Source of the DNA: an uncultured Erysipelotrichaceae bacterium
Lineage (GTDB): Bacteria > Bacillota_I > Bacilli_A > RF39 > UBA660
NCBI GenBank assembly: GCA_902794075.1
Contig: CADBGE010000001.1
Location: 276,477-340,476, forward strand
Direction of reading: 5' to 3'
Length of the DNA: 64,000 bases
Shown: positions 1 through 64,000 of the stretch, piece by piece
Layout of the letters: the number at the start of each line of letters is the position of its first letter
Position numbering within the stretch: the stretch's first letter is position 1
The notes under the pieces: generated by a model
Told to the model about the DNA's origin: nothing
What the model saw: only the letters and a program-made list of their open reading frames with translations
Databases searched by the model: none
Program-made: the position numbers and the translations under genes

Positions 1-429
1 GTCGTTATTTCTAGTATATGTATGATTTACTTCATCATAATTATATGTATTCCAATCAGCACTATGGTCAATATAACCTTCATAAAAGCCATTTCTTTTT
101 CTATAATCAAACTCGCATTCAATATCATATTTAGATAAAATTGAACTCAACTTATCTGCATACTTATGAGAAATTCTGTTTACATCCTCACGAAAGTTTT
201 CATCGTTCCAATTTAGTTCTGATTCCTCACCTGCCAAATAGTCAACAATGTAAGTCCAAAGATAAGAAGCCCTTTCCTCAATACTATTTAGTAGTTCAGG
301 ACCCCACCCAAATTCTCCAAGACCAAAATAAAGTTTAGTTTTTGGAATTTCAGGATTGTCATGTGCAATAACCAATGTATGAACACTGCTACTATTTGTC
401 TCAAAAATACCTTTACGAATTGTTTTCAT
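1..429 (-). CDS. hypothetical protein, C-terminal part cut by window edge
   Basis: Own translation of the minus strand from ATG at 429-427 (MKTIRKGIFETNSSSVHTLVIAHDNPEIPK...) stays open for all 143 codons to position 1. It is missing from the ORF track only because no stop lies in the window. A promoter-motif copy lies directly upstream. Confidence 0.55.
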   Translation of the reverse strand, partial: MKTIRKGIFETNSSSVHTLVIAHDNPEIPKTKLYFGLGEFGWGPELLNSIEERASYLWTYIVDYLAGEESELNWNDENFREDVNRISHKYADKLSSILSKYDIECEFDYRKRNGFYEGYIDHSADWNTYNYDEVNHTYTRNND

Positions 430-454
430 AATCTTAAACTTTAATAATTATTTG

Positions 455-494
455 TTGTAATTATAAAATAAAAATGATACAACAGAAATTCAAA
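455..494 (-). promoter_or_regulatory. promoter-like motif copy (variant), minus strand TTGAAT -35-like plus AT-rich -10
   Basis: gaaattcaaa at 485-494 and ttgtaattataaaataaaaatg at 455-476, just upstream of the ATG at 429. Same layout as the other copies. Confidence 0.45.
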
Positions 495-498
495 TTCA

Positions 499-744
499 TT
501 AATCTATAAATATTATGTCTCTATTTGGTGTATTGTAATTAAATATATAACGATGACCGGGACCTCTGCATAAATCTGGATGACACCACCCATAGTAACC
601 TTCTTTCATTCGGTTAATGATGTCCATATTACATTTGCAAGTTCCCTCCTTTAAGTCATCTGACAACTTTGATTGTGGTTTAGAAAATAAACCGAAGTAT
701 GGTATAACCAATTCTTGACAATGCTTACATTTTTCATCAATCAT
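499..744 (-). CDS. small Cys/His-rich hypothetical protein
   Basis: 81-aa ORF with CKHC...CKCN...WCHPDLC. No family recognised. Confidence 0.5.
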   Translation of the reverse strand: MIDEKCKHCQELVIPYFGLFSKPQSKLSDDLKEGTCKCNMDIINRMKEGYYGWCHPDLCRGPGHRYIFNYNTPNRDIIFID

Positions 745-750
745 ATTAAT

Positions 751-807
751 TAAATTTTATGTGAAGTTAATAGTTCATATTAAATTTTATGTGAAGTTAA
801 TAGTTCA
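751..807. repeat. perfect 27-bp direct repeat at 30-bp period duplicating the 3' end of the DHH gene
   Basis: taaattttatgtgaagttaatagttca occurs at 751-777 and again at 781-807. The second copy encodes the last 8 codons plus stop (ELLTSHKI*) of ORF 780-1793. Confidence 0.9.
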
Positions 808-1793
808 ATAAACTTTTCTTCTGTTATAGTGCATCCTGCTGCACCTTTATGACCACCACCATTATAATGCCTCTTTAAGTATTCTCCACAATTAAAATCA
901 GTGTCATTATTTATATTATATAAAGATAATGTCCATGATGAATCTTTGTTTCTTTTGAATACTGCACCATGTTTAACATCACCATTATTATCCAGTGATT
1001 TAAACATTATACTATTTGAACTTCCTTGCATAAACATTACGCATGTCTTTTCATCATCAACAGTCCAACTGCAGTCTCCATATTGATTAATCAAATTTTC
1101 ATTTTGAGCATCTTGATATTTTATTATATTTTGTCCAGTATCATAAATTAAATTCATCCAGGATTCAGGCATTTCTAATTCATCAGCTTCATATTTATTT
1201 TGGATGTCTTTAATTAATGTTAAAACTTGCTCAACATTTAAATTATAATAAACTGTTATTCCAATGTTAATAGTTCTAACATACTCAAAGTCATAATGCT
1301 CTCTTTCATATGACCAGCTATCCCATGCAGATAAAATTCTATATATTGTTGGAACGCTTCTTGTAGACCATTTTAAATCATAGCAATCATATAGATAACG
1401 CCAGACATTAATGATTGCACTATTGTTAATGTCACGTAATCCATTTACATTAGATAATGTAGACATTCTTTTTATTACAGGAGCATGATGATCACACCAT
1501 ATAAAATTTTGCTCGTATAATTTATATAGCATTTCCATTTTTTCATATTCATTAAAACTTATGTCTAATAATGCTACTTTTTTATATGCAGCTGGCCAAG
1601 CTTTAATTATGTCTAATGATATTTTAGATAAATCATTATAATCAGCACCAAAAAGTGCGATATCATTTTTAGATATTAATTTAGTCCTAATTAAATAATC
1701 ACATAAAATTCCTGCGCTAAATACACCATCATTGTCTTCTTTATGGTATATAATTAAATATTTTTCTGTTTCATTCATAATTTTACGCTTCAA
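780..1793 (-). CDS. DHH/DHHA1-family phosphoesterase
   Basis: 337-aa ORF with ordered DHH-family motifs: HKEDNDGVFSAG (DxD), LLDISFN, CDHHAP (DHH) and the C-terminal DHHA1 signature GGGHKGAAG. Confidence 0.75.
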   Translation of the reverse strand: MKRKIMNETEKYLIIYHKEDNDGVFSAGILCDYLIRTKLISKNDIALFGADYNDLSKISLDIIKAWPAAYKKVALLDISFNEYEKMEMLYKLYEQNFIWCDHHAPVIKRMSTLSNVNGLRDINNSAIINVWRYLYDCYDLKWSTRSVPTIYRILSAWDSWSYEREHYDFEYVRTINIGITVYYNLNVEQVLTLIKDIQNKYEADELEMPESWMNLIYDTGQNIIKYQDAQNENLINQYGDCSWTVDDEKTCVMFMQGSSNSIMFKSLDNNGDVKHGAVFKRNKDSSWTLSLYNINNDTDFNCGEYLKRHYNGGGHKGAAGCTITEEKFIELLTSHKI

Positions 1794-2160
1794 ATTTTTT
1801 CTTTAATCTTTCATATTCATCTCTTTCTTTTTGCAATGCAATCTCCTCGAAACGTTTTCTTGTGTATTCCTTTTGGGCTATTATTTCTTTTGCCCATTCG
1901 TCTACCCATTTATAGGGATCATTAAAGAAACTGTTAATTGGGATATATATCTGTTTTTGTTCTTCATCATAATAATGACCTTGATAACAATATATAATTG
2001 CTATATCGTCATTATCATAATCTCCACCACAAAATTCCGACTTAGTATCAAAGTTAAGAACACTTACATAATTCTCTTTAATGTATGAAAATATATCATC
2101 ACAATATTTAGAAAATTTTTCTGATAATGCTCGATATGTTTGAAATTCTTCTCGTGTCAT
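1783..2160 (-). CDS. hypothetical protein
   Basis: 125-aa ORF that overlaps the downstream gene by 11 nt. No family recognised. Confidence 0.55.
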   Translation of the reverse strand: MTREEFQTYRALSEKFSKYCDDIFSYIKENYVSVLNFDTKSEFCGGDYDNDDIAIIYCYQGHYYDEEQKQIYIPINSFFNDPYKWVDEWAKEIIAQKEYTRKRFEEIALQKERDEYERLKKKFEA

Positions 2161-2166
2161 AATATC

Positions 2167-3093
2167 TTAAAAATTATTTGTTCTAATATTATATAGCATT
2201 TCATCGCATGTTAAATTTTCAATATCATGCATTTCTTTAACAATAGATGATTTAGAATAGGTACCATTTACAAGATCCATATAGAATGTATGTGTACCAT
2301 CATCACCTTGATATAATTCAGAATATTCATCATCTGAAATATTCAACGTATTCTTTACATCAAGTTGTTCAAGCGCAAGGTTATCAAATGAAAGTACATT
2401 AAACTTATGTTTATCTTTATTAGCTTCCTGTAGATATTTCTTATATGAATCAATATTTCCAAGTGGATCTAAATATTCATCATAAGCAATGCCTCGACCT
2501 TTCCTCTTAAATCCCAACATAAGAACTTTATAATTCTTATATTCAAGTTTCTTAAATTCACTAATCGGAGTAACACCTACAATGGTGTGCACAACTAAAT
2601 TAGGAAACCATTTACAGCATTCATAAAAATCATTTGAGAATTTTTTTAATGATACTCCGACACCCTGAATTAACCCAATGTTTGTCCATGTAAAAAGCTT
2701 TGAATAATTATCCTCAAATTGCTTTTGATTTACCGTAATATTAACAAATACACCTTTTGTTTTGAAGAACTTTAAGAAATCAATTAGCTGAGGATGGTCA
2801 AGATCATTGCCATTAATAGCAAGTTCTGTACCTTTATGAACATGATTCATCCATTCATATGCAGGTGTTCCATCTTCTTTAAATAGTGTAGCATGCTTAC
2901 CTTCATTTGAACAACCTTCATAGCAAAATGGACAATTCTGTGAACATTTATCAGTAATCTTCACATCCATATTTTCCGGGAAATCTGCAATGAATTCAGT
3001 AGCATTATCATCAATAGTCTGACGAATTTTTGTACCGTTATCATATAACTTCACAATGTAATTTCCGTTCTTATATATTGCAATTGTTTTCAT
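2167..3093 (-). CDS. radical SAM domain protein
   Basis: 308-aa ORF with CSQNCPFC (CxxxCxxC iron-sulfur cluster motif) near the N-terminus. Substrate unknown. Confidence 0.65.
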   Translation of the reverse strand: MKTIAIYKNGNYIVKLYDNGTKIRQTIDDNATEFIADFPENMDVKITDKCSQNCPFCYEGCSNEGKHATLFKEDGTPAYEWMNHVHKGTELAINGNDLDHPQLIDFLKFFKTKGVFVNITVNQKQFEDNYSKLFTWTNIGLIQGVGVSLKKFSNDFYECCKWFPNLVVHTIVGVTPISEFKKLEYKNYKVLMLGFKRKGRGIAYDEYLDPLGNIDSYKKYLQEANKDKHKFNVLSFDNLALEQLDVKNTLNISDDEYSELYQGDDGTHTFYMDLVNGTYSKSSIVKEMHDIENLTCDEMLYNIRTNNF

Positions 3094-3096
3094 ATT

Positions 3097-3312
3097 TTAA
3101 CTAATCTTTTTAATTAGTTTGTATAGCTCTTTCATTTTTTCAATAATCTCTTCTTTCAATTCATCATCAGGATAATCCATCATTTCGGTCTGAATTGTTG
3201 ATTCAATGATATTAAAATGACTTGACGATGTGATGTCATCACTGTCTTGCCATGTTGCTAAGCATACCTTTAGCGTTTCACATGCGTCAATTTGATTTTC
3301 AGTTGCCTTCAT
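3097..3312 (-). CDS. hypothetical protein
   Basis: 71-aa acidic ORF packed tightly between its neighbours. Confidence 0.5.
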   Translation of the reverse strand: MKATENQIDACETLKVCLATWQDSDDITSSSHFNIIESTIQTEMMDYPDDELKEEIIEKMKELYKLIKKIS

Positions 3313-3314
3313 AC

Positions 3315-4049
3315 TTATGACAATACTTTTAACAGTTCTTCATATTTCTTTTTACTTTTCACAATACCTTTGTTCAAATACATAATATCTTCTATTTTTG
3401 CTGGACGATATACTGTATCATTTACATTCCCCATAGTAGCATTTTCTGGAGCAATATGGAAACCTTCATCATTAAAGTCAAAGTCATCTGGATTCTTTTC
3501 TCTAGCAAAATAATAATGAACACAGCTATCTTCATCAATATTCTTAAACTTAAAAACAAAATGGTCTGTTGCCAAAATGTCTCCGGATCTTGCATCTCTG
3601 ATTGTCCATTTTTTATATTTTTTGTCAATCAAATCATGAGGAATATGATAATCATCACCATCAATATCAAGTAATTCATATGTTGTGTCCAATACTTTAT
3701 TAATAAAATATATTTCACCACACTCATCTATAATGCAATCTCCTTCAGAAAATTTAGCTATTTTCTGACTATTTTTTGTAGGATCAATATATGCAGAATA
3801 GATAATATCTTTAAGCCATACTCTTAAGTATTCCTCATCTATATATGATAATACCTCTTGAAGATTTTGTTCATCATTTGAACTCCATTGAAGTTTTCCT
3901 CCTTGTTTTTCTATCCATGCAATCCATTCATCGTGAACTGCTTTGTTACTGGACGAAACCCCGGAAACTACTTTATGATATTGAATTAAATCATTCTTTA
4001 TTATATCATCTTTAGTTTGCTCCATATTCTCTAAATTTTGTTTTGCCAT
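3315..4049 (-). CDS. modular repeat-family protein (short member)
   Basis: 244 aa. Shares WIAWIEKQGGK (compare WLEKQGEQK) and the WTIRDARSGDIL module with 4945-6321 and 20560-23028. Confidence 0.6.
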   Translation of the reverse strand: MAKQNLENMEQTKDDIIKNDLIQYHKVVSGVSSSNKAVHDEWIAWIEKQGGKLQWSSNDEQNLQEVLSYIDEEYLRVWLKDIIYSAYIDPTKNSQKIAKFSEGDCIIDECGEIYFINKVLDTTYELLDIDGDDYHIPHDLIDKKYKKWTIRDARSGDILATDHFVFKFKNIDEDSCVHYYFAREKNPDDFDFNDEGFHIAPENATMGNVNDTVYRPAKIEDIMYLNKGIVKSKKKYEELLKVLS

Positions 4050-4063
4050 AATTTTATTTTTTT

Positions 4064-4106
4064 TAATTACAAAATTAAAATAGTAATGAGGTCACAAAAA
4101 TTCAAA
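4064..4106 (-). promoter_or_regulatory. promoter-like motif copy (variant)
   Basis: aaattcaaa at 4098-4106 with ttaattacaaaattaaaatag at 4064-4084, upstream of the ATG at 4049. Confidence 0.45.
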
Positions 4107-4123
4107 AATCGATATAGAATTTT

Positions 4124-4333
4124 TTAATCGTTATATGATAAATTATATTTAGATAATTCTTGTTCAAGTCGTTCTTTATATAATAGAATCATGTTCTTTC
4201 CATCATCTAAACATTTTACGAGTTCACGATTATCAGTTTCATTATATAACATATTGAACTTGTCAATAAGTTCTTCAGTCTCTTCTATTTTATAAACTAA
4301 ATTAGCTATATTTGTTGCCTCTTCCCGTGTCAT
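4124..4333 (-). CDS. hypothetical protein
   Basis: 69-aa ORF (MTREEATN...). Confidence 0.5.
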   Translation of the reverse strand: MTREEATNIANLVYKIEETEELIDKFNMLYNETDNRELVKCLDDGKNMILLYKERLEQELSKYNLSYND

Positions 4334-4336
4334 AGT

Positions 4337-4846
4337 TTAATTAAGTTTAAGTTCATCAATTTCGTTTCTTAGTTTTTCAAGTTCTTCCTCTTTTTTCTTT
4401 ATCTGCTTTTCTATTTCATCTTTCTGCTGTTCATGATTAGCAAAATAATTCCCATATTCAATTGCCAAATTTGATATTCTTTTATAATATTCTTCATTAT
4501 TTTCTAATCTATTGCGTTGAACTTCAAAATATGAATATGTATCGTATCGTGGAGACATATCAACAACATCAGTATAACCTTTTTCTTTTAATGATATTAG
4601 ATAATTAATAACTTTATCAATATTATTACCATTATCATACCAAAAATCATCAGGAACTATATCTTTACTATCCATTGTCATTGTTTTATGTGATTCATCC
4701 CTTTTATTAATTGTTTCAATAGTTTTTTGAATAACATAAGATGAATAACCATAATCTTTTAAAGTATGTGTTACAATATCTTCAACTGTTGTATACATAT
4801 CATACTTCTTTTTATTCTGCTTCATTTTTAAGTTCTTTAATTTCAT
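4337..4846 (-). CDS. hypothetical protein, paralog of 30537-30992, coiled-coil C-terminus
   Basis: 169 aa. Blocks are collinear with 30537-30992 (GYS..VI...IET, L..LK..GYT, NEE.(Y/F)KRI, and a K/E-rich C-terminal heptad-like tail). Confidence 0.6.
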   Translation of the reverse strand: MKLKNLKMKQNKKKYDMYTTVEDIVTHTLKDYGYSSYVIQKTIETINKRDESHKTMTMDSKDIVPDDFWYDNGNNIDKVINYLISLKEKGYTDVVDMSPRYDTYSYFEVQRNRLENNEEYYKRISNLAIEYGNYFANHEQQKDEIEKQIKKKEEELEKLRNEIDELKLN

Positions 4847-4869
4847 TATAACTGTTATTGACTTTAAAA

Positions 4870-4910
4870 ATTACGATTATAAAATATAAAAATAGTGCTA
4901 AAAATTAAAA
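4870..4910 (-). promoter_or_regulatory. 41-bp conserved promoter motif, class copy 1
   Basis: attacgattataaaatataaaaatag...aaattaaaa. The distance between the two submotif starts is exactly 32 nt, as in the other five copies. It lies 24 nt upstream of the ATG at 4846. Confidence 0.6.
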
Positions 4911-4944
4911 CAATTTAAAATTTTTAACACTATTTTTTCTAAAT

Positions 4945-6321
4945 CTAATTTATAAATATTTTATGCCACAGTTCTTTCTTTTCACTGTCCCATTTATAAT
5001 CTGAATCATGCAATTTATTAAATAACATATTACGCTGTTCTTCAGTTGCCGGTTGTACACCTATTAACCTGGTCCAATTATTATTATGATTATCATAATT
5101 ATCGCCAATTGATAATTCTCCTCGATAATTTAAACCAAAATATGCACCTAGACTATCACATGTATAATGTCCATTATATACAAATGGTTGTTTATATAAT
5201 GAACTGATAAGAACATCTCCACACCTAGCATCAGAAATATTCCACAATCTTGCAATATTGTCTATATCCCAATCATAGCTATTATGGATGCCATCACCAA
5301 TTGATGTTGTCCTATAATAACCATTTACGACTTCATCAATATGCAAAATCAATCCATTAAAAACAATCCAATCACCAACGTTAAATTTATTCTTAATCAA
5401 TGTCCAATTATCTTCTTCAGAAAATGGAATAGGTCCTATCATAGAATCTGTTGTATATGAATCATTAGTTATGCCAATAATAGTAACTAATTGGGTCTCA
5501 TCACCACAATGAACCTTATCTCCAACTTTAAATTTTGTAATTCTTTTTGGCTCTTTAGTTACCGAATTCCATTCCAATCCCGCTTCTTTCATCTTGTGGA
5601 AAAGCAAGTCACACTGCTCTTTTGTTGCTGGATGAATATTATATACAAACGCATTGTAATACATTCTATTTTGAAGCACTAAAGAACTTTCATTATATAA
5701 AGAACAATAGCTGTGAATATAGTCCTGGTCTTTTTCTACATTCTGATATATACAAATAGTCGGAGTTATATTTGGAAGTTTTTCTATATCACCACCAATT
5801 TCAGCTTTATTTATATTACACACAAGCACATCGCCATCTCTTGCATCAGAGATGGTCCAAAGCCTCATACATATCTCATGATTGTATGGAATAATATATG
5901 GAATAATACCATGAGGCAGTCCATTTATTTCAACATAATATCCTTTTTCATCAATTTTTGTTATACAACGAACAGCTTCATAATTGTCTCCACTATATAA
6001 AATCCAATCACCAACCTTAAACTTCGGTTGGACTTTATCCGCAAACTTCTGCTCGCCTTGCTTTTCAAGCCAAGCAAGCATATCATAACAATCTACATTA
6101 TTATGATCCAGTATGCCTTCTCCAATATTATTAAGTACTAAATCAATAATTGCTTTCCTTATCTTTTTGTCATTATTCTCTTTAGGTTCTTTAAGTTCAG
6201 GAAAGATATATTCACAAGTGGTAGTACCTGCTTCAACATCAATGTCTTTTCCGTTATTTAACGCTCTTGCCCTTTCTAAAGCCTCGTCATATGCTTTTGC
6301 TTTTTCAATTATAGTTTTCAT
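4945..6321 (-). CDS. modular repeat-family protein
   Basis: 458 aa. N-terminal KAKAYDEALERA...FPELKE...WLEKQGEQK module, then two units of KFKVGDWI / W.ISDAR.GDVL beta-rich domain plus (H/Q)PAT(K/E)EQ..(L/M)LF.K(M/L)...(E/K)W(N/D)S..KE helix. Confidence 0.65.
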   Translation of the reverse strand: MKTIIEKAKAYDEALERARALNNGKDIDVEAGTTTCEYIFPELKEPKENNDKKIRKAIIDLVLNNIGEGILDHNNVDCYDMLAWLEKQGEQKFADKVQPKFKVGDWILYSGDNYEAVRCITKIDEKGYYVEINGLPHGIIPYIIPYNHEICMRLWTISDARDGDVLVCNINKAEIGGDIEKLPNITPTICIYQNVEKDQDYIHSYCSLYNESSLVLQNRMYYNAFVYNIHPATKEQCDLLFHKMKEAGLEWNSVTKEPKRITKFKVGDKVHCGDETQLVTIIGITNDSYTTDSMIGPIPFSEEDNWTLIKNKFNVGDWIVFNGLILHIDEVVNGYYRTTSIGDGIHNSYDWDIDNIARLWNISDARCGDVLISSLYKQPFVYNGHYTCDSLGAYFGLNYRGELSIGDNYDNHNNNWTRLIGVQPATEEQRNMLFNKLHDSDYKWDSEKKELWHKIFIN

Positions 6322-6323
6322 AT

Positions 6324-6716
6324 TTATTCTATATTGTTAAATTTATCCTCAAGTGAGTTTAACCATTCAAGGCGTTCGTTTTTTCCTTCTTTACTGATAT
6401 ATGTCATTTGATCTACATCTCTCATTAAAGTAAAAGCCATTACTCTATCATTATCATTCCATATAGGTTGCCTTTTTCCTTGATTTTCAAGCCAAGTAAT
6501 TGCTGCCTTAAATTGGTCTTTGAATTGCTCGTCAGTTCTTCGCAATCCATCATAAAGATACTCAAGTATCCAATTTTTAGATTGCTCATCATCTGACTCT
6601 TTGAGCTCAGGAAAAATTCTTTCTAATGTTGCTTTAAGATGTTTGTCTTCATCTTTATAAGCAATAGATGCTTTCTCAAGTGCTCCCTTATATCTTTTTT
6701 CATAATTTAAACTCAT
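6324..6716 (-). CDS. modular repeat-family protein (N-terminal module only)
   Basis: 130 aa. KRYKGALEKA...IFPELKESDDE...WLENQGKRQ matches the N-terminal module of 4945-6321 and 20560-23028. Confidence 0.6.
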   Translation of the reverse strand: MSLNYEKRYKGALEKASIAYKDEDKHLKATLERIFPELKESDDEQSKNWILEYLYDGLRRTDEQFKDQFKAAITWLENQGKRQPIWNDNDRVMAFTLMRDVDQMTYISKEGKNERLEWLNSLEDKFNNIE

Positions 6717-6751
6717 GAATATCTAACTTTTAATTATTAAATTCTAATTAT

Positions 6752-7426
6752 TTAAATTATCTTAATGCAAAGTGATGTATTATTTTCTAAGTCCATTATG
6801 GCATGTTCATAAAATTCTTTCAACGAAGCAGATTTTGTTTCATTTATTAATTTTTTAAAATCTTCAATTGTTTTACTGACATCATCTTTCTTAACACATT
6901 TTAATGCCTTCCACTTATATCCTCCGTCAAACCAAAAATTATATCTTGATTCATCTTTCCAATTCTCATGATACACTGGCATGTACTTGTGCATGGTTTT
7001 GGGGTTATGGACCTTGTCTGGCATGTACATCACCATGTTTTCTGGAATATTCATACCTTCAATAAAGAAGTGAAGAATCTGAAGAAAATTCTGCAACATC
7101 GGAAGGTAATACTGTTTAAACAAGTCAGTATCCTCAATTGGTGTTTCAAAAATACGGGGATTATAAATTAGGATTCCAAGCATCGAATGAAAATCATGAT
7201 AAATTGTTGACATTGTAGCAAACCACGGAGAATCATAATCTTCATATTCTTTATTGAATCTTAAATAAGAATATAATTCAAACACTTCTTCATACATTGG
7301 GTATATCTCACGTTTGAACATATGAAACTTGAAGCTCATCCAATATGGATGTTCCTTAATTGTATCATGTAGTTCCTTTAATCTATTTAATGCTAAATCT
7401 ATTGTCATACTTTTCAAAATATTCAT
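6752..7426 (-). CDS. hypothetical protein
   Basis: 224-aa ORF. No family recognised. Confidence 0.55.
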   Translation of the reverse strand: MNILKSMTIDLALNRLKELHDTIKEHPYWMSFKFHMFKREIYPMYEEVFELYSYLRFNKEYEDYDSPWFATMSTIYHDFHSMLGILIYNPRIFETPIEDTDLFKQYYLPMLQNFLQILHFFIEGMNIPENMVMYMPDKVHNPKTMHKYMPVYHENWKDESRYNFWFDGGYKWKALKCVKKDDVSKTIEDFKKLINETKSASLKEFYEHAIMDLENNTSLCIKII

Positions 7427-7628
7427 AAAACTCCAGAACAGAATCTATAATGTTATGTTTTGTATTTTCTAAACATGTGTCATTCATAACACTTTCATAC
7501 GCTTCTTTCCAAGTCCAAGTATTTTTTCCTGGTTGAGGTGCAGCAACATAAATACCATCTTCACCACATTCAAGCATAGACTTTTTAATTTCTGTTAATG
7601 CTATTTCTTTTGCTTGTTCTCGTGTCAT
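7383..7628 (-). CDS. hypothetical protein
   Basis: 81-aa ORF (MTREQAKE...) with a 44-nt overlap on the next gene. Confidence 0.5.
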   Translation of the reverse strand: MTREQAKEIALTEIKKSMLECGEDGIYVAAPQPGKNTWTWKEAYESVMNDTCLENTKHNIIDSVLEFYEYFEKYDNRFSIK

Positions 7629-7640
7629 AATCTTTTCTTT

Positions 7641-7802
7641 TTATGTAAAATATTTTACACCATTAGATGTATAAGCAAATCCCCAAGCTGACTTCCTCAT
7701 TTGTTCATCTCTTTTCAGCTCTGCAAAGGTGATTGGAGGTAATCCTAATTTTTTGCACCATTCATTGCCTTCTTCTAAATTTTTAAAATCTTCCTTTGTC
7801 AT
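7641..7802 (-). CDS. small hypothetical protein (below ORF-track cutoff)
   Basis: Own translation: MTKEDFKNLEEGNEWCKKLGLPPITFAELKRDEQMRKSAWGFAYTSNGVKYFT*. It fills an otherwise empty gap on the coding strand. Confidence 0.35.
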   Translation of the reverse strand: MTKEDFKNLEEGNEWCKKLGLPPITFAELKRDEQMRKSAWGFAYTSNGVKYFT

Positions 7803-7932
7803 ACGTTATTAACAATATTATAAATTCGTTCTAATATATCAATTGTGACATATCGTGAGTCAAGTTTATTAACAATCTTCTCAATAAGTCTTTTTCTTTT
7901 TTCTTCTTTTGTCATACAAATTGAATTTTTAA

Positions 7933-7973
7933 ATTACGATTATAAAATAAAAATGTTTTCACAAAAATTCAAA
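7933..7973 (-). promoter_or_regulatory. 41-bp conserved promoter motif, class copy 2
   Basis: attacgattataaaataaaaatg...aaattcaaa with 32-nt internal spacing, upstream of a short ORF starting at 7915. Confidence 0.6.
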
Positions 7974-8023
7974 TTTTAATGAAAACATTTTAGTAAATAT
8001 ATATTAATAATGGTTTATCTTCC

Positions 8024-8629
8024 TTAATCAATAATTTTTACAAGTTCACTGCTAGAACAATTTTTTTGTCCTTTAACTAGCCAATGACAATATTCTGGTG
8101 AAGTTGACTGATAATAGCCATCATCAAAATACTCCCAATATTTTCCATCCACACTTGTCAATACTCTATATTTAAAATCAGGCCCATCGCCTTCAAGAAC
8201 AATATCACCAGCCTTAATAAATTTACTTGATATTTCAAAATCAGAAAAACGTCTACCGTCAAATGTAGTATCATCAACAAGACTTAATAGACGTTCTACA
8301 TCTTTATCAGTATGTCCATCCCAATGTGGAGCCTTATATAATTCATCACAATGGAAATAATCCCAATACTTATTTTCGTAATGATATGTATATGTTCCAT
8401 CCGGCGTATCGATGCCTACGATAAACCAACCACCGTCAAAACATAAGTTTCCGTCTTCATGACGATATGATTTCCAACTAATATCAGGATAAGTTTTTAC
8501 TAAAGCAGCAAATAATACCATTCGTTGAAAATATAATGAATCATATGTATGGAAACCATCAGACAATTCACCAATATCATTAATTTTGTCAATTTGAGAC
8601 AAAATATATTCTTTATCTTTTTCTTTCAT
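8024..8629 (-). CDS. hypothetical protein
   Basis: 201-aa ORF. The N-terminus MKEKDKEYIL only weakly resembles the shared leader described in the findings. Confidence 0.55.
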   Translation of the reverse strand: MKEKDKEYILSQIDKINDIGELSDGFHTYDSLYFQRMVLFAALVKTYPDISWKSYRHEDGNLCFDGGWFIVGIDTPDGTYTYHYENKYWDYFHCDELYKAPHWDGHTDKDVERLLSLVDDTTFDGRRFSDFEISSKFIKAGDIVLEGDGPDFKYRVLTSVDGKYWEYFDDGYYQSTSPEYCHWLVKGQKNCSSSELVKIID

Positions 8630-8642
8630 GATTATAAAATAT

Positions 8643-9032
8643 TTAAATCTTCTTATTTTCTAACAACCAACAAACCATGTCAAATGCAGCATCAATAGGA
8701 TCACAATACCAATCTGTACAATACATTGTTGATCTATAAACTATATGCCACATGTTATTGTCAAAACCCTTACATAGATCTGGTTGGCAACCGCCGTCGT
8801 TAATAAAGTCTTCATCATATAACTTTGGCATCAACTCCATCAATGCGGATAGACTCCATGCTGGTATATAATTTTCAGGTTCACTTACCTCTTCCTTTAC
8901 TCTAAGTACTTGATATTTAGGACCATCTGTATGCAATCTCCCACACATCCAAATCATATCAGCCGTATTGACATCAATCCCTAATTCTACAAGTCTTTGA
9001 GATTGTTCAAGAGATGTACAAATATTAGTCAT
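8643..9032 (-). CDS. hypothetical protein, MTNICTS paralog family member 1
   Basis: 129 aa. MTNICTSLEQSQRLVELGIDVNTADM...AWSLSALMELMP...PIDAAFDMVCWLLENKKI is nearly collinear with 9052-9453. Confidence 0.6.
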   Translation of the reverse strand: MTNICTSLEQSQRLVELGIDVNTADMIWMCGRLHTDGPKYQVLRVKEEVSEPENYIPAWSLSALMELMPKLYDEDFINDGGCQPDLCKGFDNNMWHIVYRSTMYCTDWYCDPIDAAFDMVCWLLENKKI

Positions 9033-9051
9033 AATGTTATTTAATAATTTA

Positions 9052-9453
9052 TTAAATTTTCTTGTTTTCTAATAACCAACAAACCATTTCAAAAGCTGCA
9101 TCAATAGGATTATTTAAATGATATGTTTCATATAATGTAGTACCAATATTAGAAACATATTCAAAACAGTAAGTTTCTCCTTGTGAATTATATCCTTTAT
9201 ATTGTTTAAAGCCGTATCTTTTATTATCTTCTATAATTTGAAATGGCATCAATTCTAACAGTGCAGTAAGGCTCCAGGCAGGATAGCATTTTCTTCCATA
9301 ATCTTTTTCAATTTCAGGATAGTAACCAACACTTAATTTCCATCCTTCATCAATAAGACTCCAATCATCCCACATCATATCAGCAGTATTGACATCAATA
9401 CCCAACTCTATGAGTTTTTTAGACTGTTCTTGCGATGTACAAATATTAGTCAT
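9052..9453 (-). CDS. hypothetical protein, MTNICTS paralog family member 2
   Basis: 133 aa. N- and C-terminal blocks are identical to 8643-9032 while the middle diverges. Confidence 0.6.
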   Translation of the reverse strand: MTNICTSQEQSKKLIELGIDVNTADMMWDDWSLIDEGWKLSVGYYPEIEKDYGRKCYPAWSLTALLELMPFQIIEDNKRYGFKQYKGYNSQGETYCFEYVSNIGTTLYETYHLNNPIDAAFEMVCWLLENKKI

Positions 9454-9459
9454 ATAGCA

Positions 9460-10206
9460 TTATTTTTTAACTGTATCAATCAATATATCTTTATATGCCT
9501 TACAATAATTAATCATATCTTCTTCATCATCAAATTTCTTATATGTTAATTCATAATCATTAAAGAAATTAGTTGGAATAAGTGAAAAAAGAGTAAAGTT
9601 ACAGAAGAAATCATTCTTTGTGTCATTAGAATCATATAGTTCAACCACAGGAACATTTACCTGATTCTTACCCATAAAAGTTTTCTTATTTATAATGTTA
9701 TGACGAGAACCGATAACTCCCCATGCATCATTAACATCATCATAAACAACTATCCGTCCACCATTAAAACCATAACCTTTACTTGCATATTCACATTCTA
9801 CAATATTATTAATAGACATATCAAATCTATATCCAGACTTCTCTATAAAAGTCATAGCATCAATATCATATATTGTACCATTTTCTTTAAATACTGAACT
9901 CATTCTAGAATTTTGATATGAATCTTCTTTATACGACAAAGATTTACCCCACTCTTCATCAGTAAACTTTAAAGGTGACAAAATTCTAAAATTTACAGCA
10001 TTACTAAATATGCGAGCAGCAATAGGTGCAGACATTCCACTATGTCCTTGCGTATCAAACATACTAAGTAAATCTATAATATCTTGTTCTTTACCACCTT
10101 CTCTACGATAATGTTCAATTGCATTACTGTCTTTAGCATACTTGCGGATAATTGGCAAAGCAAAACGATATGTTAACCAATTAATTGTTTTTTTCTTTAT
10201 GTTCAT
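9460..10206 (-). CDS. hypothetical protein
   Basis: 248-aa ORF. No family recognised. Confidence 0.55.
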   Translation of the reverse strand: MNIKKKTINWLTYRFALPIIRKYAKDSNAIEHYRREGGKEQDIIDLLSMFDTQGHSGMSAPIAARIFSNAVNFRILSPLKFTDEEWGKSLSYKEDSYQNSRMSSVFKENGTIYDIDAMTFIEKSGYRFDMSINNIVECEYASKGYGFNGGRIVVYDDVNDAWGVIGSRHNIINKKTFMGKNQVNVPVVELYDSNDTKNDFFCNFTLFSLIPTNFFNDYELTYKKFDDEEDMINYCKAYKDILIDTVKK

Positions 10207-10214
10207 TATATTAC

Positions 10215-10472
10215 TTATTTAATTTTTTTTAATTCTTTTGCCATATTCACAGTTTGTTCATGATCCATAATTAACTCCGTGCTTATTTTTATAACACCTA
10301 GATGTTTGTATGCAGCAACATCATATTCATGATATAGAGGAAGATCTTTAATTTCTTTTGCAACCTCCCCAATATGATATTCATTGAATTCTGTACCCCA
10401 TGGTGTTGTAACTTTTTGTTGGTACAAATTAGCATACCCGGAGAATTTTGTTAAATCAGTTTTCATTATCAA
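10215..10472 (-). CDS. hypothetical protein
   Basis: 85-aa ORF. Confidence 0.5.
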   Translation of the reverse strand: MIMKTDLTKFSGYANLYQQKVTTPWGTEFNEYHIGEVAKEIKDLPLYHEYDVAAYKHLGVIKISTELIMDHEQTVNMAKELKKIK

Positions 10473-10671
10473 AAAATTTAAAAATAGTTTCTATATTGTT
10501 ACTGAATTTCTGTTCTTGCTCTTCTAAACAATCAAGTAATTCTTGTAAAGTCATTTTAGATCCATAATATGGAATAATTTCTTCTTTAATGATATGAATT
10601 TTTCGTCTTGTTTGTTCTAGAAGTGCTTGATTTTCATAAAAATCATATTTAATTTTTGTACTATTTTTCAT
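10456..10671 (-). CDS. hypothetical protein
   Basis: 71-aa ORF with 4-nt and 17-nt overlaps on its neighbours. Confidence 0.5.
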   Translation of the reverse strand: MKNSTKIKYDFYENQALLEQTRRKIHIIKEEIIPYYGSKMTLQELLDCLEEQEQKFSNNIETIFKFFDNEN

Positions 10672-11198
10672 AATTCGGGATTATCATATATGTTTCCAAT
10701 AACTTTTACCCCAATAAGAGAATCTACATCATTTATATTGCACTCATTTGGATCATAATCAAAATATGGATTAGCAATTTCATGCTTTAAATCTTCTTTA
10801 TGAATTTCTCTAAAACCACGTTCACATATTGGTATTATACCATAATCATTTTCTACACCAAACATACCATCAGTAAATGTTACTATACCTGTAACTTTAG
10901 CCAATCGTATTCCATACCCAAGTAAATGAGGTTCGCAATCAGGATTTATGCAATAGGACTGCAATTCATAAAACTCTATAATATCTCCTTCATAGATTTC
11001 TTGACCATTTTTATCATACACATTTGAAAATTCACAAATAGTATCAGGTTTTACATATACAAAATCAATGGTTTTTACAGAACCTTTACCTACTTGAAAA
11101 TATATAACCGGACTGAGTTCATCTGTATAAACTATGTTTCCGTACACCCAATTATTAAAACCTAATTTTTGAGCTCTATATTTATGTATTCTATTCAT
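10668..11198 (-). CDS. yopX: YopX-family phage protein
   Basis: 176 aa. N-terminal HKYRAQ...NWVYGN and C-terminal IGNIYDNPEL match the hallmark ends of the YopX family as I recall them. Confidence 0.65.
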   Translation of the reverse strand: MNRIHKYRAQKLGFNNWVYGNIVYTDELSPVIYFQVGKGSVKTIDFVYVKPDTICEFSNVYDKNGQEIYEGDIIEFYELQSYCINPDCEPHLLGYGIRLAKVTGIVTFTDGMFGVENDYGIIPICERGFREIHKEDLKHEIANPYFDYDPNECNINDVDSLIGVKVIGNIYDNPEL

Positions 11199-11217
11199 AT
11201 TTTTTTAATTTTTGACA

Positions 11218-11253
11218 ATATTAAAATATAAACATACATCAAAAAATTCAAAA
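11218..11253 (-). promoter_or_regulatory. promoter-like motif copy (variant)
   Basis: aaattcaaa at 11245-11253 and attaaaatata at 11221-11231, upstream of the ATG at 11198. Confidence 0.45.
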
Positions 11254-11268
11254 ATAAATTATGAAACA

Positions 11269-11910
11269 CTAAATTAAATTATACTGTTTTAACTTATTAA
11301 CTTCGTCATCTGTAAGTTTTTCATTATGAATATACTTACGATATATATTACTTAATTGCTGTGTATAGTTACGAAATTCATGTAGTAATTTACAGTTATT
11401 ATGATATTGATGTGTGCATTTCCAAAATCCGTGACATGTGTCTGAATCATCAAAATCACCACCACAGTTAGGTGCATTTTTACATGGATTCATTGATGCT
11501 ATTAATTCATCAACAGGTTTCATTAATACTAACTCTTTCATAAGGTTATCATAGCGTTCAATATCTTCTTTAATATAGTCTTCTCTAATATTATCATCAA
11601 GTATAGTTTTAATACTTAAATGATTTAATGTTCTAATATTATAAGTTTTAGAACGATGATCCATTATTTCTAATATTAAATCAAGTAATGAAGGTATATC
11701 AGATAATTCTAAAACACCCTCAGAATTTTCATCATAAGTATCTATATCATCACAAGTATCTATATCATAATCATCAGGATCTTTATAATTAGCTGTTTCA
11801 GCATATACGGAATACATTGTGTCTATACCATATTTGTTAATCTCTACATTAATATTCTTTGGATAACCTGCTGCTATCACGAGAAATTTTATATACTCAC
11901 TTGTTGTCAT
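11269..11910 (-). CDS. hypothetical protein with Cys/His-rich C-terminal region
   Basis: 213 aa with CKNAPNCGGDFDDSDTCHGFWKCTHQYHNNC. Confidence 0.55.
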   Translation of the reverse strand: MTTSEYIKFLVIAAGYPKNINVEINKYGIDTMYSVYAETANYKDPDDYDIDTCDDIDTYDENSEGVLELSDIPSLLDLILEIMDHRSKTYNIRTLNHLSIKTILDDNIREDYIKEDIERYDNLMKELVLMKPVDELIASMNPCKNAPNCGGDFDDSDTCHGFWKCTHQYHNNCKLLHEFRNYTQQLSNIYRKYIHNEKLTDDEVNKLKQYNLI

Positions 11911-12227
11911 AATACTTTTCTTATATATAATTTTGGAAAATCAAAATATTCAGAATATACATTAGTTTTTAAAAAACCATCAGGATTTAAATACTCTACA
12001 TATATGTAATCTTTATATGCACGTGCATAACCATACAAAAGAATCTTTTCTACTTTAGACACATCTTTAGGTGGTTCAACAAACTCATTAGTTATAATAT
12101 TAATATTAAGTGGAGGAATATGTAGAGCTTGAATATATACTGGTATGAAATTTTCAGTTAAATCATTTAACCTAATTAAAACTAAATTGGGTTCTTCTTT
12201 TAATTTAATATATCGTTGTTCATTCAT
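11907..12227 (-). CDS. hypothetical protein
   Basis: 106-aa ORF with 4-nt overlap coupling. Confidence 0.5.
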   Translation of the reverse strand: MNEQRYIKLKEEPNLVLIRLNDLTENFIPVYIQALHIPPLNINIITNEFVEPPKDVSKVEKILLYGYARAYKDYIYVEYLNPDGFLKTNVYSEYFDFPKLYIRKVL

Positions 12228-12564
12228 TTTTCTTAATTCCTAATATTTCATTAAATACTCCAGCGCGAAACATTTTAAAAATATCATGTCCTCTTTTAAT
12301 TTCCTTGCAAGGAGAACCATCAATATGTAACTGCATCCCCGGTTTAACCTTCACATCTTTATTTTTATAGCAAAGATATATGTCATAACCTAAATCTATC
12401 AAATCAAATGACAAATGTGCAAGTGAAGTTGTAATAATATTATCACACCCGTCATCAATCATCTGCTGTGTAAAATCATAATAATATGTTGAATCAGCAA
12501 TGCCATTTGTCAATCTTGATAAAGACCAAAAATCAACACAAAAATATATTTTCCTTTTATTCAT
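12220..12564 (-). CDS. hypothetical protein
   Basis: 114-aa ORF. Confidence 0.5.
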   Translation of the reverse strand: MNKRKIYFCVDFWSLSRLTNGIADSTYYYDFTQQMIDDGCDNIITTSLAHLSFDLIDLGYDIYLCYKNKDVKVKPGMQLHIDGSPCKEIKRGHDIFKMFRAGVFNEILGIKKNE

Positions 12565-12584
12565 AATTCTTAAATGATTTTTTA

Positions 12585-12821
12585 TTAAAAAAACTTTAAA
12601 TCTCCAAAATTATACATTGAATACATTATACTTTCATACGGTGACTTATATTCTAGAATTACAATCTGTTCAGAATTAAATGTCTCTTCTCTATCTTTAT
12701 ACTTTTTAGATATGAAATTCAAAGCTTCATAAAAATCATTAAATTTCTTGTTTGTCAATTTAACAAGCTGACCACTAGTTACACGTGTTACTGTAAAATA
12801 TGGATATTTTTGTTCACTCAT
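12585..12821 (-). CDS. hypothetical protein
   Basis: 78-aa ORF. Confidence 0.5.
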   Translation of the reverse strand: MSEQKYPYFTVTRVTSGQLVKLTNKKFNDFYEALNFISKKYKDREETFNSEQIVILEYKSPYESIMYSMYNFGDLKFF

Positions 12822-12824
12822 AAT

Positions 12825-13598
12825 TTAACTAAATTCAATTAATACTTCATCCTTTTCAAAACTATTAAAAAAATCTCTAATGTTCTTATATAATGTTTCA
12901 GTATATCCTTCTACTAAATTATTGTTTTCATCAAATGTATAAGGCAGTCGTGAACCTTCATCAGTATTCTTATACCATTCAAGAAAATTAATTAGACTTT
13001 CCGCATCAGTCCAACCAAGTGGATTTGTTCCAGTAGGTGAAGTTAAATAAAATTCATCAGGCTGGTCAACAGGATACCCATAAACCCTGAAGAACTTTTT
13101 ATTTTTAAAAGGATTATTTATTTGCCTGCGTTCATCACTATCATCATATTCATGATAATATATATTACCATTATGAATTTTAATAAAGTATTTTAATGAA
13201 TTATTATTACGAATAAAATCATAATTATCAATGATAAGTTTAGAGACTTCATCAATATCATTGGACTTATCGGCAATATTCTTAACATTTGTTATTGTAT
13301 TAAGTTCTTTATTAAGATTTTTCATATACTGTTTATATGATTCCTGATGATAAAAAATACGTTCTTTAGTGTCTTCATCAATATAACTTACATCGTTTTC
13401 GTTATATGGATAATCTCCACGATCTACACCATTCATATAACTTTCATACCAATCAATTGCTGACTTAATATAATCATTATACTGTTTCTCAGTATATGTA
13501 TCAGCAAAATCTTTAATAAAATTATAACTATCATTAATGATACTCTTTAGTACATCAATGTTTTTAACTTTTCTATAAGACCAAGTATGACAACCCAT
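12825..13598 (-). CDS. hypothetical protein
   Basis: 257-aa ORF. Confidence 0.55.
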   Translation of the reverse strand: MGCHTWSYRKVKNIDVLKSIINDSYNFIKDFADTYTEKQYNDYIKSAIDWYESYMNGVDRGDYPYNENDVSYIDEDTKERIFYHQESYKQYMKNLNKELNTITNVKNIADKSNDIDEVSKLIIDNYDFIRNNNSLKYFIKIHNGNIYYHEYDDSDERRQINNPFKNKKFFRVYGYPVDQPDEFYLTSPTGTNPLGWTDAESLINFLEWYKNTDEGSRLPYTFDENNNLVEGYTETLYKNIRDFFNSFEKDEVLIEFS

Positions 13599-13612
13599 AA
13601 TTTTTAAATATT

Positions 13613-13909
13613 TTAAATTTCTGCGTATAAATCTAATTCACTAATGTAATTTTTAATCTCTCTAATTTTATGCAATTCTTTACCTGCCCAACATGCCCAA
13701 TCCTTTCGGTTTAGAAAAAACAATATTGATAATTCTTCTTCTGAAAATGTTTTTGTATTCTTAAACATCAATTCATCATTTTCATTAAGCCAAGGCTTAT
13801 TTAAAAATTGTACATAAAATTCTTTATAGTGATATGAGCCATCGTCTGCCCATTTTGAAAAAGGAACCTCTTCACAAAATTTATCACATTTTGTTATATA
13901 TATTTTCAT
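13613..13909 (-). CDS. hypothetical protein
   Basis: 98-aa ORF. Confidence 0.5.
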   Translation of the reverse strand: MKIYITKCDKFCEEVPFSKWADDGSYHYKEFYVQFLNKPWLNENDELMFKNTKTFSEEELSILFFLNRKDWACWAGKELHKIREIKNYISELDLYAEI

Positions 13910-14094
13910 AATTTAATATTTTTGACTTTTCCGCATTTCTTACATATTAATGTTTCATTTACCCATCTATCTTCTGTATCTGGATCATAATAATGTTGTC
14001 TATAATGTACATCATAATCATGTTTACATATCCACTCTTTAATATGGCTTGCTACATAAATAATAAATATAAGTGAAACAATTATTAAGTCCAT
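13906..14094 (-). CDS. small membrane-anchored CxxC protein, paralog of 15608-15790
   Basis: 62 aa with a hydrophobic N-terminus LIIVSLIFIIYV, then CKHDYD...CKKCGKVK. Confidence 0.5.
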   Translation of the reverse strand: MDLIIVSLIFIIYVASHIKEWICKHDYDVHYRQHYYDPDTEDRWVNETLICKKCGKVKNIKL

Positions 14095-14777
14095 ATCATA
14101 ATTTTTTTAAAAATAGCAATTATTTCATTACAATGTGTAAAACTATTAACTAATGAATAATCAGTTTCATGATCATTCATAAATTTTACAAGTTCATCAA
14201 TATCTGTAAATGTCTTATGAAAATATGTTTTGTTAAATGGATTATCATAATTAATATTTTCATTATGCTTATCGTTAAGTTTATTATGAACAGGTACGCC
14301 ACATTCTTGTAAAACATAGTTATTTTCTGCTAACTGACTAAAAAATTCCATTCTTTCATCTTCAGTAGCAAATCTTGCATTATTATAATTCAATTTATGA
14401 AATCTGCAAGTATGCATTTCTGCCGAATCTTCAAAAATGTAATTAAAGTAATAATAACAATCTTTACCTACATATATTAGATCACCATCACCATCTATAA
14501 TAACAGCACCTGTAAATCGAGGGTATAATATTTCTCGTCCAAATTCCCAATTTAAATTAGTTACATTTGGAAACAGTATGCACTCACATGATGAATTCTC
14601 ACCATAGTGATTACAATTAAATATGTTATCATTATAACTACATACAATGAATTTATCTGTTACTTCAATAACTGTCACATAATCTTTATGTTCTGTTGAC
14701 CATAGATCAAGATTATCATTAGTATTAACATCAAAGTTACGAATAATGTCCGCTATATTTATCTTATTTGTCATCAT
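14085..14777 (-). CDS. hypothetical protein
   Basis: 230-aa ORF, first gene after a promoter-motif copy. Confidence 0.55.
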   Translation of the reverse strand: MMTNKINIADIIRNFDVNTNDNLDLWSTEHKDYVTVIEVTDKFIVCSYNDNIFNCNHYGENSSCECILFPNVTNLNWEFGREILYPRFTGAVIIDGDGDLIYVGKDCYYYFNYIFEDSAEMHTCRFHKLNYNNARFATEDERMEFFSQLAENNYVLQECGVPVHNKLNDKHNENINYDNPFNKTYFHKTFTDIDELVKFMNDHETDYSLVNSFTHCNEIIAIFKKIMIWT

Positions 14778-14796
14778 ATCATTAAATAATTAAATA

Positions 14797-14837
14797 ATTA
14801 CGATTATAATATATAATAAAGAAGATGAAAATTCAAA
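14797..14837 (-). promoter_or_regulatory. 41-bp conserved promoter motif, class copy 3
   Basis: attacgattataatatataataaag...aaattcaaa with 32-nt spacing. The minus strand reads TTGAAT-17nt-TATATT-ATAATCGTAAT. Confidence 0.6.
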
Positions 14838-14840
14838 AAA

Positions 14841-15035
14841 CTAATTAATTTCTTCAAATTCTGCATCTTCTACATAAATATATTTTCCATTATTCATCTT
14901 ATGTAATGATGATTTTTTTCCATTATTCATCTTATGTAATGATGATTTATGATCTTGGTAACCAAGAAAACTATATATAATTTTATAACAAAAATCGTTA
15001 ATGAATTTCACTAATATTTTAATAAGTCTTCTCAT
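14841..15035 (-). CDS. hypothetical protein containing an in-frame tandem duplication
   Basis: 64 aa. SSLHKMNNGK is repeated twice. Confidence 0.45.
   Translation of the reverse strand: MRRLIKILVKFINDFCYKIIYSFLGYQDHKSSLHKMNNGKKSSLHKMNNGKYIYVEDAEFEEIN
14885..14948. repeat. two-copy 33-bp tandem repeat
   Basis: ttccattattcatcttatgtaatgatgattt at 14885-14915 and again at 14918-14948. Confidence 0.85.
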
Positions 15036-15268
15036 AATTTATATTCATGTGGTAAGCATTGTTGTAAGAAAAATGCCTTTGATTCATCAGTCATTGTATT
15101 CAATTGCAGATATTCGCAGGACTTTAAATGAACGGGCTTTCCTTCATGTTGATAATTTGCGATACATTGTGTGAACCTATCTTCACAATCTTCACAAAAT
15201 GCGCATTCGTCACAACGAATAGTGTCTTTACCAATTTTAATAAAATCTTCTTTATTCATATCAATCAA
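15032..15268 (-). CDS. Cys-rich small protein, paralog of 20274-20531
   Basis: 78 aa. DTIRCDECAFCEDCEDRFTQCIANY compares with DTIRCENCAFNENCEDNFDGCVANY. Confidence 0.55.
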   Translation of the reverse strand: MIDMNKEDFIKIGKDTIRCDECAFCEDCEDRFTQCIANYQHEGKPVHLKSCEYLQLNTMTDESKAFFLQQCLPHEYKL

Positions 15269-15271
15269 TTC

Positions 15272-15604
15272 TTAATCTTTAATAATTAATTCATAATCTA
15301 TTCCCAATCTTGCCGCAAGTTCCTGGACTGATTTAATGAACACTTCTCTCTTATCCTCAAAATTGAAATAGTATTCATATTTTCCATCAGGAAGGTTTAT
15401 TGCAGCTTCCCAAAGTTTCGCAAGTCTTTCACGTTCAGCTTTAGACAGTTCATCATAATTACCTAAATTAGAGTGACGCATTTCGTCGGATTGCTCAAAA
15501 CAAAAATCTGAAACCCTTTCAGGTGTTATATTAGCAATACCACAGAACACCCCATCACGATAATTCCATTTATTGTTTTCTATGTATAAATAACGATTTT
15601 CCAT
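15272..15604 (-). CDS. hypothetical protein
   Basis: 110-aa ORF. Confidence 0.5.
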   Translation of the reverse strand: MENRYLYIENNKWNYRDGVFCGIANITPERVSDFCFEQSDEMRHSNLGNYDELSKAERERLAKLWEAAINLPDGKYEYYFNFEDKREVFIKSVQELAARLGIDYELIIKD

Positions 15605-15607
15605 AAT

Positions 15608-15790
15608 CTATTTCCAATCTATAACTTTTTTCTTAAACTTACCGCATTTTCTACATTGATACATCTCAACTGTATGATAATACCAATCATCAAATGTACA
15701 TTTAATTCTCGTATGTTTACCTAAATATTCATAATCATGCTTACACAATAATCTACCGAACAATCGCATAATCTTCTTTGTCGTTTTCAT
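15608..15790 (-). CDS. small CxxC protein, paralog of 13906-14094
   Basis: 60 aa with CKHDYEYLG...CRKCGKFKK. Confidence 0.5.
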   Translation of the reverse strand: MKTTKKIMRLFGRLLCKHDYEYLGKHTRIKCTFDDWYYHTVEMYQCRKCGKFKKKVIDWK

Positions 15791-16001
15791 ATATATAATC
15801 TTCTTTCAATGACATATCTTCTTCTTTCATCATTTCCATACAATGTTGTCTACCAAGTTCGAGACAGTCTTCCATTTCTGGACCATATTGATTGTATTGC
15901 TCAAGTTCTTCCCAATCTTTCTTTAACTGTTCCTCAGAAGTATTTTCAAGATACTCTTCAAGTGCCTGAATAAGTTTTGAGCGTTGTTCTTTTGTAGACA
16001 T
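15753..16001 (-). CDS. hypothetical acidic protein
   Basis: 82-aa ORF. Confidence 0.5.
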   Translation of the reverse strand: MSTKEQRSKLIQALEEYLENTSEEQLKKDWEELEQYNQYGPEMEDCLELGRQHCMEMMKEEDMSLKEDYIYENDKEDYAIVR

Positions 16002-16004
16002 AAC

Positions 16005-16832
16005 CTATTTAACTTTTGATAATAATGTTAATACCGTAATTGATTTTGGCTTGAATGTTGTTTTAATATTATTTAAACATGATGAAACAGTGTTCCCTGA
16101 TGAAACAATATCATCAAGTAATAATACATTCTTATCATTTATCATATCTGAAACATTTTCACCATTGTCATCAATATATTTTATATATTTCAAATATTCT
16201 TTTGGAACGCATTTTGCCTCAAAATATTTGGATTTCATTTTACGAAATCCTTGTTTGATTTTTTCCCATGCTTCATTAAAATTATCACCAAGTTCTTCAC
16301 GTAACATGTTCATATCATCAACCAATGAATCAAAAACATCATCAGCATTCAGTTTCACAAAATAATTTTCAATGTTATTTGGAACGTTAAGAATCTTTGC
16401 AACAGATTTCATAAATCTTTCATTAAGACTTGATGATGACGGAACAATGATAATCGTATCATATTTCTTATCTAATTTTGAACATACATCAATGAATCGT
16501 CTTAGATATTTTCTAATGTCATCATCTGATATATTGAACTTCCATCCGTTTTTATTTTTCAATGCATATATGAAAGGATTGCCATCCCTCTGACGATTTT
16601 CAGTATCATATAGTTTTGTTCTTTTGAAGATAGAAATAATATCAACATCATCAATCTTATCATACACTGGATTATTCAATAATGAAAAATCTACTCCACG
16701 TGAATGATTGTCTGTTAATGATACTGTTCTATTTTCAGTATTTATGTCTATTCCTTCAACAATAAACATATCATCATCATGTATACTTGACAATGTATAT
16801 GATTCTTTTATATATGCGTTAAGAGGTTTCAT
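16005..16832 (-). CDS. phosphoribosyltransferase-like protein (type I PRT, ComF-like) with CTS-like leader
   Basis: 275 aa. The C-terminal VLLLDDIVSSGNT is the PRPP-binding loop of type I phosphoribosyltransferases. The N-terminus is MKPLNAYIKE. Confidence 0.6.
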   Translation of the reverse strand: MKPLNAYIKESYTLSSIHDDDMFIVEGIDINTENRTVSLTDNHSRGVDFSLLNNPVYDKIDDVDIISIFKRTKLYDTENRQRDGNPFIYALKNKNGWKFNISDDDIRKYLRRFIDVCSKLDKKYDTIIIVPSSSSLNERFMKSVAKILNVPNNIENYFVKLNADDVFDSLVDDMNMLREELGDNFNEAWEKIKQGFRKMKSKYFEAKCVPKEYLKYIKYIDDNGENVSDMINDKNVLLLDDIVSSGNTVSSCLNNIKTTFKPKSITVLTLLSKVK

Positions 16833-16894
16833 GCGTTATTTATGAATTATTTTTATGAATTATTCTATAGATTGTTTTTTAATCTTGGATTGAT

Positions 16895-17158
16895 TTAATC
16901 TTGGATTAATTCAAATTCATTTTGAGAGTCATCTTCAAATATACTCATTAAATTATATATACAGCCCAAATATTCTAAATAATAATAACCGTTATTATCA
17001 ATGATTCTATAATATGAAAAACAGTCAGCATCATCACATTCTTCAAGAATTAATTCTGAACCGTTTGTGTAATAATTATGATTATAACAACTTTCATAAT
17101 TACAATCATTAAATTCGATCTTAGAAACGTAATTAAATCCTGTGGTGTTAAAAATCAT
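16895..17158 (-). CDS. hypothetical protein (start trimmed)
   Basis: The ORF-track start at 17248 reads through the promoter motif at 17184-17224. The internal Met (MIFNTTGF...) at 17158 is the plausible start. Confidence 0.45.
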   Translation of the reverse strand: MIFNTTGFNYVSKIEFNDCNYESCYNHNYYTNGSELILEECDDADCFSYYRIIDNNGYYYLEYLGCIYNLMSIFEDDSQNEFELIQD

Positions 17159-17183
17159 AACTAATGTATTTTGTAAATTAATA

Positions 17184-17224
17184 ATTACGATTACAATATA
17201 TAATAAAGATAATGAAAATTCAAA
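17184..17224 (-). promoter_or_regulatory. 41-bp conserved promoter motif, class copy 4
   Basis: attacgattacaatatataataaag...aaattcaaa with 32-nt spacing. It overlaps the stop of 17220-17819. Confidence 0.6.
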
Positions 17225-17819
17225 ATTTTGACGACTGTATTTGCGCATCTATAATATTATTTACATCATTCCATGAAACAGGTGTAAAATTATTATTGTC
17301 AACACCTACATCATATTGTGAAGGAAATAATATATCCAATCTTGAGAAATCTAAACCTTTATCTGTATATGGTGACGTATGAACATGTCCAAATAATTGA
17401 TATGATGAGTCTAAACCTCTCCATGAACCAGAATAGCAAAGAAATGGAAAATGATTCAATATGACATGACGTTTACCAATTTTTAAATTATATTGTTGAT
17501 GAATTTCTTCAAAACGCCATGCTTGCTGCTTAACTATACTTCGCCAATCATGATTACCAACACACAAATAAATTTTTCCATTTAATCTTTCAAGAATATC
17601 ATGCACACGTTTTGTTGGTCCAAGAGCAACATCTCCTAAATGGAAAACAATATCGTCTTTACCAACAGCATTATTCCAATTATTAATTAATGTTTCATCA
17701 TGTTCATCAACATCAGTAAATGGACGATTACAATATTTGATAATGTTTACATGTGAAAAATGAGTATCAGATGTAAAAAATACATTATCTTTATTTATAT
17801 CTATTGTTATTGGTTTCAT
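17220..17819 (-). CDS. calcineurin-like metallophosphoesterase
   Basis: 199 aa with ordered motifs SDTHFSH (DxH), HLGDVA (GD), VGNHD (GNHD), LNHFP and GHVH. Confidence 0.75.
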   Translation of the reverse strand: MKPITIDINKDNVFFTSDTHFSHVNIIKYCNRPFTDVDEHDETLINNWNNAVGKDDIVFHLGDVALGPTKRVHDILERLNGKIYLCVGNHDWRSIVKQQAWRFEEIHQQYNLKIGKRHVILNHFPFLCYSGSWRGLDSSYQLFGHVHTSPYTDKGLDFSRLDILFPSQYDVGVDNNNFTPVSWNDVNNIIDAQIQSSKF

Positions 17820-17821
17820 TG

Positions 17822-18016
17822 TTACATAGGTGATAAATCTTCATAATATTCCCAGATAATATCCTCAAAGCCGTCCATTATATCTTCTTGCTCAACTAAT
17901 GGATGACCTTCATATTTTTCATAAATCTTATCAATTTCTTCTCTAATTCGAGATATAATCTTTTCCGCTTCCATTTTTTTAAAATTATATATTATACATT
18001 CCTTCTGGTGCTTCAA
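17822..18016 (-). CDS. hypothetical protein
   Basis: 64-aa ORF. Confidence 0.45.
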   Translation of the reverse strand: MKHQKECIIYNFKKMEAEKIISRIREEIDKIYEKYEGHPLVEQEDIMDGFEDIIWEYYEDLSPM

Positions 18017-18365
18017 GAGCTAATCCTTTGGTAATTAAACCACTATAGTCAAACATTTTCTTATTGAGCCAATCAAATTTTGCAACCATATTAGTAATGG
18101 AACAGCCTTGTGGCGATAGTGAAAGAAAATCATTCAATTCGTCCTTTGTCATACTTGACATTGCCCGATAGTATGGCTTAAATTCTAAAGCAGTATTGAC
18201 ATTAAAAATACTACCTCTATCATTCTTTACAAGTAACCAAGACTCTGAGATTCCGACAACTGTAAAAATCATGTTCTTTTCTACAACAGGAACATTGATT
18301 TTTACGCCATAATACAATCTAGTGCCAATATCTTTAAGTACTAAATCTTTTTCTTCTTGTGTCAT
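17985..18365 (-). CDS. hypothetical protein
   Basis: 126-aa ORF. Confidence 0.5.
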   Translation of the reverse strand: MTQEEKDLVLKDIGTRLYYGVKINVPVVEKNMIFTVVGISESWLLVKNDRGSIFNVNTALEFKPYYRAMSSMTKDELNDFLSLSPQGCSITNMVAKFDWLNKKMFDYSGLITKGLALEAPEGMYNI

Positions 18366-18374
18366 ATCAGTTTA

Positions 18375-18617
18375 TTAGTTTATTAGTTCAAAATGAGTTT
18401 GATAATTACCACCAAAATTACTACAATCTATATAATCACAAATGTGTGGTTCTCTGTCAAAAAGGTCCTTTCTTTTGCGATAAAAACAACACCTTAGACA
18501 TCTTGATTGAAATTGCTCACTATTACGATACTCATTGTAAAAATACTCCTCGACAGCTTTTACTTCGTGACCAAGAACATTAAGTCTTTTTTCTCCTACT
18601 TTATAATATGTTTTCAT
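18375..18617 (-). CDS. hypothetical Cys-rich protein
   Basis: 80-aa ORF. Confidence 0.5.
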   Translation of the reverse strand: MKTYYKVGEKRLNVLGHEVKAVEEYFYNEYRNSEQFQSRCLRCCFYRKRKDLFDREPHICDYIDCSNFGGNYQTHFELIN

Positions 18618-19243
18618 ATCTTAATAGTTTTAATCTTTTGTGTTTCTGAAATAACAATAATAGCTGTATTCTTGTCGTGTACATAACGCTCAGTATGTGT
18701 TCCACAATTGACAAATATGTCAGTATTATTATTGTCAGACACTCTTAACATAGCATATTCAAGAGTACTATATCTGTCATCTTCAGGATGCAATCCTTTG
18801 CATTCATCATAAATATAAATCTTCTGTGTGCCATCAAAATAGTCAAAACTATGCAGGTAACCTTTCAGCAATCCTCTAATCATTGATTTGTAATGGATAG
18901 GCATTTCTTCTGAACTATTGGCATTCAGTAATTCAACACACCATAATTTTGACCTTCCATTAAGTTCAATAGATACTTTATAGCCTAATGCCATAAGTAC
19001 TTTTTCAACATCACATATAAGTTTATCTATATACCGTGTTGTATTGGTTTGCTCTTTCTCGTTCATATCTTTCTTTATATTATAAATTTTAATATTTTTC
19101 CCACATTCAGGACAAGTAACACAATAATCCCAATCACCTTCCATATCACCTACAAGGTGAATATCTTCAGAACCATATAAAAGTTTTGCGTTGCATTTTG
19201 GGCAACTTATATGTTTTTTCGTATGATTTTTAAGTACTCTCAT
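18614..19243 (-). CDS. hypothetical protein with N-terminal zinc-ribbon
   Basis: 209 aa with CPKCNAKL...CPECGKNIKI. Confidence 0.55.
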   Translation of the reverse strand: MRVLKNHTKKHISCPKCNAKLLYGSEDIHLVGDMEGDWDYCVTCPECGKNIKIYNIKKDMNEKEQTNTTRYIDKLICDVEKVLMALGYKVSIELNGRSKLWCVELLNANSSEEMPIHYKSMIRGLLKGYLHSFDYFDGTQKIYIYDECKGLHPEDDRYSTLEYAMLRVSDNNNTDIFVNCGTHTERYVHDKNTAIIVISETQKIKTIKI

Positions 19244-19250
19244 GTCTTTC

Positions 19251-19454
19251 TTAATCTAACATATCAATATCTTGAGTTGTGTGACCCAATAATTCTTTGT
19301 ATAAATTTAGTTCAGATTCACATACGGAGTGAGTATTATCCATTGTGGATTTAATCCATTTCCACTCATCAAACGTGATAACATTTTTGCTGCCATATCT
19401 TTCAAATGAACTTACTTCATCAAGATATTGTTGATATAATTCTTCCTGTGTCAT
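19251..19454 (-). CDS. hypothetical protein
   Basis: 67-aa ORF. Confidence 0.5.
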   Translation of the reverse strand: MTQEELYQQYLDEVSSFERYGSKNVITFDEWKWIKSTMDNTHSVCESELNLYKELLGHTTQDIDMLD

Positions 19455-19714
19455 AATTCAATTTCTTCTTCTTTTATTATTGGATAATTCTTTTGAACTT
19501 CTATTTTCTTCAGCTCCTCCTGTAATGCATTCTTTAACGCATTAATCGCAACTTCTTTAGAATTATACCATTCATGTAGTATATCATAGCAATGCAAGCT
19601 TCCATCAAATGTAACGCCTTTCCACGGAAGATACCAACGTTTTTTACAAAGTACCTTATAGACAGTATATTCTTTTCCATCATAAAAGGTCTCCGATATT
19701 AATTTATATTTCAT
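19451..19714 (-). CDS. hypothetical protein
   Basis: 87-aa ORF. Confidence 0.5.
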   Translation of the reverse strand: MKYKLISETFYDGKEYTVYKVLCKKRWYLPWKGVTFDGSLHCYDILHEWYNSKEVAINALKNALQEELKKIEVQKNYPIIKEEEIEL

Positions 19715-19731
19715 TGATGTAGTTTTTTGTG

Positions 19732-20166
19732 TTATAGTTCAATTGTCTTTTCAATGCCACAAAGTCGTAATGCATGCTGGAGTTCATGAACTTTTAGAAA
19801 TGAAAATTCGTTTTTATAACTGATTTCATGATCATTAAACTTATCGTAATTTACAATTTCCAATCTCCAATCACCATCGTGACCATCATATAAAGTTATC
19901 TTTATATAACCGTCAGCAGCGCGATTATAATAACGATAACATTCTACATCGTCTTCATCTAATGTTTTTTCAAACATGTTCTTCATAAGAATTTTTGGCG
20001 TGGTGGGAATGGCTTCGATATTCTCAAGTTTTTCTGTTATACCTAATCCATCCAAATTAAGCCACACTATATTCCTGATTGAATCAATTGCATCAATCGT
20101 CAAGATTTCTTTCTGTACATTCTTACGAATGACATAATCTCCAATCATTAACTCGTTTGCTTTCAT
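19732..20166 (-). CDS. hypothetical protein
   Basis: 144-aa ORF. Confidence 0.5.
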   Translation of the reverse strand: MKANELMIGDYVIRKNVQKEILTIDAIDSIRNIVWLNLDGLGITEKLENIEAIPTTPKILMKNMFEKTLDEDDVECYRYYNRAADGYIKITLYDGHDGDWRLEIVNYDKFNDHEISYKNEFSFLKVHELQHALRLCGIEKTIEL

Positions 20167-20182
20167 AATCTTAATTGTTATG

Positions 20183-20225
20183 TAATTACAAATCTAAAAT
20201 AGATATATCTGATTAAAAATTCAAA
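20183..20225 (-). promoter_or_regulatory. promoter-like motif copy (variant)
   Basis: aaattcaaa at 20217-20225 with gtaattacaaatctaaaatag upstream of the ATG at 20166. Confidence 0.45.
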
Positions 20226-20273
20226 GTCAAATTGTTAATTATTTGTTAAATTTTATTCTTGCATCATAGTTGT

Positions 20274-20531
20274 TTATTCAGGTTCTTGTATTGTTTCATT
20301 TATACTTATCTTATATAATATGTCCATAAATTTACTTTTTTCATCTTCCGATAATTCATTCCAATGAACCAGTTCACAATATTTCAAATGACATGCTTCA
20401 GTATATGTTTCATCCTTTGAATAGTTTGCAACGCATCCATCAAAATTGTCTTCACAATTTTCATTAAATGCACAGTTTTCACAACGAATAGTGTCATCTG
20501 CTGCTTCTAATAATTTTTTATCATATTTCAT
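20274..20531 (-). CDS. Cys-rich small protein, paralog of 15032-15268
   Basis: 85 aa with the shared DTIRCxxCAF..xCEDxFxxCxANY block. Confidence 0.55.
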   Translation of the reverse strand: MKYDKKLLEAADDTIRCENCAFNENCEDNFDGCVANYSKDETYTEACHLKYCELVHWNELSEDEKSKFMDILYKISINETIQEPE

Positions 20532-20559
20532 AATTCAATCTACCATCATTTTTTTAATT

Positions 20560-23028
20560 TCACCTTTCATAAATGGTTTTAAATGAATATCTCTCATCAA
20601 TGTCTGAACACAATTCAAGATGAGTTTTATCTTCAGCTATATCATATACTTTATAATACCAATCGCCCAAACATTCAATATTTAATATTTTATACAAAGT
20701 ACCGTAATTGTCTGTAATCAATTGACCAATACAAAACTTTGGTGTGATTTTTAAGGTTTGTTTACTTAGCTCTTTCTTCTCACTGTTCCACTCCCAGCCA
20801 GCTTGAGTCATCTCTTCAAAAAGCAGGTCACGTTGTTCTTTTGTTGCTGGAATTAAATCATTTGAGTTAATTATATTTCCATTTTCAAAATCTGCATAAA
20901 AGAAGCTATCATCATAACGACAATGCAAGAAACAATAAGAATGGTCATTACAACTGCCACCATCAGAATGATGACCTATACTTTGGAATATTCCAATAGT
21001 CCCATCTGATTTGTCAGCAACCACATCTCCATCTCTAGCGTCAGAGATTGTCCATTTGTGCCATTTATGTTCACTATCAAACGAAATGTCATAAAATAAA
21101 CCATTTTCATCAGATACAACATATCCTTTATCAATCATGTTGAACAAAGTAGTGTCATCAGACGAACATCTGATTTCCTCAACACGGCGGACAATTTTCC
21201 CAAACGAATCTTCTGTAACAATCCATTCACCAACATTGAACTTAGGCTCAAATTTATTCAATTCTTTCTTCTCATTGTCCCATTCCCAACCAGCTTCTTT
21301 CATTTTTTGGAATAATAGTTCACGTTGTTCTTTGGTTGCGGGATGCGTTTTTTCATTTTTATGTTTTACTGTGAAATATTGAAAACCTCCGTTATTCACT
21401 AAAGAACAAGAAGACATCCAATCAAAATCATAACATTTGTCGAATATACCGATGTTTCCGTATGCATCTACAAGCGCATCGCCGTGTTTTGCGTCATCGA
21501 TTGACCAAAGATGATAAATATTAACATCATCACTACCAATATAACCACCATTTGTAAGGTCATACCCGTACTCATGATTATTGAGGCTTTCGCTACAATT
21601 TTTAATTTGATAGGCTAACCCCGTAACTTCATTAACAACCCAATCACCATTATGGAACTTTGGTTTGACTTTCTTCAATTCTTTCTTCTTATTGTCATAT
21701 TCATATCCTTTTTCTTTCATCTTTGTAAACAACAGGTGATGCTGTTCTTTGGTGGCGGGATGTAAATTGGCTGTCCATGTTTTAGAATAATACGGTACTT
21801 CTTCCTGAAATGCTAATTTTCCATTTTTAAATGTGTTACCATATCCCTCAACACACGGCATACTATATAATCCTTTTACACCTTTATTATGATATTTCTT
21901 GAAAATTATAATTTTTTCCCAGGAATCATCACCTTCATGCCAATTTATAGAAAGGATATCACCTTCCTTCGCGTCAGCGATTTCCCACAATTTGAAATTA
22001 TCATACAAATCTTTAACGATTGCTATGTGGCACCCATATTCATTTTGTAAGCACCCTTCTTGTGCACAATAATACGCAGTATTCTTATCAAAAGTAACAC
22101 CTTTACCAAAGAAGTCTTTAATACATTGATACCAATTTCCAACATGAAACTTTGACTCAACTTTATCAGAAGACTTCTGCTTCATGTTTATTGGTGGAAA
22201 TTCATAATTATCTTGATCTTTAATGGCAATTAACTCATTAGTGCAATGATAATATTCATTATCAATAGACACAACTACAGGCATACCGTCTGTATAACCA
22301 TTAGCAGCCTCACGCCATGTTCTCATTGTGTCACCTTCATGAAACTTCGGTTCAACTTTGTCAGCAGGCTTTACACAATTCTGATCATCAACCTTTTCTT
22401 CTTTGACTGCTTCAAGTGCTGATTTGCCTTGTGGTTTCTCACTTTGCTTTTCAATATTACCATATTTTTCTTGCAATTTTTTAGCAATACGTTCGGTATC
22501 TGGATTATCAAGATAATTACCAATACCATCTTTTTCAGTGAGAACCATATCAACAATATATTTCCAAATACGTAAGTCTGAAAAATTGGATTTATTTTTA
22601 CTTTGCTTGTCAATCCAGCAGTCATATTCCGCTAGTATCTCGTCAGATGTTTTGCCCTTAACAGGAGTATAAAATCCATTAAATGCAAGAACAACATCAC
22701 CTTGCTTCAGTGCTTGTTTAACAGCATTTTCAATCATTGTACCTGCTACTGGTCTAAAGACATATTCATTGTTTGAATCCTGTTTTTCAAGCCAAGTTAT
22801 CCATTTTAATATTTTTTCAGCTCCTTCTTTTGTTACGCATCTTGTATTTTTGAAATGCGTGATAAGTTCTTTCCTTATCTTCTCATCCTCACTTTTGAGT
22901 TCGGGAAATACATATTCTCCTATTTCTATTGAACTTGTAGTAGCATTATCCATTGTTATAATTTCTTTCATTTTAGAAATTGCCTCATCATAGCGTTTGG
23001 CTTTATCTTTTATTGATAACTCTTTCAT
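20560..23028 (-). CDS. large modular repeat-family protein
   Basis: 822 aa. N-terminal AKRYDEAISKM...FPELKSEDEKIRK...WLEKQ module, then at least four beta-rich units (KFH.GD..., W.I.DA..GD.L) alternating with three near-identical helices (H/I)PATKEQ..LLF..M...G(W/Y)E(W/Y)(D/N)...KEL. Confidence 0.65.
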   Translation of the reverse strand: MKELSIKDKAKRYDEAISKMKEIITMDNATTSSIEIGEYVFPELKSEDEKIRKELITHFKNTRCVTKEGAEKILKWITWLEKQDSNNEYVFRPVAGTMIENAVKQALKQGDVVLAFNGFYTPVKGKTSDEILAEYDCWIDKQSKNKSNFSDLRIWKYIVDMVLTEKDGIGNYLDNPDTERIAKKLQEKYGNIEKQSEKPQGKSALEAVKEEKVDDQNCVKPADKVEPKFHEGDTMRTWREAANGYTDGMPVVVSIDNEYYHCTNELIAIKDQDNYEFPPINMKQKSSDKVESKFHVGNWYQCIKDFFGKGVTFDKNTAYYCAQEGCLQNEYGCHIAIVKDLYDNFKLWEIADAKEGDILSINWHEGDDSWEKIIIFKKYHNKGVKGLYSMPCVEGYGNTFKNGKLAFQEEVPYYSKTWTANLHPATKEQHHLLFTKMKEKGYEYDNKKKELKKVKPKFHNGDWVVNEVTGLAYQIKNCSESLNNHEYGYDLTNGGYIGSDDVNIYHLWSIDDAKHGDALVDAYGNIGIFDKCYDFDWMSSCSLVNNGGFQYFTVKHKNEKTHPATKEQRELLFQKMKEAGWEWDNEKKELNKFEPKFNVGEWIVTEDSFGKIVRRVEEIRCSSDDTTLFNMIDKGYVVSDENGLFYDISFDSEHKWHKWTISDARDGDVVADKSDGTIGIFQSIGHHSDGGSCNDHSYCFLHCRYDDSFFYADFENGNIINSNDLIPATKEQRDLLFEEMTQAGWEWNSEKKELSKQTLKITPKFCIGQLITDNYGTLYKILNIECLGDWYYKVYDIAEDKTHLELCSDIDERYSFKTIYER

Positions 23029-23231
23029 ATTCTGTTTTCTATTATATAATCTTTAATAAGTTTAAGTTGATTGTATGTAAATAAATCCATACGTCTAATC
23101 ATATCAGATATAATATCATATTCTCCCTTTGAATTTATTGGCTGAGTATATGCACAAAGTCTTGAGTGATTCATACCAGCTTCTACAAATTCAAGTAGTT
23201 TATCGGCATCTATAATATGAGACATAATCAC
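23025..23231 (-). CDS. hypothetical protein
   Basis: 68-aa ORF. Confidence 0.5.
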   Translation of the reverse strand: MIMSHIIDADKLLEFVEAGMNHSRLCAYTQPINSKGEYDIISDMIRRMDLFTYNQLKLIKDYIIENRI

Positions 23232-23602
23232 AATAGTTCTTGTTCATTCAACATCAGTATTATCTTAACACAAGCGTCAATGGCATTGTCTTCTGAAAAT
23301 CCTTGTACACATTTAATATCACTAAGAATTGAATTATGGTTTTCTATAACAACATATTCTGAAACTTTCCATCCAACACCAGCTTCATGCTCAAGGTATA
23401 TATCTGGTTTTAGAAAATCAAGCAGAGCACTAAGTGACCAACACGGAATATCGCTCTCTAATGTTGCGACGAAACAATATGGTTGATATTCATGTGTATC
23501 ATTTGAATTATACGCTACAATTCTATAACACATGTCAGCGGTCTTTAGTGGCAGTATCTCTGCCAACTTCTTTGATTGTTCTATATCCGTATATGATTTC
23601 AT
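23228..23602 (-). CDS. hypothetical protein, distant third member of the MTNICTS family
   Basis: 124 aa. SYTDIEQSKKLAEILPLKTADM...PCWSLSALLDFL...AIDACVKIIL parallels 8643-9032 and 9052-9453. Confidence 0.55.
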   Translation of the reverse strand: MKSYTDIEQSKKLAEILPLKTADMCYRIVAYNSNDTHEYQPYCFVATLESDIPCWSLSALLDFLKPDIYLEHEAGVGWKVSEYVVIENHNSILSDIKCVQGFSEDNAIDACVKIILMLNEQELL

Positions 23603-23729
23603 AATCTTCTAATAAATCAATTAAATCACTAAAATATATTCCAACAAAAGGGTCTTCTTCTCTATAATCTGCAATACACTTTTTGTTATAAAGTATATTG
23701 CGTAATTTTTCTTTTTCTTCTTGTGTCAT
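23535..23729 (-). CDS. hypothetical protein
   Basis: 64-aa ORF. The 68-nt overlap with the next gene makes its 3' end uncertain. Confidence 0.4.
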   Translation of the reverse strand: MTQEEKEKLRNILYNKKCIADYREEDPFVGIYFSDLIDLLEDYEIIYGYRTIKEVGRDTATKDR

Positions 23730-23878
23730 ATCTCTTTTATTCTAATGCATAATTGTGCATCAAGAAATAACCAATCAACTTCATAATTATTTTCTTGATT
23801 GTCAGATATATTCAATAAACTATTTTCAGCTGCTTTTTTAAGTAAGTCTAATAACAGTTCTTTATCTTCTTGTGACAT
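23726..23878 (-). CDS. small hypothetical protein (below cutoff)
   Basis: Own translation MSQEDKELLLDLLKKAAENSLLNISDNQENNYEVDWLFLDAQLCIRIKEI*, with an ATGA overlap on the next gene. Confidence 0.35.
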   Translation of the reverse strand: MSQEDKELLLDLLKKAAENSLLNISDNQENNYEVDWLFLDAQLCIRIKEI

Positions 23879-23882
23879 AATT

Positions 23883-24050
23883 TTATGAATTATAAATTCC
23901 TCTATTAATTAAATTGTTCATTTCTCTTTCAAAATATTCACATTGATATGGCAATACATTATCTATCCACTTATCTATAAGATGCCTATATTTGACATGC
24001 CAACTTGTTCGACAACGCCATTGCAAATATGTTCTAAGTTCTTTTGTCAT
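23883..24050 (-). CDS. small hypothetical protein (below cutoff)
   Basis: Own translation MTKELRTYLQWRCRTSWHVKYRHLIDKWIDNVLPYQCEYFEREMNNLINRGIYNS*. Confidence 0.35.
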   Translation of the reverse strand: MTKELRTYLQWRCRTSWHVKYRHLIDKWIDNVLPYQCEYFEREMNNLINRGIYNS

Positions 24051-24054
24051 AATC

Positions 24055-24315
24055 TTATTTTTCTTTTAATTGTTCGACTAATTCTGTCAATTCATTCTTT
24101 CTGCGCTGAGCGCAGAATCTACAATTGCCTTTATGAGCAAGATAACCATATCCTTGATACCCACTAGATTCTCTCCTATTAAGATACTCGCAACTATCTA
24201 TAACAACAATATTGAAACCATTTAAACGTTTTGCTTCTTCTATCTCAGCATCTGTTTTATATTCGCACCCCATCATTATCAAAACAGTTAATACCAATAT
24301 GATAATCTTTTTCAT
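24055..24315 (-). CDS. putative lipoprotein
   Basis: 86 aa. MKKIIILVLTVLIMMGC is a signal peptide followed by a lipobox-like Cys. Confidence 0.6.
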   Translation of the reverse strand: MKKIIILVLTVLIMMGCEYKTDAEIEEAKRLNGFNIVVIDSCEYLNRRESSGYQGYGYLAHKGNCRFCAQRRKNELTELVEQLKEK

Positions 24316-24336
24316 AGTTAAAATTTAATAGTTTCA

Positions 24337-24612
24337 TTAGATACATCCTCCACAGCATCCATACTCAACATTCTCGTTGACAACACGAGCAATCTCATCT
24401 TTGTAAGGTTCCAATTCTGAATGCTCAGATAAGTCTACTTCCCAATCGCCTTGTGTAGCCCACATATTATAATCATCGTCTTTACAGATGTAACCACCGC
24501 TCATCATAGCATGATTAAAACTATACAACTTTCCATTAACTCTGATTTTGAGAGTTCCCATACACAGGCATGGATATTTTCCGTCGTACGATACAAATTC
24601 TATTGTTGTCAT
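24337..24612 (-). CDS. hypothetical Cys-rich protein (start trimmed)
   Basis: The track start at 24684 runs through the promoter motif. MTTIEFVSYDG... at 24612 is the plausible start. Confidence 0.5.
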   Translation of the reverse strand: MTTIEFVSYDGKYPCLCMGTLKIRVNGKLYSFNHAMMSGGYICKDDDYNMWATQGDWEVDLSEHSELEPYKDEIARVVNENVEYGCCGGCI

Positions 24613-24646
24613 GATCTTAAGTTTTAATGTTGTTTTCAATTTAATT

Positions 24647-24685
24647 TGTATAAATAAAATAAAAATGTTTCTTGAAAAATTCAAA
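24647..24685 (-). promoter_or_regulatory. promoter-like motif copy (variant)
   Basis: aaattcaaa at 24677-24685 with tttgtataaataaaataaaaatg. Confidence 0.45.
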
Positions 24686-24722
24686 GAACATTCATATTAT
24701 TTTAGTTATTATTTTTTTAATG

Positions 24723-24905
24723 TTACTTAATATGATGACGCTGATGACGTTGTTGACACAAGCATTTATATGCATTAATGAAATTGTTACCTATGTGTTT
24801 GACTTTATCATTTTCATTCAATGCTCTTTTAATCGCTCCACTAAAATCCTTTTCACCAGGTTTAACACCATATAGTGATGCATAATCTATATACGGATAA
24901 TTCAT
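24723..24905 (-). CDS. hypothetical protein
   Basis: 60-aa ORF on the coding strand with no overlap. Confidence 0.45.
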   Translation of the reverse strand: MNYPYIDYASLYGVKPGEKDFSGAIKRALNENDKVKHIGNNFINAYKCLCQQRHQRHHIK

Positions 24906-24908
24906 TTT

Positions 24909-25151
24909 TTAACTATTATGATTATGATAATTTCTAGAACTTGCCCATGCAAACTCTACGCATGTTTTAATTACATCGTTAATAGATGGTTTTGAGCCTT
25001 CCTCACAAAAATATTTTTTGTTTGTTTTGTATTCATTAATTAAAAATTCTGTAGCATGTTTTATTTCTGTTTCTTCCTTTAAAATTTTTTTAAAATTAAC
25101 TACATACTTTTCTGCATCAGCAAAAATCTGTGAAATATCAGTATTTTCCAT
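24909..25151 (-). CDS. hypothetical protein
   Basis: 80-aa ORF. Confidence 0.5.
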   Translation of the reverse strand: MENTDISQIFADAEKYVVNFKKILKEETEIKHATEFLINEYKTNKKYFCEEGSKPSINDVIKTCVEFAWASSRNYHNHNS

Positions 25152-25167
25152 AAATTTAAATTTTTAA

Positions 25168-25401
25168 TTATTCACATCCAAAATTTTTAATTAAATCATT
25201 TATTAATTCTTCATTTGAATTAGGATAATCATGTTCCAAATCCATATTTGTTTTTAACCATTTAACAATTTCATCACATGCAAATTCCATTCCTGTTCTA
25301 AATAATTCCTCTGATGTGCATTGGCAATAGCCATTATCATCAAGCATTCCTAAATCATCAAGAATGTCTTGTATCTTATGATTACTTATATTCCAATTCA
25401 T
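25168..25401 (-). CDS. hypothetical protein
   Basis: 77-aa ORF. Confidence 0.5.
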   Translation of the reverse strand: MNWNISNHKIQDILDDLGMLDDNGYCQCTSEELFRTGMEFACDEIVKWLKTNMDLEHDYPNSNEELINDLIKNFGCE

Positions 25402-25414
25402 AATCTTATTTGTT

Positions 25415-25687
25415 TCATTTTACTTCAACGATTAATGTACGATATGATATCATATGATCCTTTTTAGGGAAATATGATTTGACAAGCTTCAGCATTTGCT
25501 CACGATTTTCTTTTTCTTGTTCAGTATATATTGAATAGTCACTAAATTTCATTGCATTAAGAACATCAGAAGATGTGAAGATAACGATTTTTCCATGATG
25601 GTCAACATCAATTTTAGTAACATAATCATATGAATCTCCATTATGTTCTTTAATTTTTACCTCTATGACTTTATAACTTTGTTTCAT
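25415..25687 (-). CDS. hypothetical protein
   Basis: 90-aa ORF. Confidence 0.5.
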   Translation of the reverse strand: MKQSYKVIEVKIKEHNGDSYDYVTKIDVDHHGKIVIFTSSDVLNAMKFSDYSIYTEQEKENREQMLKLVKSYFPKKDHMISYRTLIVEVK

Positions 25688-25697
25688 ATTCTTAACT

Positions 25698-26501
25698 TTA
25701 CTTTGTTACTACAAATTCATATTCCTCACCAACGTATCCTCCTGAAACACAAACTTTAGTGCCAATAGGAAGTTTCCACTTTCTGATTTTTCTTTTAAGT
25801 GCTGTTATTGTTTTTACATGTGCAGTATTTGATGTCCATTTTGAAACAACAAATTCATCCATAAAATCCCATGTATCTGTATCATCACTATACCACATAG
25901 AATCATATTTGTCATTTGTATTTTCTACAGTTACCCACCATAATCCCTTTAATGGTCTTTCAAAAGGAATTGTTTTCTTTCCGTTCGGTGACTTAATCAA
26001 TCTGAAATGAGCTCCATACTCAACATCAGTGCGATATGGTGAAACATACAATTCTGCATCAAGGATTTCTTCATAAGATGATTTTTCAAGACCTTTAATT
26101 GTCATTGTGCCGTCCTCATTGAAGATGAAATCCTCAAGTTTGGCCCAAAATGGTGCACCATCTTTATCAGGATCATAATTCTTTACATTTTCATAAAACT
26201 CACGGATTCGTTCCTGTGACCAATATCCATAATTGATCATAAGATCTTTCTGAACACTTTCGATTGGGCAGTTACGGATGATGTACGCATCAACATAATA
26301 CGGTGCAGAATATACTGGGTGAGTTACATTTTCTCCATTTTTGTCAAACCAACTCTCCTTATCCCAATAATCAAAGAAATATTCCATCAATGAAACTTCT
26401 TTTCCATACTTATCGCGCAATTTTGGCTGTGCCTTCAACCAATTACGAAACTGTATATATTCGTCGTATGAATTAACATAAATTTTATCAATAGCTGCCA
26501 T
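25698..26501 (-). CDS. hypothetical protein
   Basis: 267-aa ORF. Confidence 0.55.
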   Translation of the reverse strand: MAAIDKIYVNSYDEYIQFRNWLKAQPKLRDKYGKEVSLMEYFFDYWDKESWFDKNGENVTHPVYSAPYYVDAYIIRNCPIESVQKDLMINYGYWSQERIREFYENVKNYDPDKDGAPFWAKLEDFIFNEDGTMTIKGLEKSSYEEILDAELYVSPYRTDVEYGAHFRLIKSPNGKKTIPFERPLKGLWWVTVENTNDKYDSMWYSDDTDTWDFMDEFVVSKWTSNTAHVKTITALKRKIRKWKLPIGTKVCVSGGYVGEEYEFVVTK

Positions 26502-26506
26502 AATCT

Positions 26507-26779
26507 TTAAATTTTTTCTATTAGTTCAAAAAACATTTTAACGATAACATTATAATTTTTCTGCTCATCATCATTCAATTCCCATGGACGATTACTTACT
26601 GAATTAATATCATAATCATCGCCAGATTTTTCTGCAAATGAAAGAACATAACAATAATCTTTTCCTTGACTATCTTTTCGCCATTTGATAATTTCATACA
26701 TGTCATCCTTATTTTCAAAACCTTTATAAGGACGAACCTCAATGTCATCAATACGAATATTAATATTTTTCATAATCAT
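26507..26779 (-). CDS. hypothetical protein
   Basis: 90-aa ORF, first gene after a promoter-motif copy. Confidence 0.5.
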   Translation of the reverse strand: MIMKNINIRIDDIEVRPYKGFENKDDMYEIIKWRKDSQGKDYCYVLSFAEKSGDDYDINSVSNRPWELNDDEQKNYNVIVKMFFELIEKI

Positions 26780-26788
26780 ATTTTTTAA

Positions 26789-26829
26789 ATTACGATTATA
26801 AAATATATAAATGATTAGGAAAATTCAAA
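26789..26829 (-). promoter_or_regulatory. 41-bp conserved promoter motif, class copy 5
   Basis: attacgattataaaatatataaatg...aaattcaaa with 32-nt spacing. Confidence 0.6.
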
Positions 26830-26832
26830 AAA

Positions 26833-27306
26833 TTATGATTTATCTTTATAATAATTTACCCATTTACGAAATGCTTTATCATGTTTTTCACGGTATTCGT
26901 CATATTTATTCATAAATTCATCAAACGTGATTTCCTCAAATGAATTCACAAATTTCTCAATGAATGTTTCACCAATGTTAGACCATTGATTATCTACATC
27001 AACGGTAAGCCAACACATATCGGAATAGTCTTCTTCAAATTCTCCGTAAAAACCACAAAACTCAAAAACATATTTTTTATCACTTCTATCATACCATAAA
27101 TCATGAACAATACCATACCAATCCTGACTTTGTTCAAACCAATGCTTAAAATGATATGGAGTATTCTTCTTAAGAGCTGATGTAACTTTAGTAACTTTTA
27201 ACTTTGATTCTTTATCACGAAGAATTTGTATTTGATCATAAAGTTCTCCAATCTTATCCTCTAATTCCTGATATTCTTTATTTATCATTGAAATGTTATC
27301 GCTCAT
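26833..27306 (-). CDS. hypothetical protein
   Basis: 157-aa ORF with an N-terminal coiled-coil-like stretch. Confidence 0.55.
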   Translation of the reverse strand: MSDNISMINKEYQELEDKIGELYDQIQILRDKESKLKVTKVTSALKKNTPYHFKHWFEQSQDWYGIVHDLWYDRSDKKYVFEFCGFYGEFEEDYSDMCWLTVDVDNQWSNIGETFIEKFVNSFEEITFDEFMNKYDEYREKHDKAFRKWVNYYKDKS

Positions 27307-27370
27307 AATAATTTAATTTTTAATAATTATGTACTAAAATCTATATAATTTATAAACTATTGTAAAATTT

Positions 27371-27419
27371 ATATTATATAATATAGTATTTTTTCATAAG
27401 AAATTCAAATTTAGACATA
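27371..27419 (-). promoter_or_regulatory. promoter-like motif copy (variant), marks the phage side of the IS junction
   Basis: aaattcaaa at 27411-27419 with tatattatataatatag upstream of the ATG at 27306. Confidence 0.45.
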
Positions 27420-27444
27420 CATTTTTAAACATTTTAACACACAT

Positions 27445-28653
27445 CTAAACTTTTATTCTAATTGGGTTGTACACGAACCTCATATCTGCTGGTACTATAT
27501 TTTGTACATCACAGTTACATTTTTCTATTCCTAAACGCATAATATTGAATGATCCATTTATGTCAGCATTAATGTATAAACCATTTGCAGTTCTAAACAT
27601 TCCTCTATTTATGCGTTTTCCTTTATATGTTTCATGCTTACAAATCTTTTCATTATCAATAAAACTACACTTAGATGTATATGCTTCATTCACTATAATC
27701 ATATGTATTCCTGCTAACTTACACTTGTAATTAAGCATTTGTATTAACATATTGTATGGCACAGAAACAAAGTTTTGATTGTTTGTCTTACCTATGTTGA
27801 TACTGTCTTTCCAACCATTGTTCTTACCTACAAATAATGTATTAAGATTGTTTGTTTTCATATATTCAACTATAGAATAAGATATCTTATGCATATAATC
27901 TTTTATCTTGTTATTTCTACGATTAGTAAGTCTTTGTATTCTTTTGCTTGTATGTTTATGTTTTGTCAACTTAGATTGAAGCTGTCCCTTTCTTTTGTTA
28001 TAGAAATGATTAATTGATTTTAATTTTCTTCCATCATATATCATTGACTGACATACATTTGATGTCAATGTAGCTAAATTGTTTAATCCAAGATCTATAC
28101 TTCCAAATCTATTATTGTTTTCTTTTAACTCATATTCTTTATTATATATTATTTCTATTATGATATGATTTCCTCTTGGTATTATTCTAACTTGCTGTAT
28201 GTTTTCTTTGTCTGTTTTTAGTTCAATCCTATTGTGTTTGTCTATCTTTAATGTCAATATATTGTTCTTTATTTTAAAACATTGGTTAGTGTATGTTACT
28301 ATATTTCTACCTTTTTCTTTGTCTTTATAATGCGGCAATCTAACTTTCTTGCCTTTTATCTTAACTGATTTTATTGCTTTATAAAAAGACTTATATTGTT
28401 TGTCTATCTGCATTAATATCTGTTGTGCGCATTGTGTGTAAGGCAGAGAACGATAATCTATTTGGTTTTCAGATGATAACCGTTTATTCAAATCATAATA
28501 TGAAAGATGTGTTTTTGTTTCTTTGTAATGCTGTCTTATCTGATATAGTGCATAGTTATATAGATTCTTAGACTTTAAGCACAACTGATCTAACATAGAA
28601 AAATATCTATGTCTATTGTTTATAATTACCTGTTGTGTCAATTGAATTTTCAT
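27445..28653 (-). CDS. tnpB: TnpB (OrfB) RNA-guided endonuclease-family protein
   Basis: 402 aa. RuvC-I GSIDLGLNNLATL (D), RuvC-II IIVNEAYTSKCS (E), RuvC-III INADINGSFNI (D). The zinc-finger region has only two Cys (KCSF...ICKHE). Confidence 0.85.
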   Translation of the reverse strand: MKIQLTQQVIINNRHRYFSMLDQLCLKSKNLYNYALYQIRQHYKETKTHLSYYDLNKRLSSENQIDYRSLPYTQCAQQILMQIDKQYKSFYKAIKSVKIKGKKVRLPHYKDKEKGRNIVTYTNQCFKIKNNILTLKIDKHNRIELKTDKENIQQVRIIPRGNHIIIEIIYNKEYELKENNNRFGSIDLGLNNLATLTSNVCQSMIYDGRKLKSINHFYNKRKGQLQSKLTKHKHTSKRIQRLTNRRNNKIKDYMHKISYSIVEYMKTNNLNTLFVGKNNGWKDSINIGKTNNQNFVSVPYNMLIQMLNYKCKLAGIHMIIVNEAYTSKCSFIDNEKICKHETYKGKRINRGMFRTANGLYINADINGSFNIMRLGIEKCNCDVQNIVPADMRFVYNPIRIKV

Positions 28654-29252
28654 ATGTCAACTTCCAAGTTTTCTTCTATCAACTTAAGTTTATTTTTTCT
28701 ACGTTTAGAATACATTTTCATAGCAAAACAATGTATAAGAGATATAATGTCTTCAAATATTTCTTTATCATCATTGTCATTATTTTCTAATATGTCATTC
28801 ATAACTATTATATCACAATTAAATGATTTAAATAACTCTTTCCACATATTGAAACTAACTCTACTAAACCTATCTTTATTTGATATTAACACTGTTTTTA
28901 TTTTATGTTCTATCACATCAAATAACATATCTTTAAAGTTTTGTCTGTCAAAAGACACACCTGATGCAATGTCTTTATATATTTTGTTCACTACAAAACC
29001 ATTGCTATTTGCAAATAATTTTAATGTTTCTATCTGATTTTCTAAATCTTTTTTCTGTTTAGAAGTAGACACTCTTGCATATATGACAATATCACGTATT
29101 GGGCTAATACCAGCTATAGCATAAACATCATCATCGTTATAAATCAAATGTTTATCATTTATTTTTGTTGTTCGTATCTTTCCTTGTTTGGCATATTTAT
29201 ATATAGTATTTCTATGCAAACGTGTTAATTTATGTACATCTTTATATTCCAA
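28650..29252 (-). CDS. tnpA: IS607-type serine recombinase transposase TnpA
   Basis: 200 aa. N-terminal MerR-like HTH (LTRLHRNTIYKYAKQGKI) followed by the resolvase catalytic block VIYARVSTSKQKKDLENQ. Confidence 0.85.
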   Translation of the reverse strand: MEYKDVHKLTRLHRNTIYKYAKQGKIRTTKINDKHLIYNDDDVYAIAGISPIRDIVIYARVSTSKQKKDLENQIETLKLFANSNGFVVNKIYKDIASGVSFDRQNFKDMLFDVIEHKIKTVLISNKDRFSRVSFNMWKELFKSFNCDIIVMNDILENNDNDDKEIFEDIISLIHCFAMKMYSKRRKNKLKLIEENLEVDI

Positions 29253-29280
29253 AATTATATATGTTATATATTTATTTATA

Positions 29281-29320
29281 TATAAAAATAAAAATCTGTA
29301 CTAAATATAATACAGATTTT
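29281..29320 (-). terminator. rho-independent terminator-like hairpin downstream of 29342-29629
   Basis: aaaatctgta (29291-29300) pairs with tacagatttt (29311-29320). On the minus strand the hairpin is followed by TATTTTTATA. Confidence 0.5.
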
Positions 29321-29341
29321 ATAAAAAATTATAAATAATAT

Positions 29342-29629
29342 TTAAATGTTTATTATATTTCTTCTATCAAATTCAGTTATAATATTTTGTGACGGTTTGT
29401 CAACTGATGCCAAATACTTATGATAAAGTTTTTTACAAATAAACGGATTTCCATTACAGCCATTTTCATTCTTATTAGACCAAGGAAGCATACATTCAGG
29501 ATAACCATCATCCCACCACTCACATTTGTTTCCAAATTCAAAAAGCAATTTATTCGCCTTTCTATTAACAGCTATTCTTGGTTTATTTTTAGCCATCTTT
29601 TTTCTTTTGTATACTACATATTTAGCCAC
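29342..29629 (-). CDS. hypothetical basic Cys-rich protein
   Basis: 95-aa ORF. Confidence 0.5.
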   Translation of the reverse strand: MAKYVVYKRKKMAKNKPRIAVNRKANKLLFEFGNKCEWWDDGYPECMLPWSNKNENGCNGNPFICKKLYHKYLASVDKPSQNIITEFDRRNIINI

Positions 29630-30242
29630 CTATACAAACTAATGCATTATTTTCCCAATCAAAAATCTTTAATATATGAATTAAATCAAATATGAGATAT
29701 TCATATGAATTTGCTCCAGAAATAATCCATTTATTATCCATATCTATATTTATATTCAAAAAATGTCTCTTCTCATCGTCAAACCATTCATATTTCCAAC
29801 CATTAGCTTTAATGTTCCATTCTGCTTGATTAGCCTTCATGGCTTCTTCTGCAGTCCACCCTTCTTTTTTATGTAGATACATTGGCGGGTTTAACCACAT
29901 ATCACCCAATTTGTTTTTACTATCAACACGTCTTCCATTAAACCATTTTAAAATATGATTAGTCCGCACTTCTTCTATAATGTTCAAAAATTGTTCTTTG
30001 GATATTGTACCAAAATACATATCATCCTCAATGGACAATTCATTCTTAAATAAACAGGTTGAAAACTTATCTTCACATCCACTCATAATAACATCAGTCA
30101 ATGTGTCATACTTGACGCGTTCTTTTTGGAGTTCATTGAACATTATACCATCTTTATCTGCGCGATAATCATCTTCTGTAAAATTTTCATACTTATGGAC
30201 GATTTCTTTTGGTACGCAATATAAACTAATTCTAAAACCCAT
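29622..30242 (-). CDS. hypothetical protein
   Basis: 206-aa ORF. Confidence 0.55.
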   Translation of the reverse strand: MGFRISLYCVPKEIVHKYENFTEDDYRADKDGIMFNELQKERVKYDTLTDVIMSGCEDKFSTCLFKNELSIEDDMYFGTISKEQFLNIIEEVRTNHILKWFNGRRVDSKNKLGDMWLNPPMYLHKKEGWTAEEAMKANQAEWNIKANGWKYEWFDDEKRHFLNINIDMDNKWIISGANSYEYLIFDLIHILKIFDWENNALVCIGG

Positions 30243-30256
30243 GTTATTAATTATTA

Positions 30257-30517
30257 TTAATTTTCTTGGTAACTATTCAGAATATTTAAGAGTTTTGTCA
30301 TAACCTCAATGTCGTAGTGATATTCTGGATTCATGACCTCTATGAGGTTGTTCACTTTATAGGCGCACGAACCGATAATTGCCTCATATGAGCAAAGTTC
30401 GTCTGTTCGCAAGTCTTCGATAACTTCTTCGATTGTGTCTATTGTTATCTGATGCGGTTTGACATAAGAACTGATACTTAGTTCTTCTACCTGTTCAATA
30501 ATTTTTCTAAATTTCAT
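30257..30517 (-). CDS. hypothetical protein
   Basis: 86-aa ORF. Confidence 0.5.
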   Translation of the reverse strand: MKFRKIIEQVEELSISSYVKPHQITIDTIEEVIEDLRTDELCSYEAIIGSCAYKVNNLIEVMNPEYHYDIEVMTKLLNILNSYQEN

Positions 30518-30536
30518 AGTTTTATACGTATTTATG

Positions 30537-30992
30537 TCACAATTTCTTTTTCAATTCTTCTATTTCTTTTTGTTTTTTCTTAATTTCCGCTTGTATTTTC
30601 TTCTTTTCTGTTTCCTGCCTAGAATATGTCTCTGCTAAAGTATGAGCTTCTTTGCAAATCCTTTTAAAGAATTCTTCATTAGTCTCAAGTTCATTCTTCC
30701 ATGCAACGATGTAATTATCTTCATATCCGGACCATCGTTCTTCAAGATTTGTATAACCTTGTGATTTTAGAGTCTGAAGATATACAATTACATCATCAAT
30801 ATTATTAAATAATCTTTCTTTTTCAACATCTTTTGTATGATCAGTATTCTTTCTTTTGTCTGCCTCATTCTTTTTTAAAGTCTCAATGACTCTTTCGATA
30901 ACATTTTCTGAATATCCACAGTACTCAAATTCATATTTTACTATATCATCGATAGTATAAAGTTCGTCCCAAATCCATTCTGTTTTTGACAT
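30537..30992 (-). CDS. hypothetical protein, paralog of 4337-4846
   Basis: 151 aa with shared blocks and a K/E-rich coiled-coil tail. Confidence 0.6.
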   Translation of the reverse strand: MSKTEWIWDELYTIDDIVKYEFEYCGYSENVIERVIETLKKNEADKRKNTDHTKDVEKERLFNNIDDVIVYLQTLKSQGYTNLEERWSGYEDNYIVAWKNELETNEEFFKRICKEAHTLAETYSRQETEKKKIQAEIKKKQKEIEELKKKL

Positions 30993-30998
30993 AATACT

Positions 30999-31232
30999 TT
31001 ATAATGTTATATTAAACTCTTCGATTATATCTTCTTTATATGTACAGCAGAATACTGTTTCACCAAATATATCTCTATAACGAGGTCTCTCACAATCATC
31101 AATATAAATGCCACATGGAATAGTATCATCGATCATACCATACTCACCATGATACCAAATATTAATATATGAACCTTTCCAAAACCCCATGTCAAACATT
31201 AATTCTGGAGTAAGTTTTGTTTTGTTTTCCAT
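30999..31232 (-). CDS. hypothetical protein
   Basis: 77-aa ORF, first gene after a promoter-motif copy. Confidence 0.5.
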   Translation of the reverse strand: MENKTKLTPELMFDMGFWKGSYINIWYHGEYGMIDDTIPCGIYIDDCERPRYRDIFGETVFCCTYKEDIIEEFNITL

Positions 31233-31247
31233 ATTTTGGCAATTTTA

Positions 31248-31288
31248 ATTACGATTATAATATATAAATGATTGTGCAAAAATTCAAA
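31248..31288 (-). promoter_or_regulatory. 41-bp conserved promoter motif, class copy 6
   Basis: attacgattataatatataaatg...aaattcaaa with 32-nt spacing. Confidence 0.6.
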
Positions 31289-31295
31289 AATTAAG

Positions 31296-31490
31296 TTAAC
31301 ATTCTTTTATAATATATAATTCGTTACATATTGGACAATGAACACCAACACATCGTTTAGACATTGGCAATATTCCAAGAAACGCATGAGGATCCCAATA
31401 ATAGTCAGTTCTTATATCTTTTCTATCAAATTCAAAAACACAACCACAGTTTTCACATTTAACAGGATTTGGACTTTTAATAATTTTCAT
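31296..31490 (-). CDS. zinc-ribbon small protein
   Basis: 64 aa with CENCGC...CPICNELY. Confidence 0.5.
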   Translation of the reverse strand: MKIIKSPNPVKCENCGCVFEFDRKDIRTDYYWDPHAFLGILPMSKRCVGVHCPICNELYIIKEC

Positions 31491-31804
31491 TTTAAATCAA
31501 ACAATTGTTCTCGTGTATAATTCCATCCGCTATCTGTATCTCTGCAAATTATATTAAATAAATCTTCTGGCGCAGTTTCTTTTATCTTATCTAACAATTT
31601 ATTCTTCAATTGTTCTAATCGTTCATGTGTGAAGTATTGTCTTTCTACCTCACGTTCATCTGCATACAAATCATATGGATCACAATATTTTTCAGATACG
31701 TCATAATCTACGGGTACATTTATGTAATCCATTTCTAACGTTATGAACGGCTCAAAAGTATATACTCTGTTATCTACATATTCTTCATTCATTTGTTCAT
31801 TCAT
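31487..31804 (-). CDS. hypothetical acidic protein
   Basis: 105-aa ORF. Confidence 0.5.
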   Translation of the reverse strand: MNEQMNEEYVDNRVYTFEPFITLEMDYINVPVDYDVSEKYCDPYDLYADEREVERQYFTHERLEQLKNKLLDKIKETAPEDLFNIICRDTDSGWNYTREQLFDLK

Positions 31805-31931
31805 TTTCTTTATTCATTAATTTGTTAATGTCATTTCTCAATTTATTAATGTTCTTAAGAACCTCACCTATACCTAATGAGATTAAAATAACATAAGCAG
31901 ACATTGCAACAAATAGTATAAAAACTTCCAT
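31797..31931 (-). CDS. small single-pass membrane protein (below cutoff)
   Basis: Own translation MEVFILFVAMSAYVILISLGIGEVLKNINKLRNDINKLMNKENE*. Confidence 0.3.
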   Translation of the reverse strand: MEVFILFVAMSAYVILISLGIGEVLKNINKLRNDINKLMNKENE

Positions 31932-31939
31932 ATAAAAAT

Positions 31940-32101
31940 TCATTCGTCAGTATTTTCACTATATGTATAAATTGCGGCACATACACCACTTATTATAGCA
32001 TATAATATTCTATAAGTTGGATTAGAAAAAGTTTGAGTAGCTATCGCACTATATATTGCAACAAGCAACAATATATTTCTAATATAAGGACTTAGCTTCA
32101 T
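31940..32101 (-). CDS. small two-helix membrane protein (below cutoff)
   Basis: Own translation MKLSPYIRNILLLVAIYSAIATQTFSNPTYRILYAIISGVCAAIYTYSENTDE*. Confidence 0.3.
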   Translation of the reverse strand: MKLSPYIRNILLLVAIYSAIATQTFSNPTYRILYAIISGVCAAIYTYSENTDE

Positions 32102-32106
32102 AATTT

Positions 32107-32283
32107 TTAATTTTCTTCAATTAAAACAAACGGGCAACCATCAATATCGGAATCTTCATGAGCATTAAAATCTTTTGTAGTTACCCATCCACCCATATTG
32201 TCAGACATTCCGATCTCAACATCAACATTGCCGATATTAGTTCGGATTTCTTCCAATTTCTTTATTAATTCGTCTACTGTCAT
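32107..32283 (-). CDS. small hypothetical protein (below cutoff)
   Basis: Own translation MTVDELIKKLEEIRTNIGNVDVEIGMSDNMGGWVTTKDFNAHEDSDIDGCPFVLIEEN*. Confidence 0.35.
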   Translation of the reverse strand: MTVDELIKKLEEIRTNIGNVDVEIGMSDNMGGWVTTKDFNAHEDSDIDGCPFVLIEEN

Positions 32284-32291
32284 TTTTTCTA

Positions 32292-32645
32292 TTATTTAAT
32301 GTTTGACAAAGTTAACACATCACCTACTTTATACTTTTCAGGTTCATCCCAGAAAATGTATTTATCATAAATAAACTTTTTATCTTTTTTAAAAAAGAAA
32401 TGATTTTCTATAGTATATTTCCATAATTTTTTTGATATACAAGATTCATCATATTGAGTTTCAGATTCCTCAATCTTCGTTACATAAAAATGTATTGGAA
32501 CTATCTCGCTTTTTGAACCTGCTTTAAATCTGTTTGTGTTAAAATACGTTTGTTTACTTTGTATTATGTTTATTACTATAAGTAACATAAATACCGTTGA
32601 CAAAACTGTAGTAACAATAAATAAACTATTTGTTCCCATAATCAT
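32292..32645 (-). CDS. membrane protein (start trimmed)
   Basis: The track start at 32738 runs through the promoter motif at 32657-32699. The start at MIMGTNSLFIVTTVLSTVFMLLIVINII gives a one-TM protein. Confidence 0.5.
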   Translation of the reverse strand: MIMGTNSLFIVTTVLSTVFMLLIVINIIQSKQTYFNTNRFKAGSKSEIVPIHFYVTKIEESETQYDESCISKKLWKYTIENHFFFKKDKKFIYDKYIFWDEPEKYKVGDVLTLSNIK

Positions 32646-32656
32646 ATATAAAATTT

Positions 32657-32699
32657 TAATTACATATATAAAATATAAAAATAGCATTAAAAATTCAAA
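32657..32699 (-). promoter_or_regulatory. promoter-like motif copy (variant)
   Basis: aaattcaaa at 32691-32699 with taattacatatataaaatataaaaatag. Confidence 0.45.
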
Positions 32700-32724
32700 T
32701 GATTTAAAATTTTTAACACTATAC

Positions 32725-32913
32725 TTATTTATCATCAACCAAATCCCAAAAATTTCTATTTACTAAATCAGCAAATTCCTCAGGAATGTCTTTTTGGTTT
32801 TCTACAATATCATCAAGAATCTCAATAACTTCTCCAAGTGACTTGTCTTCATAATGTTTCTTAAACCATTCAGATTCACCCAAATGTTCATATCGTTCTT
32901 TATTATTGTTCAT
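32725..32913 (-). CDS. hypothetical protein
   Basis: 62-aa ORF. Confidence 0.5.
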   Translation of the reverse strand: MNNNKERYEHLGESEWFKKHYEDKSLGEVIEILDDIVENQKDIPEEFADLVNRNFWDLVDDK

Positions 32914-33317
32914 ATGTCTAAGTTATCAGGAATTAAATCATCTGTGTAACACCAATAGTCAAAAATTTCACGTTCTAAACCCCATATATTTCCGTTACTG
33001 TCTGTGAATGTACCATCTTCATTTATTGTGCACAATTCTTCATTCCAGCCATCATACCAGAATATGCATAACGCATAATACACATAATTGGAATTAATTT
33101 GACGTGTTGGCTTTTCATTACCTGGATGCCATAGATCTTTTAATTCATTAATCGGCTGTCTATATTGAGCAAGCATATTTTGCATTTCTTTAAGCTGCTT
33201 CTCATTCATTTTAGTTAATTCTTTATATGCGTTATTTTCTTCTCGAAGATGCTCAATAGTTTTCACCATCACTTTTATTTCTTCATCTGTATATGGAATA
33301 TGTTCTTGTTCAATCAT
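32910..33317 (-). CDS. hypothetical protein (start trimmed)
   Basis: The track start at 33377 lies inside the promoter motif. MIEQEHIPYTDEE at 33317 is the plausible start. Confidence 0.5.
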   Translation of the reverse strand: MIEQEHIPYTDEEIKVMVKTIEHLREENNAYKELTKMNEKQLKEMQNMLAQYRQPINELKDLWHPGNEKPTRQINSNYVYYALCIFWYDGWNEELCTINEDGTFTDSNGNIWGLEREIFDYWCYTDDLIPDNLDI

Positions 33318-33332
33318 AATGTTAAAGTCATT

Positions 33333-33378
33333 TATAATTATAATTATAATATAAAAAAGGATGACTGAAAAATTCAAT
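33333..33378 (-). promoter_or_regulatory. promoter-like motif copy (variant, aaattcaat)
   Basis: aaattcaat at 33370-33378 with tttataattataattataatataaaaaag. Confidence 0.4.
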
Positions 33379-33423
33379 CACCCAAAATAAAGATATAAAA
33401 CACAATATGAAACTTCTAAATGC

Positions 33424-33771
33424 TTAATTCTTATCACAAATCTTATATCGTTCAAACAACCTATAAAATTTTGTATAGATGTCCTTTAATTCATAGATAT
33501 CGTCAATGTTTGCTTTCTTTACATCTACAAGAGAATCATGTGATTCATTATCAAGTTCATACTCATCATATGACATATTGAAAAATACTGGGAACGCATC
33601 AAGAATCTCGTCATATTCATCAGAATTAATGTACAATACACATGAAATAACATCGGATGAATCTTGTTCATTTGAATATAATTCGCATGTTGTAGTTGTA
33701 GTCTTTAGAACATCGATAACAAATTCACAATCTTGAACGCCGTTTAAATCAATAACAAATTCCTTTACCAT
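33424..33771 (-). CDS. hypothetical acidic protein
   Basis: 115-aa ORF. Confidence 0.5.
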   Translation of the reverse strand: MVKEFVIDLNGVQDCEFVIDVLKTTTTTCELYSNEQDSSDVISCVLYINSDEYDEILDAFPVFFNMSYDEYELDNESHDSLVDVKKANIDDIYELKDIYTKFYRLFERYKICDKN

Positions 33772-33789
33772 ATTAATTTACATTATATA

Positions 33790-34002
33790 TTAATTATTAT
33801 TATTATTTCTAAAGAAACTACCAATAATACCTAACAAAATAACAATCCCAAATGATTGCCAAAATGTTAAAATAGGTGCACCGCTCCAGAATATAGGTGC
33901 AAGCCAATTCCATAACAGCATGAATACATAAGGAGTAAATGCCATACACAATATAACTATCACAAGTGCAGTAATGCAATTAGTTGTATCATTATTCTTC
34001 AT
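33790..34002 (-). CDS. small two-TM membrane protein
   Basis: 70 aa. ITALVIVILCMAFTPYVFMLLW and FGIVILLGIIGSFF are hydrophobic spans. Confidence 0.55.
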   Translation of the reverse strand: MKNNDTTNCITALVIVILCMAFTPYVFMLLWNWLAPIFWSGAPILTFWQSFGIVILLGIIGSFFRNNNNN

Positions 34003-34139
34003 AATTACTAAGCTTTATATAATCTGATGGTTTATATTTACAATTCGGGCCATAAATAGTATTCATCATCTTTGCCCAATTAACAGATGATCCTGTATAA
34101 ATACGTTTACGTTTCTTGTTCATAATATCTATTTATAAT

Positions 34140-34715
34140 TTATGAGAAATTTTCGTGAATTGTCCAACGAAGTCCATCGTTAAAGAAATCTGTTTGATAC
34201 CCAGTAGAGAATGTATATCCAAGTTCTTTATATTTTTCTTGGTCCTTAGAAAAATCATATAACTTCGTTTCGTTATTATAAGAACAACTATCATAACCAT
34301 CAGGATACCATGAAAACGCCATCTCCAAGAATTCAGCCTTGTCCTGCACTTCATAGTATTCATCAATAACAACAATGTCATCTTGCATAATAAAATCAGT
34401 CAATCCCTGCTTTGTCAGCGGATAACGATATTCATATTCATACTTGGGAATATATTCTCCGTTCTCCATGTATGACATATTGTGCTTGATGATATTCGGA
34501 CACCATTGAAATTTCCATCCGTTACTACGTTTGCCGATATGAAGCTTACCCCACTCATTCGTTTGGTCATATTCATCAGGCTCACCATAGATCTTGTTGA
34601 CCATGTCAATGACCTCCTTAAAGTGTTCTCCATTCTTCGTTGAACGAATAAGATCTGTCAACTCATTGATCTGTCCAAAGGTTGGTTTATGACGAAGATA
34701 GTAATTTGTACTCAT
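34140..34715 (-). CDS. hypothetical protein
   Basis: 191-aa ORF. The nested same-strand ORFs 34133-34381 and 34415-34633 are in other frames. Confidence 0.55.
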   Translation of the reverse strand: MSTNYYLRHKPTFGQINELTDLIRSTKNGEHFKEVIDMVNKIYGEPDEYDQTNEWGKLHIGKRSNGWKFQWCPNIIKHNMSYMENGEYIPKYEYEYRYPLTKQGLTDFIMQDDIVVIDEYYEVQDKAEFLEMAFSWYPDGYDSCSYNNETKLYDFSKDQEKYKELGYTFSTGYQTDFFNDGLRWTIHENFS

Positions 34716-34745
34716 AATTGTTATGTTTATGAAATATTACAATTA

Positions 34746-34786
34746 TAATATAATTATCTTTAATGAAAAATTCAATTCATTCTATT
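34746..34786 (-). promoter_or_regulatory. promoter-like motif copy (variant)
   Basis: aaaattcaat at 34777-34786 with attacaattataatataatta. Confidence 0.4.
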
Positions 34787-35164
34787 TAAAATATGTTCAA
34801 ATCCGCATTCATAAAGTTTAAATTTATTATTTTCGCCTGGAACGGTTGGCTGAACATATTCATATCCTGTCTCAATGTTCTGAACAACAAAATAAAATCC
34901 CTTCAATTTATCATCCCATAATACTGCCACATTCCAGTTGGAATCTTTCATAAATATAAAATCGTATGTCTCATCAAGTGTTGGCGCATATATAATATTG
35001 ATATTACTAGTCATTTCAATATATGCACATTCTTCAAATGAAATATGGCATTCTTTATATTCACAAGCATTATTCTTTACATATTGTTTTGGAGAATATT
35101 TGTTATACCCATGCTCATTAAGTTTGAGAGCCAACGAAAGAGATACATAATCTTGTGTAGTCAT
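34772..35164 (-). CDS. hypothetical protein
   Basis: 130-aa ORF. Confidence 0.5.
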   Translation of the reverse strand: MTTQDYVSLSLALKLNEHGYNKYSPKQYVKNNACEYKECHISFEECAYIEMTSNINIIYAPTLDETYDFIFMKDSNWNVAVLWDDKLKGFYFVVQNIETGYEYVQPTVPGENNKFKLYECGFEHILNRMN

Positions 35165-35180
35165 AATCTTACTTTTTTAA

Positions 35181-35837
35181 TTAAAAACAACAATTACATT
35201 CATCATCCTCGCAATTAAGTAAATAATCTTCTCCAGTACATGTTCCGTCTATATAATCCTTATATGTATAGTCATATGTTTCTTCATCAGTTCCATAATA
35301 TACGGAATCATTAATCTTAAAGTCAGGTCCCCACTTCTCAAGAACAGTCTTAGGATTGCTTGTAGGACACTTGAAGATTGCACCGCGGATAGCATGTTCA
35401 TCCATATTAGTGCGATAGAATCCCATGAAATCCTCCATCAGCTTGTAGACCTTCTCAGCATTTTCCTTACCAATAAGTTCATCAAGCTTTTCGGTCTCTT
35501 CTCCAGTACGAACAAGTTCACCAGTTCCGAAGATGTCCTTATGTACAGTACGATGACCGCCTTCCTTGAAGTTCTGCATCAGAAACTCACAAGCCGTTTT
35601 AAACATATCGTTCGCTCCATAAGCCTCAAGATAATCTTCAACAATCTGTCGTTGTACCTGCTCAGGTAGATAATGCCATTCATAACATCTATCTTTATTT
35701 ATATCAAGAATGTGCTTCTTATAGCATTCCTCATATAACATAATATCAACAGAGGGCTGTGCACGTCGATACATTTCCTTAATCATATTGGTACAAGCCT
35801 CTGCAATGACTTTATCTCTTGTAATATAGTTATTCAT
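35181..35837 (-). CDS. hypothetical protein
   Basis: 218-aa ORF. Confidence 0.55.
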   Translation of the reverse strand: MNNYITRDKVIAEACTNMIKEMYRRAQPSVDIMLYEECYKKHILDINKDRCYEWHYLPEQVQRQIVEDYLEAYGANDMFKTACEFLMQNFKEGGHRTVHKDIFGTGELVRTGEETEKLDELIGKENAEKVYKLMEDFMGFYRTNMDEHAIRGAIFKCPTSNPKTVLEKWGPDFKINDSVYYGTDEETYDYTYKDYIDGTCTGEDYLLNCEDDECNCCF

Positions 35838-35859
35838 AATTTTATATATATTTAAATGT

Positions 35860-36150
35860 TTAATATGCTAACTTATATCCTGCCTCAAGAAACAATTCAC
35901 AGATTGCGTCAATCTCCTCCCAGGTGCCTTCAACACCAAGTCCTTCTGTGATTGCATCAGTCATTGTTGGATAAAGTTTTACACGGTCGCCCCACTTACG
36001 AGCAAGATATCCTCCAGAACAGATTCCACCTATCTCATACATATGTGCCTCGCCAAGTGATCCGATCTCCTTTCCATTGTCATCAAACAATGTCCAATAA
36101 ACATTGTTGATACTAGGTCCTGATGTCACTAGATGCTTCTTTACAGTCAT
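35860..36150 (-). CDS. hypothetical protein
   Basis: 96-aa ORF. Confidence 0.5.
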   Translation of the reverse strand: MTVKKHLVTSGPSINNVYWTLFDDNGKEIGSLGEAHMYEIGGICSGGYLARKWGDRVKLYPTMTDAITEGLGVEGTWEEIDAICELFLEAGYKLAY

Positions 36151-36246
36151 AATCTTAATAAGTATTTTAGAATAATAACAACAATAAAATATATATAAAT
36201 AATGAAAAATTCAATAAGATGACAAATATTTTTTAATAATACTTAA

Positions 36247-36666
36247 CTATGATATCATTTTATGAATATCTTCATCACTAAAAACATAACAACTAAGTGC
36301 ATGAATATGATTATTCTTATTGTTGATTGGATATAACAAATAACTATCATCGTACCAATCTAAATGAACGTCTGAACTTAATTCATTTTTTCTATATGGT
36401 CGTTCTCCAACAATGCATTTTATTAGAACATTGTCATATCTATCATACATCCAAACTTCTTCTTTCTTTTCAAACACATGATCGTTTCGTCCTCTAAATA
36501 TTGTAGGTTTCTCACTATTTAATTCATTATAATTTACTATAAAATGATGTGTTTGGCATTCACATATTACATTGCCTTTAGCATCATATGAAATTTCAGT
36601 TAAATTATCTTCTGACTGTCCGCCATGAACTGGATTAAGTATGTATGTTTTTAATATAAAAAGCAA
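36247..36666 (-). CDS. hypothetical protein
   Basis: 139-aa ORF. The start is uncertain. Confidence 0.45.
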   Translation of the reverse strand: MLFILKTYILNPVHGGQSEDNLTEISYDAKGNVICECQTHHFIVNYNELNSEKPTIFRGRNDHVFEKKEEVWMYDRYDNVLIKCIVGERPYRKNELSSDVHLDWYDDSYLLYPINNKNNHIHALSCYVFSDEDIHKMIS

Positions 36667-36981
36667 TTGTTATCATGATTATGCTTTACTATAAATCGTT
36701 GGGCATGGATTCTACTATCAAAGAAGCCAAATGGAGTTCGGGAACATTCTATTATGTTCTTATCTGAATCGTCAGCATATTCATTGGCTATAATTTTTGT
36801 CAATCTATATATTAACTTATTTAACATTTTATTGTTTGTTGTTTGTTGTTACATTATTTTTGAATTTATCACAATTAAAATATAAAAATATTCTTAAAAA
36901 AATTCAATGAATTCCAATGATATTTTTAAATATTTTTATATATACTAAGTATAACTTAATGATTAAATTTATAGATTAGAT

Positions 36982-38607
36982 ATGAAGAACATTGATGAAT
37001 ATATAATAGAACAAGAATTTAATGACAACTTTTTAATAGAAGAAGGTTTTCTTTCATGGATAGCCAAACTTGGAAAAAAATTCTGGAATTGGTTAACAAG
37101 TAAAAATTATAAGTCAGATGATTTGGATTGGTCTCTTTATAATGACAAAGGAAAACGTCTAAAAATGAAGTGGTATGATATAAGCAATGATCATTTGACA
37201 TCAATGTTCAACGGAAAGAATGGATTAGAAGAACAGTTCATTAATATTATAAAAACATTAAAAAAATACAACAAGTTCAGTAAACATATACAAGGACGAA
37301 ACGCGATAAACATAAATAAGATTCCTCCTATAGTAATATTATATACAACTAATAAAAAATTCATATATTCATTACTTAAAGGTTCATATAAAAATGTATA
37401 TAACAAATATGAGAACAAGATTCATAACATTCAAAATCCTGTAATGATATTGTCAATAGAAATAGCAAGAGATAATGACAATAGTATAGAAAGAATTTGG
37501 GATGATTATATATATTCAGAAATAACAGATGCATTCTTGGATTCATATGATATTGTTTTCTTTGATGTAAACAACATAAATAAACTAAAAAAATATTTAA
37601 AGGATGAATGGGGAATTTCTAATTCGTTTCCTATTGCTGATGGAATAGAAGAATGGGAAGACATTAGTGATGAGATCGAAGATGAAGAAGATGACTCAAC
37701 TGAAGAAGATGATTCAGCAAAAGAAGATGATTCAACAAAAGAAGATGATTCAAACAATGGTTCAGAAAAAGCTCCAGACCCAGATGATGGTTCAGTAAAA
37801 ATTCATTCAGAAGATGATAAAAATATTAATCACACAATAGTTTTCTTTGATGAGAAAAAAGAAAAGGTAGCAGAATCAAACATTATAATATATAATAAAA
37901 AAACAAAGGATATATTTGAAGATATACTTGAAGGCATGCCTATAGATAACAAAGGATACTATAATCTATTGATGACTGATTTAGAAATTTCTGATAAATA
38001 TAGTGAATCAGACTATAGAAATGTAATATCTGATTTTATAATACCAGTAATATTTGAAAAGTGCACACATATTATAAAAGAAATAAATGAAAAAGAATCA
38101 ACAGCAAAGCAAATAAAAGTATATATAAAATTAGATGATGAAAAATATGAAAAGCACATAAAGGCATTAAGTGCACTTTCAAAGTCAAAGAAGATAAAAG
38201 AATCTATAAAAAAGATATTTATAATAATAGGCTCAACTACAGAAAATTTAATGGCCGGAGAAAAGAAAGCCGAAAAGACAGAAATAAAAGAATCACTTGA
38301 CATTGACAATTTATTTTGGATGCTTGACACATGGTTCACAAATAATGAACAGGAACGTTCAACATTTATGAGCATTATTGACAATTGTATAATAAAAAGA
38401 ACATATACTAAGAATGATCTTGCTAAAATATGTGATAATATAAACTTTGAAATAAGACCGTTTATCAATTTTCTATGTAAAGACGCTGTTGTATCAGACA
38501 ATAATTCTGAAGACTATAGCATTGATTATTATTATGAACTAAAAAAAGTAATTGATGCACTAATATCTAATAAAGCAACAAATAATAAATATGTTCGTTT
38601 TTCATAA
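36982..38607 (+). CDS. hypothetical protein with acidic low-complexity repeat and CTS-like leader
   Basis: 541 aa, the only plus-strand gene in this stretch. The N-terminus is MKNIDEYIIE. The central repeat is EEDDSTEEDDSAKEDDSTKEDDS. Confidence 0.6.
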   Translation: MKNIDEYIIEQEFNDNFLIEEGFLSWIAKLGKKFWNWLTSKNYKSDDLDWSLYNDKGKRLKMKWYDISNDHLTSMFNGKNGLEEQFINIIKTLKKYNKFSKHIQGRNAININKIPPIVILYTTNKKFIYSLLKGSYKNVYNKYENKIHNIQNPVMILSIEIARDNDNSIERIWDDYIYSEITDAFLDSYDIVFFDVNNINKLKKYLKDEWGISNSFPIADGIEEWEDISDEIEDEEDDSTEEDDSAKEDDSTKEDDSNNGSEKAPDPDDGSVKIHSEDDKNINHTIVFFDEKKEKVAESNIIIYNKKTKDIFEDILEGMPIDNKGYYNLLMTDLEISDKYSESDYRNVISDFIIPVIFEKCTHIIKEINEKESTAKQIKVYIKLDDEKYEKHIKALSALSKSKKIKESIKKIFIIIGSTTENLMAGEKKAEKTEIKESLDIDNLFWMLDTWFTNNEQERSTFMSIIDNCIIKRTYTKNDLAKICDNINFEIRPFINFLCKDAVVSDNNSEDYSIDYYYELKKVIDALISNKATNNKYVRFS

Positions 38608-38720
38608 ACGAACAACTTGCGGCAAAGCAATATGTAAGATTTAGTTAAGAATTTTTTAAACAATTTTTAACATATTTTTAAACATATGATATGGTGTCTA
38701 GAACATCTTAGATACTATCT

Positions 38721-38799
38721 AGATCATCCTCTATTGACATTTTATATTCGTTTTAATAATTTTATCATTACGATTTTTTATGTCAATAGAGGATGATCT
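38721..38799. repeat. perfect 20-bp inverted repeat with 39-bp AT-rich spacer between convergent genes
   Basis: agatcatcctctattgacat (38721-38740) is the exact reverse complement of atgtcaatagaggatgatct (38780-38799). Confidence 0.9.
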
Positions 38800-38824
38800 A
38801 TGAACTTTTTATATATGAAATGAA

Positions 38825-40129
38825 TTATGCTATTCTTTTCTGTTTTATATTGTCAATCATGCAAAAATTGTTCTTTTCAGGAAATAATGTATTGTCATCC
38901 TTTGCATTCCAGTTTAACAGAATTCTTACCGCCTCGGACACCATATATTCAGCAGTCTTCACAGGAACATTTTGACCAAGCTGATATGAAATTTTTCCAG
39001 CATGAATATCATCAACAGCAAGTTCAAAATCATGAGGCATCCCCATTAGTTCCATATTCTCTCTAAGATTTATTAATCTATTTTCGTATGGATGAATAGT
39101 ATTTTCAATGTTACGGAACATTACAGCAGGACATGTATCAATTGACATCTTAGGTGTGAACATAAAGAATCCAAGTCCATGCTTATATTTATATTCAACG
39201 TCATTAATCTTTCTATGCCAAGATTCCTTTTGTTTATCTGTTATGTCATAATCATCAGTAAACTTTCTAAATCTATCAAACATATCCTGAGCACATAGTT
39301 CTGACACAAGATCTTTCTTATGCATCTTTTCTCGCCAATTTTCACCATATTCGGCTAGGAAGAAATCCATTAATATCTTAGCATAATACCTCCATGGAGA
39401 AATTTCATACTTAAGCCCCTTAGGAATTGCTTTGAAGTAGTCAGTCGCAGAAATATGCTCATTCACAAAGTTTATGATACGAGGTTCATCATTTCCTTCA
39501 GTTATCTTAAAGAAGAACACAAATGTACGAGGCCGCCTTTGACAGTTCTTATGAAGCTGAGTATCTGTTTTAAAATATGTAACCGTATAACCATACTTTT
39601 TGGCAAGTTCGTTAAACCAATTACGAAGTTGTTCTCCCTTTATTGTAAATAACGCAGGAGCATTCTCAAATATATATACACGTGGCTTAAGTTCAGATAG
39701 TGTATATTCTGCGATGAACTTCATATTACAGTTCTTAATATTCTTCGTTTCCTCGCCAAATGTCGACACAGTGCTAAGTCCTGAACAGATAGGCACAGCA
39801 ACAACTAGGTCAAGGTCTTTATTATATATATTAACTGAATTTCCTGATTCATCTACAATTTCTTGTTTCATATTGTCATCACCATCAAACATCTGCCTTG
39901 TGGCAAACTGATAATATGCAGGCATACGATTATGTTTCTTTAGATAATTTGTAAGATGACGTTCATTGCCACATCCAGTTATCTCATTATTCTTATTCTT
40001 CTTTATGTCATTGAGCCCCTTGAAGCTCAATATGAATTCTGCAGGATGTCCTATTGCATTCTCTGCACCTAAGTACATTCCACCAGTAAGTGGCTGTATT
40101 GCTGCCCATCTAATTTCTTCTTTAGTCAT
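38825..40129 (-). CDS. DNA (cytosine-5)-methyltransferase
   Basis: 434 aa with ordered C5-MTase motifs: PICSGLS (motif IV PC), FENAPAL (motif VI ENV-like), QRRPRTFVFF (motif VIII QxRxR), GQNVPV (motif X GNxVP). Confidence 0.8.
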   Translation of the reverse strand: MTKEEIRWAAIQPLTGGMYLGAENAIGHPAEFILSFKGLNDIKKNKNNEITGCGNERHLTNYLKKHNRMPAYYQFATRQMFDGDDNMKQEIVDESGNSVNIYNKDLDLVVAVPICSGLSTVSTFGEETKNIKNCNMKFIAEYTLSELKPRVYIFENAPALFTIKGEQLRNWFNELAKKYGYTVTYFKTDTQLHKNCQRRPRTFVFFFKITEGNDEPRIINFVNEHISATDYFKAIPKGLKYEISPWRYYAKILMDFFLAEYGENWREKMHKKDLVSELCAQDMFDRFRKFTDDYDITDKQKESWHRKINDVEYKYKHGLGFFMFTPKMSIDTCPAVMFRNIENTIHPYENRLINLRENMELMGMPHDFELAVDDIHAGKISYQLGQNVPVKTAEYMVSEAVRILLNWNAKDDNTLFPEKNNFCMIDNIKQKRIA

Positions 40130-40164
40130 ATATCTTTTATTTATATATAATTATAGTATTTTTA

Positions 40165-40887
40165 TCATTTTATGTAATTATAATGTCTATCATAAACATG
40201 CAAAGAACCGCAGTTATATTCAATGTATGGTTTATGTTCACTCATTGGAATACCGTTTGTAATTAAATCATCATATAACTTATCATATACATATTTATGC
40301 CAATGTAAATCATTGTTAAAACCAAACACCGCATCGCATGATCTTTGATATACTATATATTTCAATTCATATACTTCTATATTGTTATCAGGATGCTGTA
40401 TTTCATTTAAGAAACAATGAACATAATGCGTACACATAAAATCCATCATTCCATTTTTATTCCAATCAGTCTGCATCTGAGGTCTTGTGTATATCATAAC
40501 GGCCTGTCTTGTTAAATTATTTCTTAATAATGACTTAAGACAATATCCATACTGATTTCCGTTTTCTTCAGAAAAAATACACCATCCATAATTAGAATTA
40601 ATATACCCGTTAGGTGTACTTACAAGTTTCCATATCTTTGGTGTCTTTCCAGGAATGTCATTTACATTCAAAGATTCTGATTCATACCATTCTATTTCTT
40701 TATTTGCATAATCATAATTTGGTTCACGAATTATATAATCCTTGTCACAGATAAAATGAATGTTCTGCAGTTCAACTGTGTTTCCTCTAAATTCATTATT
40801 CTTATATTTGTTTTTAAATAATTTTAAAATGTCTTCCGTATTATAAGTATCATTGTTCATAATCATAAAGTTAAAAAATAAAGTCAT
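40165..40887 (-). CDS. deoxycytidylate (dCMP) hydroxymethylase, T4 gp42-like (thymidylate synthase superfamily)
   Basis: 240 aa. The blocks EIEWYESESLNVNDIPGKTPKIW, INSNYGW, AVMIYTRPQMQ, MDFMCTHYV (catalytic Cys), QRSCDAVFGFNND and GSLHVYDRHY match my recollection of T4 gp42 block by block. An Asp (NND) sits where thymidylate synthases carry the uracil-specifying Asn. The true start may be an internal Met at about 40866. Confidence 0.75.
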   Translation of the reverse strand: MTLFFNFMIMNNDTYNTEDILKLFKNKYKNNEFRGNTVELQNIHFICDKDYIIREPNYDYANKEIEWYESESLNVNDIPGKTPKIWKLVSTPNGYINSNYGWCIFSEENGNQYGYCLKSLLRNNLTRQAVMIYTRPQMQTDWNKNGMMDFMCTHYVHCFLNEIQHPDNNIEVYELKYIVYQRSCDAVFGFNNDLHWHKYVYDKLYDDLITNGIPMSEHKPYIEYNCGSLHVYDRHYNYIK

Positions 40888-40959
40888 TTATAATTATAAT
40901 ATATAAATAATGTTAAAATATTTTTAATTATACACGAGAATATATTATCAAAAACAATA

Positions 40960-41181
40960 ATGGCAAAAGTAGTAAAACTAAAGGACAGACAATCAAACCC
41001 TATTTTACCACTAACACGTTCTACTTTAGTAGAAATGAACAGTGGAGAATCTGCTCAAGAAAAAATTGATTCATTAGAAGATTCATTATTGGACATTGAA
41101 TATAATTTAGCAAACACGGCATTAGTTATTGATTCATCAACAAATACTTCTGAAATAGAATCACAACTTGCACAAATATAA
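40960..41181 (+). CDS. tail-fibre-associated protein, N-terminal anchor module only
   Basis: 73 aa. MAKVVKLKDRQSNPILPLTRSTLVEMNSGESAQEKIDSLEDSLLDIEYNLANTALV is a paralog of the first 55 aa of 41739-42221. Confidence 0.55.
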   Translation: MAKVVKLKDRQSNPILPLTRSTLVEMNSGESAQEKIDSLEDSLLDIEYNLANTALVIDSSTNTSEIESQLAQI

Positions 41182-41193
41182 AGAAATTGAATC

Positions 41194-41685
41194 ATGAGTA
41201 TACAAAGTCAAATAAATAGATTACAAAATGCAAAGACGGCTTTAAAAACTGCTATAGAAGGTAAAGGTGTAACTGTTCCTAGTAGTACAAAGTTAGATGG
41301 TTATGCTGATTTGGTTGACAGTATTAGTGGAGGAAGTAGTTCATCTGACGGTTGGGCATACTTTTATTATAATGGATGTTATGCTGATGATTTCTCTAGA
41401 GTATATAATTACATTACACAGAGCAATGTTACTCTTGAAATAAATTATTGGTTGGATGCATCTTATACTGGATGGATGCCTAAACAACTTCCAGTAAAAG
41501 CCACTACTAATACTAATTATATCCCAGTATACTTTAGAGCTAAAGCGAATAGTTCAGCTGGAGGTTATTTTCAGTTTGGAACGAACGGGCATATGTGTAA
41601 AGTAACGGTCATGAAATTTGAAGATGTTGATACTTCAATAAATTATATTGGTAAGATAGAAGCTATAAATGGAGGAGCAAGTTAA
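41194..41685 (+). CDS. tail-fibre-like protein
   Basis: 163 aa. The N-terminal IQSQINRLQNAKTALKTAIEGKGVTVPSSTKLDGYADLVDSI is a motif I associate with phage tail-fibre proteins. It lies in the structural cassette. Confidence 0.5.
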   Translation: MSIQSQINRLQNAKTALKTAIEGKGVTVPSSTKLDGYADLVDSISGGSSSSDGWAYFYYNGCYADDFSRVYNYITQSNVTLEINYWLDASYTGWMPKQLPVKATTNTNYIPVYFRAKANSSAGGYFQFGTNGHMCKVTVMKFEDVDTSINYIGKIEAINGGAS

Positions 41686-41738
41686 TAACTAACAACATAA
41701 AAGAACTATCGTAAGTAATTAAAATGTAACATATAACA

Positions 41739-42221
41739 ATGGCAAAATCTGTTAAATTAAAAGATAGAAATAATAATCAAATATTACCTATCACTCGTGC
41801 AACTACTGTTGAAATGAATGATGGAACTAATATGCAAGAGAAGCTAGATTCAATTGAAGATAATATATTAGAAGTTAATTATGATTCAACAAACACTGCA
41901 TTGGTATTTAGGAGCGGTATTGTGAAAACTTATACAATAACTTTGAAAGATGAAAATAAAGTTGTATCGGATATTACTTTAAATGGAACATTATATCAAA
42001 CTAAAGATTTTCCAATGGAAATTAACGAGGGAGATTCGTTGAATGTTTCTATTTTTTGTTATGATACATGTAATTATTCAACAAAAATGTGTGATACTAT
42101 TGTTTCAACATCAGAATCTTTTAGTATACAGAGTGTAAGTGGAAATATAGTAATAACAGTTAAAACAATTTCGCCATCCGGAGGAGATGATCCTGTTAAT
42201 CCTGTTATTCCAAGATCATAA
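41739..42221 (+). CDS. tail-fibre-associated protein (anchor module plus C-terminal domain)
   Basis: 160 aa that shares its N-terminal 55 aa with 40960-41181. Confidence 0.55.
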   Translation: MAKSVKLKDRNNNQILPITRATTVEMNDGTNMQEKLDSIEDNILEVNYDSTNTALVFRSGIVKTYTITLKDENKVVSDITLNGTLYQTKDFPMEINEGDSLNVSIFCYDTCNYSTKMCDTIVSTSESFSIQSVSGNIVITVKTISPSGGDDPVNPVIPRS

Positions 42222-42298
42222 TTAATTATATTACCGTATAAATTTTAAATATAAAATTGAAAATAACGAAGTAAAATAATATAGCATATTCAAAAAAT

Positions 42299-44095
42299 AT
42301 GGCAAATATAGATAAAATAACATTAAGAGGTGTAAATTATTCCATCATTGATTCATCAGTTCCAAGTTATGTAAAAGGTATAACACAAACTGATATAACA
42401 AATTGGAATAATAAGTTAGATTCATTTACTGAAACTGACCCAAGTATTTCATCATACTTAAGAGCTATCACTGAACAAGATATAAGTAATTGGAATAATA
42501 AGTTAGATTCATTTACAGAAACAGATCCAACTGTTCCAAGTCACGTTAAATCTATAACACAACAAAATATTTCAAATTGGAACAGTAAAGTTTCTTATGA
42601 TTCACGTTGGACTGATGCAGCCGTTATTTCCTCACAAGCTATAAATTTAGTAAGTTCAAAAGCAGCCCCGGATTTTGATGAAGGCATTATTTTCAATGAC
42701 ATTAATAAGATATTCACCGGAACCAATTTAAAAAGCACTGTTTCTGGAAATAATACTGATTATAAATTCACACGTGAAGTAAATGGTGATGTTGCTGTGT
42801 TGTCGGATATTCCAGATATTTCAAGTTATGTTTCAAAATCTGAACTTAATTCTGCTGGGTATCTAACTTCATTCACTGAAACAGATCCTACAGTTCCAAG
42901 TCATGTTAAATCTATAACTGAACAAAATATTACTAATTGGAACACAGCTCATACAAATAGTCATACACATAGTAATAAGACAGTTATTGACGGAATTACC
43001 TCAACTGATATTTCAAATTGGAATAGTAAAACAGATAATGTTGGTACAATAACAGGTATCACAATGAATGGCGCAAGCAAAGGTACATCAGGTGTTGTTG
43101 ACTTAGGTACTGTATTGACTGAACATCAATCTCTTTCATCATACGCAACATCTGCAAATTATGATTCATCTACTAAGAAGATATATTTGAAACACGGAAC
43201 AACAACTTTATCTGAGATTGATGCAACAGACTTCATTAAGGATGGTATGGTTGATACAGCATATGTTCAAGGTGCAAACCTGGTAATATCATTTAATACT
43301 GATGCTGGTAAAGAAGCAGTTAATGTTCCTATTTCAGACATATTTAATGCTAATAATTATTATACAAAATCGGAGATTGATAATGCAAGTTATCTACAGT
43401 GGGATGAAAAATCATCAGTGGAACAAAACACTGATACATTAAGTATGAATAGATTATATATAGAAACTTCATCAGATACAGACATTCCGTTAAATGGTCA
43501 CATTGCATTTACTGATAATAATAGATGTTTTAATGGATTTTCAATATGCGATTACCAAGCAGATTATGGAGATAGTGTACGATATTCATTTACTCGAGAT
43601 GTAAAAGGCGATGTTGCTATAACAAATGATATAACTAAGGCTATCAATAGTTATGTTATTTCTGCATCATATCTTCAATCATTTACTGAAACAGATCCTA
43701 CCGTTCCCACACATGTTAAATCTATAACACAACAGAACATAAATGATTGGAATAATAAGTTAAGTGCAGAAACACAACTCAGTAAGGGTACAACTACTGG
43801 TTCAGGCAATGCTGTAACAGATATATCAGTTTCTAATCATCAGATAACATTAACGAAGGGTTCAACATTTCTTACTGCTCATCAAGATATAAAGACTATA
43901 AATAATCAGACAATAACTGGCACTGGCAATGTTACGATTAATGAACTTCCAACTGTGTCATCATCCGATAATGGAAAAGTTCTTCAGGTTGTAAATGGCA
44001 TATGGACCCTTGTGACTCCATTACATCTATATAGTGGAACAGGAACACCTGATAATTCACAAGGAAATAATGGTGACCTTTATATGCAAATTTAA
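42299..44095 (+). CDS. tail fibre protein with FTETDP(T/S)(V/I)(P/S)(S/T)(H/Y)(V/L)(K/R)(S/A)IT..(N/D)I..WN repeats
   Basis: 598 aa with four full copies of the roughly 28-aa repeat (aa about 42, 71, 199, 467) and one degenerate copy (GITSTDISNWNSK). Confidence 0.65.
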   Translation: MANIDKITLRGVNYSIIDSSVPSYVKGITQTDITNWNNKLDSFTETDPSISSYLRAITEQDISNWNNKLDSFTETDPTVPSHVKSITQQNISNWNSKVSYDSRWTDAAVISSQAINLVSSKAAPDFDEGIIFNDINKIFTGTNLKSTVSGNNTDYKFTREVNGDVAVLSDIPDISSYVSKSELNSAGYLTSFTETDPTVPSHVKSITEQNITNWNTAHTNSHTHSNKTVIDGITSTDISNWNSKTDNVGTITGITMNGASKGTSGVVDLGTVLTEHQSLSSYATSANYDSSTKKIYLKHGTTTLSEIDATDFIKDGMVDTAYVQGANLVISFNTDAGKEAVNVPISDIFNANNYYTKSEIDNASYLQWDEKSSVEQNTDTLSMNRLYIETSSDTDIPLNGHIAFTDNNRCFNGFSICDYQADYGDSVRYSFTRDVKGDVAITNDITKAINSYVISASYLQSFTETDPTVPTHVKSITQQNINDWNNKLSAETQLSKGTTTGSGNAVTDISVSNHQITLTKGSTFLTAHQDIKTINNQTITGTGNVTINELPTVSSSDNGKVLQVVNGIWTLVTPLHLYSGTGTPDNSQGNNGDLYMQI

Positions 44096-44153
44096 TGGAT
44101 TTCGTTAATGTACAAAAACTATAATATAATTTAATTATAATGTAATTTAGCTA

Positions 44154-46043
44154 ATGAGTAGATTTATAATAGATAGTACACAAACATCAACATTTGTTCC
44201 ATCGGCATATGACAGAGATAATAGTGTTGTTCATTCAGTTGGTAATGCAAATAATGGATTAAAAGGCGTTGATAGCTCAAACACTTCTGCTTCATTATAT
44301 TTACCGACTGGAGCGAGTGCCGAAATGTGGGCATATTATAATTTTGATTGTTCAACTATACCGCAAGATGCAGTTATAAATAATGTGACTTGTAGATTCC
44401 ATGGTTATCCTGGTGCTTCAAGCAGCGCTTATCAATCTAATAACTATTATCAAGTTTCAATAGGGACCAATAAATTAACTCCAACTACTGGATTTTCAAG
44501 CTCAAGCACTATATATACTAATACACCGAATCATGAATTTACGAGATCTGAACTTGATAATATAAAAATATGTATTCATTCTCAGAGAAATAGTTCAACA
44601 TACACTACATCAACATCTGTTCGTGTTGTATTTTACGGTGCAGAACTAAATGTAAATTATAGTCTCGGTCATTATGAATATGATGTTAATGTTGTTTCAA
44701 ACACTGATTTTGCAACAGTATCACAATCAGAAAATGTTGTTGATGAAGGAAATTCAATAACCATTCCAATCACAATAAGAAACATCAATAATATTATAAT
44801 AGAAGATAATAATATTGACATAAAATCACAACTTGTTCATCAATCAGGTAATATATATAATTACACAATATCAAATGTTAATTATGACCATGATATTGTA
44901 ATTAATAGAACAACTATTGATATAGAACCTGAAGATCCAGAATATAATTATTACACATTATCGTTATCATGTATAAATGGTGAAACAACACCAGATGGTG
45001 GAGCATATCGTTATGTTGAAGGAAGTAATCAGACAATTGAGATAGTGCCGAATGACACTATAATTACAATAGCACGAGATAATGGTGTTGATATTTCTTC
45101 ACAATTACAGCAAGGACGACAAATATATTCATGTGAATATACATCTGCTACTGTATCAGGTGCAACATATTCATTTACTCAAAATTCTGATGGATGGTTC
45201 ACTAATCAGAATACTTCGTCATCTCAAAGAAATACATATGCAATGATTAGGATTAATCTTAATCTTGAGGTTGAGTGTTTAGTAACCATAAAATATTATG
45301 GCAATTTACAAGGTGCGACAGATACGTTTAGTATTGGCAATATTGATGAAAATGTTGCTGTTAATAATTCAACAAATGGTTCTAAGATGTACACGACTTC
45401 ACCAAGAAATACAATTGACAACCCAAATACAACAAGTTTTGCAGATATACAGGGCGAACATTTTATCATATTAAAATTAAGACGTCCAAATAACTCAAGC
45501 TCAACATCAGTTACACATACCATAAATTTTAAAATAGAAATTACCCCATTAGTTCCAACTCATACTTGGATATATAATTTATCTAATATTCAAGATAATC
45601 ATTCGTTAATGTTTGTTTTTGGTGATGTAGAATATTATACCATTAACACAACAACTGATGTTACTAATGCTAAATTTTTACCATACGGAAATTGGGTATC
45701 TCTCCCGAATGAAACATATAAGTTGGTCATAATTCCTGATAACATTACACAAAAATTTCAAATAACGGATAATGATGTTGATGTTACGAATTATATGGAA
45801 TATCATGAATTTACTGATGAGAACAATCAGTTATCAGTAAATTATGTATATAAAATATTTAATGTCAATTCAAATCATAATCTTGTCATATCTAATCAAA
45901 CAAATCAATCTTCAAAATATATCAAAATGAATGGATCTTGGAACCTCATTAAGAATATATATGTAAAACAAAATGGAGAATGGATATTGAACAATGATTA
46001 TGATATAACATCAATTAATAAGATATCTTTTCTTAATTCTTAA
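44154..46043 (+). CDS. tail fibre / receptor-binding candidate
   Basis: 629-aa Ser/Thr/Asn-rich ORF, last gene of the fibre cassette. No specific family recognised. Confidence 0.5.
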   Translation: MSRFIIDSTQTSTFVPSAYDRDNSVVHSVGNANNGLKGVDSSNTSASLYLPTGASAEMWAYYNFDCSTIPQDAVINNVTCRFHGYPGASSSAYQSNNYYQVSIGTNKLTPTTGFSSSSTIYTNTPNHEFTRSELDNIKICIHSQRNSSTYTTSTSVRVVFYGAELNVNYSLGHYEYDVNVVSNTDFATVSQSENVVDEGNSITIPITIRNINNIIIEDNNIDIKSQLVHQSGNIYNYTISNVNYDHDIVINRTTIDIEPEDPEYNYYTLSLSCINGETTPDGGAYRYVEGSNQTIEIVPNDTIITIARDNGVDISSQLQQGRQIYSCEYTSATVSGATYSFTQNSDGWFTNQNTSSSQRNTYAMIRINLNLEVECLVTIKYYGNLQGATDTFSIGNIDENVAVNNSTNGSKMYTTSPRNTIDNPNTTSFADIQGEHFIILKLRRPNNSSSTSVTHTINFKIEITPLVPTHTWIYNLSNIQDNHSLMFVFGDVEYYTINTTTDVTNAKFLPYGNWVSLPNETYKLVIIPDNITQKFQITDNDVDVTNYMEYHEFTDENNQLSVNYVYKIFNVNSNHNLVISNQTNQSSKYIKMNGSWNLIKNIYVKQNGEWILNNDYDITSINKISFLNS

Positions 46044-46048
46044 TTTTG

Positions 46049-46120
46049 CGGAAATGCAGGGTTCCGACCCCTATCCACAAAAGTGAACGATCTGCTTAGC
46101 AGACCGCCATATTACTTTCC
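46049..46120 (-). tRNA. atypical tRNA-like gene, anticodon TAA (Leu-like); possibly a pseudogene
   Basis: Manual fold on the minus strand. Acceptor GGAAAGT/CATTTCC has only 5 clean pairs. Anticodon arm GGTCT-GCTAAGC-AGATC has C at position 33. T arm is TAGGG-GTCGGAA-CCCTG. Only 8 nt separate the acceptor and anticodon arm (no D arm), with a 15-nt region after it. Confidence 0.3.
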
Positions 46121-46140
46121 TACCTGCTGCTCATTAAGTG

Positions 46141-46217
46141 TACCGATGGACAGGATTGAACTGTCATGTAACCAATTACTCTTTCAACGCCTTATGAGAG
46201 CGAGGAGATACATCGGT
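46141..46217 (-). tRNA. atypical tRNA-like gene, anticodon CAT (Met or Ile2-like), no canonical D arm
   Basis: Minus strand: acceptor ACCGATG/CATCGGT, anticodon arm TCGCT-CTCATAA-GGCGT, canonical T arm GACAG-TTCAATC-CTGTC. Only 7 nt precede the anticodon arm and 21 nt (TGAAAGAGTAATTGGTTACAT) follow it. Confidence 0.5.
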
Positions 46218-46219
46218 AT

Positions 46220-46889
46220 TTGCGGAAATTATGATAAAAACTCTTTTATTTGTTGAATAATTTCTTTTGAATTATTGCAACAATATTCCCAATCTATTCT
46301 TAATTCTTTCCAGCCGTTCTTTTTTAATAAATTATCCTTTCTTTTATCACAATCTTGTTGATATTTTGAAATTTTATGAAATCTCCCATCCATTTCTATA
46401 ACTTTTTTATCATCAACCCAAGCAAAATCTAAAGAAAATGAATAAAACGGATATTCATGAATATAATTTGTATTAAGATTTTCATTTTTAATAACATTCA
46501 TTAACCATTGTTCTGGATATGATATATTATTTTTTCCTCTTAAATGTGCCCATGTTGGTGCAAGTCCTAATTTATGTTTTTCTTTCATTATTTGTGAAAG
46601 ATTATTTTTTTCTGCATCAGATAATTTGTGACCTTTAAAAATTTTTCTATTGGGATTACATTTACAAAATGTTTCATGTCTTTTATAACATTGATATGAC
46701 ATTAACATTTCTCGTCCGCAATATTGACAAACAAAATTATTTTTTATTTTATTATCTAATCGTTCGGATCTATTAGGATTAAGCTTACAATATTTTTCAT
46801 GTAATCTGCATCCATTTAATTTTTTATATGTTTTATTACAAAACTTACAATTAAACATTTTTATTTTATTTTTTATTTATTGCGGAAAT
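46220..46889 (-). mobile_element. free-standing homing-endonuclease cassette bounded by 10-bp direct repeats
   Basis: ttgcggaaat occurs at 46220-46229 and 46880-46889, flanking ORF 46229-46858. The right copy is the 3' end of the Ser-like tRNA. The left copy is an orphan abutting the 5' end of the CAT tRNA-like gene. A third copy at 46046-46055 ends the TAA tRNA-like gene. Confidence 0.55.
46229..46858 (-). CDS. homing endonuclease-like protein (zinc knuckles plus DUF559/Vsr-like PD-(D/E)xK domain)
   Basis: 209 aa. Two CxxC...H...C knuckles (CKFCNKTYKKLNGCRLHEKYC and CQYCGREMLMSYQCYKRHETFC). The C-terminal FSLDFAWVDDKKVIEMDGRFH...W.ELRI is typical of DUF559-type endonuclease domains. Confidence 0.65.
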   Translation of the reverse strand: MFNCKFCNKTYKKLNGCRLHEKYCKLNPNRSERLDNKIKNNFVCQYCGREMLMSYQCYKRHETFCKCNPNRKIFKGHKLSDAEKNNLSQIMKEKHKLGLAPTWAHLRGKNNISYPEQWLMNVIKNENLNTNYIHEYPFYSFSLDFAWVDDKKVIEMDGRFHKISKYQQDCDKRKDNLLKKNGWKELRIDWEYCCNNSKEIIQQIKEFLS

Positions 46890-46968
46890 GGGCGGTCACG
46901 ATCCGCATGCGACTTAACGCACCAACAGGTTAGCAATCTGTGTCCTCTCCTTGAGAATTCCTATTTCC
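46883..46968 (-). tRNA. type II tRNA-Ser(GCT)-like gene with non-canonical T loop
   Basis: Minus strand: acceptor GGAAATA/CATTTCC, G73, anticodon arm ACAGA-TTGCTAA-CCTGT, long variable hairpin GTGCG-TTAAGT-CGCAT, T arm (T)GCGG-ATCGTGA-CCGC(C). Confidence 0.45.
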
Positions 46969-46974
46969 AAATAG

Positions 46975-47047
46975 TGGGTCAAGTACGTTCCGCCCGTACT
47001 CCTCGAGTGCTTCAAACTCGCGCTTCTACTAAGTTAGCTTTTGACCC
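46975..47047 (-). tRNA. tRNA-Phe(GAA)-like gene with non-canonical T loop
   Basis: Cloverleaf spacing is correct (7-2-17-1-17-4-17-7). Acceptor GGGTCAA/TTGACCC, anticodon arm CGAGT-TTGAAGC-ACTCG, T arm GTACG-GGCGGAA-CGTAC. Positions 8-9 are AA and the D loop lacks GG. Confidence 0.5.
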
Positions 47048-47073
47048 AAATTAGCTTCTTCTCTATTTTATTG

Positions 47074-47150
47074 TTGGAAGGATGAGAATCGAACTCACAT
47101 GTAACCAATTATCCTTTCAACGGTGTATCAGACCGAGGGAATACCTTCCA
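47074..47150 (-). tRNA. atypical tRNA-like gene, anticodon GAT (Ile-like), no canonical D arm
   Basis: Minus strand: acceptor TGGAAGG/CCTTCCA, anticodon arm TCGGT-CTGATAC-ACCGT, canonical T arm GTGAG-TTCGATT-CTCAT. Architecture matches 46141-46217, including the identical TGAAAG and TAATTGGTTACAT segments. Confidence 0.5.
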
Positions 47151-47159
47151 TTATATTTG

Positions 47160-47231
47160 CAGGTCGTGAAGGAATCAAACCTCCATCTTCGGGTTTGGAG
47201 TCCGACATAATAATCATTATACCAACGACCT
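47160..47231 (-). tRNA. tRNA-Trp(CCA)
   Basis: Manual cloverleaf: acceptor AGGTCGT/ACGACCT, anticodon arm TCGGA-CTCCAAA-CCCGA (A31-C39 mismatch), T arm GGAGG-TTTGATT-CCTTC, G73. Confidence 0.7.
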
Positions 47232-47239
47232 ATTTTTTG

Positions 47240-47315
47240 AGTCCCAGACAGGATTCGAACCTGTGATGAATACGATTTTGCAGATCGTCGCCTTCGTCCT
47301 CTCAGCCACTGAGAC
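47240..47315 (-). tRNA. tRNA-Cys(GCA)
   Basis: Acceptor GTCTCAG/CTGGGAC, anticodon arm ACGAT-CTGCAAA-ATCGT, T arm ACAGG-TTCGAAT-CCTGT, and the U73 discriminator expected for Cys. Confidence 0.75.
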
Positions 47316-47331
47316 TTTTTATAAAATCTTG

Positions 47332-47404
47332 GGAGTTATACGGGAATCGCACCCGTGACAACAGAACCACAATCTGTTATGTTAACTACTACACTAATAA
47401 CTCC
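47332..47404 (-). tRNA. tRNA-His(GTG)
   Basis: Acceptor GAGTTAT/ATAACTC, an encoded G-1 opposite C73 (His identity feature), anticodon arm ACAGA-TTGTGGT-TCTGT, T arm ACGGG-TGCGATT-CCCGT. Confidence 0.75.
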
Positions 47405-47413
47405 ATATATTTG

Positions 47414-47486
47414 TCTTTCTACAAGGATTCGAACCCTGACCATGAAATTCGTAGTTTCGTATGCTAATCCATTACACCATAGAAAG
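47414..47486 (-). tRNA. tRNA-Arg(ACG)
   Basis: Acceptor CTTTCTA/TAGAAAG, anticodon loop CTACGAA, T arm CAGGG-TTCGAAT-CCTTG, A73. Confidence 0.75.
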
Positions 47487-47688
47487 TATTAATTATATAA
47501 TAAAAAAGAAACCCACATTTTCATGCAGGTTTCTGAAGTATAAATGCAAATATTGTGTAATAAAATATTCTATGATAAAATTATACTTCCATATCACCTG
47601 CGTTAATGCCTTTAAAGCACCAACTACAAAAACTAATATGTCGCATAATTTTGTTCATTTTTCTATTATTTATTAGTATAATATATTA

Positions 47689-47719
47689 ATAATATATTTT
47701 TTCTTAGAAAAAAATTCAA
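47689..47719 (-). promoter_or_regulatory. promoter-like motif copy upstream of the tRNA array
   Basis: aaattcaaa at 47711-47719. The minus strand reads TTGAAT followed about 17-18 nt later by an AT-rich -10-like hexamer. The next minus-strand feature is tRNA-Arg. Confidence 0.4.
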
Positions 47720-47747
47720 AAATACATAAAAAATAATTAATTTAATT

Positions 47748-48263
47748 TTAGAACATGAATGATTGTGCCTTAGGATTTGTTCTAATGAAAGCATCACATA
47801 AAAACTTTACAAATTCATTTACATTGTTCAATTTAATGTAATGCCGTTGTGATGATTTGTTGCTAACCAATGTGCCAACATTTTCAGGCAGTCTATCTAT
47901 GAAAAACTTATAAAATCTATCATTGTCTTTCTTATAAGCAAAATCATATAATACTTCAATCACATCATCGGAATCATTTTCATCATACATAAATTTAGGA
48001 TATCTAATCTGTATTGATGATGTAATCCAATTTGAATTTTGTGGTCCAGCCTTTTCAAAATCTTTAGAATTTATATATAATATATCAAAATGCACACTGT
48101 CAATTTGAGGTAGTAATACAGACATATTTGAAATATTTTTTTCTTTTATGTAATCATTAATCATTGAAGCAATCTTAAAGAAATCTTGCTTAGTTTTCAA
48201 CATTGTAGTTCCTTCATTAAACATTTTTTCAGAACCGTTTAAATATTCTTGTAAACTTTTCAT
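47748..48263 (-). CDS. hypothetical protein with CTS-like leader
   Basis: 171 aa with N-terminus MKSLQEYLNG. Confidence 0.55.
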   Translation of the reverse strand: MKSLQEYLNGSEKMFNEGTTMLKTKQDFFKIASMINDYIKEKNISNMSVLLPQIDSVHFDILYINSKDFEKAGPQNSNWITSSIQIRYPKFMYDENDSDDVIEVLYDFAYKKDNDRFYKFFIDRLPENVGTLVSNKSSQRHYIKLNNVNEFVKFLCDAFIRTNPKAQSFMF

Positions 48264-48310
48264 AAAACCGTTTTTTTTTTGTCTTATATATTAAAAATAA
48301 TCAACAATTC

Positions 48311-49057
48311 TTAACTAAAGTTTTCATTCATCATTGCATATTCACCAAGTCTTCTCTTATAATGTCCAGGTTTTGTGCATCGTGTTTTCTTTACAACCGC
48401 AAGTGTGTATGCAATATCTGATGCATTGATTTCTCTATTATGAAATCTGCAGTTCTTAAGTCTTTTATAAAATTCAGTTGTTCTAACGCCACGTTCTCCA
48501 CAGTTATATACAAGACTTCCTAATCCATCAACAATTCCTTGAGGCCATTTATATGATGCATTCACCTCATTCAGCATATCTGTGACTGCCTTGTCAACCC
48601 ATGCAATGTCTTTGGCAAACAGTTCATCAGCGCGTTTCTGAGTAATCTTCTTAATTCCTTGCTCATGTTTTTCTTGAAGATAGTGACCCCAGCCGATTGT
48701 GTTATGTTTTTCTCCTGGAATATGATATGCAGTTAACTTACATTTCTCATACGACTTGATGAATTCATGCCCACGTTTTGACATTCTATAAACTCGAGGA
48801 GCATGAACAGCAACAGCAACATCCTTAATCTTTTCAATCTTATCAGATTCAGAACGATTCTTCAGAACATATATTGTATCATACTTTACTATATATTCAT
48901 CTTCATCAGGAACCTCGATATATGTAATGTTCTGCATGTCATAGTATTCAATAGTCTTATTAATGTTACTTACAATATACGGTGACATTACTACAAATGG
49001 TAAAGCAGCAGGAATAATTGCTTTTACAAATTGCGACTTAAAAAATGTACTGTTCAT
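48311..49057 (-). CDS. GH24 phage lysozyme with N-terminal hydrophobic anchor
   Basis: 248 aa. GHEFIKSYEKCKLTAYHIPGEKHNTIGWGH fits the GH24 E-x8-(D)-x5-T catalytic region, with His in place of the usual Asp. N-terminal FVKAIIPAALPFVVMSPYIV is a membrane or signal-anchor segment. Confidence 0.7.
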   Translation of the reverse strand: MNSTFFKSQFVKAIIPAALPFVVMSPYIVSNINKTIEYYDMQNITYIEVPDEDEYIVKYDTIYVLKNRSESDKIEKIKDVAVAVHAPRVYRMSKRGHEFIKSYEKCKLTAYHIPGEKHNTIGWGHYLQEKHEQGIKKITQKRADELFAKDIAWVDKAVTDMLNEVNASYKWPQGIVDGLGSLVYNCGERGVRTTEFYKRLKNCRFHNREINASDIAYTLAVVKKTRCTKPGHYKRRLGEYAMMNENFS

Positions 49058-49152
49058 ATTTTTGATTTTTGTATCTACAAAATATTAATTTTTTTGTATC
49101 TACAAAATATAAACAGTACATTAAAAATTAAATGCATATGTTATAAATAATG

Positions 49153-50184
49153 TTAAATGTCACCACTTAACTTTTTTACAGTGTATTCGATTGTTCTTTT
49201 TAGTCCTTCATTAATGTCAACTTCAGGTGTCCAATTCAAAAGTTCATTGGCTCTAGTATTGTCACATTGTGAATACTTATTTACCTCATGATCAAGAATA
49301 TTTCTAGATATCTTATATTCTCCTTCATATAGTTCAGGATATTTATCCCAATACTTTGAACTATCATTATATACCGCATCAATATTCGTATTCATAATAT
49401 TTTTTGCAATGTCATATAATTCTCTTACGCTGTATGAAGTATTTGAACTACAGTTTATTACATTAAATCCACTCAATGTTCGTGCACGATAAACAAGTTC
49501 AAGAAGATCATCTATATAAATATAATCACGGGCCTGTTTACCGTCACTGAAGAAGTTTGGAGTTCTGTCATAATATAGTTCACGAATCATATATCCAACA
49601 AACGGAGGCTGCTTTCTAAGACAATCAATATGAGGTCCATATACATTTGCAAATCTTATGCATGTTACATTCATTCCGTAAGTATCGCAAAATGACTGCG
49701 CAAATCGTTCAGCACAATACTTCGTATTTGGATATATTAGTGTAGGTAGATTATATTCATTGATGTCATCTTCTTTAGTTGGGAAGTCAACGACATTTTC
49801 ATACATTGCATTTGTTGATGCTTGTACAACACTATAAACATTATGACGTCTGCACAACTCAAGAACTTTCACAAGTCCATTTACATTTACATCAACTGCT
49901 TCTGCTGGATTACATTGACAATCAGGAAGCGGAGCAATTCCAGCAATATTGAACACACATTCTATTCTATTGTCTTCAAATAATTGTTCAAACTCTTTAC
50001 TGCGAATATCCATTACATATAGAATCTCATTTAAGTCAACGTCATCAAAAATTAGATTATCTTCATGACCATAACTCATATTGTCAACAAGAATAAGATC
50101 ATATCCAAGCTTATATAACTTATATGCAAGTTGTCCACCAATAAAACCTGCAGCTCCAGTAATTAAAATTATTTCTCTGTCCAT
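49153..50184 (-). CDS. NAD-dependent nucleotide-sugar epimerase/dehydratase (extended SDR)
   Basis: 343 aa with Rossmann ILITGAAGFIGGQL (TGxxGxxG) and catalytic YPNTKYCAE (YxxxK). Confidence 0.75.
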   Translation of the reverse strand: MDREIILITGAAGFIGGQLAYKLYKLGYDLILVDNMSYGHEDNLIFDDVDLNEILYVMDIRSKEFEQLFEDNRIECVFNIAGIAPLPDCQCNPAEAVDVNVNGLVKVLELCRRHNVYSVVQASTNAMYENVVDFPTKEDDINEYNLPTLIYPNTKYCAERFAQSFCDTYGMNVTCIRFANVYGPHIDCLRKQPPFVGYMIRELYYDRTPNFFSDGKQARDYIYIDDLLELVYRARTLSGFNVINCSSNTSYSVRELYDIAKNIMNTNIDAVYNDSSKYWDKYPELYEGEYKISRNILDHEVNKYSQCDNTRANELLNWTPEVDINEGLKRTIEYTVKKLSGDI

Positions 50185-50211
50185 TTTTTATAATATATAT
50201 TAAAGATTATT

Positions 50212-50892
50212 TCATTCACTAAATTTCAGTACTTGTTCTGTTCTATACATTTCGCCATTTCTTAGTATATCATAATATATGACATTTGAAATATATAGCT
50301 TATCATATTCTTTTACGCATTCACAAAGGTCAATGAACTTATTTATGTCATTAAAATAATATCCGCCTGCACAAAATTCAGAACTAATCACACGTTTCTC
50401 AATTATGTTTAACACAACATCATCAGATGTAGTTGATACATAACTTTTATTAGAAGGATTTATTTCAATTACATCTTCAAGTTTATATGTATATACTGTA
50501 TTTTCATTATTTAGCTCGGCAATATTAAAACTTGCATCGGCATCTTTGATGAACAATCCATATCTACTGTATGGTATCTGATTTACTGTCTGAAGAATAG
50601 TATCAACAACATTTCTTGTTTCATTAACAACAATGACATGCGTCTTATCAACAAAACTTTCATTATTAAGTTGAATTTCAAGCATATTCTTAATATGATA
50701 TATGTCATCAATCTTCTTATTTACTACAATATATATCTTATTGAAATCATCCAATGGAAGATCTAACATATTGTTTATGATATTCATCCGTCCAAAATCA
50801 TTTAATTTAAAAATCTCTGGAATGAATTGTTCATATATTTCATTATATGCAGCAGCAGGAATTACAAGTATTTTATTATTGTTCATAGTCAA
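50212..50892 (-). CDS. nucleotide-diphospho-sugar transferase-fold protein lacking the NTP-binding glycine loop
   Basis: 226 aa, collinear with the N-terminal domain of 51792-53177 (VVDTI vs AIETI, KDADAS vs LDCDLV, AGGYYF vs AGVYGF, YISNVIY vs YVSYIYN). It has LVIPAAAYNE instead of GGLGTR. Confidence 0.45.
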   Translation of the reverse strand: MTMNNNKILVIPAAAYNEIYEQFIPEIFKLNDFGRMNIINNMLDLPLDDFNKIYIVVNKKIDDIYHIKNMLEIQLNNESFVDKTHVIVVNETRNVVDTILQTVNQIPYSRYGLFIKDADASFNIAELNNENTVYTYKLEDVIEINPSNKSYVSTTSDDVVLNIIEKRVISSEFCAGGYYFNDINKFIDLCECVKEYDKLYISNVIYYDILRNGEMYRTEQVLKFSE

Positions 50893-50897
50893 AAAGA

Positions 50898-51788
50898 TTA
50901 AAATTTTTCATTAAGAATGTTATTAATTGTGTCAATTAAGTATATAGTAACAGAATCCTTTTTAGCATATTGTACTATTCGTAAGAAGTTCATAAGTTGG
51001 AATATTGCATATGAATCTTTGTAAAATGAATACTTACTAAAGTTTATGTCAAGTTGTTCATCAATGTATTTGCAAATCATATCATAACGAGTCTTATCAT
51101 ATTCCTTGCTATTATACATTAATGTACTCCACTTATATTTAGTATCCTGTCTAAGTTTCACAATGTCGATAATCGGAGATTCAATGAAAGAATCTAAAAA
51201 ATCAATCAAAGCAAATTCATTATCCCTAAATATGATGTTTGAGAATGTCAGATCGCCATGACACTTCCCAACATAAAAGTTTTCAAACTTCATAACAGGC
51301 TTAAATATTTCATCACATCGTTCAATGATTTTCATTATTGATGAATAATACGGAGAATCATTTTTATATATATTCATCATATTCTTTTTAACTGACATCC
51401 ATTTCTTATAAAGTTCATCAGTTTCATATTCAGCAACGCATATACTTGATTCAATTTCATTACGAACATATTCGCAGATAGTTGATATAAATTTATCAAT
51501 AATCATCTTATCTGCATACTCAAAGAATGAAACAAAATTTTTTCCATATACATATTCCATTATGCCATGATATTCGCCAGGCCATGTTTCATCAGAATTT
51601 ATAATCTTTGGCACAACAATATTCTTTGTTATGTTTGTTTTTGCCGCAGATAACTGTTTATCAAACTGCGCCTTAAGTCTTGGAATATATTTTTCATTCT
51701 TTGTGTACTTATCAATAACAAGAATGTCTTTATTCTTTTTAATGTCTATGTAACATCCTGAATGTCCTTCTACTTCAATTTTTTTCAT
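50898..51788 (-). CDS. APH/choline-kinase-family small-molecule kinase
   Basis: 296 aa. GKCHGDLTFSNIIF...ALIDFLD is Brenner's HGDxxxxN catalytic loop plus the D-F-x-D metal-binding motif of the aminoglycoside / choline / anomeric sugar kinase family. Confidence 0.7.
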   Translation of the reverse strand: MKKIEVEGHSGCYIDIKKNKDILVIDKYTKNEKYIPRLKAQFDKQLSAAKTNITKNIVVPKIINSDETWPGEYHGIMEYVYGKNFVSFFEYADKMIIDKFISTICEYVRNEIESSICVAEYETDELYKKWMSVKKNMMNIYKNDSPYYSSIMKIIERCDEIFKPVMKFENFYVGKCHGDLTFSNIIFRDNEFALIDFLDSFIESPIIDIVKLRQDTKYKWSTLMYNSKEYDKTRYDMICKYIDEQLDINFSKYSFYKDSYAIFQLMNFLRIVQYAKKDSVTIYLIDTINNILNEKF

Positions 51789-51791
51789 AAT

Positions 51792-53177
51792 TTATTCTAA
51801 TGATATTTGGTTGTTCTTTATAATTTTTTGAAATTCGTCCTTATCTATAAACTTTGAAAGTCCATTTATACTGTTTACATTTATAATGTTCTTTACTTCA
51901 GCTTTATATGCTGCAAGGAATCCTACATCACTATCTTCATATACATATATATTGTTTGATGATATGAAAGGATATTGCATTATTATTTTTTGATATACCT
52001 CAGAATTTGGTTTTCCATTTTTAACATTATCACCAGTTATAATATAATCAAATAAATCATCAATTTCAAAATATTTTAATACATTATCAACATTTTTCTT
52101 TGATGCAGTTGTCGCAAGACATACAATATTTCCATTTTGTTTTGCATGATATAGATATGAATATAGATTTTTATTAATAGATATTTTGTCAAAGTATTTC
52201 TTATATACACGAGATTTTATTTTCTTTACTTCATTTAGTTTAGATTCATCAAGCTTGAGTGCATTAAGAAGTTCATTGATTCGTAATCCAAAATTACTAT
52301 AATAATTATCTTCAGTTAATTCGTAATCATATATCTTTTTAAATGTTTCCTTATATGCTAAATAATTTGCGTTTTTAGTATCAATAAGTGTTCCATCAAG
52401 ATCAGATATATATAATTTCTTAAACTTATTATTAGACGATATGAAATTCATAATCTCGTCACTAGTTCCAATTGAAGTATATTCATCAAGATGTGACAAT
52501 ATAATTTTCGCACCATCATTAATCATTAGATTATATATATAAGATACATAATATTCGTTTGCTTCAAAGTCAGAAACGTTTTTGTCAAGAATCATCTTTG
52601 CATATTTCTTAAACGACTTTCCATTAGAAAATCCATACACACCAGCCAACGCATGATTAGAAATTGGACATTTTTCTGCAGTACGTTTGACTAAATTATT
52701 TTCATTTATTTCAGCATAACTATACTTGTGAAGATTAGAATCAAATGACAATAGAAATCCATCAATGGCTTCATCAGCATCAATTCGTTCAATTATATCA
52801 TATAGATCATTACTTTTAAATACAAGATCACAATCAAGAACTACACATATATCATCATCATCAATAAATGATTCAGCACACATTATAGTCTCAATTGCGC
52901 CTTTAGTTAAATAATCTATTTGAACTAAATTAAATTCATCAGCAAAATTCCAACCAATCTGATTTACTTTTTTTATATAAAAATCGTTCATAATCTCATT
53001 ACGAACAATCATTGTTAACTTTGTTCTATAACTATTCTTAATTTCATTAAATCCACTAAGAGCATATTCAAATAAATATTTCTCAAACAAATTAATAAAA
53101 GGTTTAGGAGAATTATACATATCGGATGTTCGCGTTCCTAAACCGCCCATTGGCATTATAATATGTAAATTTTTCAT
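51792..53177 (-). CDS. bifunctional sugar-phosphate nucleotidyltransferase / HAD-superfamily hydrolase or mutase
   Basis: 461 aa. N-terminal IIMPMGGLGTR (GxGTR nucleotidyltransferase loop). C-terminal half carries ISDLDGTLIDT (HAD motif I DxDxT) and YEDSDVGFLAA (HAD motif IV). Confidence 0.7.
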   Translation of the reverse strand: MKNLHIIMPMGGLGTRTSDMYNSPKPFINLFEKYLFEYALSGFNEIKNSYRTKLTMIVRNEIMNDFYIKKVNQIGWNFADEFNLVQIDYLTKGAIETIMCAESFIDDDDICVVLDCDLVFKSNDLYDIIERIDADEAIDGFLLSFDSNLHKYSYAEINENNLVKRTAEKCPISNHALAGVYGFSNGKSFKKYAKMILDKNVSDFEANEYYVSYIYNLMINDGAKIILSHLDEYTSIGTSDEIMNFISSNNKFKKLYISDLDGTLIDTKNANYLAYKETFKKIYDYELTEDNYYSNFGLRINELLNALKLDESKLNEVKKIKSRVYKKYFDKISINKNLYSYLYHAKQNGNIVCLATTASKKNVDNVLKYFEIDDLFDYIITGDNVKNGKPNSEVYQKIIMQYPFISSNNIYVYEDSDVGFLAAYKAEVKNIINVNSINGLSKFIDKDEFQKIIKNNQISLE

Positions 53178-53282
53178 ATATTTAAATTGATCATCTTTAT
53201 ATTTTTAATATATAAAAAGTCCTTACCAAAATTTAAATTTTGATAAGTTTATCATAGCATAAATAAAATTATAATAAAAGAT

Positions 53283-54893
53283 ATGAGAACATTTGATGAG
53301 TTCTTAAAAAATCATTATAAATCTAAAAATGTAAGCATTCTTAGTGAGGATGATTCACAAAAAAATAGTGATAATATAAATATAGATAATAATGTATCTG
53401 AAGAAATTGTTGTAGCAAATGATGTAAAGGATACTGAAAATATAGTTGATAAAATGGATAAAAAATCTGGATATTTTTTCAACAATATTATATTTTTCAC
53501 AAATAGTAGAGATCCCTCAAAAAATAAGACGTTAAAAAATCTTGAAGATGCTGTAAAAGGAACTGATATTACTATATATACGTTTGTTGCTGAAGAAGTT
53601 GATTATAAGGCAACAGAAAAAAGTATTAGTATAAAAGACAGTAAAACAAAGTTAAAGATCGATAAACAGTCAAACATTGATACTATTGTTATTGTTCGTC
53701 TTGGAGCACAAGATTCAGAACTTTGTGTTGAATGCATAAAAGAATTACAACAGTGGGGATTATTTGTTCTTAATCCAATTCAGAATGCAAAGAAAGCTTC
53801 TAATAAATATTCATCAGCTGTTCTTATGGAAAGATATGGAATTCCACAGCCAAAGTTTACATTGCTTACGAAGAATGACATTGAAAAAGGTGATGAAAGT
53901 CTTTCAAAAAAATTAAAGAATATTTATTCGGACATTGGAGATGATGAGAAAGCCGATAAGAAAAAGGAATATGTTGTAAAATTGTTAAATGGTCATGGTG
54001 GTACAGGTGTATTTATGTGCAACGGAAAGACAATATTAAGTATCCTTCAAGCTATGTTTGCTGTTGATGAAGAACTTGAACTTCTCTGTCAGAAGAAAGA
54101 AGAAGCTGACGGAGGAGACATACGGGTTCATGTTCTTACAATGAGAACAAAGCAGATGATACTTGCTCAGATGAAGCGAGTTAAGATATCTGGAGATTTC
54201 CGTTCAAATGTTTCTTTAGGTGCAACCGCAGAAAAAGTTGAATTAACTAAAGAACAAGAAGATATTGCATTGAAGGTTGCAAAGATTTCTGGTATGCCGT
54301 GGTGTGCAGTTGACATAATGCCATTGGTTAAAGATTCTAATCCAGAAATTGGCGATAATGTTGTACTTGAATATAATTCATCCCCAGGTACAGAAGGAAT
54401 ATCTGATGTAATTGATGAAAACTTTGTTAAGATTCTTCTTGATAATATAAATGACATTAATGAACTTGTTCTTTATCCAAAATCTATTGGATACATAGAG
54501 AATATTACATTTAAGTTCAATGATGATGATGCACCGGTTACAATGGAAGCAAAACTTGATACAGGTAACGGTGCATATGCTTCAACAATAGGTTGTGAAA
54601 AGGTTGAAGTTAAAGATGATGAGGTTGTTGCCACACTTAATGACAAGGAATATCATTTTAAGAAACATGGATCATCAAATCCTCGAGTAGGTCAGGTAAC
54701 AGAATCAAGAACTACAGTTATTGTTCCTGAGATTCAGATTGGAACTCGTAAATTGCTTGATGTTGAATTTGCTCTTGTTGACAATAGAAAGAAGTCAACA
54801 AAGATACTACTTAATAGAGATATATTATCTAAGATGGCTTACATGATTAACCCAGCTCAGAAAAAAACATTAGATGAAAATAAAAAAATATGA
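53283..54893 (+). CDS. RimK-type ATP-grasp ligase fused to a C-terminal retropepsin-like (Zn_protease/DUF785-like) domain, with CTS-like leader
   Basis: 536 aa. LNGHGGTGVF, GGDIRVHVL, SGDFRSNVSLGATAE and CAVDIM...LEYNSSPG parallel E. coli RimK blocks as I recall them. C-terminal MEAKLDTGNGAYASTIG resembles the AKxDTGA signature of the RimK-associated protease-like domain. The N-terminus is MRTFDEFLKN. Confidence 0.7.
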   Translation: MRTFDEFLKNHYKSKNVSILSEDDSQKNSDNINIDNNVSEEIVVANDVKDTENIVDKMDKKSGYFFNNIIFFTNSRDPSKNKTLKNLEDAVKGTDITIYTFVAEEVDYKATEKSISIKDSKTKLKIDKQSNIDTIVIVRLGAQDSELCVECIKELQQWGLFVLNPIQNAKKASNKYSSAVLMERYGIPQPKFTLLTKNDIEKGDESLSKKLKNIYSDIGDDEKADKKKEYVVKLLNGHGGTGVFMCNGKTILSILQAMFAVDEELELLCQKKEEADGGDIRVHVLTMRTKQMILAQMKRVKISGDFRSNVSLGATAEKVELTKEQEDIALKVAKISGMPWCAVDIMPLVKDSNPEIGDNVVLEYNSSPGTEGISDVIDENFVKILLDNINDINELVLYPKSIGYIENITFKFNDDDAPVTMEAKLDTGNGAYASTIGCEKVEVKDDEVVATLNDKEYHFKKHGSSNPRVGQVTESRTTVIVPEIQIGTRKLLDVEFALVDNRKKSTKILLNRDILSKMAYMINPAQKKTLDENKKI

Positions 54894-55690
54894 AGTCGTT
54901 AAAACATTACATAAAATCTGATAAATCATATTTAATTTCATTATCTGAAAAACTGTTAATCAATAAGAACTATGACATTTATAATTATCGTCCAACAACG
55001 AGAGAAGAACTAAAGGCTTCAATACAAGAACACTATAATAATGATATATATGATTTAAATGATATAGATGTATCTAATATAACTGACTTTAGTTCACTTT
55101 TTTACAGAGATAAAAATACAGGAAACAAAGATTTTAACATTAGTGATTGGAATGTAAGCAATGGTATGAATTTTTCTTTGATGTTTTATGAATGTAAAGA
55201 ATTTAATTTTGATATAAGTAAATGGAATGTTAGTAATGGCATTGATTTTTCACATATGTTTTCTGAATGTCACAAATTTAATTGTAACTTGAGTGATTGG
55301 GACGTAAGTAATGGCAAGAATTTTTCATATATGTTTAATGAGTGTGAAAACTTTAATCAAAACTTAAAATATTGGAATGTAAGTAAATGTAAAGATTTTT
55401 CTGGTATGTTCAAAAAGTGCTATAAATTTAATTCAAATTTAAGTAAGTGGAATGTAAGTAATGGAGAAGATTTTTCTTCAATGTTTTATAATTGTCAAGA
55501 ATTTAATTCTAACTTAAGTAAATGGGATGTGAGTAGTGGAGAAGATTTTGCATGGATGTTTGGATATTGTAAAAAATTTAATTCAGACATTAGTAAATGG
55601 AATATATCTGATAAATCAATTTTATATATTAATCAGATGTTTTATGGCTGTCCTATAGATGATAAATATAAGCCAAAGGGAGTACAATGA
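54890..55690 (+). CDS. DUF285 / BspA-type repeat protein with CTS-like leader
   Basis: 266 aa with seven tandem units of about 25 aa of F..MF..C..FN..(I/L)S.W(N/D)VS.G..; 4-nt overlap with the upstream gene. The N-terminus is MKSLKHYIKS. Confidence 0.7.
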   Translation: MKSLKHYIKSDKSYLISLSEKLLINKNYDIYNYRPTTREELKASIQEHYNNDIYDLNDIDVSNITDFSSLFYRDKNTGNKDFNISDWNVSNGMNFSLMFYECKEFNFDISKWNVSNGIDFSHMFSECHKFNCNLSDWDVSNGKNFSYMFNECENFNQNLKYWNVSKCKDFSGMFKKCYKFNSNLSKWNVSNGEDFSSMFYNCQEFNSNLSKWDVSSGEDFAWMFGYCKKFNSDISKWNISDKSILYINQMFYGCPIDDKYKPKGVQ

Positions 55691-55765
55691 AGTCATTAAG
55701 AAACTATAATACAGTGATATGAACTAATTAATGATTATCTTATAATTTAAATTTTATTTATGTTG

Positions 55766-55791
55766 TAGCAGGATGACATCCTGCTATTTTT
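55766..55791 (+). terminator. rho-independent terminator
   Basis: tagcagga-tgaca-tcctgcta hairpin (55766-55786) followed by ttttt. Confidence 0.7.
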
Positions 55792-55871
55792 ATATATTTG
55801 TATGAACTATCCTCTTGTTAATAATTTCAAAATATTTTTAATATATAATAAATTTTAATAGAAATCAACAC

Positions 55872-56747
55872 ATGCCTACTAAAAAAATTAAAAATTATGA
55901 CATATACTTTGGCGGATATGTTCAACGAAGTAAAAGCATTAAGAAAATTTCATTTGATAATTCATCTTTAATATTATATAAAGGCGACGAATACGATTTA
56001 AATTTTACTGTATATCCTAATGATGCTTTTTATAGTGAAATTGAATGGGCATCAAGCGATGAAAAAGTCGTTAGTATTGATGAAGACGGACATATTGTTG
56101 CCTTAAAAGGTGGTAAAGCTACTATATCTATTACAATAAACAATATTGTAGCAAGATGCTTTATTACAGTTCGTGAAGTAATTCATTTTGAAGATCCATT
56201 AGTAAAAAGTATTCTTGTTCGCAATTATGATTTTGATGGTGATGGAGAGATTTCATATATAGAGGCTGCACGTGTAACATCTATACCATTTCCAATGTTT
56301 ACAGGCATGCCAATACAATCATTTGATGAACTTTCATATTTTAAAAATGTTAAAACAATTGCACCACATGCTTTTGATTCTTGTGATAAGTTAACAAGCA
56401 TATCATTTCCTGCAGGATTAGAAAAAATAAATAAAAATGCATTTTCATATTGTAATTCATTAACTGAAATTATGATTACACCAAATGTGAAAAGTATTGG
56501 TACAAACGCTTTTTCTGATTGTGCAAATTTAAAGGTTGCTTATATAAATAGTAATATTCCCCCAAAGAATGGTAACAAAATTCTTGACAGATGTCCAAAT
56601 TTAGATAGAATAATTGTTCCAGGCGAATATGTTGATGATTACCTTAATGCTATAAATTGGGGTATGCTTAATGATGAAGAATATTTATACTATTCATATA
56701 TAATTATACAATGTTTTGATTATACGTTTGACTTCTTTTTATCATGA
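55872..56747 (+). CDS. Big_2 Ig-like domain plus BspA-type LRR_5 protein
   Basis: 291 aa. N-terminal SLILYKGDEYDLNFTVYPNDA...WASSDEKVVSIDEDGHIVALKGGKATISI is Big_2-like. The C-terminal half has AFDSCDKLTSISFPAGLEKINKNAFSYCNSLTEIMITPNVKSIGTNAFSDC repeats. Confidence 0.65.
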   Translation: MPTKKIKNYDIYFGGYVQRSKSIKKISFDNSSLILYKGDEYDLNFTVYPNDAFYSEIEWASSDEKVVSIDEDGHIVALKGGKATISITINNIVARCFITVREVIHFEDPLVKSILVRNYDFDGDGEISYIEAARVTSIPFPMFTGMPIQSFDELSYFKNVKTIAPHAFDSCDKLTSISFPAGLEKINKNAFSYCNSLTEIMITPNVKSIGTNAFSDCANLKVAYINSNIPPKNGNKILDRCPNLDRIIVPGEYVDDYLNAINWGMLNDEEYLYYSYIIIQCFDYTFDFFLS

Positions 56748-58720
56748 TTAGAGAACTTATAAACATAAGAAATCTTCCGTATGTTGTAGAACTATACGAT
56801 GCATATGATGACAATATTGTTCATTATGAACAGTTTGTTATGTTTCGTAACTATGACATATATAATGATGTATTTGCTGATAAAGAATTATATTTTGTTG
56901 ATAAAAATGTATGGGATTCAAATGGACCAAATGGAAATATAATTTGGCCAATATGCGAAGAACTTGGGTCTGGATTTGGAACAGAATATAAATATTTTAA
57001 TGGATTTTTTTCTGAATATGGACTTACAAATGGATATGATGTAAATATACTATATAATAAATTTAAAAATGTTGCTAATGTAAGATGCAACAAAATAAGA
57101 ATATATAGACCAACGGTTAAGGACACAAATGATATGATTATTCATGTCGACAATTTTATAAATAATATTCATATTCATTATTTATGTACTACATATAATT
57201 CATGCCCAATCAATTCAAACAATGAATTTAAATTAAACAATGTTACTTATTCAGAATACATTGAATTTTATGTTCCTAATGTATATGATTTATTTGATAA
57301 TGATAAACTAAATAATCATATTGGATGTTATTTTAAAGAAAATCTTAATGTTGTTGAGTTCTGTTCAAATGTTAAGGAGGATATGCTGTTTATTGATGAA
57401 GATGAAAAACATGTATTTTTTCCATTAGACATATTTTCATTACCATACGAATTAAAAGAAAAAGAGTATAATGGCGAAGTATATACAGTAAAGCATTATA
57501 AATCAGTTGCTAAATCAATTGAAAATAACTACATATCATATCCTGTAAACATAACATTATGGTCATATGATGAGATACTAAATAACAAATTTATAAAGGA
57601 TGATTTTTGGGGTGAAGCATCTGCAACATTTATAAAAGATCTTAAATTTACATTATCAGCAAATCTTGGTTTTGTAAATAATCATGTGTCCGTTATTGCA
57701 AAGTTTAATTTTCCAAATCGTGATGAATTTGAGAATGCCTATAAAGATGATGTAGACATTACACCAGTCTGTCATGCATATATGAAGTATAATAATGTTG
57801 TAGAAAATTATTATGATAATGTTGAATATGAAATGATTGAAAAATATAGAGAAGAACTTAATGTAACTCCTCTTAATGACGAAGATAAAATAATCGTTAC
57901 TGACTATTTTATAAAACGTGGACAAACAGTAAATGTGGATAATGATAAGGAATTACGAGAAAAATATATAGAAATGAAAATTCAGTCTCTATATGATGAA
58001 CTTAATGAAGATTCAGACACTAAACTAAAATTCATCGGATTTAGAGTTATAATAGGTTCAGATCCAAATTTTAAACATATCATATATGACAACAATGTTA
58101 AGATAAAATTTACGGAACTTGATGATTTTTCATTCAACATAAATGATATGTTCGAAAGTTGGAATAATGTATATGACGGTTATTATGCAGTTAAAGTAAT
58201 ATTTGTTGATAGATTATTAGGAACTGAAATAATGTCTAATTCCGTTATTTTATCTCCTGAATGGATTAAGTATATGATTAATTCAACAAACGAACGCATC
58301 ATTAATTTTGATAACATTAATAAAGATAATGAAATTGATAATGATATGGAATATAATTTTATAGAAAATATTCGTTGCATAGTAAATAAGAAACGGGATG
58401 ATAAAAATAAAATTATTCGCGGAAATAATTCTCCAAAAATATTATATAAACCAATATTTTATCGTGTCTCAAATTTACAAAATGTAAGAATAAGAAGAAA
58501 TGTAAAGCAGAAGATTGGAATTAATCTTGCTGAATATATGACAAAGGTTGAGACATTTAAACTTCTTCTTAATGGCAATGAATATATTGAATATGGACGT
58601 GCTGATGCATTTGTAATATTTGAAATATCAGGAAATAACTTTTCATCATCAAATGGAGCATATGACATACTAAACCAAGATGATGAATATATTTCAAGTG
58701 GCGCATATTCATTAATGTAA
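56744..58720 (+). CDS. large virion structural protein (baseplate/tail candidate)
   Basis: 658-aa ORF immediately upstream of the gp25-like and J-like genes. No family recognised. Confidence 0.5.
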   Translation: MIRELINIRNLPYVVELYDAYDDNIVHYEQFVMFRNYDIYNDVFADKELYFVDKNVWDSNGPNGNIIWPICEELGSGFGTEYKYFNGFFSEYGLTNGYDVNILYNKFKNVANVRCNKIRIYRPTVKDTNDMIIHVDNFINNIHIHYLCTTYNSCPINSNNEFKLNNVTYSEYIEFYVPNVYDLFDNDKLNNHIGCYFKENLNVVEFCSNVKEDMLFIDEDEKHVFFPLDIFSLPYELKEKEYNGEVYTVKHYKSVAKSIENNYISYPVNITLWSYDEILNNKFIKDDFWGEASATFIKDLKFTLSANLGFVNNHVSVIAKFNFPNRDEFENAYKDDVDITPVCHAYMKYNNVVENYYDNVEYEMIEKYREELNVTPLNDEDKIIVTDYFIKRGQTVNVDNDKELREKYIEMKIQSLYDELNEDSDTKLKFIGFRVIIGSDPNFKHIIYDNNVKIKFTELDDFSFNINDMFESWNNVYDGYYAVKVIFVDRLLGTEIMSNSVILSPEWIKYMINSTNERIINFDNINKDNEIDNDMEYNFIENIRCIVNKKRDDKNKIIRGNNSPKILYKPIFYRVSNLQNVRIRRNVKQKIGINLAEYMTKVETFKLLLNGNEYIEYGRADAFVIFEISGNNFSSSNGAYDILNQDDEYISSGAYSLM

Positions 58721-58744
58721 AGTAAAATATATATAAAAACAATT

Positions 58745-59098
58745 ATGACAGATTTTGCTCTTGATGATTCTGTGTTTATACAATCAAATATTTCTGCAGC
58801 ATTACAAGAATTAGACATTCTTTTTAATACTGAAAATACTGAATTAATAGGATATCCTACTTATGGAGTAAATTTTGAACAATTTTTATGGCAATTAAGT
58901 CCATCTCCAAATGCTCTTAAGACTTATATAGAAGAACATATTCAGAAATATACTTTTTTCTGTAAAGATTTTGATGTAGTCGTTAATGTTAATGTTATAG
59001 ATGGTGAATATAGAAATATATATAATGTTATGATAATATTACGTACTGATCCAAAATCTAAACAAGCTGCGGGATTTAGAATCTATCAACTACGTTGA
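58745..59098 (+). CDS. baseplate wedge protein, gp25/GpW-like
   Basis: 117 aa. ALQELDILFNTENTELIGYPTYGVNFEQFLWQ fits the gp25/W pattern (I..IL.T..GE....P.FG..L..L.F). The size is typical. Confidence 0.55.
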   Translation: MTDFALDDSVFIQSNISAALQELDILFNTENTELIGYPTYGVNFEQFLWQLSPSPNALKTYIEEHIQKYTFFCKDFDVVVNVNVIDGEYRNIYNVMIILRTDPKSKQAAGFRIYQLR

Positions 59099-59130
59099 TG
59101 CTTATGAAATAATATTAACTTAGATAATAT

Positions 59131-60825
59131 ATGAAACTATTTAATGTAATAGAAACATCTTTTGATAGATATGATGAAACTATAAAAAAATATTTATCAA
59201 ATGTATTTGGAAGCCTTGGAATGCAATATTCTCACTCCCAAATATTTGGTGCTGTGTATGATGGCATAAGAGGCATTTTACAGAATGCAATGTTCTATAT
59301 AGAAGATGCTTTAACAGAACAAAACATATTTACAGCAACTCGACAAAAATCAGTATATTCATTAGCAAAAATATCCGGTTATGAACCTTATTATGGTTGT
59401 GCAGCCACAGGAACAATCATTGCACAAATAAATGCTAATGTTGAACTTGAAAATAAAACTACAAAAATATTTATACAGAACTATTCAAGAATTGTCAATC
59501 AAAGAACCGGCGTAACTTATTTAATAGTATTGCCTACAGAATATTATGTAATAGATCTTTCAAAACCAATTGTTAAGCATGAGTTCAAAGTTGTTCAGGG
59601 ACGACTGGAAAATGACCAATATGTTGCATCTGGAAGACCATGGGAAACTGTAAGTATAGATACAAATGAGTTATGGGATAAAGAATATATGACAGTTAAA
59701 GTTAATGGCAAGGAATATACTCAATGTGTAAGTGTCTATGATATGACTCCGGGAGGTGAAGAATATGTTGCAAGAACTGGCTTTGACGGAAAAATAGAAA
59801 TAATGTTTGGTAATGGAACATTTGGTAATATAGTGCCAGGTGGTTCAACAATAGACATTCAAATGGTTAAACATATTGGTGCATCAGGAAATGTCATTAA
59901 TAATGAGGCTGGAATATTTGCCATGCAGTCATCAGGATATGACACAATAGGAAATGGTGTAAATGTAAATGCTTATATGACGTTTAAACTTCAAAATCCA
60001 ATATGTGGTGGTACTAATTCTGATTCCGCTAATTTTATAAAAACAATAATTGGATATAATTCACGTTCATTAGTACTTGCTTCTGAGGACAACTTCAAAT
60101 TATTCTTTAAAAGATTTTCATTTATTGGATATGTGAATTGTTGGTCAGAAAAAAATTCAATGTGTATAACAGCAACATGTCTAAGTAATAAAGCACAACA
60201 AGTAAAAGGCGTTGATGAATATTATGATCTTAATCCTGATGATCTATTACTTAATGATGAACAAAAGATTATGATTCAGGAAACATTAAGTAATTCAAAA
60301 AGAACATTTGCTGGTGTTACATTAAAATTTCAAGATCCTATCATTAGACGATATGCAATAATATGTTATGTCAAAATAAGCAATATATATGACAAGGAAA
60401 CTGTTACGATAGGAATTAAATCAACACTTGCTAATTATTTCATGAAGTTGTTCAACAATGTTCATTTTATTCCAAAGTCAGATTTAATTAAACAAATATT
60501 GGATAACAATAGTTCAATTAAGTCTATAGATATAGACATCATTTCTGAATTAGCAGAACAGACATATTATAATGGTTATTATAATAAATATGAACTACGA
60601 CTTGTAAATGGTGAATATAAATATGTTCCTATAAAAGTGATGTATGAACCTGGAACATTCCCGGGGCTTGATGATTTTGGAAATATAGTTCTTAGTTCAA
60701 AACTTGAAATTCCAGTATTACATGGTGGATTTAATTATTATATGAATAAGACAAATGATAAAAAGGTTGGATTAAGTCAAAATAATTGTATGAGGATTCA
60801 AACTGTACAGGTTTATTTCATATAA
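59131..60825 (+). CDS. baseplate J/gp6-like protein (tentative)
   Basis: 564-aa ORF directly after the gp25-like gene, matching the conserved gp25-J synteny. No motif was verified. Confidence 0.4.
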   Translation: MKLFNVIETSFDRYDETIKKYLSNVFGSLGMQYSHSQIFGAVYDGIRGILQNAMFYIEDALTEQNIFTATRQKSVYSLAKISGYEPYYGCAATGTIIAQINANVELENKTTKIFIQNYSRIVNQRTGVTYLIVLPTEYYVIDLSKPIVKHEFKVVQGRLENDQYVASGRPWETVSIDTNELWDKEYMTVKVNGKEYTQCVSVYDMTPGGEEYVARTGFDGKIEIMFGNGTFGNIVPGGSTIDIQMVKHIGASGNVINNEAGIFAMQSSGYDTIGNGVNVNAYMTFKLQNPICGGTNSDSANFIKTIIGYNSRSLVLASEDNFKLFFKRFSFIGYVNCWSEKNSMCITATCLSNKAQQVKGVDEYYDLNPDDLLLNDEQKIMIQETLSNSKRTFAGVTLKFQDPIIRRYAIICYVKISNIYDKETVTIGIKSTLANYFMKLFNNVHFIPKSDLIKQILDNNSSIKSIDIDIISELAEQTYYNGYYNKYELRLVNGEYKYVPIKVMYEPGTFPGLDDFGNIVLSSKLEIPVLHGGFNYYMNKTNDKKVGLSQNNCMRIQTVQVYFI

Positions 60826-60851
60826 ACATATATTATTATATTATTTAATTA

Positions 60852-60879
60852 AAAGGAGAGTACTTAAGTACTCTCCTTT
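60852..60879. terminator. bidirectional rho-independent terminator between convergent genes
   Basis: Perfect 28-bp palindrome aaaggagagtactt/aagtactctccttt, flanked by an A run on the left and T-rich sequence on the right. Confidence 0.7.
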
Positions 60880-60908
60880 GTTGTCATTGAACTTTAAAAA
60901 TTCAATTT

Positions 60909-62504
60909 TTAATATTTTGCATTTCTATTTGCACGTCTTGCCTGATTCCTCATTTGGTCAGATATCATCTTTCTTACATCCTCCTCTGTAAAGTCAGGAT
61001 CATCCGCACAAGTTTCAAAAATCTTTGCACAAATTGCAAACGTACGAATAGAAATTTCCATGTCTTCACCATTTTGAGACATTTCCTTAAGGTAATCATA
61101 TGCCTTAATCTTTGAACGACTTGACAAATGCTCGGGATCAATGGCAGGCATAATTCGTTTTACAATATACAACAAATCCTCATTTGTAAAATTAATGTCC
61201 ATCACAAAAGAACGACCTCTAAGAGCAGTGTCCAATGCCCCAACATTATAATTTGTGATAATAATTATTGAACCATTATAGAACATCTTTTTAGGAATTG
61301 GGTCTCCATCATCATCAAGCAACCTTCCTGCAACGCCGTACATAACGAGACGTCCCTCATCATCAGTTGTTGAATCCAATGCACCTTTAAGAATGTTGAT
61401 ACAATCCTCTGGTGCGCGAGGTCCAACGAGAGAATCAGCGTCATCAATAACAACAATGTCACCCTTTGCACGATATTGATAAAGTGCCATATAAAGTTGT
61501 CGTGGAGAACAACGACCTTTGATTGTGTACAAATTTGTTCCTTCTTTATATCCTGATGCTTTAAGTTGTTGCATTACGTTATATGTTTTACCTACACCAG
61601 GAGCACCACAAAGAATAACAGATGGATTAATTCCTCTTGCGACCATACTTACATATTTACGCATTTTCTTAAAAACAAATTCAGGGTCCTCTCGTTCAGC
61701 ATCAAGTTCATCTTGTTGCTTTTTCATTATCTCATCAATTTCTGCAATAACCTGAACATTTTTCTTTATTGCGGCCTTTAACTCAGGAAGTGTATTTGCA
61801 CCGCCCTTTACAGCATTCCAAACTTCTTTAACTTCATCAAGTAATCTTTTATATGTTTCCTTTGCCTTAGCTGAATCATTTTTGTTTAATCTTGCATTAT
61901 CTTTTTCACTTGACTTCATTTTTGCAAAATCTCTTGCACTTGAAATGTTTTTGGATTCGATCATAAATGATTTTTTAATTAACGATTCAGATAAATTATT
62001 TGTTATATAATATGGTAACGCACCAACAAAAAATTCAAATGATTTGCATTCTTTAACAAATATTTCCTTGCCTAATTTTTTGATTTCATTTGTAGTTATG
62101 TCAATGCTATCTGAATTAATAATTGTCCATATAACAGGAAGAAAATATACTATGCTAGACCCAAGTGTGTATATAGAAAGATCAGTCTTAACAGGTTTAT
62201 CTGAAAACAATATATTGTAGTTACTAAAAAAGTCTATAGAATATACTTCATTTGATTCTGATGATCTTAAGAAATTCAAACTAAACATTTTTATATTTGT
62301 ATTATTGACAAGAAAATACTTTGTGATCATATATTCATTATCGACTTTCGTTTTTTCTGTGCCAACAATATGTGTTATGTGCTTTTTAGTATGCTTATTT
62401 AAACTATTGCATATTAACGAAAAAACTTTATCCATATCATCATTCTTAAAGCCTTCTCTAATGATAGTTTTTCGTTTTTCTATAAATTCCTTATATGATA
62501 TCAT
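60909..62504 (-). CDS. AAA+ ATPase with large unknown N-terminal domain and CTS-like leader
   Basis: 531 aa with Walker A LCGAPGVGKTY, Walker B DIVVIDDADSL and N-terminus MISYKEFIEK. Confidence 0.7.
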   Translation of the reverse strand: MISYKEFIEKRKTIIREGFKNDDMDKVFSLICNSLNKHTKKHITHIVGTEKTKVDNEYMITKYFLVNNTNIKMFSLNFLRSSESNEVYSIDFFSNYNILFSDKPVKTDLSIYTLGSSIVYFLPVIWTIINSDSIDITTNEIKKLGKEIFVKECKSFEFFVGALPYYITNNLSESLIKKSFMIESKNISSARDFAKMKSSEKDNARLNKNDSAKAKETYKRLLDEVKEVWNAVKGGANTLPELKAAIKKNVQVIAEIDEIMKKQQDELDAEREDPEFVFKKMRKYVSMVARGINPSVILCGAPGVGKTYNVMQQLKASGYKEGTNLYTIKGRCSPRQLYMALYQYRAKGDIVVIDDADSLVGPRAPEDCINILKGALDSTTDDEGRLVMYGVAGRLLDDDGDPIPKKMFYNGSIIIITNYNVGALDTALRGRSFVMDINFTNEDLLYIVKRIMPAIDPEHLSSRSKIKAYDYLKEMSQNGEDMEISIRTFAICAKIFETCADDPDFTEEDVRKMISDQMRNQARRANRNAKY

Positions 62505-62627
62505 AAAGTAAAATATTATGTATAATTAAAAATATTCATATATATTTGATGATATAAAAATGTGGCATAAAAAATGGGAACATATGTTCCCACTTAATAA
62601 TATGATTATAGAATTATTTTAATTGGA

Positions 62628-64000
62628 TTATCCACATCTTGACCAACCACAGTCAATGCAATGTATGCAACCATTCTCACGAATAAGCTTACCACCACAG
62701 TCTGGACATTTTTCTCCTTCAAGAACTTCATCCTTTTCATACTTACGAAGTATACGAACCATTGCTGATGTAAAGCTTGTGATATTGTCATCAACTTTCT
62801 GAGCAGTCTTAATAATATATTTTAGATTTGCTCCAGTACGCATTAGCATTGATGAATATAATGCTGTCGCAAGTTCCTCGGTTGTAAGCTTAGAACTGAT
62901 GTTCTCAATAACTATATTTTCAGATTCAAACTTATATACTGACTTCTTTATCTTAGTAATAGTTCCTTTATGCTGAGGTATTATTTTATTATTTTCAGAT
63001 CTATATACAAATATTTCATACGGCTTATTCTTATATAATCCAACCATTACATAGAATACTTCACCCTTAACCTTTGTTGAATAAAAATCTGCAGGAAGTG
63101 TCTTAGGACGTTTAGGAGCGTTCACATAACTTTCAAATTTGTCATCTTCCTTTTTCTGTTCTTTCTTTATCATAATACCTTCACGAGAACCGTCACGATA
63201 TACTGTGATGCCCTTTAGTCCGTTTCTCCAAGCTTCCATGTAAATGTTACTTACTTCTTCCTCAGTCACATCATTTGGAAGATTGACAGTAGAACTGATT
63301 GAATGTGTAATAAGATACTTCTGAACAATTCCTTGAACTTCAACACGTTTTTGCCAATCAATGTCCTGAGCACATGAACCATACCATGGTGACTGCTTAT
63401 AGATCTCTTCCCATTCCTTTTCTGTGAGTTCATCAAACTTTGAGAGCAGTTCAGGCATATTTGCTTCAGCCCATTTCTTTAGCTGTGGATGAACAACGAC
63501 AAATTCTGTAAAGTTAATGCCAAGCTTGTCAGTGTAGTCAATCCTATCTTCTGATGTAACGCATTTGCGACGACGAACATAATATGGCATAAATACTGGC
63601 TCAATTCCTGATGAAGTCTGAGTTAACATTGAGATTGTTCCTGTAGGTCCTGCTGTTGTGAATGAAATATTACGACGACCATTGTTCTTCATCTGCTCGT
63701 ATCGTCCAGGATATTCACTGTATATGAATCTAAACCATTCATTGAGATATGGCGTACCCCATTCATCTTTTATATTATTGTTTGTTTCAAGTTCTTTATC
63801 ATAATCTGGAAAAGTTCCACGTTCAAGAGCCATGTCAGTCTGACAGTCAAGAACAGCACTCATCATAAGCTTACAAACCTTCTCAATGAATTCATTTGAT
63901 TCTTTAGTACAAAACTTATATCCCATTGCTGCACACATATCTGACATTGCAGTAAATTCTAATCCGCAACGACGACCATTTTTGCCTTTTTCTAAAATTC
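62628..64000 (-). CDS. nrdJ: ribonucleotide reductase large subunit, class II (NrdJ-like), N-terminus outside the window
   Basis: TTAGPTGTISMLTQTSSGIEPVF is the conserved RNR active-site finger region. The C-terminal CPDCGGKL...CIHCIDCGWSRCG zinc-ribbon/redox tail is typical of NrdJ. The frame stays open upstream of the track Met at 63947 to the window edge (...GRRCGLEFTAMSDM). Confidence 0.7.
   Translation of the reverse strand, partial: ILEKGKNGRRCGLEFTAMSDMCAAMGYKFCTKESNEFIEKVCKLMMSAVLDCQTDMALERGTFPDYDKELETNNNIKDEWGTPYLNEWFRFIYSEYPGRYEQMKNNGRRNISFTTAGPTGTISMLTQTSSGIEPVFMPYYVRRRKCVTSEDRIDYTDKLGINFTEFVVVHPQLKKWAEANMPELLSKFDELTEKEWEEIYKQSPWYGSCAQDIDWQKRVEVQGIVQKYLITHSISSTVNLPNDVTEEEVSNIYMEAWRNGLKGITVYRDGSREGIMIKKEQKKEDDKFESYVNAPKRPKTLPADFYSTKVKGEVFYVMVGLYKNKPYEIFVYRSENNKIIPQHKGTITKIKKSVYKFESENIVIENISSKLTTEELATALYSSMLMRTGANLKYIIKTAQKVDDNITSFTSAMVRILRKYEKDEVLEGEKCPDCGGKLIRENGCIHCIDCGWSRCG

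What the first reader, a model, noticed from the sequence alone, without database searches (positions are those of the whole stretch)
27421..29320. Intact IS607-type element (tnpA plus catalytically complete tnpB) inserted between a phage terminator and a phage promoter
A MerR-HTH serine recombinase (ARVSTSKQ) overlaps by 4 nt a 402-aa TnpB that retains the RuvC D/E/D triad (IDLG, NEAYTS, NADING). The pair sits exactly between a terminator-like hairpin (29291-29320) and a copy of the recurrent phage promoter motif (27371-27419). This is a neutral intergenic slot, consistent with a relatively recent insertion into a lytic-looking phage. The TnpB stop is within about 25 nt of the phage promoter. 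Most of any omega RNA (reRNA) scaffold must therefore lie inside the 3' end of tnpB (roughly 27445-27650), and the guide would be read from the phage flank at about 27400-27440.
Basis: partly seen in the sequence, partly recalled or inferred. Interest (0 to 1): 0.6.

Follow-up and report, generated by a model that had tools for sequence, protein, structure and literature searches.

The report
IS607 jumping gene in rumen megaphage
A complete 2-kb jumping gene of a known family (IS607, with a recombinase, an RNA-guided nuclease TnpB and its guide RNA) sits in a 400-kb cattle-gut phage. The "phage terminator" and "phage promoter" beside it are the element's own ends, so this is a well-defined but ordinary example of a known kind.

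Summary
The two genes are real and intact. tnpA (28650-29252, minus) is an IS607-type serine recombinase. tnpB (27445-28653, minus) is an RNA-guided nuclease, and the genes overlap by 4 nt.

The element is larger than the finding says: 27329-29354, 2026 bp. Comparison with about 30 other copies at about 19 different sites, one filled/empty pair (L013/L012), and an empty allele of this very site in goat-gut runs fix both ends.

- **Target.** It is 5'-WWATAT, with AT shared at both junctions.
- **Insertion point.** The element landed in the last codons of an upstream gene, 22 nt before the next gene. It is not in a neutral terminator/promoter gap.
- **Guide RNA.** The scaffold is 27329-27515: about 70 nt of tnpB 3' end plus a 116-nt tail. 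Covariation supports it, including a pseudoknot with the last six bases of the element. The guide would be 27328 to about 27309, not 27400-27440.
- **TnpB active site.** It is the known rearranged type: Gly at the usual RuvC-II position and an alternative Glu323.
- **Distribution.** Close relatives were seen only on AT-rich, mostly phage-like contigs.

Verdict: new member of a known kind.

The parts
27329..29354 (-). Whole IS607-family element, 2026 bp (left end, tnpA, tnpB, omega RNA, right end)
   Evidence: The ends were defined in three ways: similarity to about 30 other copies stops here; the filled/empty pair L013/L012; and the empty allele of this site in runs X42 and X44.
29355..29360 (-). 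Target motif / inferred TAM on the left flank, AAATAT (consensus 5'-WWATAT). The last AT is the inferred crossover dinucleotide and is repeated as the last two bases of the right end.
   Evidence: In 21 of 21 left junctions (about 19 distinct flanks), positions -4 to -1 are ATAT and positions -5 and -6 are A or T.
29253..29354 (-). Left end (LE), 102 nt upstream of tnpA. No terminal inverted repeat with the right end.
   Evidence: Conserved in all copies at unrelated sites.
29291..29320 (-). A related TATAGATTTT lies in the right end at 27336-27345. Inferred to be a TnpA binding site.
   Evidence: Other copies read TATATATTTT in the second arm, so the perfect hairpin is specific to this copy.
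28650..29252 (-). tnpA: serine recombinase with the HTH at the N-terminus, 200 aa, nucleophile Ser62 in YARVSTSKQ
   Evidence: Pfam match. PDB sequence matches to the IS607-family TnpA catalytic domains 6dgc (5.7e-22), 3lhk, 3ilx and 6dgb. dN/dS about 0.01 against other copies.
27445..28653 (-). tnpB: RNA-guided nuclease, 402 aa, with D187, G276 (the usual RuvC-II Glu position), alternative E323 and D364. The zinc finger is degenerate.
   Evidence: AlphaFold2 model with pLDDT 89. Foldseek top match is ISDra2 TnpB 8h1j, TM 0.67/0.73. dN/dS about 0.13.
27329..27515 (-). Omega (guide) RNA scaffold. Stem A 27486-27514, stem B 27464-27481, stem C 27399-27459 (spans the tnpB stop codon), stem D 27336-27392. 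A pseudoknot pairs 27469-27474 (GUGUAC) with 27329-27334 (GUACAU).
   Evidence: Covariation counts. Covariance model R1 matches the window only here, at 151.9 bits, and matches the tnpB 3' end in all relatives.
27380..27408 (-). TTGAAT-N17-TATATT promoter inside the right end, reading outward toward the next gene. It matches the phage's recurrent promoter consensus.
   Evidence: Conserved in all close copies at other sites.
27309..27328 (-). Predicted guide segment, AATTATTAAAAATTAAATTA. Its length of 16-20 nt is assumed from characterised TnpBs.
   Evidence: It is the first variable sequence after the conserved right end.
29342..29629 (-). Upstream phage gene (95 aa). Its last four codons and stop codon are now supplied by the element.
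   Evidence: Joined-flank translation and the empty allele.
26833..27306 (-). Downstream phage gene (157 aa), co-directional, starting 22 nt after the right end

Best explanation
Window 27329-29354 (minus strand) is one intact copy of an IS607-family insertion sequence. The lineage was found only on AT-rich contigs, most of them phage-like.

**Shown by comparison**
- The element ends are defined by other copies and by empty sites.
- There are many near-identical copies at different sites.
- An empty allele of this site exists.
- The target motif is 5'-WWATAT, and AT is the only dinucleotide shared by both junctions.
- Both genes are under purifying selection.
- A conserved, covarying RNA structure spans the last ~70 nt of tnpB and the 116-nt tail, and ends exactly at the right end.

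**Inferred from the characterised IS607 and TnpB systems**
- TnpA, a serine recombinase, excises the element as a double-stranded circle. It reseals the donor without a scar and integrates at WWATAT sites by crossover at AT.
- TnpB binds the omega RNA. Its 3' guide is read from the phage flank (27328 downward).
- The complex cuts an emptied site, where the TAM (WWATAT) is followed by the guide match. Recombination with a filled genome copy then restores the element. In a phage this would happen among replicating or co-infecting genomes.
- The right end carries a promoter of the phage's own consensus that reads outward. It most likely keeps the downstream gene expressed after insertion. It may also drive tnpA across the joint in the excised circle.
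For: **Genes and fold.** Pfam, PDB and structure matches are. D187, G276, E323 and D364 are invariant in 34 relatives. This fits the RuvC-II-rearranged TnpB class described in PMC10691335.

**Ends.** Alignment of copies at unrelated sites is. L012 (empty) versus L013 (filled) is. Metatranscriptome contigs of other copies stop matching at 27326-27328.

**Mobility.** TnpA is 99-100% identical in more than 200 contig blocks, next to different genes. Subgroups 99.3-99.4% identical in DNA lie at different sites.

**Target motif.** The tallies are.

**Selection.** dN/dS is 0.01 for tnpA and 0.13 for tnpB.

**RNA.**
- Stems A and B: 92% of cells paired, 7 pairs with double changes, 0 of 500 shuffles as good.
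- Pseudoknot: 100% paired in 14 sequences, with compensatory changes.
- Covariance model R1: a single window match at 27329-27515, and matches at the tnpB 3' end in relatives down to about 40% protein identity.
- Model-based alignment: 90.7% paired and 34 of 36 pairs with double changes. That alignment was fitted to the structure, so the counts lean toward it.

**Promoter.** All 15 copies with a called downstream gene are co-directional with it and lie 0-128 nt upstream of its start.

**Mechanism by analogy.** For IS607, TnpA-S uses a core dinucleotide, leaves a scarless donor joint, and TnpB restores the element (PMC10690162).
Against: - No experiment or RNA data show the omega RNA, its ends or any cleavage. 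The RNA contigs found belong to other copies and may include DNA.
- The fold of this single sequence is no more stable than shuffled sequence, z = -0.86. The RNA model therefore rests on comparison alone.
- This exact copy is seen only at this one site, in 11-12 contigs. Its own current mobility is not shown.
- The only empty allele found has one extra 7-nt repeat unit next to the joint. The predicted guide would match it for only 9 nt. That allele rests on low-depth contigs (depth 2-5) from one study.
- One copy (L020) ends in GTATAT, which resembles the inferred TAM. The TAM definition is therefore incomplete.
- The promoter lies inside the RNA scaffold, so transcripts from it cannot make a full omega RNA.
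- The whole genome could not be searched for further copies.
Confidence: 0.85

Rival explanations
1. The element spans only about 27421-29320 and sits between a phage terminator and a phage promoter. The omega RNA lies inside tnpB and the guide is at 27400-27440.
For: The hairpin and a match to the phage promoter consensus do flank the two genes.
Against: Both features are carried by every other copy at unrelated sites. The empty allele lacks both. The sequence at 27329-27444 is conserved among copies, so it is scaffold and not guide.
Confidence: 0.03
2. This copy is fixed or domesticated. It no longer moves and is kept because it benefits the phage. Possible benefits are the right-end promoter driving the downstream gene, or TnpB cutting competing phage genomes that lack the element during co-infection.
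For: The exact variant is always at this one site, in 11-12 contigs from several samples. It differs by about 7% in DNA from copies elsewhere. The perfect left-end hairpin is unique to this copy.
Against: tnpA is intact and under very strong purifying selection, which a fixed element would not need. Both ends are intact. An empty allele exists in a close relative. Sister subgroups are clearly mobile.
Confidence: 0.12
3. The element was recently picked up from the bacterial host chromosome, so identical host copies would reveal the host.
For: IS elements often move between hosts and their phages. The family is widespread in bacteria (PMC10690162).
Against: No relative above 37% identity was found in one genome each of 185,579 bacterial and archaeal species. 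All close relatives lie on AT-rich contigs, many of 100-400 kb and several carrying phage genes. The right end carries the phage's own promoter consensus. The search method finds close relatives only and covers one genome per species.
Confidence: 0.05

Closest known systems
IS607-family transposons with TnpA-S and TnpB, such as the Clostridium botulinum IS607 element/CboIStron (PMC10690162) and H. pylori IS607 (PMC6188088)
   Same: - A serine recombinase with an N-terminal HTH, followed by a co-oriented tnpB that overlaps it.
- No terminal inverted repeats and no target duplication.
- A core dinucleotide shared by both junctions.
- A guide RNA at the right end.
- Frequent tnpA-less derivatives.
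   Different: - The core dinucleotide is AT and the target is 5'-WWATAT, instead of GG and TGGG.
- The lineage was seen only on AT-rich, mostly phage-like contigs.
- The right end carries an outward promoter of the phage's consensus.
- No group I intron is present.
ISFba1-type IS607 TnpB with RAGATH-18-derived reRNA (PMC11061315; PDB 8iaz)
   Same: It is an IS607-associated TnpB of similar size and fold (Foldseek TM 0.61/0.63), with a structured scaffold of about 190 nt followed by a guide.
   Different: - There is no RAGATH-18 match, even at E up to 10.
- The scaffold overlaps the tnpB 3' end instead of lying wholly downstream.
- The inferred TAM is A/T-only, not AGGAG.
- The catalytic Glu is at the alternative position; ISFba1 has the canonical D194/E290/D371.
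RuvC-II-rearranged TnpB clades (RIIr/Ser branches of Altae-Tran et al., PMC10691335) and Fanzor2 (PDB 9b0l)
   Same: Gly replaces the canonical RuvC-II Glu, and an alternative Glu lies about 45 residues downstream. The zinc finger is degenerate. Some such branches are reported as virus-specific.
   Different: Assignment to a named branch was not tested. Fanzors are eukaryotic or giant-virus proteins; this one is in a bacteriophage with a serine recombinase partner.
ISDra2 TnpB and its omega RNA (PDB 8h1j, 8exa; PMC8612924)
   Same: It is the best structural match (TM 0.67/0.73). The omega RNA overlaps the tnpB 3' end and ends at the right end. A pseudoknot involves the scaffold's 3' end.
   Different: ISDra2 belongs to IS200/IS605, with a Y1 transposase and single-strand transposition. 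Its TAM is TTGAT and its RuvC-II Glu is canonical. Sequence identity is only about 18%.

Membership tests
IS607 family (transposon) | TnpA is a serine recombinase with the DNA-binding HTH at the N-terminus and the catalytic domain at the C-terminus | tested here: met
   Resolvase domain at residues 55-190 (E=1.6e-22). HTH_17 at residues 5-36 (E=1e-4, below Pfam's cut-off). PDB sequence matches to IS607-family TnpA catalytic domains 6dgc, 3ilx and 6dgb.
IS607 family (transposon) | No terminal inverted repeats and no target-site duplication; scarless empty site | tested here: met
   The LE starts AATAAACATTT and the RE ends TTTTAGTACAT; they are not reverse complements. L012 (empty) versus L013 (filled) shows no duplication beyond the shared AT(AA).
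IS607 family (transposon) | The same core dinucleotide at both junctions (crossover site of the serine recombinase) | tested here: met
   AT is the only dinucleotide present at all 21 left and 18 right junctions. The chemistry itself is inferred.
IS607 family (transposon) | Mobility: related copies at different genomic sites | tested here: met
   About 19 distinct left flanks and 16 distinct right flanks. Copies 99.3-99.4% identical lie at different sites. For this exact copy only one site is known.
IS607 family (transposon) | TnpA-catalysed excision to a circle and integration | not testable with these tools
   Needs a transposition assay. No circle junction was seen in assembled contigs.
TnpB / OMEGA RNA-guided nucleases | RuvC-like nuclease fold with three catalytic acidic residues | tested here: met
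   AlphaFold2 model with pLDDT 89. Foldseek matches to TnpB, Cas12f and Fanzor2 structures. D187, E323 and D364 are invariant, and the canonical Glu position is an invariant Gly276, which marks the rearranged type (PMC10691335).
TnpB / OMEGA RNA-guided nucleases | Structured guide RNA encoded at the tnpB 3' end and ending at the transposon right end, with the guide read from the flank | tested here: met
   The model matches end exactly at the right-end boundary in all copies. Expression and processing were not shown.
TnpB / OMEGA RNA-guided nucleases | TAM equal to the transposon's target motif on the left flank | tested here: inconclusive
   The left flank is invariably WWATAT. This shows the integration preference. 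That TnpB reads it as a TAM is inferred by analogy with other TnpB systems (PMC10690162).
TnpB / OMEGA RNA-guided nucleases | RNA-guided DNA cleavage | not testable with these tools
   Needs biochemical or in vivo interference assays.
RAGATH-18-type IS607 reRNA (Rfam) | Match to the RAGATH-18 covariance model downstream of tnpB | tested here: not met
   No Rfam match at gathering score in the whole window. No match at E up to 10 in 27200-27750.

The most novel reading that the evidence does not exclude
This may be a phage-restricted IS607 lineage built to live inside tightly packed phage operons.

- **Orientation.** It inserts, or survives, only just upstream of genes and in the same orientation as them.
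- **Promoter.** It carries a copy of the phage's own promoter in its right end. That promoter could replace the transcription the insertion interrupts. In the excised circle it could switch on tnpA across the joint.
- **Homing.** TnpB and its guide RNA could act as a homing nuclease between co-infecting phage genomes, converting empty alleles.
- **DNA modification.** The recognition motifs are made only of A and T (WWATAT target, AT crossover). This might also let the element work on phage DNA whose cytosines are hypermodified, as earlier notes on this genome propose.
Probability: 0.3. Interest if true: 0.6.

Novelty: new member of a known kind. Interest (0 to 1): 0.38.

Why it matters
This copy gives base-precise ends, a target motif and a testable guide-RNA model for an IS607/TnpB lineage seen only on AT-rich, mostly phage-like gut contigs.

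Its features differ from the characterised IS607 systems: an A/T-only target, an RNA not represented in Rfam, and the rearranged catalytic site. It could therefore widen the known TAM and scaffold range of compact RNA-guided nucleases.

The strict co-orientation with downstream genes and the promoter in the right end suggest how a transposon can live in a lytic-looking phage without breaking operons. This could be tested with ordinary phage genetics.

The result also corrects an annotation trap. Features that look like phage terminators and promoters next to a mobile element may belong to the element.

Tried and rejected
- **Phage reference DNA.** A near-identity DNA search of 26500-30300 against 50,697 phage records gave nothing.
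- **Whole-genome search.** The tool was shut, so other copies in this 400-kb genome could not be counted.
- **Related phages as empty sites.** Phages found through the 206-aa neighbour (L002-L004) lose synteny right after that gene and were useless as empty sites. The 157-aa neighbour has no relatives in IMG/VR.
- **Exact patterns in IMG/VR.** Exact LE, RE and joined-flank patterns were absent.
- **Best-matching runs.** Contigs of runs X1-X4 showed only the filled site.
- **Joined flanks as a read target.** The empty allele was instead read from loose ends of contigs laid on each flank.
- **Catalytic residues by sequence alignment.** Alignment to ISDra2 TnpB reaches only the first Asp. The other two catalytic residues rest on invariance and on the published description of the rearranged class.
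- **Single-sequence folding.** It is not significant, z = -0.86.
- **Promoter targeting.** I considered that the element specifically targets promoter -10 boxes. Three of 19 sites are in a TTRAAT-N17-TATAT box. That is not clearly more than expected for intergenic WWATAT sites (up to 16 of 210 in this window), so I do not claim it.
- **TAYAKATTTT as a TnpA site.** The motif is only weakly enriched: 13 found against 6.7 expected.
Full report
**1. What is in the sequence**

On the minus strand lie two genes. One is a 200-aa ORF at 28650-29252 with a TTG start. The other is a 402-aa ORF at 27445-28653. They overlap by the 4 nt ATGA.

The first ORF is a serine recombinase. It matches Pfam Resolvase (E=1.6e-22) at residues 55-190. 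A weak helix-turn-helix match lies at residues 5-36. Its closest solved relatives by sequence are catalytic domains of IS607-family TnpA proteins: ISC1926 6dgc at 5.7e-22, ISC1904 3ilx, IS1535 6dgb, and the related MJ0014 protein 3lhk.

The second ORF matches OrfB_IS605 and the Cas12f1-like TNB domain. An AlphaFold2 model has mean pLDDT 89. Its best structural matches are ISDra2 TnpB (8h1j, TM 0.67/0.73), Cas12f, ISFba1 TnpB and Fanzor2.

**2. The host replicon**

The window is AT-rich (29% G+C) and carries baseplate, tail-fibre and tRNA genes. Exactly the same neighbouring proteins occur on contigs of about 400 kb. Sequencing runs that hold the stretch are bovine, sheep and goat gut metagenomes. 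The baseplate protein's distant relatives are Prevotella Lak phages and other jumbo phages. The standard genetic code fits.

**3. True ends of the element**

TnpB relatives of 90-93% identity are common in metagenomes, and the TnpA protein is 99-100% identical in more than 200 contig blocks. Fetching these contigs shows the same element beside many different genes. Neighbours include a DNA polymerase B-like gene, DNA ligase, Hsp70/DnaJ, ribonucleotide reductase with thioredoxin, peptidases and others.

Aligning the junctions gives the boundaries.

- On the left, every copy shares ...AATAAA(C/T)AT(T/A)TAAATATTATTTATAATTTTTTATAAAATCTGTATTAT..., and the sequences diverge upstream of it.
- On the right, every copy ends ...TATATAGATTTTAGTACAT, and the sequences diverge after it.
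- Two related contigs give a clean filled/empty pair. L012 reads GCAATATATAACATTAC where L013 carries a tnpA-less copy.

In the window this places the element at 27329-29354, 2026 bp.

Contigs from goat-gut runs X42 and X44 confirm this. They are about 98% identical over the right flank and join the two flanks without the element. On the plus strand they read ...TTTTTAATAATT + AATAATT + ATATTTCTTCTG.... This is the predicted joint plus one extra copy of a 7-nt tandem unit.

Both the hairpin (29291-29320) and the promoter motif (27380-27408) therefore lie inside the element and travel with it.

The perfect 10-bp hairpin is peculiar to this copy. Other copies read TATATATTTT in the second arm. 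The repeated TA(C/T)AGATTTT units in both ends are better read as candidate TnpA binding sites, although the motif is only weakly enriched.

**4. Where it landed**

Joining the flanks restores an upstream gene that ends ...RRNIIIKN*. Its stop codon lies 6 nt before the ATG of the next gene. With the element present, the gene ends ...RRNIINI*, using codons supplied by the left end.

The slot is therefore the extreme 3' end of a gene in a tightly packed, co-directional pair. It is not a neutral intergenic gap.

Across about 19 distinct insertion sites, all are intergenic or within the last few codons of the upstream gene. Only 18% of the 1146 WWATAT sites in this window are intergenic (and the gene tables). 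All 15 copies with a called downstream gene point the same way as that gene and lie 0-128 nt upstream of its start. This points to strong selection for harmless, co-oriented insertions.

**5. Target and crossover**

All 21 left junctions read ATAT at positions -4 to -1 and A or T at positions -5 and -6. Right flanks are variable. The only dinucleotide common to every left and right junction is AT.

By analogy with the GG core and TGGG target of the C. botulinum IS607 element (PMC10690162), AT is the inferred crossover dinucleotide. WWATAT is both the integration motif and the likely TAM.

**6. TnpB active site**

D187, E323 and D364 are invariant in 34 relatives of 29-93% identity. So is Gly276, at the place where canonical TnpBs have the RuvC-II glutamate.

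This is the published rearranged arrangement: Gly at the canonical position and an alternative Glu downstream. Some such branches are reported as virus-specific (PMC10691335).

Sequence alignment to ISDra2 reaches only the first Asp.

**7. Guide RNA**

DNA similarity among copies continues 116 nt past the tnpB stop codon. The scaffold cannot, therefore, lie mostly inside the gene.

A common architecture appears across subfamilies that share 55-93% TnpB identity:

- Stem A, made of two helices, and stem B lie in the last ~70 nt of the ORF.
- Stem C spans the stop codon. It is long in this copy and short in others, and paired in both.
- An A-rich linker follows.
- Stem D comes next, then a short tail.

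The covariation evidence is as follows.

- Stems A and B: 92% of cells paired, 7 pairs with double changes, and no shuffle as good. Controls with the pairing partner shifted by 1-3 columns give 27-40% paired.
- Pseudoknot: the loop of stem B (GUGUAC) pairs with the last six bases of the element (GUACAU). It is paired in 100% of 14 sequences. Compensatory changes are GUGUAU/AUACAU and GUGUUA/UAACAU.
- Covariance model: a model built from 11 copies matches the window once, at 27329-27515 (151.9 bits). It matches the tnpB 3' end of every relative, including distant ones such as phage csAssE-Sib.
- Model-based alignment: 90.7% of cells pair and 34 of 36 pairs show double changes. That alignment is fitted to the structure, so the counts lean toward it.

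There is no Rfam match, RAGATH-18 included. A single-sequence fold is not significant, and no RNA data show the molecule.

The guide would be the flank from 27328 downward, AATTATTAAAAATTAAATTA. It covers the leader of the next gene.

**8. The promoter inside the right end**

TTGAAT-N17-TATATT at 27408-27380 matches a motif present 10 times in the window against 1.8 expected, nearly all upstream of minus-strand genes. Earlier notes on this genome describe the same consensus. It is conserved in all close copies of the element elsewhere.

It reads outward and lies within the RNA scaffold, so it cannot produce a full guide RNA.

My inference is that it keeps the downstream gene expressed after insertion. 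This fits the strict co-orientation described in section 4. It could also read into tnpA across the RE-LE joint of an excised circle. Neither role is shown.

**9. Age, selection and range**

This copy differs by about 7% in DNA from copies at other sites. Against those copies, tnpA has dN/dS about 0.01 and tnpB about 0.13, with dS of 0.2-0.35. Both proteins are therefore maintained.

Subgroups that are 99.3-99.4% identical lie at different sites, so the family is active. The exact variant in the window is seen only at this site, in 11-12 contigs. The insertion is therefore fixed in this strain group but absent from a close goat-gut relative.

Derivatives that lost tnpA through at least two different deletions are common. 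Decayed copies also exist.

No relative above 37% identity was found in one genome each of 185,579 bacterial and archaeal species. IMG/VR holds only a 74% relative. Host inference from identical copies therefore fails, and the lineage looks phage-restricted within the limits of these searches.

**10. Verdict**

This is an intact, well-delimited IS607-family element with a TnpB of the rearranged class and a guide RNA not yet catalogued. It is a new member of a known kind.

Noticed in passing
L012 1-110; L013 1348-1463; L014 1-54; L006 3830-4000: Many relatives are tnpB-only derivatives that keep a remnant of the tnpA 3' end just before the tnpB ATG. At least two different deletion junctions exist, so tnpA was lost independently more than once.
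   Followed up: partly
window 27385 and 29255 (runs X2, X4, X5): Short contigs (about 182 nt, depth 4-23) join the right-end region near 27385 to the left-end region near 29255, with 15 other letters between. This could be a miniature LE-RE derivative lacking both genes, or an AT-rich chance match.
   Followed up: no
window 27322-27328 and the empty allele in X42/X44: The empty allele has two copies of the 7-nt unit AATTATT where the window has one, directly next to the right end. The predicted guide would match that empty allele for only its first 9 nt.
   Followed up: partly
L014 1362-1366: The last two bases of the right end (AT) plus the flanking G form the ATG start codon of the downstream gene. 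The insertion went into a start codon, and the repeated AT rebuilt it.
   Followed up: no
L018 225-245; window about 51790-51815: In L018 the first two bases of the left end complete the TAA stop codon of the upstream gene. The window's homologue of that gene (51792-53177, minus) has an unoccupied AAATAT motif at the corresponding place near its 3' end.
   Followed up: partly
L119, L120, L123; L109, L110: Contigs share the same left flank but have different right flanks. This is either chimeric assembly across a repeated element or rearrangement between copies.
   Followed up: no
L029 3760-3880: A 75%-identical relative has an extra insert of about 100 nt inside the 3' tail, within the guide-RNA region, that its sisters lack.
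   Followed up: no
window 14808, 17195, 31259, 33348, 34747, 36879, 47691 (minus strand): TTGAATTTT...N17...TATATT promoter-like sites recur upstream of minus-strand genes: 10 matches against 1.8 expected.
   Followed up: partly
L006 8651-9070 (minus): The IMG/VR phage contig that carries the 74% TnpB relative also encodes an IS200-like Y1 transposase-like ORF a few kb away.
   Followed up: no
L118 707-1916; L018 938-1321: Decayed copies exist. In one, tnpB is split into 141 and 213 aa. In another, tnpB is cut to 127 aa and followed by genes on the other strand.
   Followed up: no
L020 2107-2120: One copy ends in GTATAT instead of GTACAT. The pseudoknot still pairs through a G-U pair, but the end now resembles the inferred TAM.
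   Followed up: no

Follow-up and report, generated by a model that had tools for sequence, protein, structure and literature searches.

The window, a stretch of 64,000 nucleotides, carries side by side a clear T4 gp42-type dCMP hydroxymethylase, identified by its sequence diagnostics, and a divergent protein with the fold of C5-cytosine methyltransferases (here the MTase-like protein). The pairing of the MTase-like gene with cytosine-replacement genes is found in four or more deep lineages of phages, so the conflict between C5 methylation and C5 hydroxymethylation seen in the initial annotation is real and not a peculiarity of one genome. The MTase-like protein probably belongs to a phage DNA-modification pathway. 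Tentatively, and at somewhat less than even probability, the two genes are regarded as one transcription unit of a cytosine-replacement/hypermodification system, in which the MTase-like member is a gap-filling methylase. Several resolutions of the C5 conflict had been put forward at the outset; the evidence narrows them and settles none.

The source of the window is probably an uncultivated low-GC phage, likely a jumbo phage, whose full genome is probably much larger than 64 kb. Its DNA is 29% GC, largely unannotatable and unrelated to T4, and megablast of 16 kb found no close cultured relative. The two ORFs lie exactly where they had been placed initially, on the same strand, with a gap of 35 nt and no terminator-like site between them (Table 1). 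A hairpin of the terminator type follows the second gene. The promoter-like site in front of the unit is a candidate only, because shuffled sequence is expected to hold at least as many sigma-70-like sites as the region does, which makes the promoter scan uninformative. The same gene order is kept in a relative with a 68%-identical MTase-like protein.

Table 1. Features of the window discussed in the text, in order of position
Feature	Position	Strand	Evidence
Terminator-like hairpin	38592..38614	-	~210 nt 3' of the MTase-like stop codon
Divergent phage-restricted C5-cytosine-methyltransferase-fold protein, 434 aa	38825..40129	-	PF00145, 1e-14
gp42-type dCMP hydroxymethylase (predicted 5hm-dCMP synthase), 240 aa	40165..40887	-	PDB 1b49, E 4e-54
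Promoter-like site 5' of the two-gene unit (candidate, weak evidence)	40939..40966	-	10/12 sigma-70 consensus positions
NAD-dependent NDP-sugar epimerase/dehydratase	49153..50184	-	Pfam Epimerase 2e-43, phrog_540 1e-51
Unknown 226-aa protein in sugar operon	50212..50892	-	Position only; no Pfam/NCBIfam match
APH/EcKL-type small-molecule kinase; sugar kinase by context	50898..51788	-	Pfam EcKL + APH
RmlA-like sugar-1-phosphate nucleotidyltransferase + beta-phosphoglucomutase-type HAD fusion	51792..53177	-	phrog_3980 + HAD phrog
RimK-family ATP-grasp ligase	53283..54893	+	Pfam RimK 9e-24, TIGR00768 5e-32

The hydroxymethylase matches T4 dCMP hydroxymethylase (PDB 1b49) with an E-value of 4.1e-54 over residues 35-237. 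It is 46% identical to T4 gp42 over 200 aa and ~20% identical to RB69 gp48, and is also matched by phrog_160 (3e-32) and Pfam PF00303 (2e-7). All the gp42 blocks quoted in the initial annotation are found: EIEWYESESLNVNDIPGKTPKIW, NSNYGW, MIYTRPQMQ, DFMCT, RSCDAVFGFNND and GSLHVYDRH. In E. coli ThyA (Ec) numbering the protein has W80, Y94, D143, C146, D169 and D177. The DFMCT block aligns with DFMCT of T4, retaining the catalytic cysteine (Ec C146, T4 C148). The final Asp of FGFNND, said initially to occupy the selector position, does align with T4 Asp179 (Ec N177), the residue changed to Asn in the mutant chains of PDB 6l18 and 6a9a; Asp at this uracil/cytosine selector denotes dCMP rather than dUMP. 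At the water-access position Ec143 an Asp replaces a bulky hydrophobic residue, and an acidic residue there goes with a hydroxymethyl rather than a methyl product (PMC13326640). Position Ec169 is Asp, as in T4, while the RB69 gp48 control has Asn169; Asn at Ec D169 marks the recently discovered 5-hydroxy-dCMP synthases (PMC13326640). An ordinary ThyA or a dUMP hydroxymethylase was rejected for the Asp at Ec177, and a 5-hydroxy-dCMP synthase for the Asp at Ec169 and the low identity to RB69 gp48. Every available sequence diagnostic, including the Asp169 test, agrees with the predicted synthesis of 5-hydroxymethyl-dCMP. The likeness to T4 gp42 (PDB 1b49, 6a9a) extends to full-length homology and to its being a phage early gene; the window protein differs by ten extra residues (HPDNNIEVYE) that follow the strand of the catalytic Cys, and by a longer N-terminus.

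The neighbouring protein had been described as a canonical C5-methyltransferase with all motifs, which holds in part only. Its C5-methyltransferase fold is confirmed at the level of a predicted structure: the AF2 model has a pLDDT of 92 and a pTM of 0.91, and its Foldseek matches are all C5-methyltransferases, the best being MET1, DNMT1, 3g7u, CmoX (8yf3), HaeIII and HhaI (probability 1.0, TMq 0.48-0.59). With M.HhaI, M.HaeIII and DNMT1/MET1 it shares the motif order, motif IX and a variable region between motifs VIII and IX. The predicted catalytic residues are Cys115, Glu155, Arg199 with Arg201, and Asn387. The QxRxR motif is present as QRRPR (Q197/R199/R201), the ENV motif as ENA (E155-N156-A157), and GQNVP is found as well, N387 being the motif X Asn. 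Pfam PF00145 is passed with 55.1 bits against a cutoff of 22, by an alignment that begins at residue 97; neither the Pfam nor the PDB profiles cover anything before motif IV, and hhalign relates the protein to M.HhaI with 98.5% probability. The PC dipeptide and FxGxG are missing, and NCBIfam TIGR00675 'dcm' gives 38.3 bits, under its cutoff of 100.65. Motif I reads IQPLTGG, with no Phe18 and with Leu for Gly20, and motif IV, which holds Cys115, reads P-I-C-S. Because of the missing dipeptide, the altered motif I and the failed TIGR00675 cutoff, this is a divergent protein of C5-methyltransferase fold and not a canonical enzyme. It differs further by a 20-residue insert before motif II and by a helical recognition domain.

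These departures belong to the family and not to the window alone. In 121 MTase-like sequences the equivalents of M.HhaI C81, E119, N120, Q161, R163 and R165 are invariant, 118 retain the Asn that corresponds to N304, and 117 have Glu or Asp at the position of E40. The F18 position is Gln, Ile or Val and the G20 position Leu in all 121; every member has Ser or Ala for Q82 and Ala for V121, and the W41 position is mostly non-aromatic. In the window's subgroup the Pro80 position is Val or Ile, which removes the PC dipeptide (P-I/V-C-S). In M.HhaI the change Q82A alone lowers methylation ~16-fold and opens the pocket for larger groups (PMC3526304). Identity is 50-57% in the core and 26% in the recognition region, as in DNA methyltransferases. 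Since the catalytic residues are invariant in a clade whose members are otherwise only 25-30% identical, conservation suggests that a methyltransferase-like chemistry is retained, with the residues contacting SAM only partly kept. Two long proteins (P0222 and P0242) carry the MTase-like domain with eukaryotic-looking, low-complexity tails; these tails have no Pfam match, and the fusions were dropped as a functional clue.

The MTase-like clade comprises ~360 clusters at 50% identity and is restricted to phages. Among its carriers, apparently all phages in which cytosine is replaced ahead of replication, are rumen and gut jumbo phages, marine T4-like phages (Pseudoalteromonas phage XG4), TIM5-like cyanophages and Bacillus phage G. 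A search of 185,579 species genomes gave only three matches. Each lies on a contig of 47-410 kb that had been binned into a MAG, and one of these contigs is the same as a viral contig of IMG/VR. An orphan of restriction-modification acquired from a host was rejected on these grounds and for want of a nuclease partner, the clade having no restriction enzyme beside it, in contrast to canonical C5-methyltransferases.

In relatives the clade co-travels with Asp177-type thymidylate synthase (TS) homologues, dNMP kinases, NDP-sugar enzymes and DNA glycosyltransferases (GTs). Of ~80 loci, 26-36 have an Asp177-type TS homologue no more than 10 kb from the MTase-like gene, in almost all cases on its strand; the TS homologues adjoining MTase-like genes have Asp at Ec169 in 35 of 36 cases and Cys in the exception. 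GT-B genes stand directly upstream of the MTase-like gene in 34 loci, the start of the latter often overlapping the stop of the GT gene. Further neighbours are TAGT and T4-type alpha-GT genes, and dNMP-kinase-like genes occur in 27 loci. A TS with Asp177 and DNA glycosyltransferases are encoded in all three cultured lineages (XG4, TIM5-like cyanophages and phage G). A gp56-like dCTPase lies beside the cluster in XG4 and in loci L071 and L079. In four loci (L009, L011, L017 and L075) the MTase-like gene is surrounded by genes for replication or structural proteins, and modification genes are absent from its vicinity.

Sugar-nucleotide genes lie 9-13 kb from the pair. The window, which comes from a probably much larger genome, yielded no dCTPase, dNMP kinase or recognisable DNA glycosyltransferase: HMM and jackhmmer searches built from relatives found no dNMP kinase and no gp56-like dCTPase in the 64 kb, which also hold no GT-B 'family B' homologue. 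The window thus differs from T4, there being no gp1-like kinase, gp56-like dCTPase or T4 alpha/beta-GT within it. The nucleotidyltransferase/HAD fusion (HAD_2 2e-26, TIGR01208 3e-10, TIGR02009 1e-19) has homologues in 12 MTase-like loci and the epimerase in 16; in 18 related loci the nucleotidyltransferase and the kinase form a single fusion protein. The RimK-like ligase is possibly part of the modification module; a 72%-identical homologue at 3797-5470 of locus L010 adjoins a cluster of TS, alpha-GT and MTase-like genes.

Known systems resemble this one in different parts. In phage clusters of C5-MT, TET/5mYOX and GT genes, a phage-specific C5-MT likewise lies beside DNA glycosyltransferases, including TAGT-family GTs, epimerases and sugar-activating enzymes, and the end product is presumably glycosylated 5hmC; the MT there provides 5mC for TET (PMC8256090; bioRxiv 2023.12.21.572611). 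Here, in contrast, a Pfam scan of ~60 window and neighbour proteins gave no Tet_JBP match, and the hydroxymethyl would come before replication from the TS homologue, which leaves the MTase-like protein without an obvious role. CmoX of Synechococcus phage S-B43 (PDB 8yf3) is also a phage enzyme of C5-methyltransferase fold with an ATP-dependent ligase nearby; it is a DNA cytosine C5-carboxymethyltransferase, whose product is a handle for hypermodification (PMC12783734). It has Arg for HhaI Asn304 and an adjacent CmoA, whereas the window protein has Asn387 and no CmoA was seen among the locus neighbours scanned; its ligase, CmoY, differs in fold from the RimK-like ATP-grasp, which lies 13 kb away. 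A CmoX-like carboxymethyltransferase was rejected because of Asn387. The arabinosylation clusters of RB69 gp48 and DLP3 gp80 (PMC13326640) resemble those of relatives such as XG4 in their TS homologue, small HAD phosphatase, nucleotidyltransferase-kinase fusion, GT-B transferases and thymidylate-kinase-like gene; they differ in Asn at Ec169, in flavin binding and in having no MTase-like neighbour (PMC13326640).

In the favoured scheme, the gp42-like enzyme would convert dCMP into 5-hydroxymethyl-dCMP with methylene-tetrahydrofolate, a step supported by the sequence diagnostics. The product would be phosphorylated and incorporated in place of dC, and its hydroxymethyl group may then receive a sugar that the operon at 49-53 kb, with its nucleotidyltransferase/HAD, kinase and epimerase genes, would activate. 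After replication the MTase-like protein would flip out those cytosines not replaced by hmC, Cys115 would attack C6, and a methyl group would be transferred from SAM, so that every cytosine would carry some C5 substituent. Several points argue against gap-filling: the gp56-like dCTPase of XG4, L071 and L079 implies that almost no unmodified C is left in such genomes; a few percent of residual C would be little selective reason for keeping the gene across very deep divergence; and the residues predicted to form the cofactor and methyl-transfer site differ from the canonical ones in every family member. That no dNMP kinase, dCTPase or recognisable DNA glycosyltransferase was found in the 64 kb also counts against the scheme.

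A rather unlikely alternative is that the MTase-like protein has been repurposed into a new kind of DNA-modifying enzyme, which would act on DNA already bearing 5hmC or glycosyl-hmC, or would use a donor other than plain SAM. Attack of Cys115 on C6 would make the group at C5 exchangeable, replaceable or removable, or a bulkier group would be transferred; the enzyme would then be an integral step of glycosyl-hmC hypermodification and not a methylase. Such a role, if true, would explain both the co-travel with dCMP hydroxymethylases and DNA glycosyltransferases and the remodelled cofactor pocket. In its favour are the tight linkage to Asp169/Asp177 TS homologues and DNA glycosyltransferases that persists in deep lineages, the frequent start/stop overlap with GT genes, the dCTPase of some genomes and the confinement of the family to phages. 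In work of the Klimasauskas laboratory, C5-methyltransferases reportedly catalyse in vitro the addition or removal of aldehydes and the coupling of thiols to 5hmC; such reactions would fit. The universal Q82 to S/A and V121 to A changes and the altered motif I point the same way, Q82A opening the M.HhaI pocket (PMC3526304), and CmoX, which uses Cx-SAM, is a natural precedent (PMC12783734; PDB 8yf3). Against it, the contacts to SAM (the E40-like acid and N304-like Asn) are conserved, the marker Arg of CmoX is lacking, no gene for making another cofactor recurs regularly among the locus neighbours scanned, and the variable recognition region evolves like that of ordinary sequence-specific methyltransferases; the activity itself is hypothetical.

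An ordinary methylase with a target outside the phage genome, either host DNA (for takeover or nucleotide recycling) or RNA/tRNA, would make the linkage to hmC genes a mere co-regulation of early nucleotide-metabolism genes. Host DNA offers the C5-H that hmC-substituted phage DNA lacks, the cytosine-binding and catalytic residues are intact, and four loci have no modification genes near the MTase-like gene. The gene nevertheless sits most often amid genes of DNA-level glycosyltransferases, with overlapping stop and start codons, the fold search with the model shows no resemblance to the RNA enzymes DNMT2 and NSUN, and we know of no phage strategy that needs C5 methylation of host DNA; this explanation is improbable. 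Still less probable is a catalytically inert protein, either left over from an ancestral MT-TET-GT pathway or assisting the glycosyltransferases by binding DNA and flipping bases. Several phage C5-MT clades are inactive in E. coli (Burke et al., PMC8256090), motifs I and IV are non-canonical and the gene adjoins GT genes, but all catalytic residues are invariant despite 25-30% identity elsewhere, and ~360 clusters are maintained. Finally, there is a very slight chance that the TS homologue is a dCMP methylase or a 5-hydroxy-dCMP synthase and that the phage DNA carries 5mC or glycosyl-5hoC, not hmC. Few residues decide product specificity in this superfamily, and similarity to gp42 misled the annotation of RB69 for years (PMC13326640); the Asp residues at Ec169 and Ec143, the far higher identity to T4 gp42 than to RB69 gp48 and the T4-type alpha-GT genes that accompany the relatives, the T4 prototype of which acts on hmC, all oppose it.

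A literature search found no paper that gives the MTase-like clade a function or discusses its linkage to gp42. A C5-methyltransferase should have no task in a genome with C5-substituted cytosines, yet the gene is conserved across distant phages together with genes for hmC and glycosylation, which indicates that the textbook account of cytosine replacement, modelled on T4, is incomplete. Experiments on this question are already possible with three cultured phages, namely Bacillus phage G, Pseudoalteromonas phage XG4 and cyanophage S-TIM5. If gap-filling is true, many phages would have mixed genomes of 5mC and glycosyl-hmC, with consequences for restriction, for CRISPR and for the calling of modifications from sequencing data. 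If the enzyme is repurposed, a methyltransferase fold would have been recruited for new chemistry on 5hmC, with direct use in epigenomic tools.

Both genes lie on the minus strand where the initial annotation had placed them, with 35 nt between them, and all the T4 gp42 sequence blocks it had quoted are found in ORF 40165-40887. Searched against the PDB, this 240-aa TS homologue hits T4 deoxycytidylate hydroxymethylase over residues 35-237 (E 4.1e-54); it shares 46% identity with T4 gp42. Among deposited phages, its nearest relatives come from T4-like phages, where they are annotated as dCMP hydroxymethylases, and none reaches 60% identity. Two ‘gp42-like’ proteins, RB69 gp48 and DLP3 gp80, are flavin-dependent 5-hydroxy-dCMP synthases, such enzymes being marked by Asn at the position of Asp169 in E. 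coli ThyA (Ec) numbering (2026 paper, PMC13326640). In the same work, enzymes that use dCMP are marked by Asp at Ec N177, and those that make a hydroxymethyl product by an acidic residue at Ec L143 (PMC13326640). Aligned with E. coli ThyA, T4 gp42 and RB69 gp48, the TS homologue displays Asp143, Cys146, Asp169 and Asp177, which supports the earlier prediction of 5-hydroxymethyl-dCMP synthesis with an Asp selector. Because of these residues, the ~20% identity to RB69 gp48 and alignment controls that came out as published (Asp169 in T4, Asn169 in RB69), its identification as a dCMP hydroxymethylase could not be made firmer from sequence and is very probably correct. It is a further member of an already known kind of enzyme.

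The 434-aa MTase-like protein had been described as a canonical C5-MTase with a Pro-Cys motif. The catalytic Cys, Glu and Arg are indeed kept, but ‘canonical’ is inapt and Pro-Cys is missing, since Ile114-Cys115 stands at M.HhaI Pro80-Cys81; a more distant T4-like subgroup of the family keeps Pro-Cys. The protein passes Pfam PF00145 solely from residue 97 on and falls short of NCBIfam TIGR00675 (38 bits; cutoff, 100.65). The family profile aligns with solved C5-MTases from motif IV on only (DNMT1, 3e-13; M.HhaI, 6e-5). Its AlphaFold2 model (pLDDT 92, pTM 0.91) matches only C5-MTases in the PDB, with TM ~0.5-0.6 and 10-16% identity. A global profile alignment (98.5% probability) with M.HhaI, whose sequence as used agrees with the PDB chain in length (327) and motif numbering, equates Phe18 with window Gln12, Gly20 with Leu14, Gly22-Gly23 with Gly16-Gly17, Asn39-Glu40 with Asn55-Glu56, Pro80-Cys81-Gln82 with Ile114-Cys115-Ser116, Glu119-Asn120-Val121 with Glu155-Asn156-Ala157, Arg163 and Arg165 with Arg199 and Arg201, and Asn304 with Asn387. 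All 121 family members have the catalytic Cys, the Glu and both Arg, and 118 have the motif X Asn. The Phe18 position is aromatic in none, the Gly20 and Val121 positions are Leu and Ala in all, and the Gln82 position is Ser or Ala save in two members (Asn, Gly). The Q82A change in M.HhaI cuts methyl transfer ~16-fold and makes room in the pocket for bulkier groups (PMC3526304). The motif VIII-IX region is variable (26% identity versus 50-57% in the core), as in ordinary DNA methyltransferases. Judged from its residues, the enzyme would still bind a flipped cytosine-type base and perform Cys-C6 chemistry.

MTase-like relatives occur in nine of 50,697 deposited phage records and gp42 relatives in 973. 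Pseudoalteromonas phage vB_Psh_XG4 is the top match of both window proteins; its two genes are 4.6 kb apart, with a small HAD-like gene, a nucleotidyltransferase-kinase fusion and two GT-B-like genes between them and a gp56-like dCTPase next after the cluster. Metagenomes contain 749 MTase-like relatives (word search), an exhaustive HMM search gives 359 clusters at 50% identity (E <= 1e-30), and IMG/VR holds 283 viral contigs with relatives, many of 120-435 kb. Neighbour genes were clustered across 79 fetched loci. Of these, 26 have a gp42-like TS homologue no more than 10 kb away (E < 1e-25), or 36 with divergent ones, and it nearly always shares the strand of the MTase-like gene; 27 have a thymidylate-kinase-like gene. 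In 34, a GT-B-like gene directly precedes the MTase-like gene, and its stop codon often overlaps the start codon of the latter. Other neighbours include nucleotidyltransferase-kinase fusions (18 loci), epimerases (17), HAD hydrolases (13), T4-type DNA alpha-glucosyltransferase (PF11440), aminosugar enzymes and dUTPase-like genes. Immediately downstream of the MTase-like gene of a 400-kb phage are two TAGT-family transferases. The neighbouring TS homologues all have Asp at Ec177 and, with one exception, at Ec169, and the 5-hydroxy signature is absent from every one. The MTase-like family depends on an Asp177 TS homologue; the converse does not hold. A pattern scan of 185,579 bacterial and archaeal species, one genome each, returned three loci, all on MAG-binned contigs (47-410 kb), one of them identical to an IMG/VR viral contig; thus, the family is effectively phage-restricted. 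Judging by these neighbourhoods, the pairing is no accident of this one genome.

Several jumbo-phage loci possess a second, truncated TS paralogue (~195 aa) immediately 3' of the gp42-like gene, with Cys146, Asp169 and Asp177, Thr or Ala at Ec143 and Glu at Ec Gly173, without the Trp80 region; it is absent from the window. Two proteins from the exhaustive search, P0222 (768 aa) and P0242 (1462 aa), carry an N-terminal MTase-like domain (IIPLIGGS, CPCAGLS, ENAPGL, AQNVP) and Arg/Gly-rich, low-complexity tails, one with C2H2-like Cys/His spacing; they look like eukaryotic or endogenised viral genes.

The viral protein structurally closest to the window MTase-like protein (TM 0.73) is gp301 of Bacillus phage G, neighboured by two ‘alpha glucosyl transferase’ genes, a sugar-1-phosphate thymidylyltransferase and a HAD hydrolase. 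At 13 kb lies gp319 (locus L090, 4149-5195; also L089), annotated ‘thymidylate synthase’, with the hydroxymethylase-type signature Asp143/Cys146/Asp169/Asp177; a dCMP deaminase is also nearby. The cultured 497-kb phage G is predicted to carry glucosylated hydroxymethylcytosine (hmC) DNA. TIM5-like cyanophages encode a DNA alpha-glucosyltransferase (PMC10087341), and in them 2.4 kb separates the MTase-like gene from a ‘ThyA’ that has Asp177. With Asp at Ec N177 and Cys at Ec L143 (S-TIM61; locus L002, 8757-9593), this ‘ThyA’ probably modifies dCMP instead of making thymidylate.

In the window, there is no terminator-like site between the TS homologue and MTase-like genes, and a hairpin lies 3' of the latter. 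The order TS, small ORF, MTase-like is retained in a relative with a 68%-identical MTase-like protein. A sugar operon lies at a distance of 9-13 kb from these two genes; homologues of its nucleotidyltransferase-HAD fusion and epimerase/dehydratase recur in related MTase-like loci. The RimK-family ligase has a 72%-identical homologue on a rumen jumbo-phage contig (L010, 3797-5470), beside a TS/alpha-GT/MTase-like cluster, and is conserved far more than the MTase-like protein (72% versus 42%). By analogy with CmoY, it might join an amino acid to the modified base or sugar. Searches of the 64 kb revealed no recognisable DNA glycosyltransferase and neither a dNMP kinase nor a dCTPase.

Features of the window and truncated TS paralogues of related loci
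Feature	Coordinates	Strand	Remarks
TnpB-like transposase, IS200/IS605-type	27445-28653	-	phrog_506, E 2e-52
200-aa ORF	28650-29252	-	overlaps TnpB-like ORF, upstream
541-aa protein, acidic repeat (EDDSTEEDDSAKEDDSTKEDDS)	36982-38607	+	convergent with MTase-like gene
MTase-like protein	38825-40129	-	
TS homologue	40165-40887	-	
Small ORF	40960-41181	+	
Small ORF	41739-42221	+	
598-aa tail-fibre-like protein	42299-44095	+	
DUF559 / MTES_1575 restriction-endonuclease-like protein	46229-46858	-	between tail-fibre genes and sugar operon
RmlA-like nucleotidyltransferase fused to beta-phosphoglucomutase-type HAD domain		-	sugar operon
APH-type kinase		-	sugar operon
226-aa protein		-	sugar operon
NDP-sugar epimerase/dehydratase		-	sugar operon
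RimK-family ATP-grasp ligase, 536 aa	53283-54893	+	divergent from sugar operon
DUF285 ‘Mycoplasma’ repeat protein	54890-55690	+	E 8e-78
BspA-type leucine-rich repeat + Big_2 domain protein	55872-56747	+	
Truncated TS paralogue	L010 6811-7386; L013 4261-4851; L030 4221-4811		

The window looks like part of a tailed phage, with tail-fibre, baseplate, lysozyme and ribonucleotide reductase genes, and the full genome is probably much larger. GC content is 26-34% throughout, most ORFs have no family match, and megablast of 16 kb found no close relatives among 50,697 deposited phage genomes. DUF285 and BspA-type/Big_2 families are commonly described in surface proteins of Firmicutes and Mollicutes, and their presence fits the binning of related contigs into Firmicutes, Clostridia and Bacilli MAGs. 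The DUF559 protein could be a nuclease telling modified from unmodified DNA. The 541-aa protein has no family match; weak homologues adjoin the MTase-like gene in three other loci. The two small ORFs share a near-identical N-terminus (MAK.VKLKDR.N..ILP.TR.T.VEMN), and a SFTETDPTVPSHVKSITQQNISNWN unit is repeated several times in the tail-fibre-like protein.

In the proposed pathway, the TS homologue very probably acts as dCMP hydroxymethylase, and hmC would enter phage DNA and then be glycosylated, as gene context suggests. The MTase-like enzyme would finally methylate, via SAM and after replication, the cytosines that escaped replacement. In favour of this conservative reading, tentatively held, are two preserved cofactor contacts (Glu40-like and Asn304-like) and the variability of the recognition region. 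However, a dCTPase co-occurs in XG4 and in loci L071 and L079, the cofactor pocket is remodelled family-wide, and methylating few residual cytosines would bring little gain. A repurposed enzyme, acting on 5hmC or with another donor, is a rather unlikely alternative. CmoX offers a natural precedent for a C5-MTase-type enzyme with altered function (PMC12783734) and engineered enzymes offer others (PMC3526304); the Arg that marks CmoX is absent from the MTase-like protein. Methylation of host DNA or RNA is less likely, and an inert relic would be quite improbable.

The literature searched covers MT-TET-GT phage clusters (methylase, TET and glycosyltransferase), ThyS-GT associations, 5hoC pathways and CmoX, and nothing found there remarks on a clade of C5-MTs associated with dCMP hydroxymethylases. 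What is new, as a variation on known systems, is the MTase-like clade and its obligate association with an Asp177 TS homologue, with a real chance of new chemistry.

What the first reader, a model, noticed from the sequence alone, without database searches (positions are those of the whole stretch)
46049..47150. Three tRNA-like genes that lack a D arm but carry a D-loop-like sequence after the anticodon arm, supported by compensatory changes
Genes at 47074-47150 (anticodon GAT) and 46141-46217 (anticodon CAT) have good acceptor, anticodon and canonical T arms. However, only 7 nt lie between acceptor and anticodon arm, and 21 nt follow it. The 5' linker triplet pairs with a triplet in the 3' segment, and this pairing covaries between the two genes (TCC:GGA versus CTC:GAG). 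The anticodon stems also covary (TCGGT/ACCGT versus TCGCT/GGCGT). The unpaired TGAAAG and TAATTGGTTACAT segments are identical in both. TAATTGGTTA looks like a normal D loop (compare AGTTGGTTA), but it sits where the variable loop should be. A third gene (46049-46120, anticodon TAA) has the same layout (TGG:TCA helix, then CTTTTGTGGA). The fold would still stack a short D-like stem on the anticodon stem and still offer GG to the T loop, but with rewired connectivity. I am not aware of this topology having been described for phage tRNAs.
Basis: seen in the sequence. Interest (0 to 1): 0.7.

Follow-up and report, generated by a model that had tools for sequence, protein, structure and literature searches.

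The report
Phage isoleucine tRNAs with rewired core
Two genes in this phage's tRNA cluster belong to a large, phage-specific family of isoleucine tRNAs in which the D-arm pieces lie on either side of the anticodon arm yet still seem to build the usual L-shape, an arrangement I could not find described and that standard tRNA finders mostly miss.

Summary
Two of the three claimed genes are real: 47074-47150 (anticodon GAT) and 46141-46217 (CAT), both on the minus strand. They have normal acceptor, anticodon and T arms but no D hairpin. A 3-bp helix (nt 11-13 with 37-39) encloses the anticodon arm, and a 13-nt D-loop-like strand (UAAUUGGUUACAU) leads into the T arm.

Pattern scans recovered 339 such genes in 327 viral contigs, plus about 40 Streptomyces phage records and crAss-like phages. 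Cellular genomes gave only five convincing copies, all on MAG contigs. Where the anticodon was left free, it was always TAT, GAT or CAT.

The 3-bp helix is paired in all 119 diverse members, in at least 12 Watson-Crick combinations. A tertiary pair also covaries as the canonical 15:48 pair does (A42:U52 versus G42:C52). Genes sit in tRNA arrays on the same strand as their neighbours. A close relative carries an ordinary tRNA-Ile(GAT) in the same slot.

The third gene (46049-46120) is not a member. It straddles an inversion breakpoint, and close relatives each lack a different half of it.

Best reading: working isoleucine tRNAs with a segmentally permuted core. No expression, charging or 3D data exist, and nine literature searches found no prior description.

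The parts
47074..47150 (-). Gene A: rewired tRNA-Ile(GAU), 77 nt. Anticodon at 47127-47129.
   Evidence: Sequence read directly. Family covariance model R1 scores 91.5 bits. Rfam tRNA scores 28.6 bits with the D arm deleted. The gene is conserved in relatives L383-L385 with a single T-loop change.
47138..47140 (-). Gene A, nt 11-13 (UCC): 5' strand of the long-range 3-bp helix. It stands in for D-stem positions 23-25.
   Evidence: Pairs with 47112-47114. The family alignment is 100% paired here with compensatory changes at all three pairs.
47120..47136 (-). Gene A anticodon arm (U.U plus 4 bp, loop CUGAUAC), enclosed by the long-range helix.
   Evidence: All four Watson-Crick pairs covary.
47115..47119 (-). 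Gene A UGAAA connector (NGAAA in the family). It stands in for the variable loop, positions 44-48.
   Evidence: NGAAA was kept in all true members but one when this segment was left free in the search pattern.
47112..47114 (-). Gene A, nt 37-39 (GGA): 3' strand of the long-range helix. It stands in for D-stem positions 10-12.
47099..47111 (-). Gene A D-loop-like single strand UAAUUGGUUACAU. Proposed equivalents: A41 = A14, A42 = R15, G45 G46 = G18 G19, A49 = A21, U52 = Y48.
   Evidence: GG is invariant. Length varies only on either side of GG. Nt 42:52 covaries A:U versus G:C. A rival local hairpin has no compensatory support.
47082..47098 (-). Gene A T arm (GUGAG UUCGAUU CUCAU) with a canonical T loop.
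46141..46217 (-). Gene B: rewired tRNA with anticodon CAU (46194-46196), probably tRNA-Ile2. Long-range helix is 46205-46207 (CUC) with 46179-46181 (GAG). D-loop-like strand is 46166-46178.
   Evidence: R1 scores 89.7 bits. The gene is identical in L383 and L384. Ten of 163 family members found with pattern 3 carry CAT.
46049..46120 (-). Candidate C: a tRNA-like junction remnant. It is NOT part of the family.
   Evidence: No R1 or Rfam hit. Folds as a long hairpin. Its halves are variably absent in L383 and L378. It spans the inversion breakpoint at 46047-46093.
47159..47486 (-). Four canonical tRNA genes (Trp, Cys, His, Arg) directly upstream of gene A on the same strand. This is array context.
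   Evidence: ARAGORN and Rfam, 45-59 bits.
46882..47047 (-). Two further non-canonical tRNA-like genes lying between A and B. One is Phe(GAA)-like at 46974-47047. The other is Ser(GCU)-like at 46882-46968. Both have unusual T loops.
   Evidence: ARAGORN finds them only in the mitochondrial modes or at the 80% threshold. Stem changes relative to L383 and L378 are compensatory.
46229..46858 (-). Cys-rich DUF559 (Vsr-like) endonuclease ORF inserted in the array between the Ser-like gene and gene B. It is flanked by ATTTCCGCAA repeats.
   Evidence: Pfam PF04480, E = 1.1e-9. Repeats located. Homologues lie in other tRNA arrays.

Best explanation
Genes A and B encode working elongator tRNAs of the isoleucine family. 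A reads AUU/AUC through anticodon GAU. B most likely reads AUA after lysidine modification of CAU. Their core is a segmental permutation of the normal tRNA.

A canonical tRNA runs 9 - [D 5' strand + D loop] - [D 3' strand, 26, anticodon arm] - variable loop - T arm. These RNAs run 9 - [D 3' strand equivalent, C, anticodon arm] - NGAAA - [D 5' strand equivalent + D loop equivalent] - CAU - T arm.

The two D-stem strands still pair (nt 11-13 with 37-39, with the U10.U40 juxtaposition standing in for pair 13:22). They now enclose the anticodon arm and stack on it. This gives a three-way junction in place of the cloverleaf's four-way junction.

The D-loop-like strand leaves the far end of that helix and makes the usual elbow and core contacts. 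U8:A41 corresponds to U8:A14. R42:Y52 corresponds to R15:Y48. G45 G46 contact the T loop, as G18 G19 do with Psi55 and C56.

The RNA would then present a normal L-shape, anticodon loop, discriminator A73 and acceptor end to host RNase P, the CCA-adding enzyme, IleRS, EF-Tu and the ribosome.

Shown here: the secondary structure, the 42:52 tertiary pair, the restriction to NAU anticodons, the array context, and interchangeability with a canonical tRNA-Ile gene.

Inferred: the remaining tertiary contacts, expression, charging with isoleucine, and decoding.

Likely origin (inference): tandem duplication of nt 10-43 followed by loss of the outer copies (X-Y to X-Y-X-Y to Y-X). Spread between phages was probably helped by homing endonucleases that populate tRNA arrays.
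For: 1. Family size. Four pattern scans gave 339 genes in 327 IMG/VR loci. About 40 Streptomyces phage records also carry it, as do Kehishuvirus tikkala, cr130_1 and a 462-kb uncultured phage.

2. Virus specificity. The same pattern found only 8 stretches in genomes of 185,579 species. All were on MAG contigs, and 5 were true members.

3. Secondary structure.
- On 119 sequences that are under 90% identical to one another, 97.7% of cells are paired, against 62.3% when shuffled.
- The covariation score is 0.913, against 0.217 shuffled (0 of 500 shuffles reach it) and 0.11-0.18 for the slid controls.
- Helix 11-13:37-39 is 100% paired, with both-sided changes at all three pairs (25, 52 and 17 cells).
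- Fourteen triplet combinations occur, including CUC:GAG, CCC:GGG, ACC:GGU, CGG:CCG, CCG:CGG, AGG:CCU and AAC:GUU.
- RNAalifold predicts the same helix on its own.
- The 18 highest-ranked column pairs from an unsupervised, background-corrected mutual-information scan are exactly the four helices plus 42:52.

4. Tertiary pair.
- Counts are A42/U52 142, G42/C52 58, A/C 3, G/U 3 and G/G 8 (Fisher p = 1e-43, not corrected for phylogeny).
- Eighteen of 78 backbone groups hold more than one 42/52 state, and most of those hold both A:U and G:C.
- Position 52 was unconstrained in both searches.

5. D-loop behaviour. GG is invariant. Length varies (12-14 nt) only in the stretches flanking GG, like the alpha and beta regions of real D loops.

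6. Isoleucine identity.
- Anticodons were only TAT, GAT or CAT in the two searches that left the anticodon free.
- The discriminator is A in 163 of 163.
- The anticodon loop reads CUNAUA(A/C/U).
- The discriminator and anticodon are the strong Ile determinants (PMC9976931).

7. Gene context.
- 222 of 339 genes have a canonical tRNA within 500 nt.
- All 654 such neighbours lie on the same strand.
- Multi-copy loci combine GAT with TAT.
- The base after the discriminator is C in 213 of 244.

8. Interchangeability. In relative L378, which is 92% identical across the neighbouring genes, the slot between tRNA-Trp and the Phe-like gene holds a canonical tRNA-Ile(GAT). The downstream spacer is the same.

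9. Demand. The window is 29% GC. ATT runs at 44.0 and ATA at 37.5 per 1000 codons.
Against: - There is no direct evidence of transcription, processing, aminoacylation or ribosomal use.
- Single-sequence thermodynamics do not favour the 3-bp helix. It appears in only 7.5% of 186 minimum-energy folds, its mean pair probability is 0.09, and the proposed fold is on average 3.1 kcal/mol above the minimum. Gene A's fold energy is no better than that of shuffles (z = -0.31).
- The three-dimensional feasibility of the new backbone connections (9 to 22, 43 to 10, 21 to 48) was reasoned from the canonical fold, not modelled.
- U8:A41 and G45 G46 with the T loop are invariant, so they are compatible with the model but are not covariation evidence.
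- E. coli IleRS also uses minor determinants in the D stem, D loop and anticodon stem. Their equivalents are not conserved here: pairs 4:73 and 17:29 vary.
- 49 of 327 loci also carry a canonical tRNA-Ile, so the rewired copy is not always the only Ile tRNA.
- The covariation statistics are not phylogeny-corrected.
- Gene B's copy in L378 carries a 31-32-nt insertion and an acceptor mismatch. The gene is therefore dispensable or decaying in at least one relative.
Confidence: 0.72

Rival explanations
1. The RNAs are tRNA mimics that are made but do not decode. They might act as decoys or sponges for a host tRNA-targeting defence nuclease or another tRNA-binding factor, or as primers or regulators.
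For: - The family is essentially restricted to viruses.
- The architecture departs from every working bacterial tRNA known to me. The abstract of PMC11551756 says all known bacterial tRNAs are canonical.
- Some carriers also have a canonical tRNA-Ile: Kehishuvirus and 49 of 327 loci.
- Phage tRNAs are known targets of, and counter-measures to, defence nucleases (background in PMC13056530).
Against: - A decoy would not need the strong IleRS determinants. Yet A73 is found in 163 of 163, and the NAU anticodon and A37 are kept.
- A decoy would not need isoacceptor-like sets, yet GAT and TAT occur together in one locus.
- A decoy would not need a conserved C after the discriminator.
- A close relative has an ordinary tRNA-Ile(GAT) in exactly the same slot. 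That fits functional equivalence in decoding.
- The window's very high ATT and ATA usage gives a direct translational rationale.
Confidence: 0.13
2. The genes are precursors. They would be rearranged, spliced or trans-ligated after transcription into a conventional cloverleaf tRNA, as happens with permuted or intron-containing tRNA genes in archaea and red algae.
For: Permuted and multiply interrupted tRNA genes exist elsewhere (PMC3728597, listed). One relative's copy of gene B carries a 31-32-nt hairpin insertion at the canonical intron position 37/38.
Against: - The gene is already exactly tRNA-sized (77 nt), with the acceptor strands at its two ends in the normal order.
- Turning it into a cloverleaf would need excision and re-insertion of an internal segment. 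To my knowledge no such bacterial or phage pathway is known.
- Selection acts on the unprocessed arrangement. The 11-13:37-39 helix and the 42:52 pair covary as written.
- No recurrent ligase or endonuclease of the splicing type turned up among the neighbours. The commonest neighbour is an HNH endonuclease.
Confidence: 0.03
3. The genes are decaying tRNA pseudogenes, or the layout is a chance resemblance.
For: ARAGORN and Rfam do not call them. Minimum-energy folding is unremarkable. Candidate C next door really is a remnant.
Against: - More than 200 distinct sequences, from unrelated phages and environments, keep every helix through compensatory change.
- They also keep about 24 invariant positions.
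- Pseudogenes do not behave this way.
Confidence: 0.02
4. This rival concerns gene B only. B is an elongator tRNA-Met reading AUG, not a lysidine-dependent tRNA-Ile2 reading AUA.
For: An unmodified CAU anticodon is the methionine anticodon and a MetRS determinant (PMC9976931). The anticodon loop CUCAUAA fits both identities. ARAGORN finds no other tRNA-Met in the window.
Against: - Every other member of this architecture carries an unambiguous Ile anticodon: TAT in 118 and GAT in 35 of 163.
- CAT members are a minority (10 of 163), as expected for the AUA-reading isoacceptor.
- ATA is 42% of Ile codons in this 29%-GC phage.
Confidence: 0.3

Closest known systems
Canonical bacterial and phage tRNA-Ile (GAU, k2CAU and UAU isoacceptors)
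   Same: - 7-bp acceptor stem and discriminator A73.
- Anticodon loop CUNAUA(A/C) with NAU anticodons.
- 5-bp T stem with a UUCRANY loop.
- Total length of 77 nt.
- Location in phage tRNA arrays.
- Conserved U8, A14-like, R15:Y48-like, G18 G19-like and A21-like residues.
- A canonical tRNA-Ile(GAT) occupies the same slot in relative L378.
   Different: - There is no D hairpin between the acceptor and anticodon stems.
- The D-stem strands lie on either side of the anticodon arm, and the D-loop-like strand lies 3' of it.
- The junction is three-way, not four-way.
- A conserved GAAA connector is present.
- Rfam scores are 28-34 bits or no hit, against 42-76 bits for neighbouring tRNAs.
D-armless mitochondrial tRNAs, such as metazoan mt-tRNA-Ser(AGY) (reviewed in PMC7609411 and PMC4013460)
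   Same: No D hairpin and a three-way junction. A short 5' connector lies between the acceptor and anticodon stems. The anticodon-side helix is effectively extended.
   Different: - The mitochondrial forms are shortened. From general knowledge, they have lost the G18 G19 and T-loop elbow contacts and need adapted partner proteins.
- The phage RNAs are full length.
- They keep GG, a canonical T loop and a covarying 15:48-type pair, with a D-loop-like strand placed on the 3' side.
- ARAGORN's mitochondrial modes do not call them.
Class II tRNAs (Leu, Ser, Tyr) and allo-tRNAs with long variable arms (PMC5389517)
   Same: There is a long stretch (21 nt) between the anticodon stem and the T stem. 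This is how the Rfam model aligns it.
   Different: - In class II and allo-tRNAs that stretch forms its own hairpin, and a normal D arm is present.
- Here the stretch does not form a supported hairpin.
- Instead it supplies one strand of the D-stem-like helix plus the D-loop-like strand.
- The acceptor/T configuration is 7/5, not 8/4 or 9/3.
Circularly permuted or split tRNA genes (Cyanidioschyzon merolae, archaea; PMC3728597)
   Same: The order of tRNA segments in the gene differs from the canonical order.
   Different: In those cases the 3' half precedes the 5' half, and processing restores a canonical mature tRNA. Here the termini are normal and the permutation is internal (segments 10-21 and 22-43 are swapped). 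Covariation indicates that the permuted RNA itself is the folded product.
Viral tRNA-like structures (e.g. the TYMV 3' TLS) and bacterial Y-RNA tRNA-like domains (from my own knowledge, not tested here)
   Same: They reach a tRNA-like L-shape with non-canonical strand connectivity.
   Different: Those are domains of larger RNAs and are not free adaptor tRNAs with a decoding anticodon arm. The phage RNAs are stand-alone, tRNA-sized genes in tRNA arrays with isoacceptor-type anticodons.

Membership tests
Canonical cloverleaf tRNA (Rfam RF00005) | 7-bp acceptor stem closed by the 5' and 3' ends, plus a discriminator base. | tested here: met
   96.9% of cells are paired and all 7 pairs covary. The discriminator is A in 163 of 163.
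Canonical cloverleaf tRNA (Rfam RF00005) | Anticodon arm with a 7-nt loop, U33 and a purine at position 37. | tested here: met
   The loop is C-U-N-A-U-A-N in all members. Four Watson-Crick pairs covary, plus a conserved U.U.
Canonical cloverleaf tRNA (Rfam RF00005) | T arm: 5-bp stem with a UUCRANY loop. | tested here: met
   97% paired. T loops are UUCAAGU, UUCAAUU, UUCGAUU and similar.
Canonical cloverleaf tRNA (Rfam RF00005) | D arm as a local hairpin (10-13 / loop / 22-25) lying between nt 9 and nt 26, giving a four-way junction. | tested here: not met
   Only 7 nt separate the acceptor and anticodon stems. The Rfam alignment deletes 15 D-arm positions. The D-stem-like helix pairs nt 11-13 with 37-39 across the anticodon arm.
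Canonical cloverleaf tRNA (Rfam RF00005) | Score at or above the curated gathering threshold, or detection by ARAGORN. | tested here: not met
   Gene A scores 28.6 against a threshold of 29, and gene B is not hit. Three of 19 family members in 18 loci pass, at 32-34 bits. ARAGORN of 339.
Canonical cloverleaf tRNA (Rfam RF00005) | Core tertiary contacts: R15:Y48 Levitt pair, U8:A14, and G18 G19 with Psi55 C56. | tested here: inconclusive
   The 15:48 equivalent (nt 42:52) covaries: A:U 142 and G:C 58 of 214. The other equivalents (U8, A41, G45 G46, U59 C60) are invariant. They are compatible with the contacts but unproven. No 3D model was made.
tRNA-Ile identity (bacterial IleRS substrates) | Strong determinants: anticodon NAU (G34, k2C34 or U34; A35; U36), A37 (t6A) and discriminator A73. 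| tested here: met
   Only TAT, GAT or CAT occur when the anticodon was unconstrained. A37 and A73 are invariant. The determinant list comes from PMC9976931.
tRNA-Ile identity (bacterial IleRS substrates) | E. coli minor determinants: C4-G69, 12-23, C29-G41, and D-loop residues 16, 20 and 21. | tested here: not met
   Pairs 4:73 and 17:29 (the equivalents of 4:69 and 29:41) vary freely. Only the U20-like residue (nt 47) is nearly invariant. These determinants are species-specific, so this carries limited weight.
tRNA-Ile identity (bacterial IleRS substrates) | Actual aminoacylation with isoleucine and decoding of AUH codons. | not testable with these tools
   Biochemistry or tRNA sequencing is required. 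The indirect support is slot replacement by a canonical tRNA-Ile(GAT) in L378.
D-armless mitochondrial-type tRNA | A truncated tRNA (usually under 70 nt) with a short D-replacement loop, loss of the D-loop/T-loop elbow contacts, and detectability with mitochondrial models. | tested here: not met
   The length is 77 nt. GG and a canonical T loop are retained. None of ARAGORN's four mitochondrial modes (-mt, -mtmam, -mtd, -mtx) calls A or B.
Class II (long variable arm) tRNA | The variable region folds into its own stem-loop, alongside a normal D arm. | tested here: not met
   The local hairpin 39-42:47-50 has no compensatory pair, and 25 and 36 sequences break two of its pairs. The D arm is absent.
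Permuted or split tRNA gene | The 3' half is encoded upstream of the 5' half, or on a separate locus. Processing motifs are present and the mature tRNA is canonical. | tested here: not met
   The acceptor 5' and 3' strands sit at the gene ends in normal order, and the gene is tRNA-sized and collinear. The mature RNA itself was not observed.

The most novel reading that the evidence does not exclude
Phages carry a hitherto unrecognised structural class of functional tRNA. It is a topological isomer of the L-shape in which segments 10-21 and 22-43 have swapped order. It is charged by host IleRS and used on host ribosomes.

If true, it would be the first natural adaptor tRNA with permuted core connectivity. 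It would show that the translation machinery reads tRNA shape rather than strand path.

A bolder extension is that the rewiring is selected because it escapes host tRNA-directed immunity or processing that inspects the D arm, while staying translationally competent. Its virus-only distribution hints at this but does not show it.
Probability: 0.5. Interest if true: 0.92.

Novelty: new variant of a known kind. Interest (0 to 1): 0.85.

Why it matters
- **tRNA structure.** The cloverleaf and its strand connectivity are treated as universal outside mitochondria. The abstract of PMC11551756 states that all known bacterial tRNAs are canonical. A widespread natural family that keeps the tertiary contacts but permutes the backbone path would be a new data point on what aminoacyl-tRNA synthetases, RNase P, EF-Tu and the ribosome actually require. 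It would also offer a ready-made scaffold for orthogonal tRNA engineering.
- **Genome annotation.** ARAGORN misses 334 of 339 copies, and the Rfam tRNA model sits at or below threshold. Ile-decoding capacity in phage genomes is therefore systematically under-annotated. The gene is an unannotated gap in Kehishuvirus tikkala and in nearly all of the roughly 40 Streptomyces phage records that carry it. It is labelled tRNA-Leu(UUA) in EGole.
- **Testability.** The question is directly testable, because cultured phage-host pairs carry the gene.

Tried and rejected
- **ARAGORN modes.** I ran the standard bacterial mode, three relaxed-threshold runs (-ps, -ps80, -mt -ps), the intron mode and four mitochondrial modes (-mt, -mtmam, -mtd, -mtx). 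No mode gives a conventional cloverleaf for A or B.
- **Rfam.** At E <= 10 the only hit is the D-arm-deleted alignment of gene A.
- **Rival local hairpin.** The GUAA/UUAC hairpin inside the D-loop-like strand, which RNAfold predicts for gene B, has no compensatory change and many broken pairs. Rejected.
- **Single-sequence thermodynamics.** These do not support or discriminate the 3-bp helix. I treated them as uninformative, as for many real D stems.
- **Relatives of the window in IMG/VR.** Searches with the 629-aa tail-fibre-like protein and with the lysozyme found none. Megablast of 20 kb against GenBank phages also found none.
- **Relatives in Logan and ENA.** These were found through the 171-aa and DUF559 proteins instead.
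- **Dedicated partner enzyme.** I clustered 2,786 neighbouring ORFs. The recurrent families are an HNH endonuclease (74 loci), an unannotated ~700-aa ORF family (40 loci) and short unannotated ORFs. The clusters were judged by eye, not scanned against Pfam; I recognised nothing synthetase-like.
- **Phe-like odd tRNA.** A pattern search of IMG/VR gave 0 hits.
- **Literature.** Nine full-text searches, including the exact motif TAATTGGTTACAT, found no description of this layout. A tenth query was rejected for syntax. The review of non-canonical tRNAs, PMC7609411, was also checked. The library omits most subscription journals, so prior description cannot be excluded.
- **Candidate C as a family member.** Rejected.

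Full report
**What is in the window**

The finding lies in a minus-strand tRNA cluster at about 46040-47490. ARAGORN and Rfam agree on four ordinary tRNAs: Arg 47413-47486, His 47331-47403, Cys 47239-47315 and Trp 47159-47231.

Directly downstream on the same strand lie, in order:
- gene A (47074-47150);
- a Phe(GAA)-like gene and a Ser(GCU)-like gene with odd T loops;
- a DUF559 endonuclease ORF (46229-46858);
- gene B (46141-46217);
- candidate C (46049-46120).

The window is a 29%-GC phage fragment with baseplate and tail-fibre genes. It has no close relative among GenBank phages.

**Checking the observation**

Read on the minus strand, the two genes parse as follows.

- A = UGGAAGG UAU UCC C UCGGU CUGAUAC ACCGU UGAAA GGA UAAUUGGUUACAU GUGAG UUCGAUU CUCAU CCUUCCA A
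- B = ACCGAUG UAU CUC C UCGCU CUCAUAA GGCGU UGAAA GAG UAAUUGGUUACAU GACAG UUCAAUC CUGUC CAUCGGU A

No conventional cloverleaf is recoverable:
- ARAGORN in every mode tried never calls them: standard, relaxed-threshold, intron and four mitochondrial modes.
- The Rfam tRNA model gives A 28.6 bits, just under its threshold of 29. It gets there only by deleting the D arm and inserting 18 nt in the variable region.
- The Rfam model does not report B at all.

**A large family, not a local oddity**

A blastn search unexpectedly matched gene A, at 77.5% identity over 80 nt, to about 40 Streptomyces phages (Samistivirus). Nearly all of those records leave the region unannotated. One record, EGole, calls it tRNA-Leu(UUA). 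The Streptomyces copy has the same layout with a third triplet pair, ACC:GGU.

Gene B matched the crAss-like Kehishuvirus tikkala. There the element fills an unannotated, tRNA-sized gap between tRNA-Trp and tRNA-Met in an array of more than 20 annotated tRNAs.

I then ran four pattern scans of IMG/VR. Each left a different part of the molecule unconstrained. Together they yielded 339 genes in 327 loci and 214 distinct sequences.

The first pattern was also run against one genome from each of 185,579 bacterial and archaeal species. It found only eight stretches, all on MAG contigs, of which five are true members. The element is therefore essentially virus-specific.

**Secondary structure**

I analysed 119 members that are under 90% identical to one another (alignment A2). 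The proposed structure is paired in 97.7% of cells, against 62.3% in shuffles. The covariation score is 0.913, against 0.217 in shuffles (0 of 500 reach it) and 0.11-0.18 when partners are slid by 1-3 columns.

The long-range helix (nt 11-13 with 37-39) is paired in every sequence. Its pair types are:

| Pair | Types observed |
|---|---|
| 11:39 | CG 94, AU 22, UA 3 |
| 12:38 | CG 65, UA 31, GC 17, AU 4, UG 2 |
| 13:37 | CG 101, GC 16, AU 1, UG 1 |

Three further results agree:
- Across 163 members there are 14 triplet combinations.
- RNAalifold predicts the same helix without being told.
- An unsupervised, background-corrected mutual-information scan ranks, as its top 18 column pairs, exactly the acceptor, anticodon, T and long-range helices plus one extra pair, 42:52.

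The competing local hairpin inside the 13-nt strand has no compensatory change and 61 broken cells in two of its pairs.

The outermost anticodon-stem position (15:31) is a conserved U.U, not a pair.

**Tertiary structure**

The 13-nt strand reads U-A-R-(1-3 nt)-G-G-U-N-R-C-A-Y. This behaves like a D loop, A14 R15 (alpha region) G18 G19 (beta region) A21, followed by a short link ending in Y48:
- GG is invariant.
- Length varies (12-14 nt) only on either side of GG.

The decisive observation is about nt 42 and nt 52. When I searched for members with G instead of A at nt 42, the last linker base (nt 52), left free in both searches, switched from U to C. Over 214 sequences the counts are A/U 142, G/C 58, A/C 3, G/U 3 and G/G 8 (Fisher p = 1e-43, uncorrected for phylogeny). 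Eighteen of 78 groups with otherwise identical helices hold more than one 42/52 state, and most hold both A:U and G:C, so the switch happened many times. This is the signature of the canonical R15:Y48 Levitt pair.

The other proposed equivalents are invariant or nearly so. They are consistent with the model but carry no covariation information:
- U8:A41 for U8:A14;
- G45 G46 with U59 C60 for G18 G19 with Psi55 C56;
- G37:C13 for G10:C25;
- U10.U40 for 13:22.

The resulting model keeps the canonical core but changes the chain order. The canonical order is 9-[10-21]-[22-43]-[44-48]-49. The order here is 9-[22-43 equivalent]-NGAAA-[10-21 equivalent]-CAY-49. The D-stem-like helix stacks on the anticodon stem as usual. 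The cloverleaf's four-way junction becomes a three-way junction.

The 3D feasibility of the three new connections was reasoned, not modelled. Nearest-neighbour thermodynamics do not by themselves favour the 3-bp helix.

**What it does**

Several lines point to a working isoleucine tRNA.
- *Anticodons.* In the two searches that left the anticodon free, every true member had TAT, GAT or CAT.
- *Identity elements.* The discriminator is A in 163 of 163, and A37 is invariant. The discriminator and anticodon are the strong bacterial Ile determinants (PMC9976931).
- *Array context.* 222 of 339 copies lie within 500 nt of a canonical tRNA, and all 654 such neighbours are on the same strand.
- *Isoacceptor sets.* Loci with several copies combine GAT with TAT.
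- *3' end.* The base after the discriminator is C in 87% of non-redundant copies, and CCA is fully encoded in 10%.
- *Slot replacement.* This is the most telling result. I reached the window's own relatives through a neighbouring 171-aa protein. In L378, which is 92% identical across the Phe-like, Ser-like, endonuclease and gene-B regions, the slot of gene A holds a canonical tRNA-Ile(GAT). That slot lies between tRNA-Trp and the Phe-like gene, and the downstream spacer is the same. Relatives L383-L385 keep rewired A and B. So the rewired and ordinary genes are interchangeable cassettes for the same anticodon.
- *Codon demand.* The phage uses ATT at 44.0 and ATA at 37.5 per 1000 codons.

Gene B (CAU) is probably the lysidine-dependent AUA reader. 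A tRNA-Met identity cannot be excluded.

No dedicated synthetase-like neighbour recurs. The commonest neighbour is an HNH homing endonuclease, in 74 of 327 loci. That fits cassette mobility.

None of this shows expression or charging directly.

**Candidate C**

The third gene fails every test:
- It has none of the family motifs.
- The family covariance model scores A at 91.5 bits and B at 89.7 bits, but does not hit C.
- C folds as a long hairpin with a UAA triloop.
- Relative L383 keeps only its 5' part, and L378 keeps only its 3' part.
- The whole 1.63-kb tRNA segment (46093-47726) is inverted in the window relative to L383, and C straddles the left breakpoint.

C is a junction remnant with tRNA-like pieces, not a conserved gene.

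**Comparison with known systems, and novelty**

| Known kind | Why the family differs |
|---|---|
| Canonical tRNA (RF00005) | Meets most defining features but fails one: a local D hairpin forming a four-way junction |
| Mitochondrial D-armless tRNA | Full length; keeps the elbow residues; not called by ARAGORN's mitochondrial modes |
| Class II tRNA or allo-tRNA | The long 3' region forms no hairpin of its own; the acceptor/T configuration is 7/5 |
| Permuted tRNA gene | The termini are in normal order, and covariation acts on the permuted RNA itself |

Nine full-text literature searches, including the exact motif, found nothing describing this arrangement. Nor did a review of non-canonical tRNAs. 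The library lacks most subscription journals, so prior description cannot be ruled out.

I rate it a new variant of a known kind. It is a tRNA, but with a core topology not known to me from any natural adaptor tRNA.

**Verdict**

The third gene is rejected.

My confidence that these are functional tRNA-Ile with a permuted L-shaped core is about 0.7. Interest is 0.85.

Noticed in passing
window 46974-47047 (-): This is a Phe(GAA)-like tRNA. Its D loop lacks GG (AACUUAGUAGA) and its T loop reads GGCGGAA. ARAGORN finds it only in the mitochondrial modes, and Rfam does not hit it at E <= 10. Relative L383 has fully compensatory changes. The acceptor stem is GGGUCAA/UUGACCC in the window and GGAGAAG/CUUCUCC in L383. 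The anticodon stem shows a C-G to U-A change. It is therefore a maintained structured RNA. A pattern search of IMG/VR found no other copies.
   Followed up: partly
window 46882-46968 (-): This is a Ser(GCU)-like class II tRNA with a non-canonical T loop (AUCGUGA). ARAGORN calls it only at the 80% threshold. Its anticodon stem reads ACAG/CUGU in the window and CCGG/CCGG in L378, which is a double compensatory change.
   Followed up: partly
window 46093-47726, compared with L383:2160-3766: The whole tRNA segment, including about 240 nt of its upstream region, is inverted relative to a roughly 92%-identical relative. Both flanks are collinear. No inverted repeat was found at the right-hand breakpoint.
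   Followed up: partly
window 46229-46858 (-); repeats at 46046-46055, 46220-46229 and 46880-46889: A Cys-rich DUF559 (Vsr-like) endonuclease ORF sits inside the tRNA array. Two exact copies of ATTTCCGCAA bracket it, and a third lies at the end of candidate C. Homologues at 38-97% identity are common in metagenomes, and the P0007 homologue (58% identical) lies in other tRNA arrays. It is probably a homing endonuclease.
   Followed up: partly
L378:6606-6713 (-): The relative's copy of gene B carries a 31-32-nt insertion that forms a hairpin. The insertion sits exactly after CUCAUA, which is tRNA position 37/38, the canonical intron site. The copy also has a C3:A mismatch in the acceptor stem. 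It could be a disruptive insertion or an intron-like element.
   Followed up: no
L001:1502-1578 (Streptomyces phage EGole MK494112, 75265-75341) and about 39 sister records: The rewired gene has anticodon GAU in the family register. EGole annotates it as tRNA-Leu (codon UUA). The other listed Samistivirus records have no annotation there.
   Followed up: partly
327 IMG/VR loci (for example L035:507-965): An HNH endonuclease ORF of about 150 aa lies within 3 kb of the rewired tRNA in 74 of 327 loci. It is the most frequent neighbour family.
   Followed up: partly
Family-wide: the base 3' of the discriminator (window 47073 and 46140): The nucleotide after the discriminator is C in 213 of 244 non-redundant genes. 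Full CCA is encoded in only 24. Genes A and B follow this pattern: A is followed by CAA and B by CAC.
   Followed up: no
L009:176-404 (-): A group I intron (Rfam RF00028, 96 bits) lies beside the tRNA array of a viral contig that carries two rewired tRNA-Ile genes.
   Followed up: no
window 47048-47073 (-), the spacer between gene A and the Phe-like gene: The spacer contains GAGAAGAAGCUAA. This matches the 5' end of the L383-type Phe-like gene (GGAGAAGAAGCUAAC...). It suggests a past cassette replacement that left a 5' remnant.
   Followed up: no
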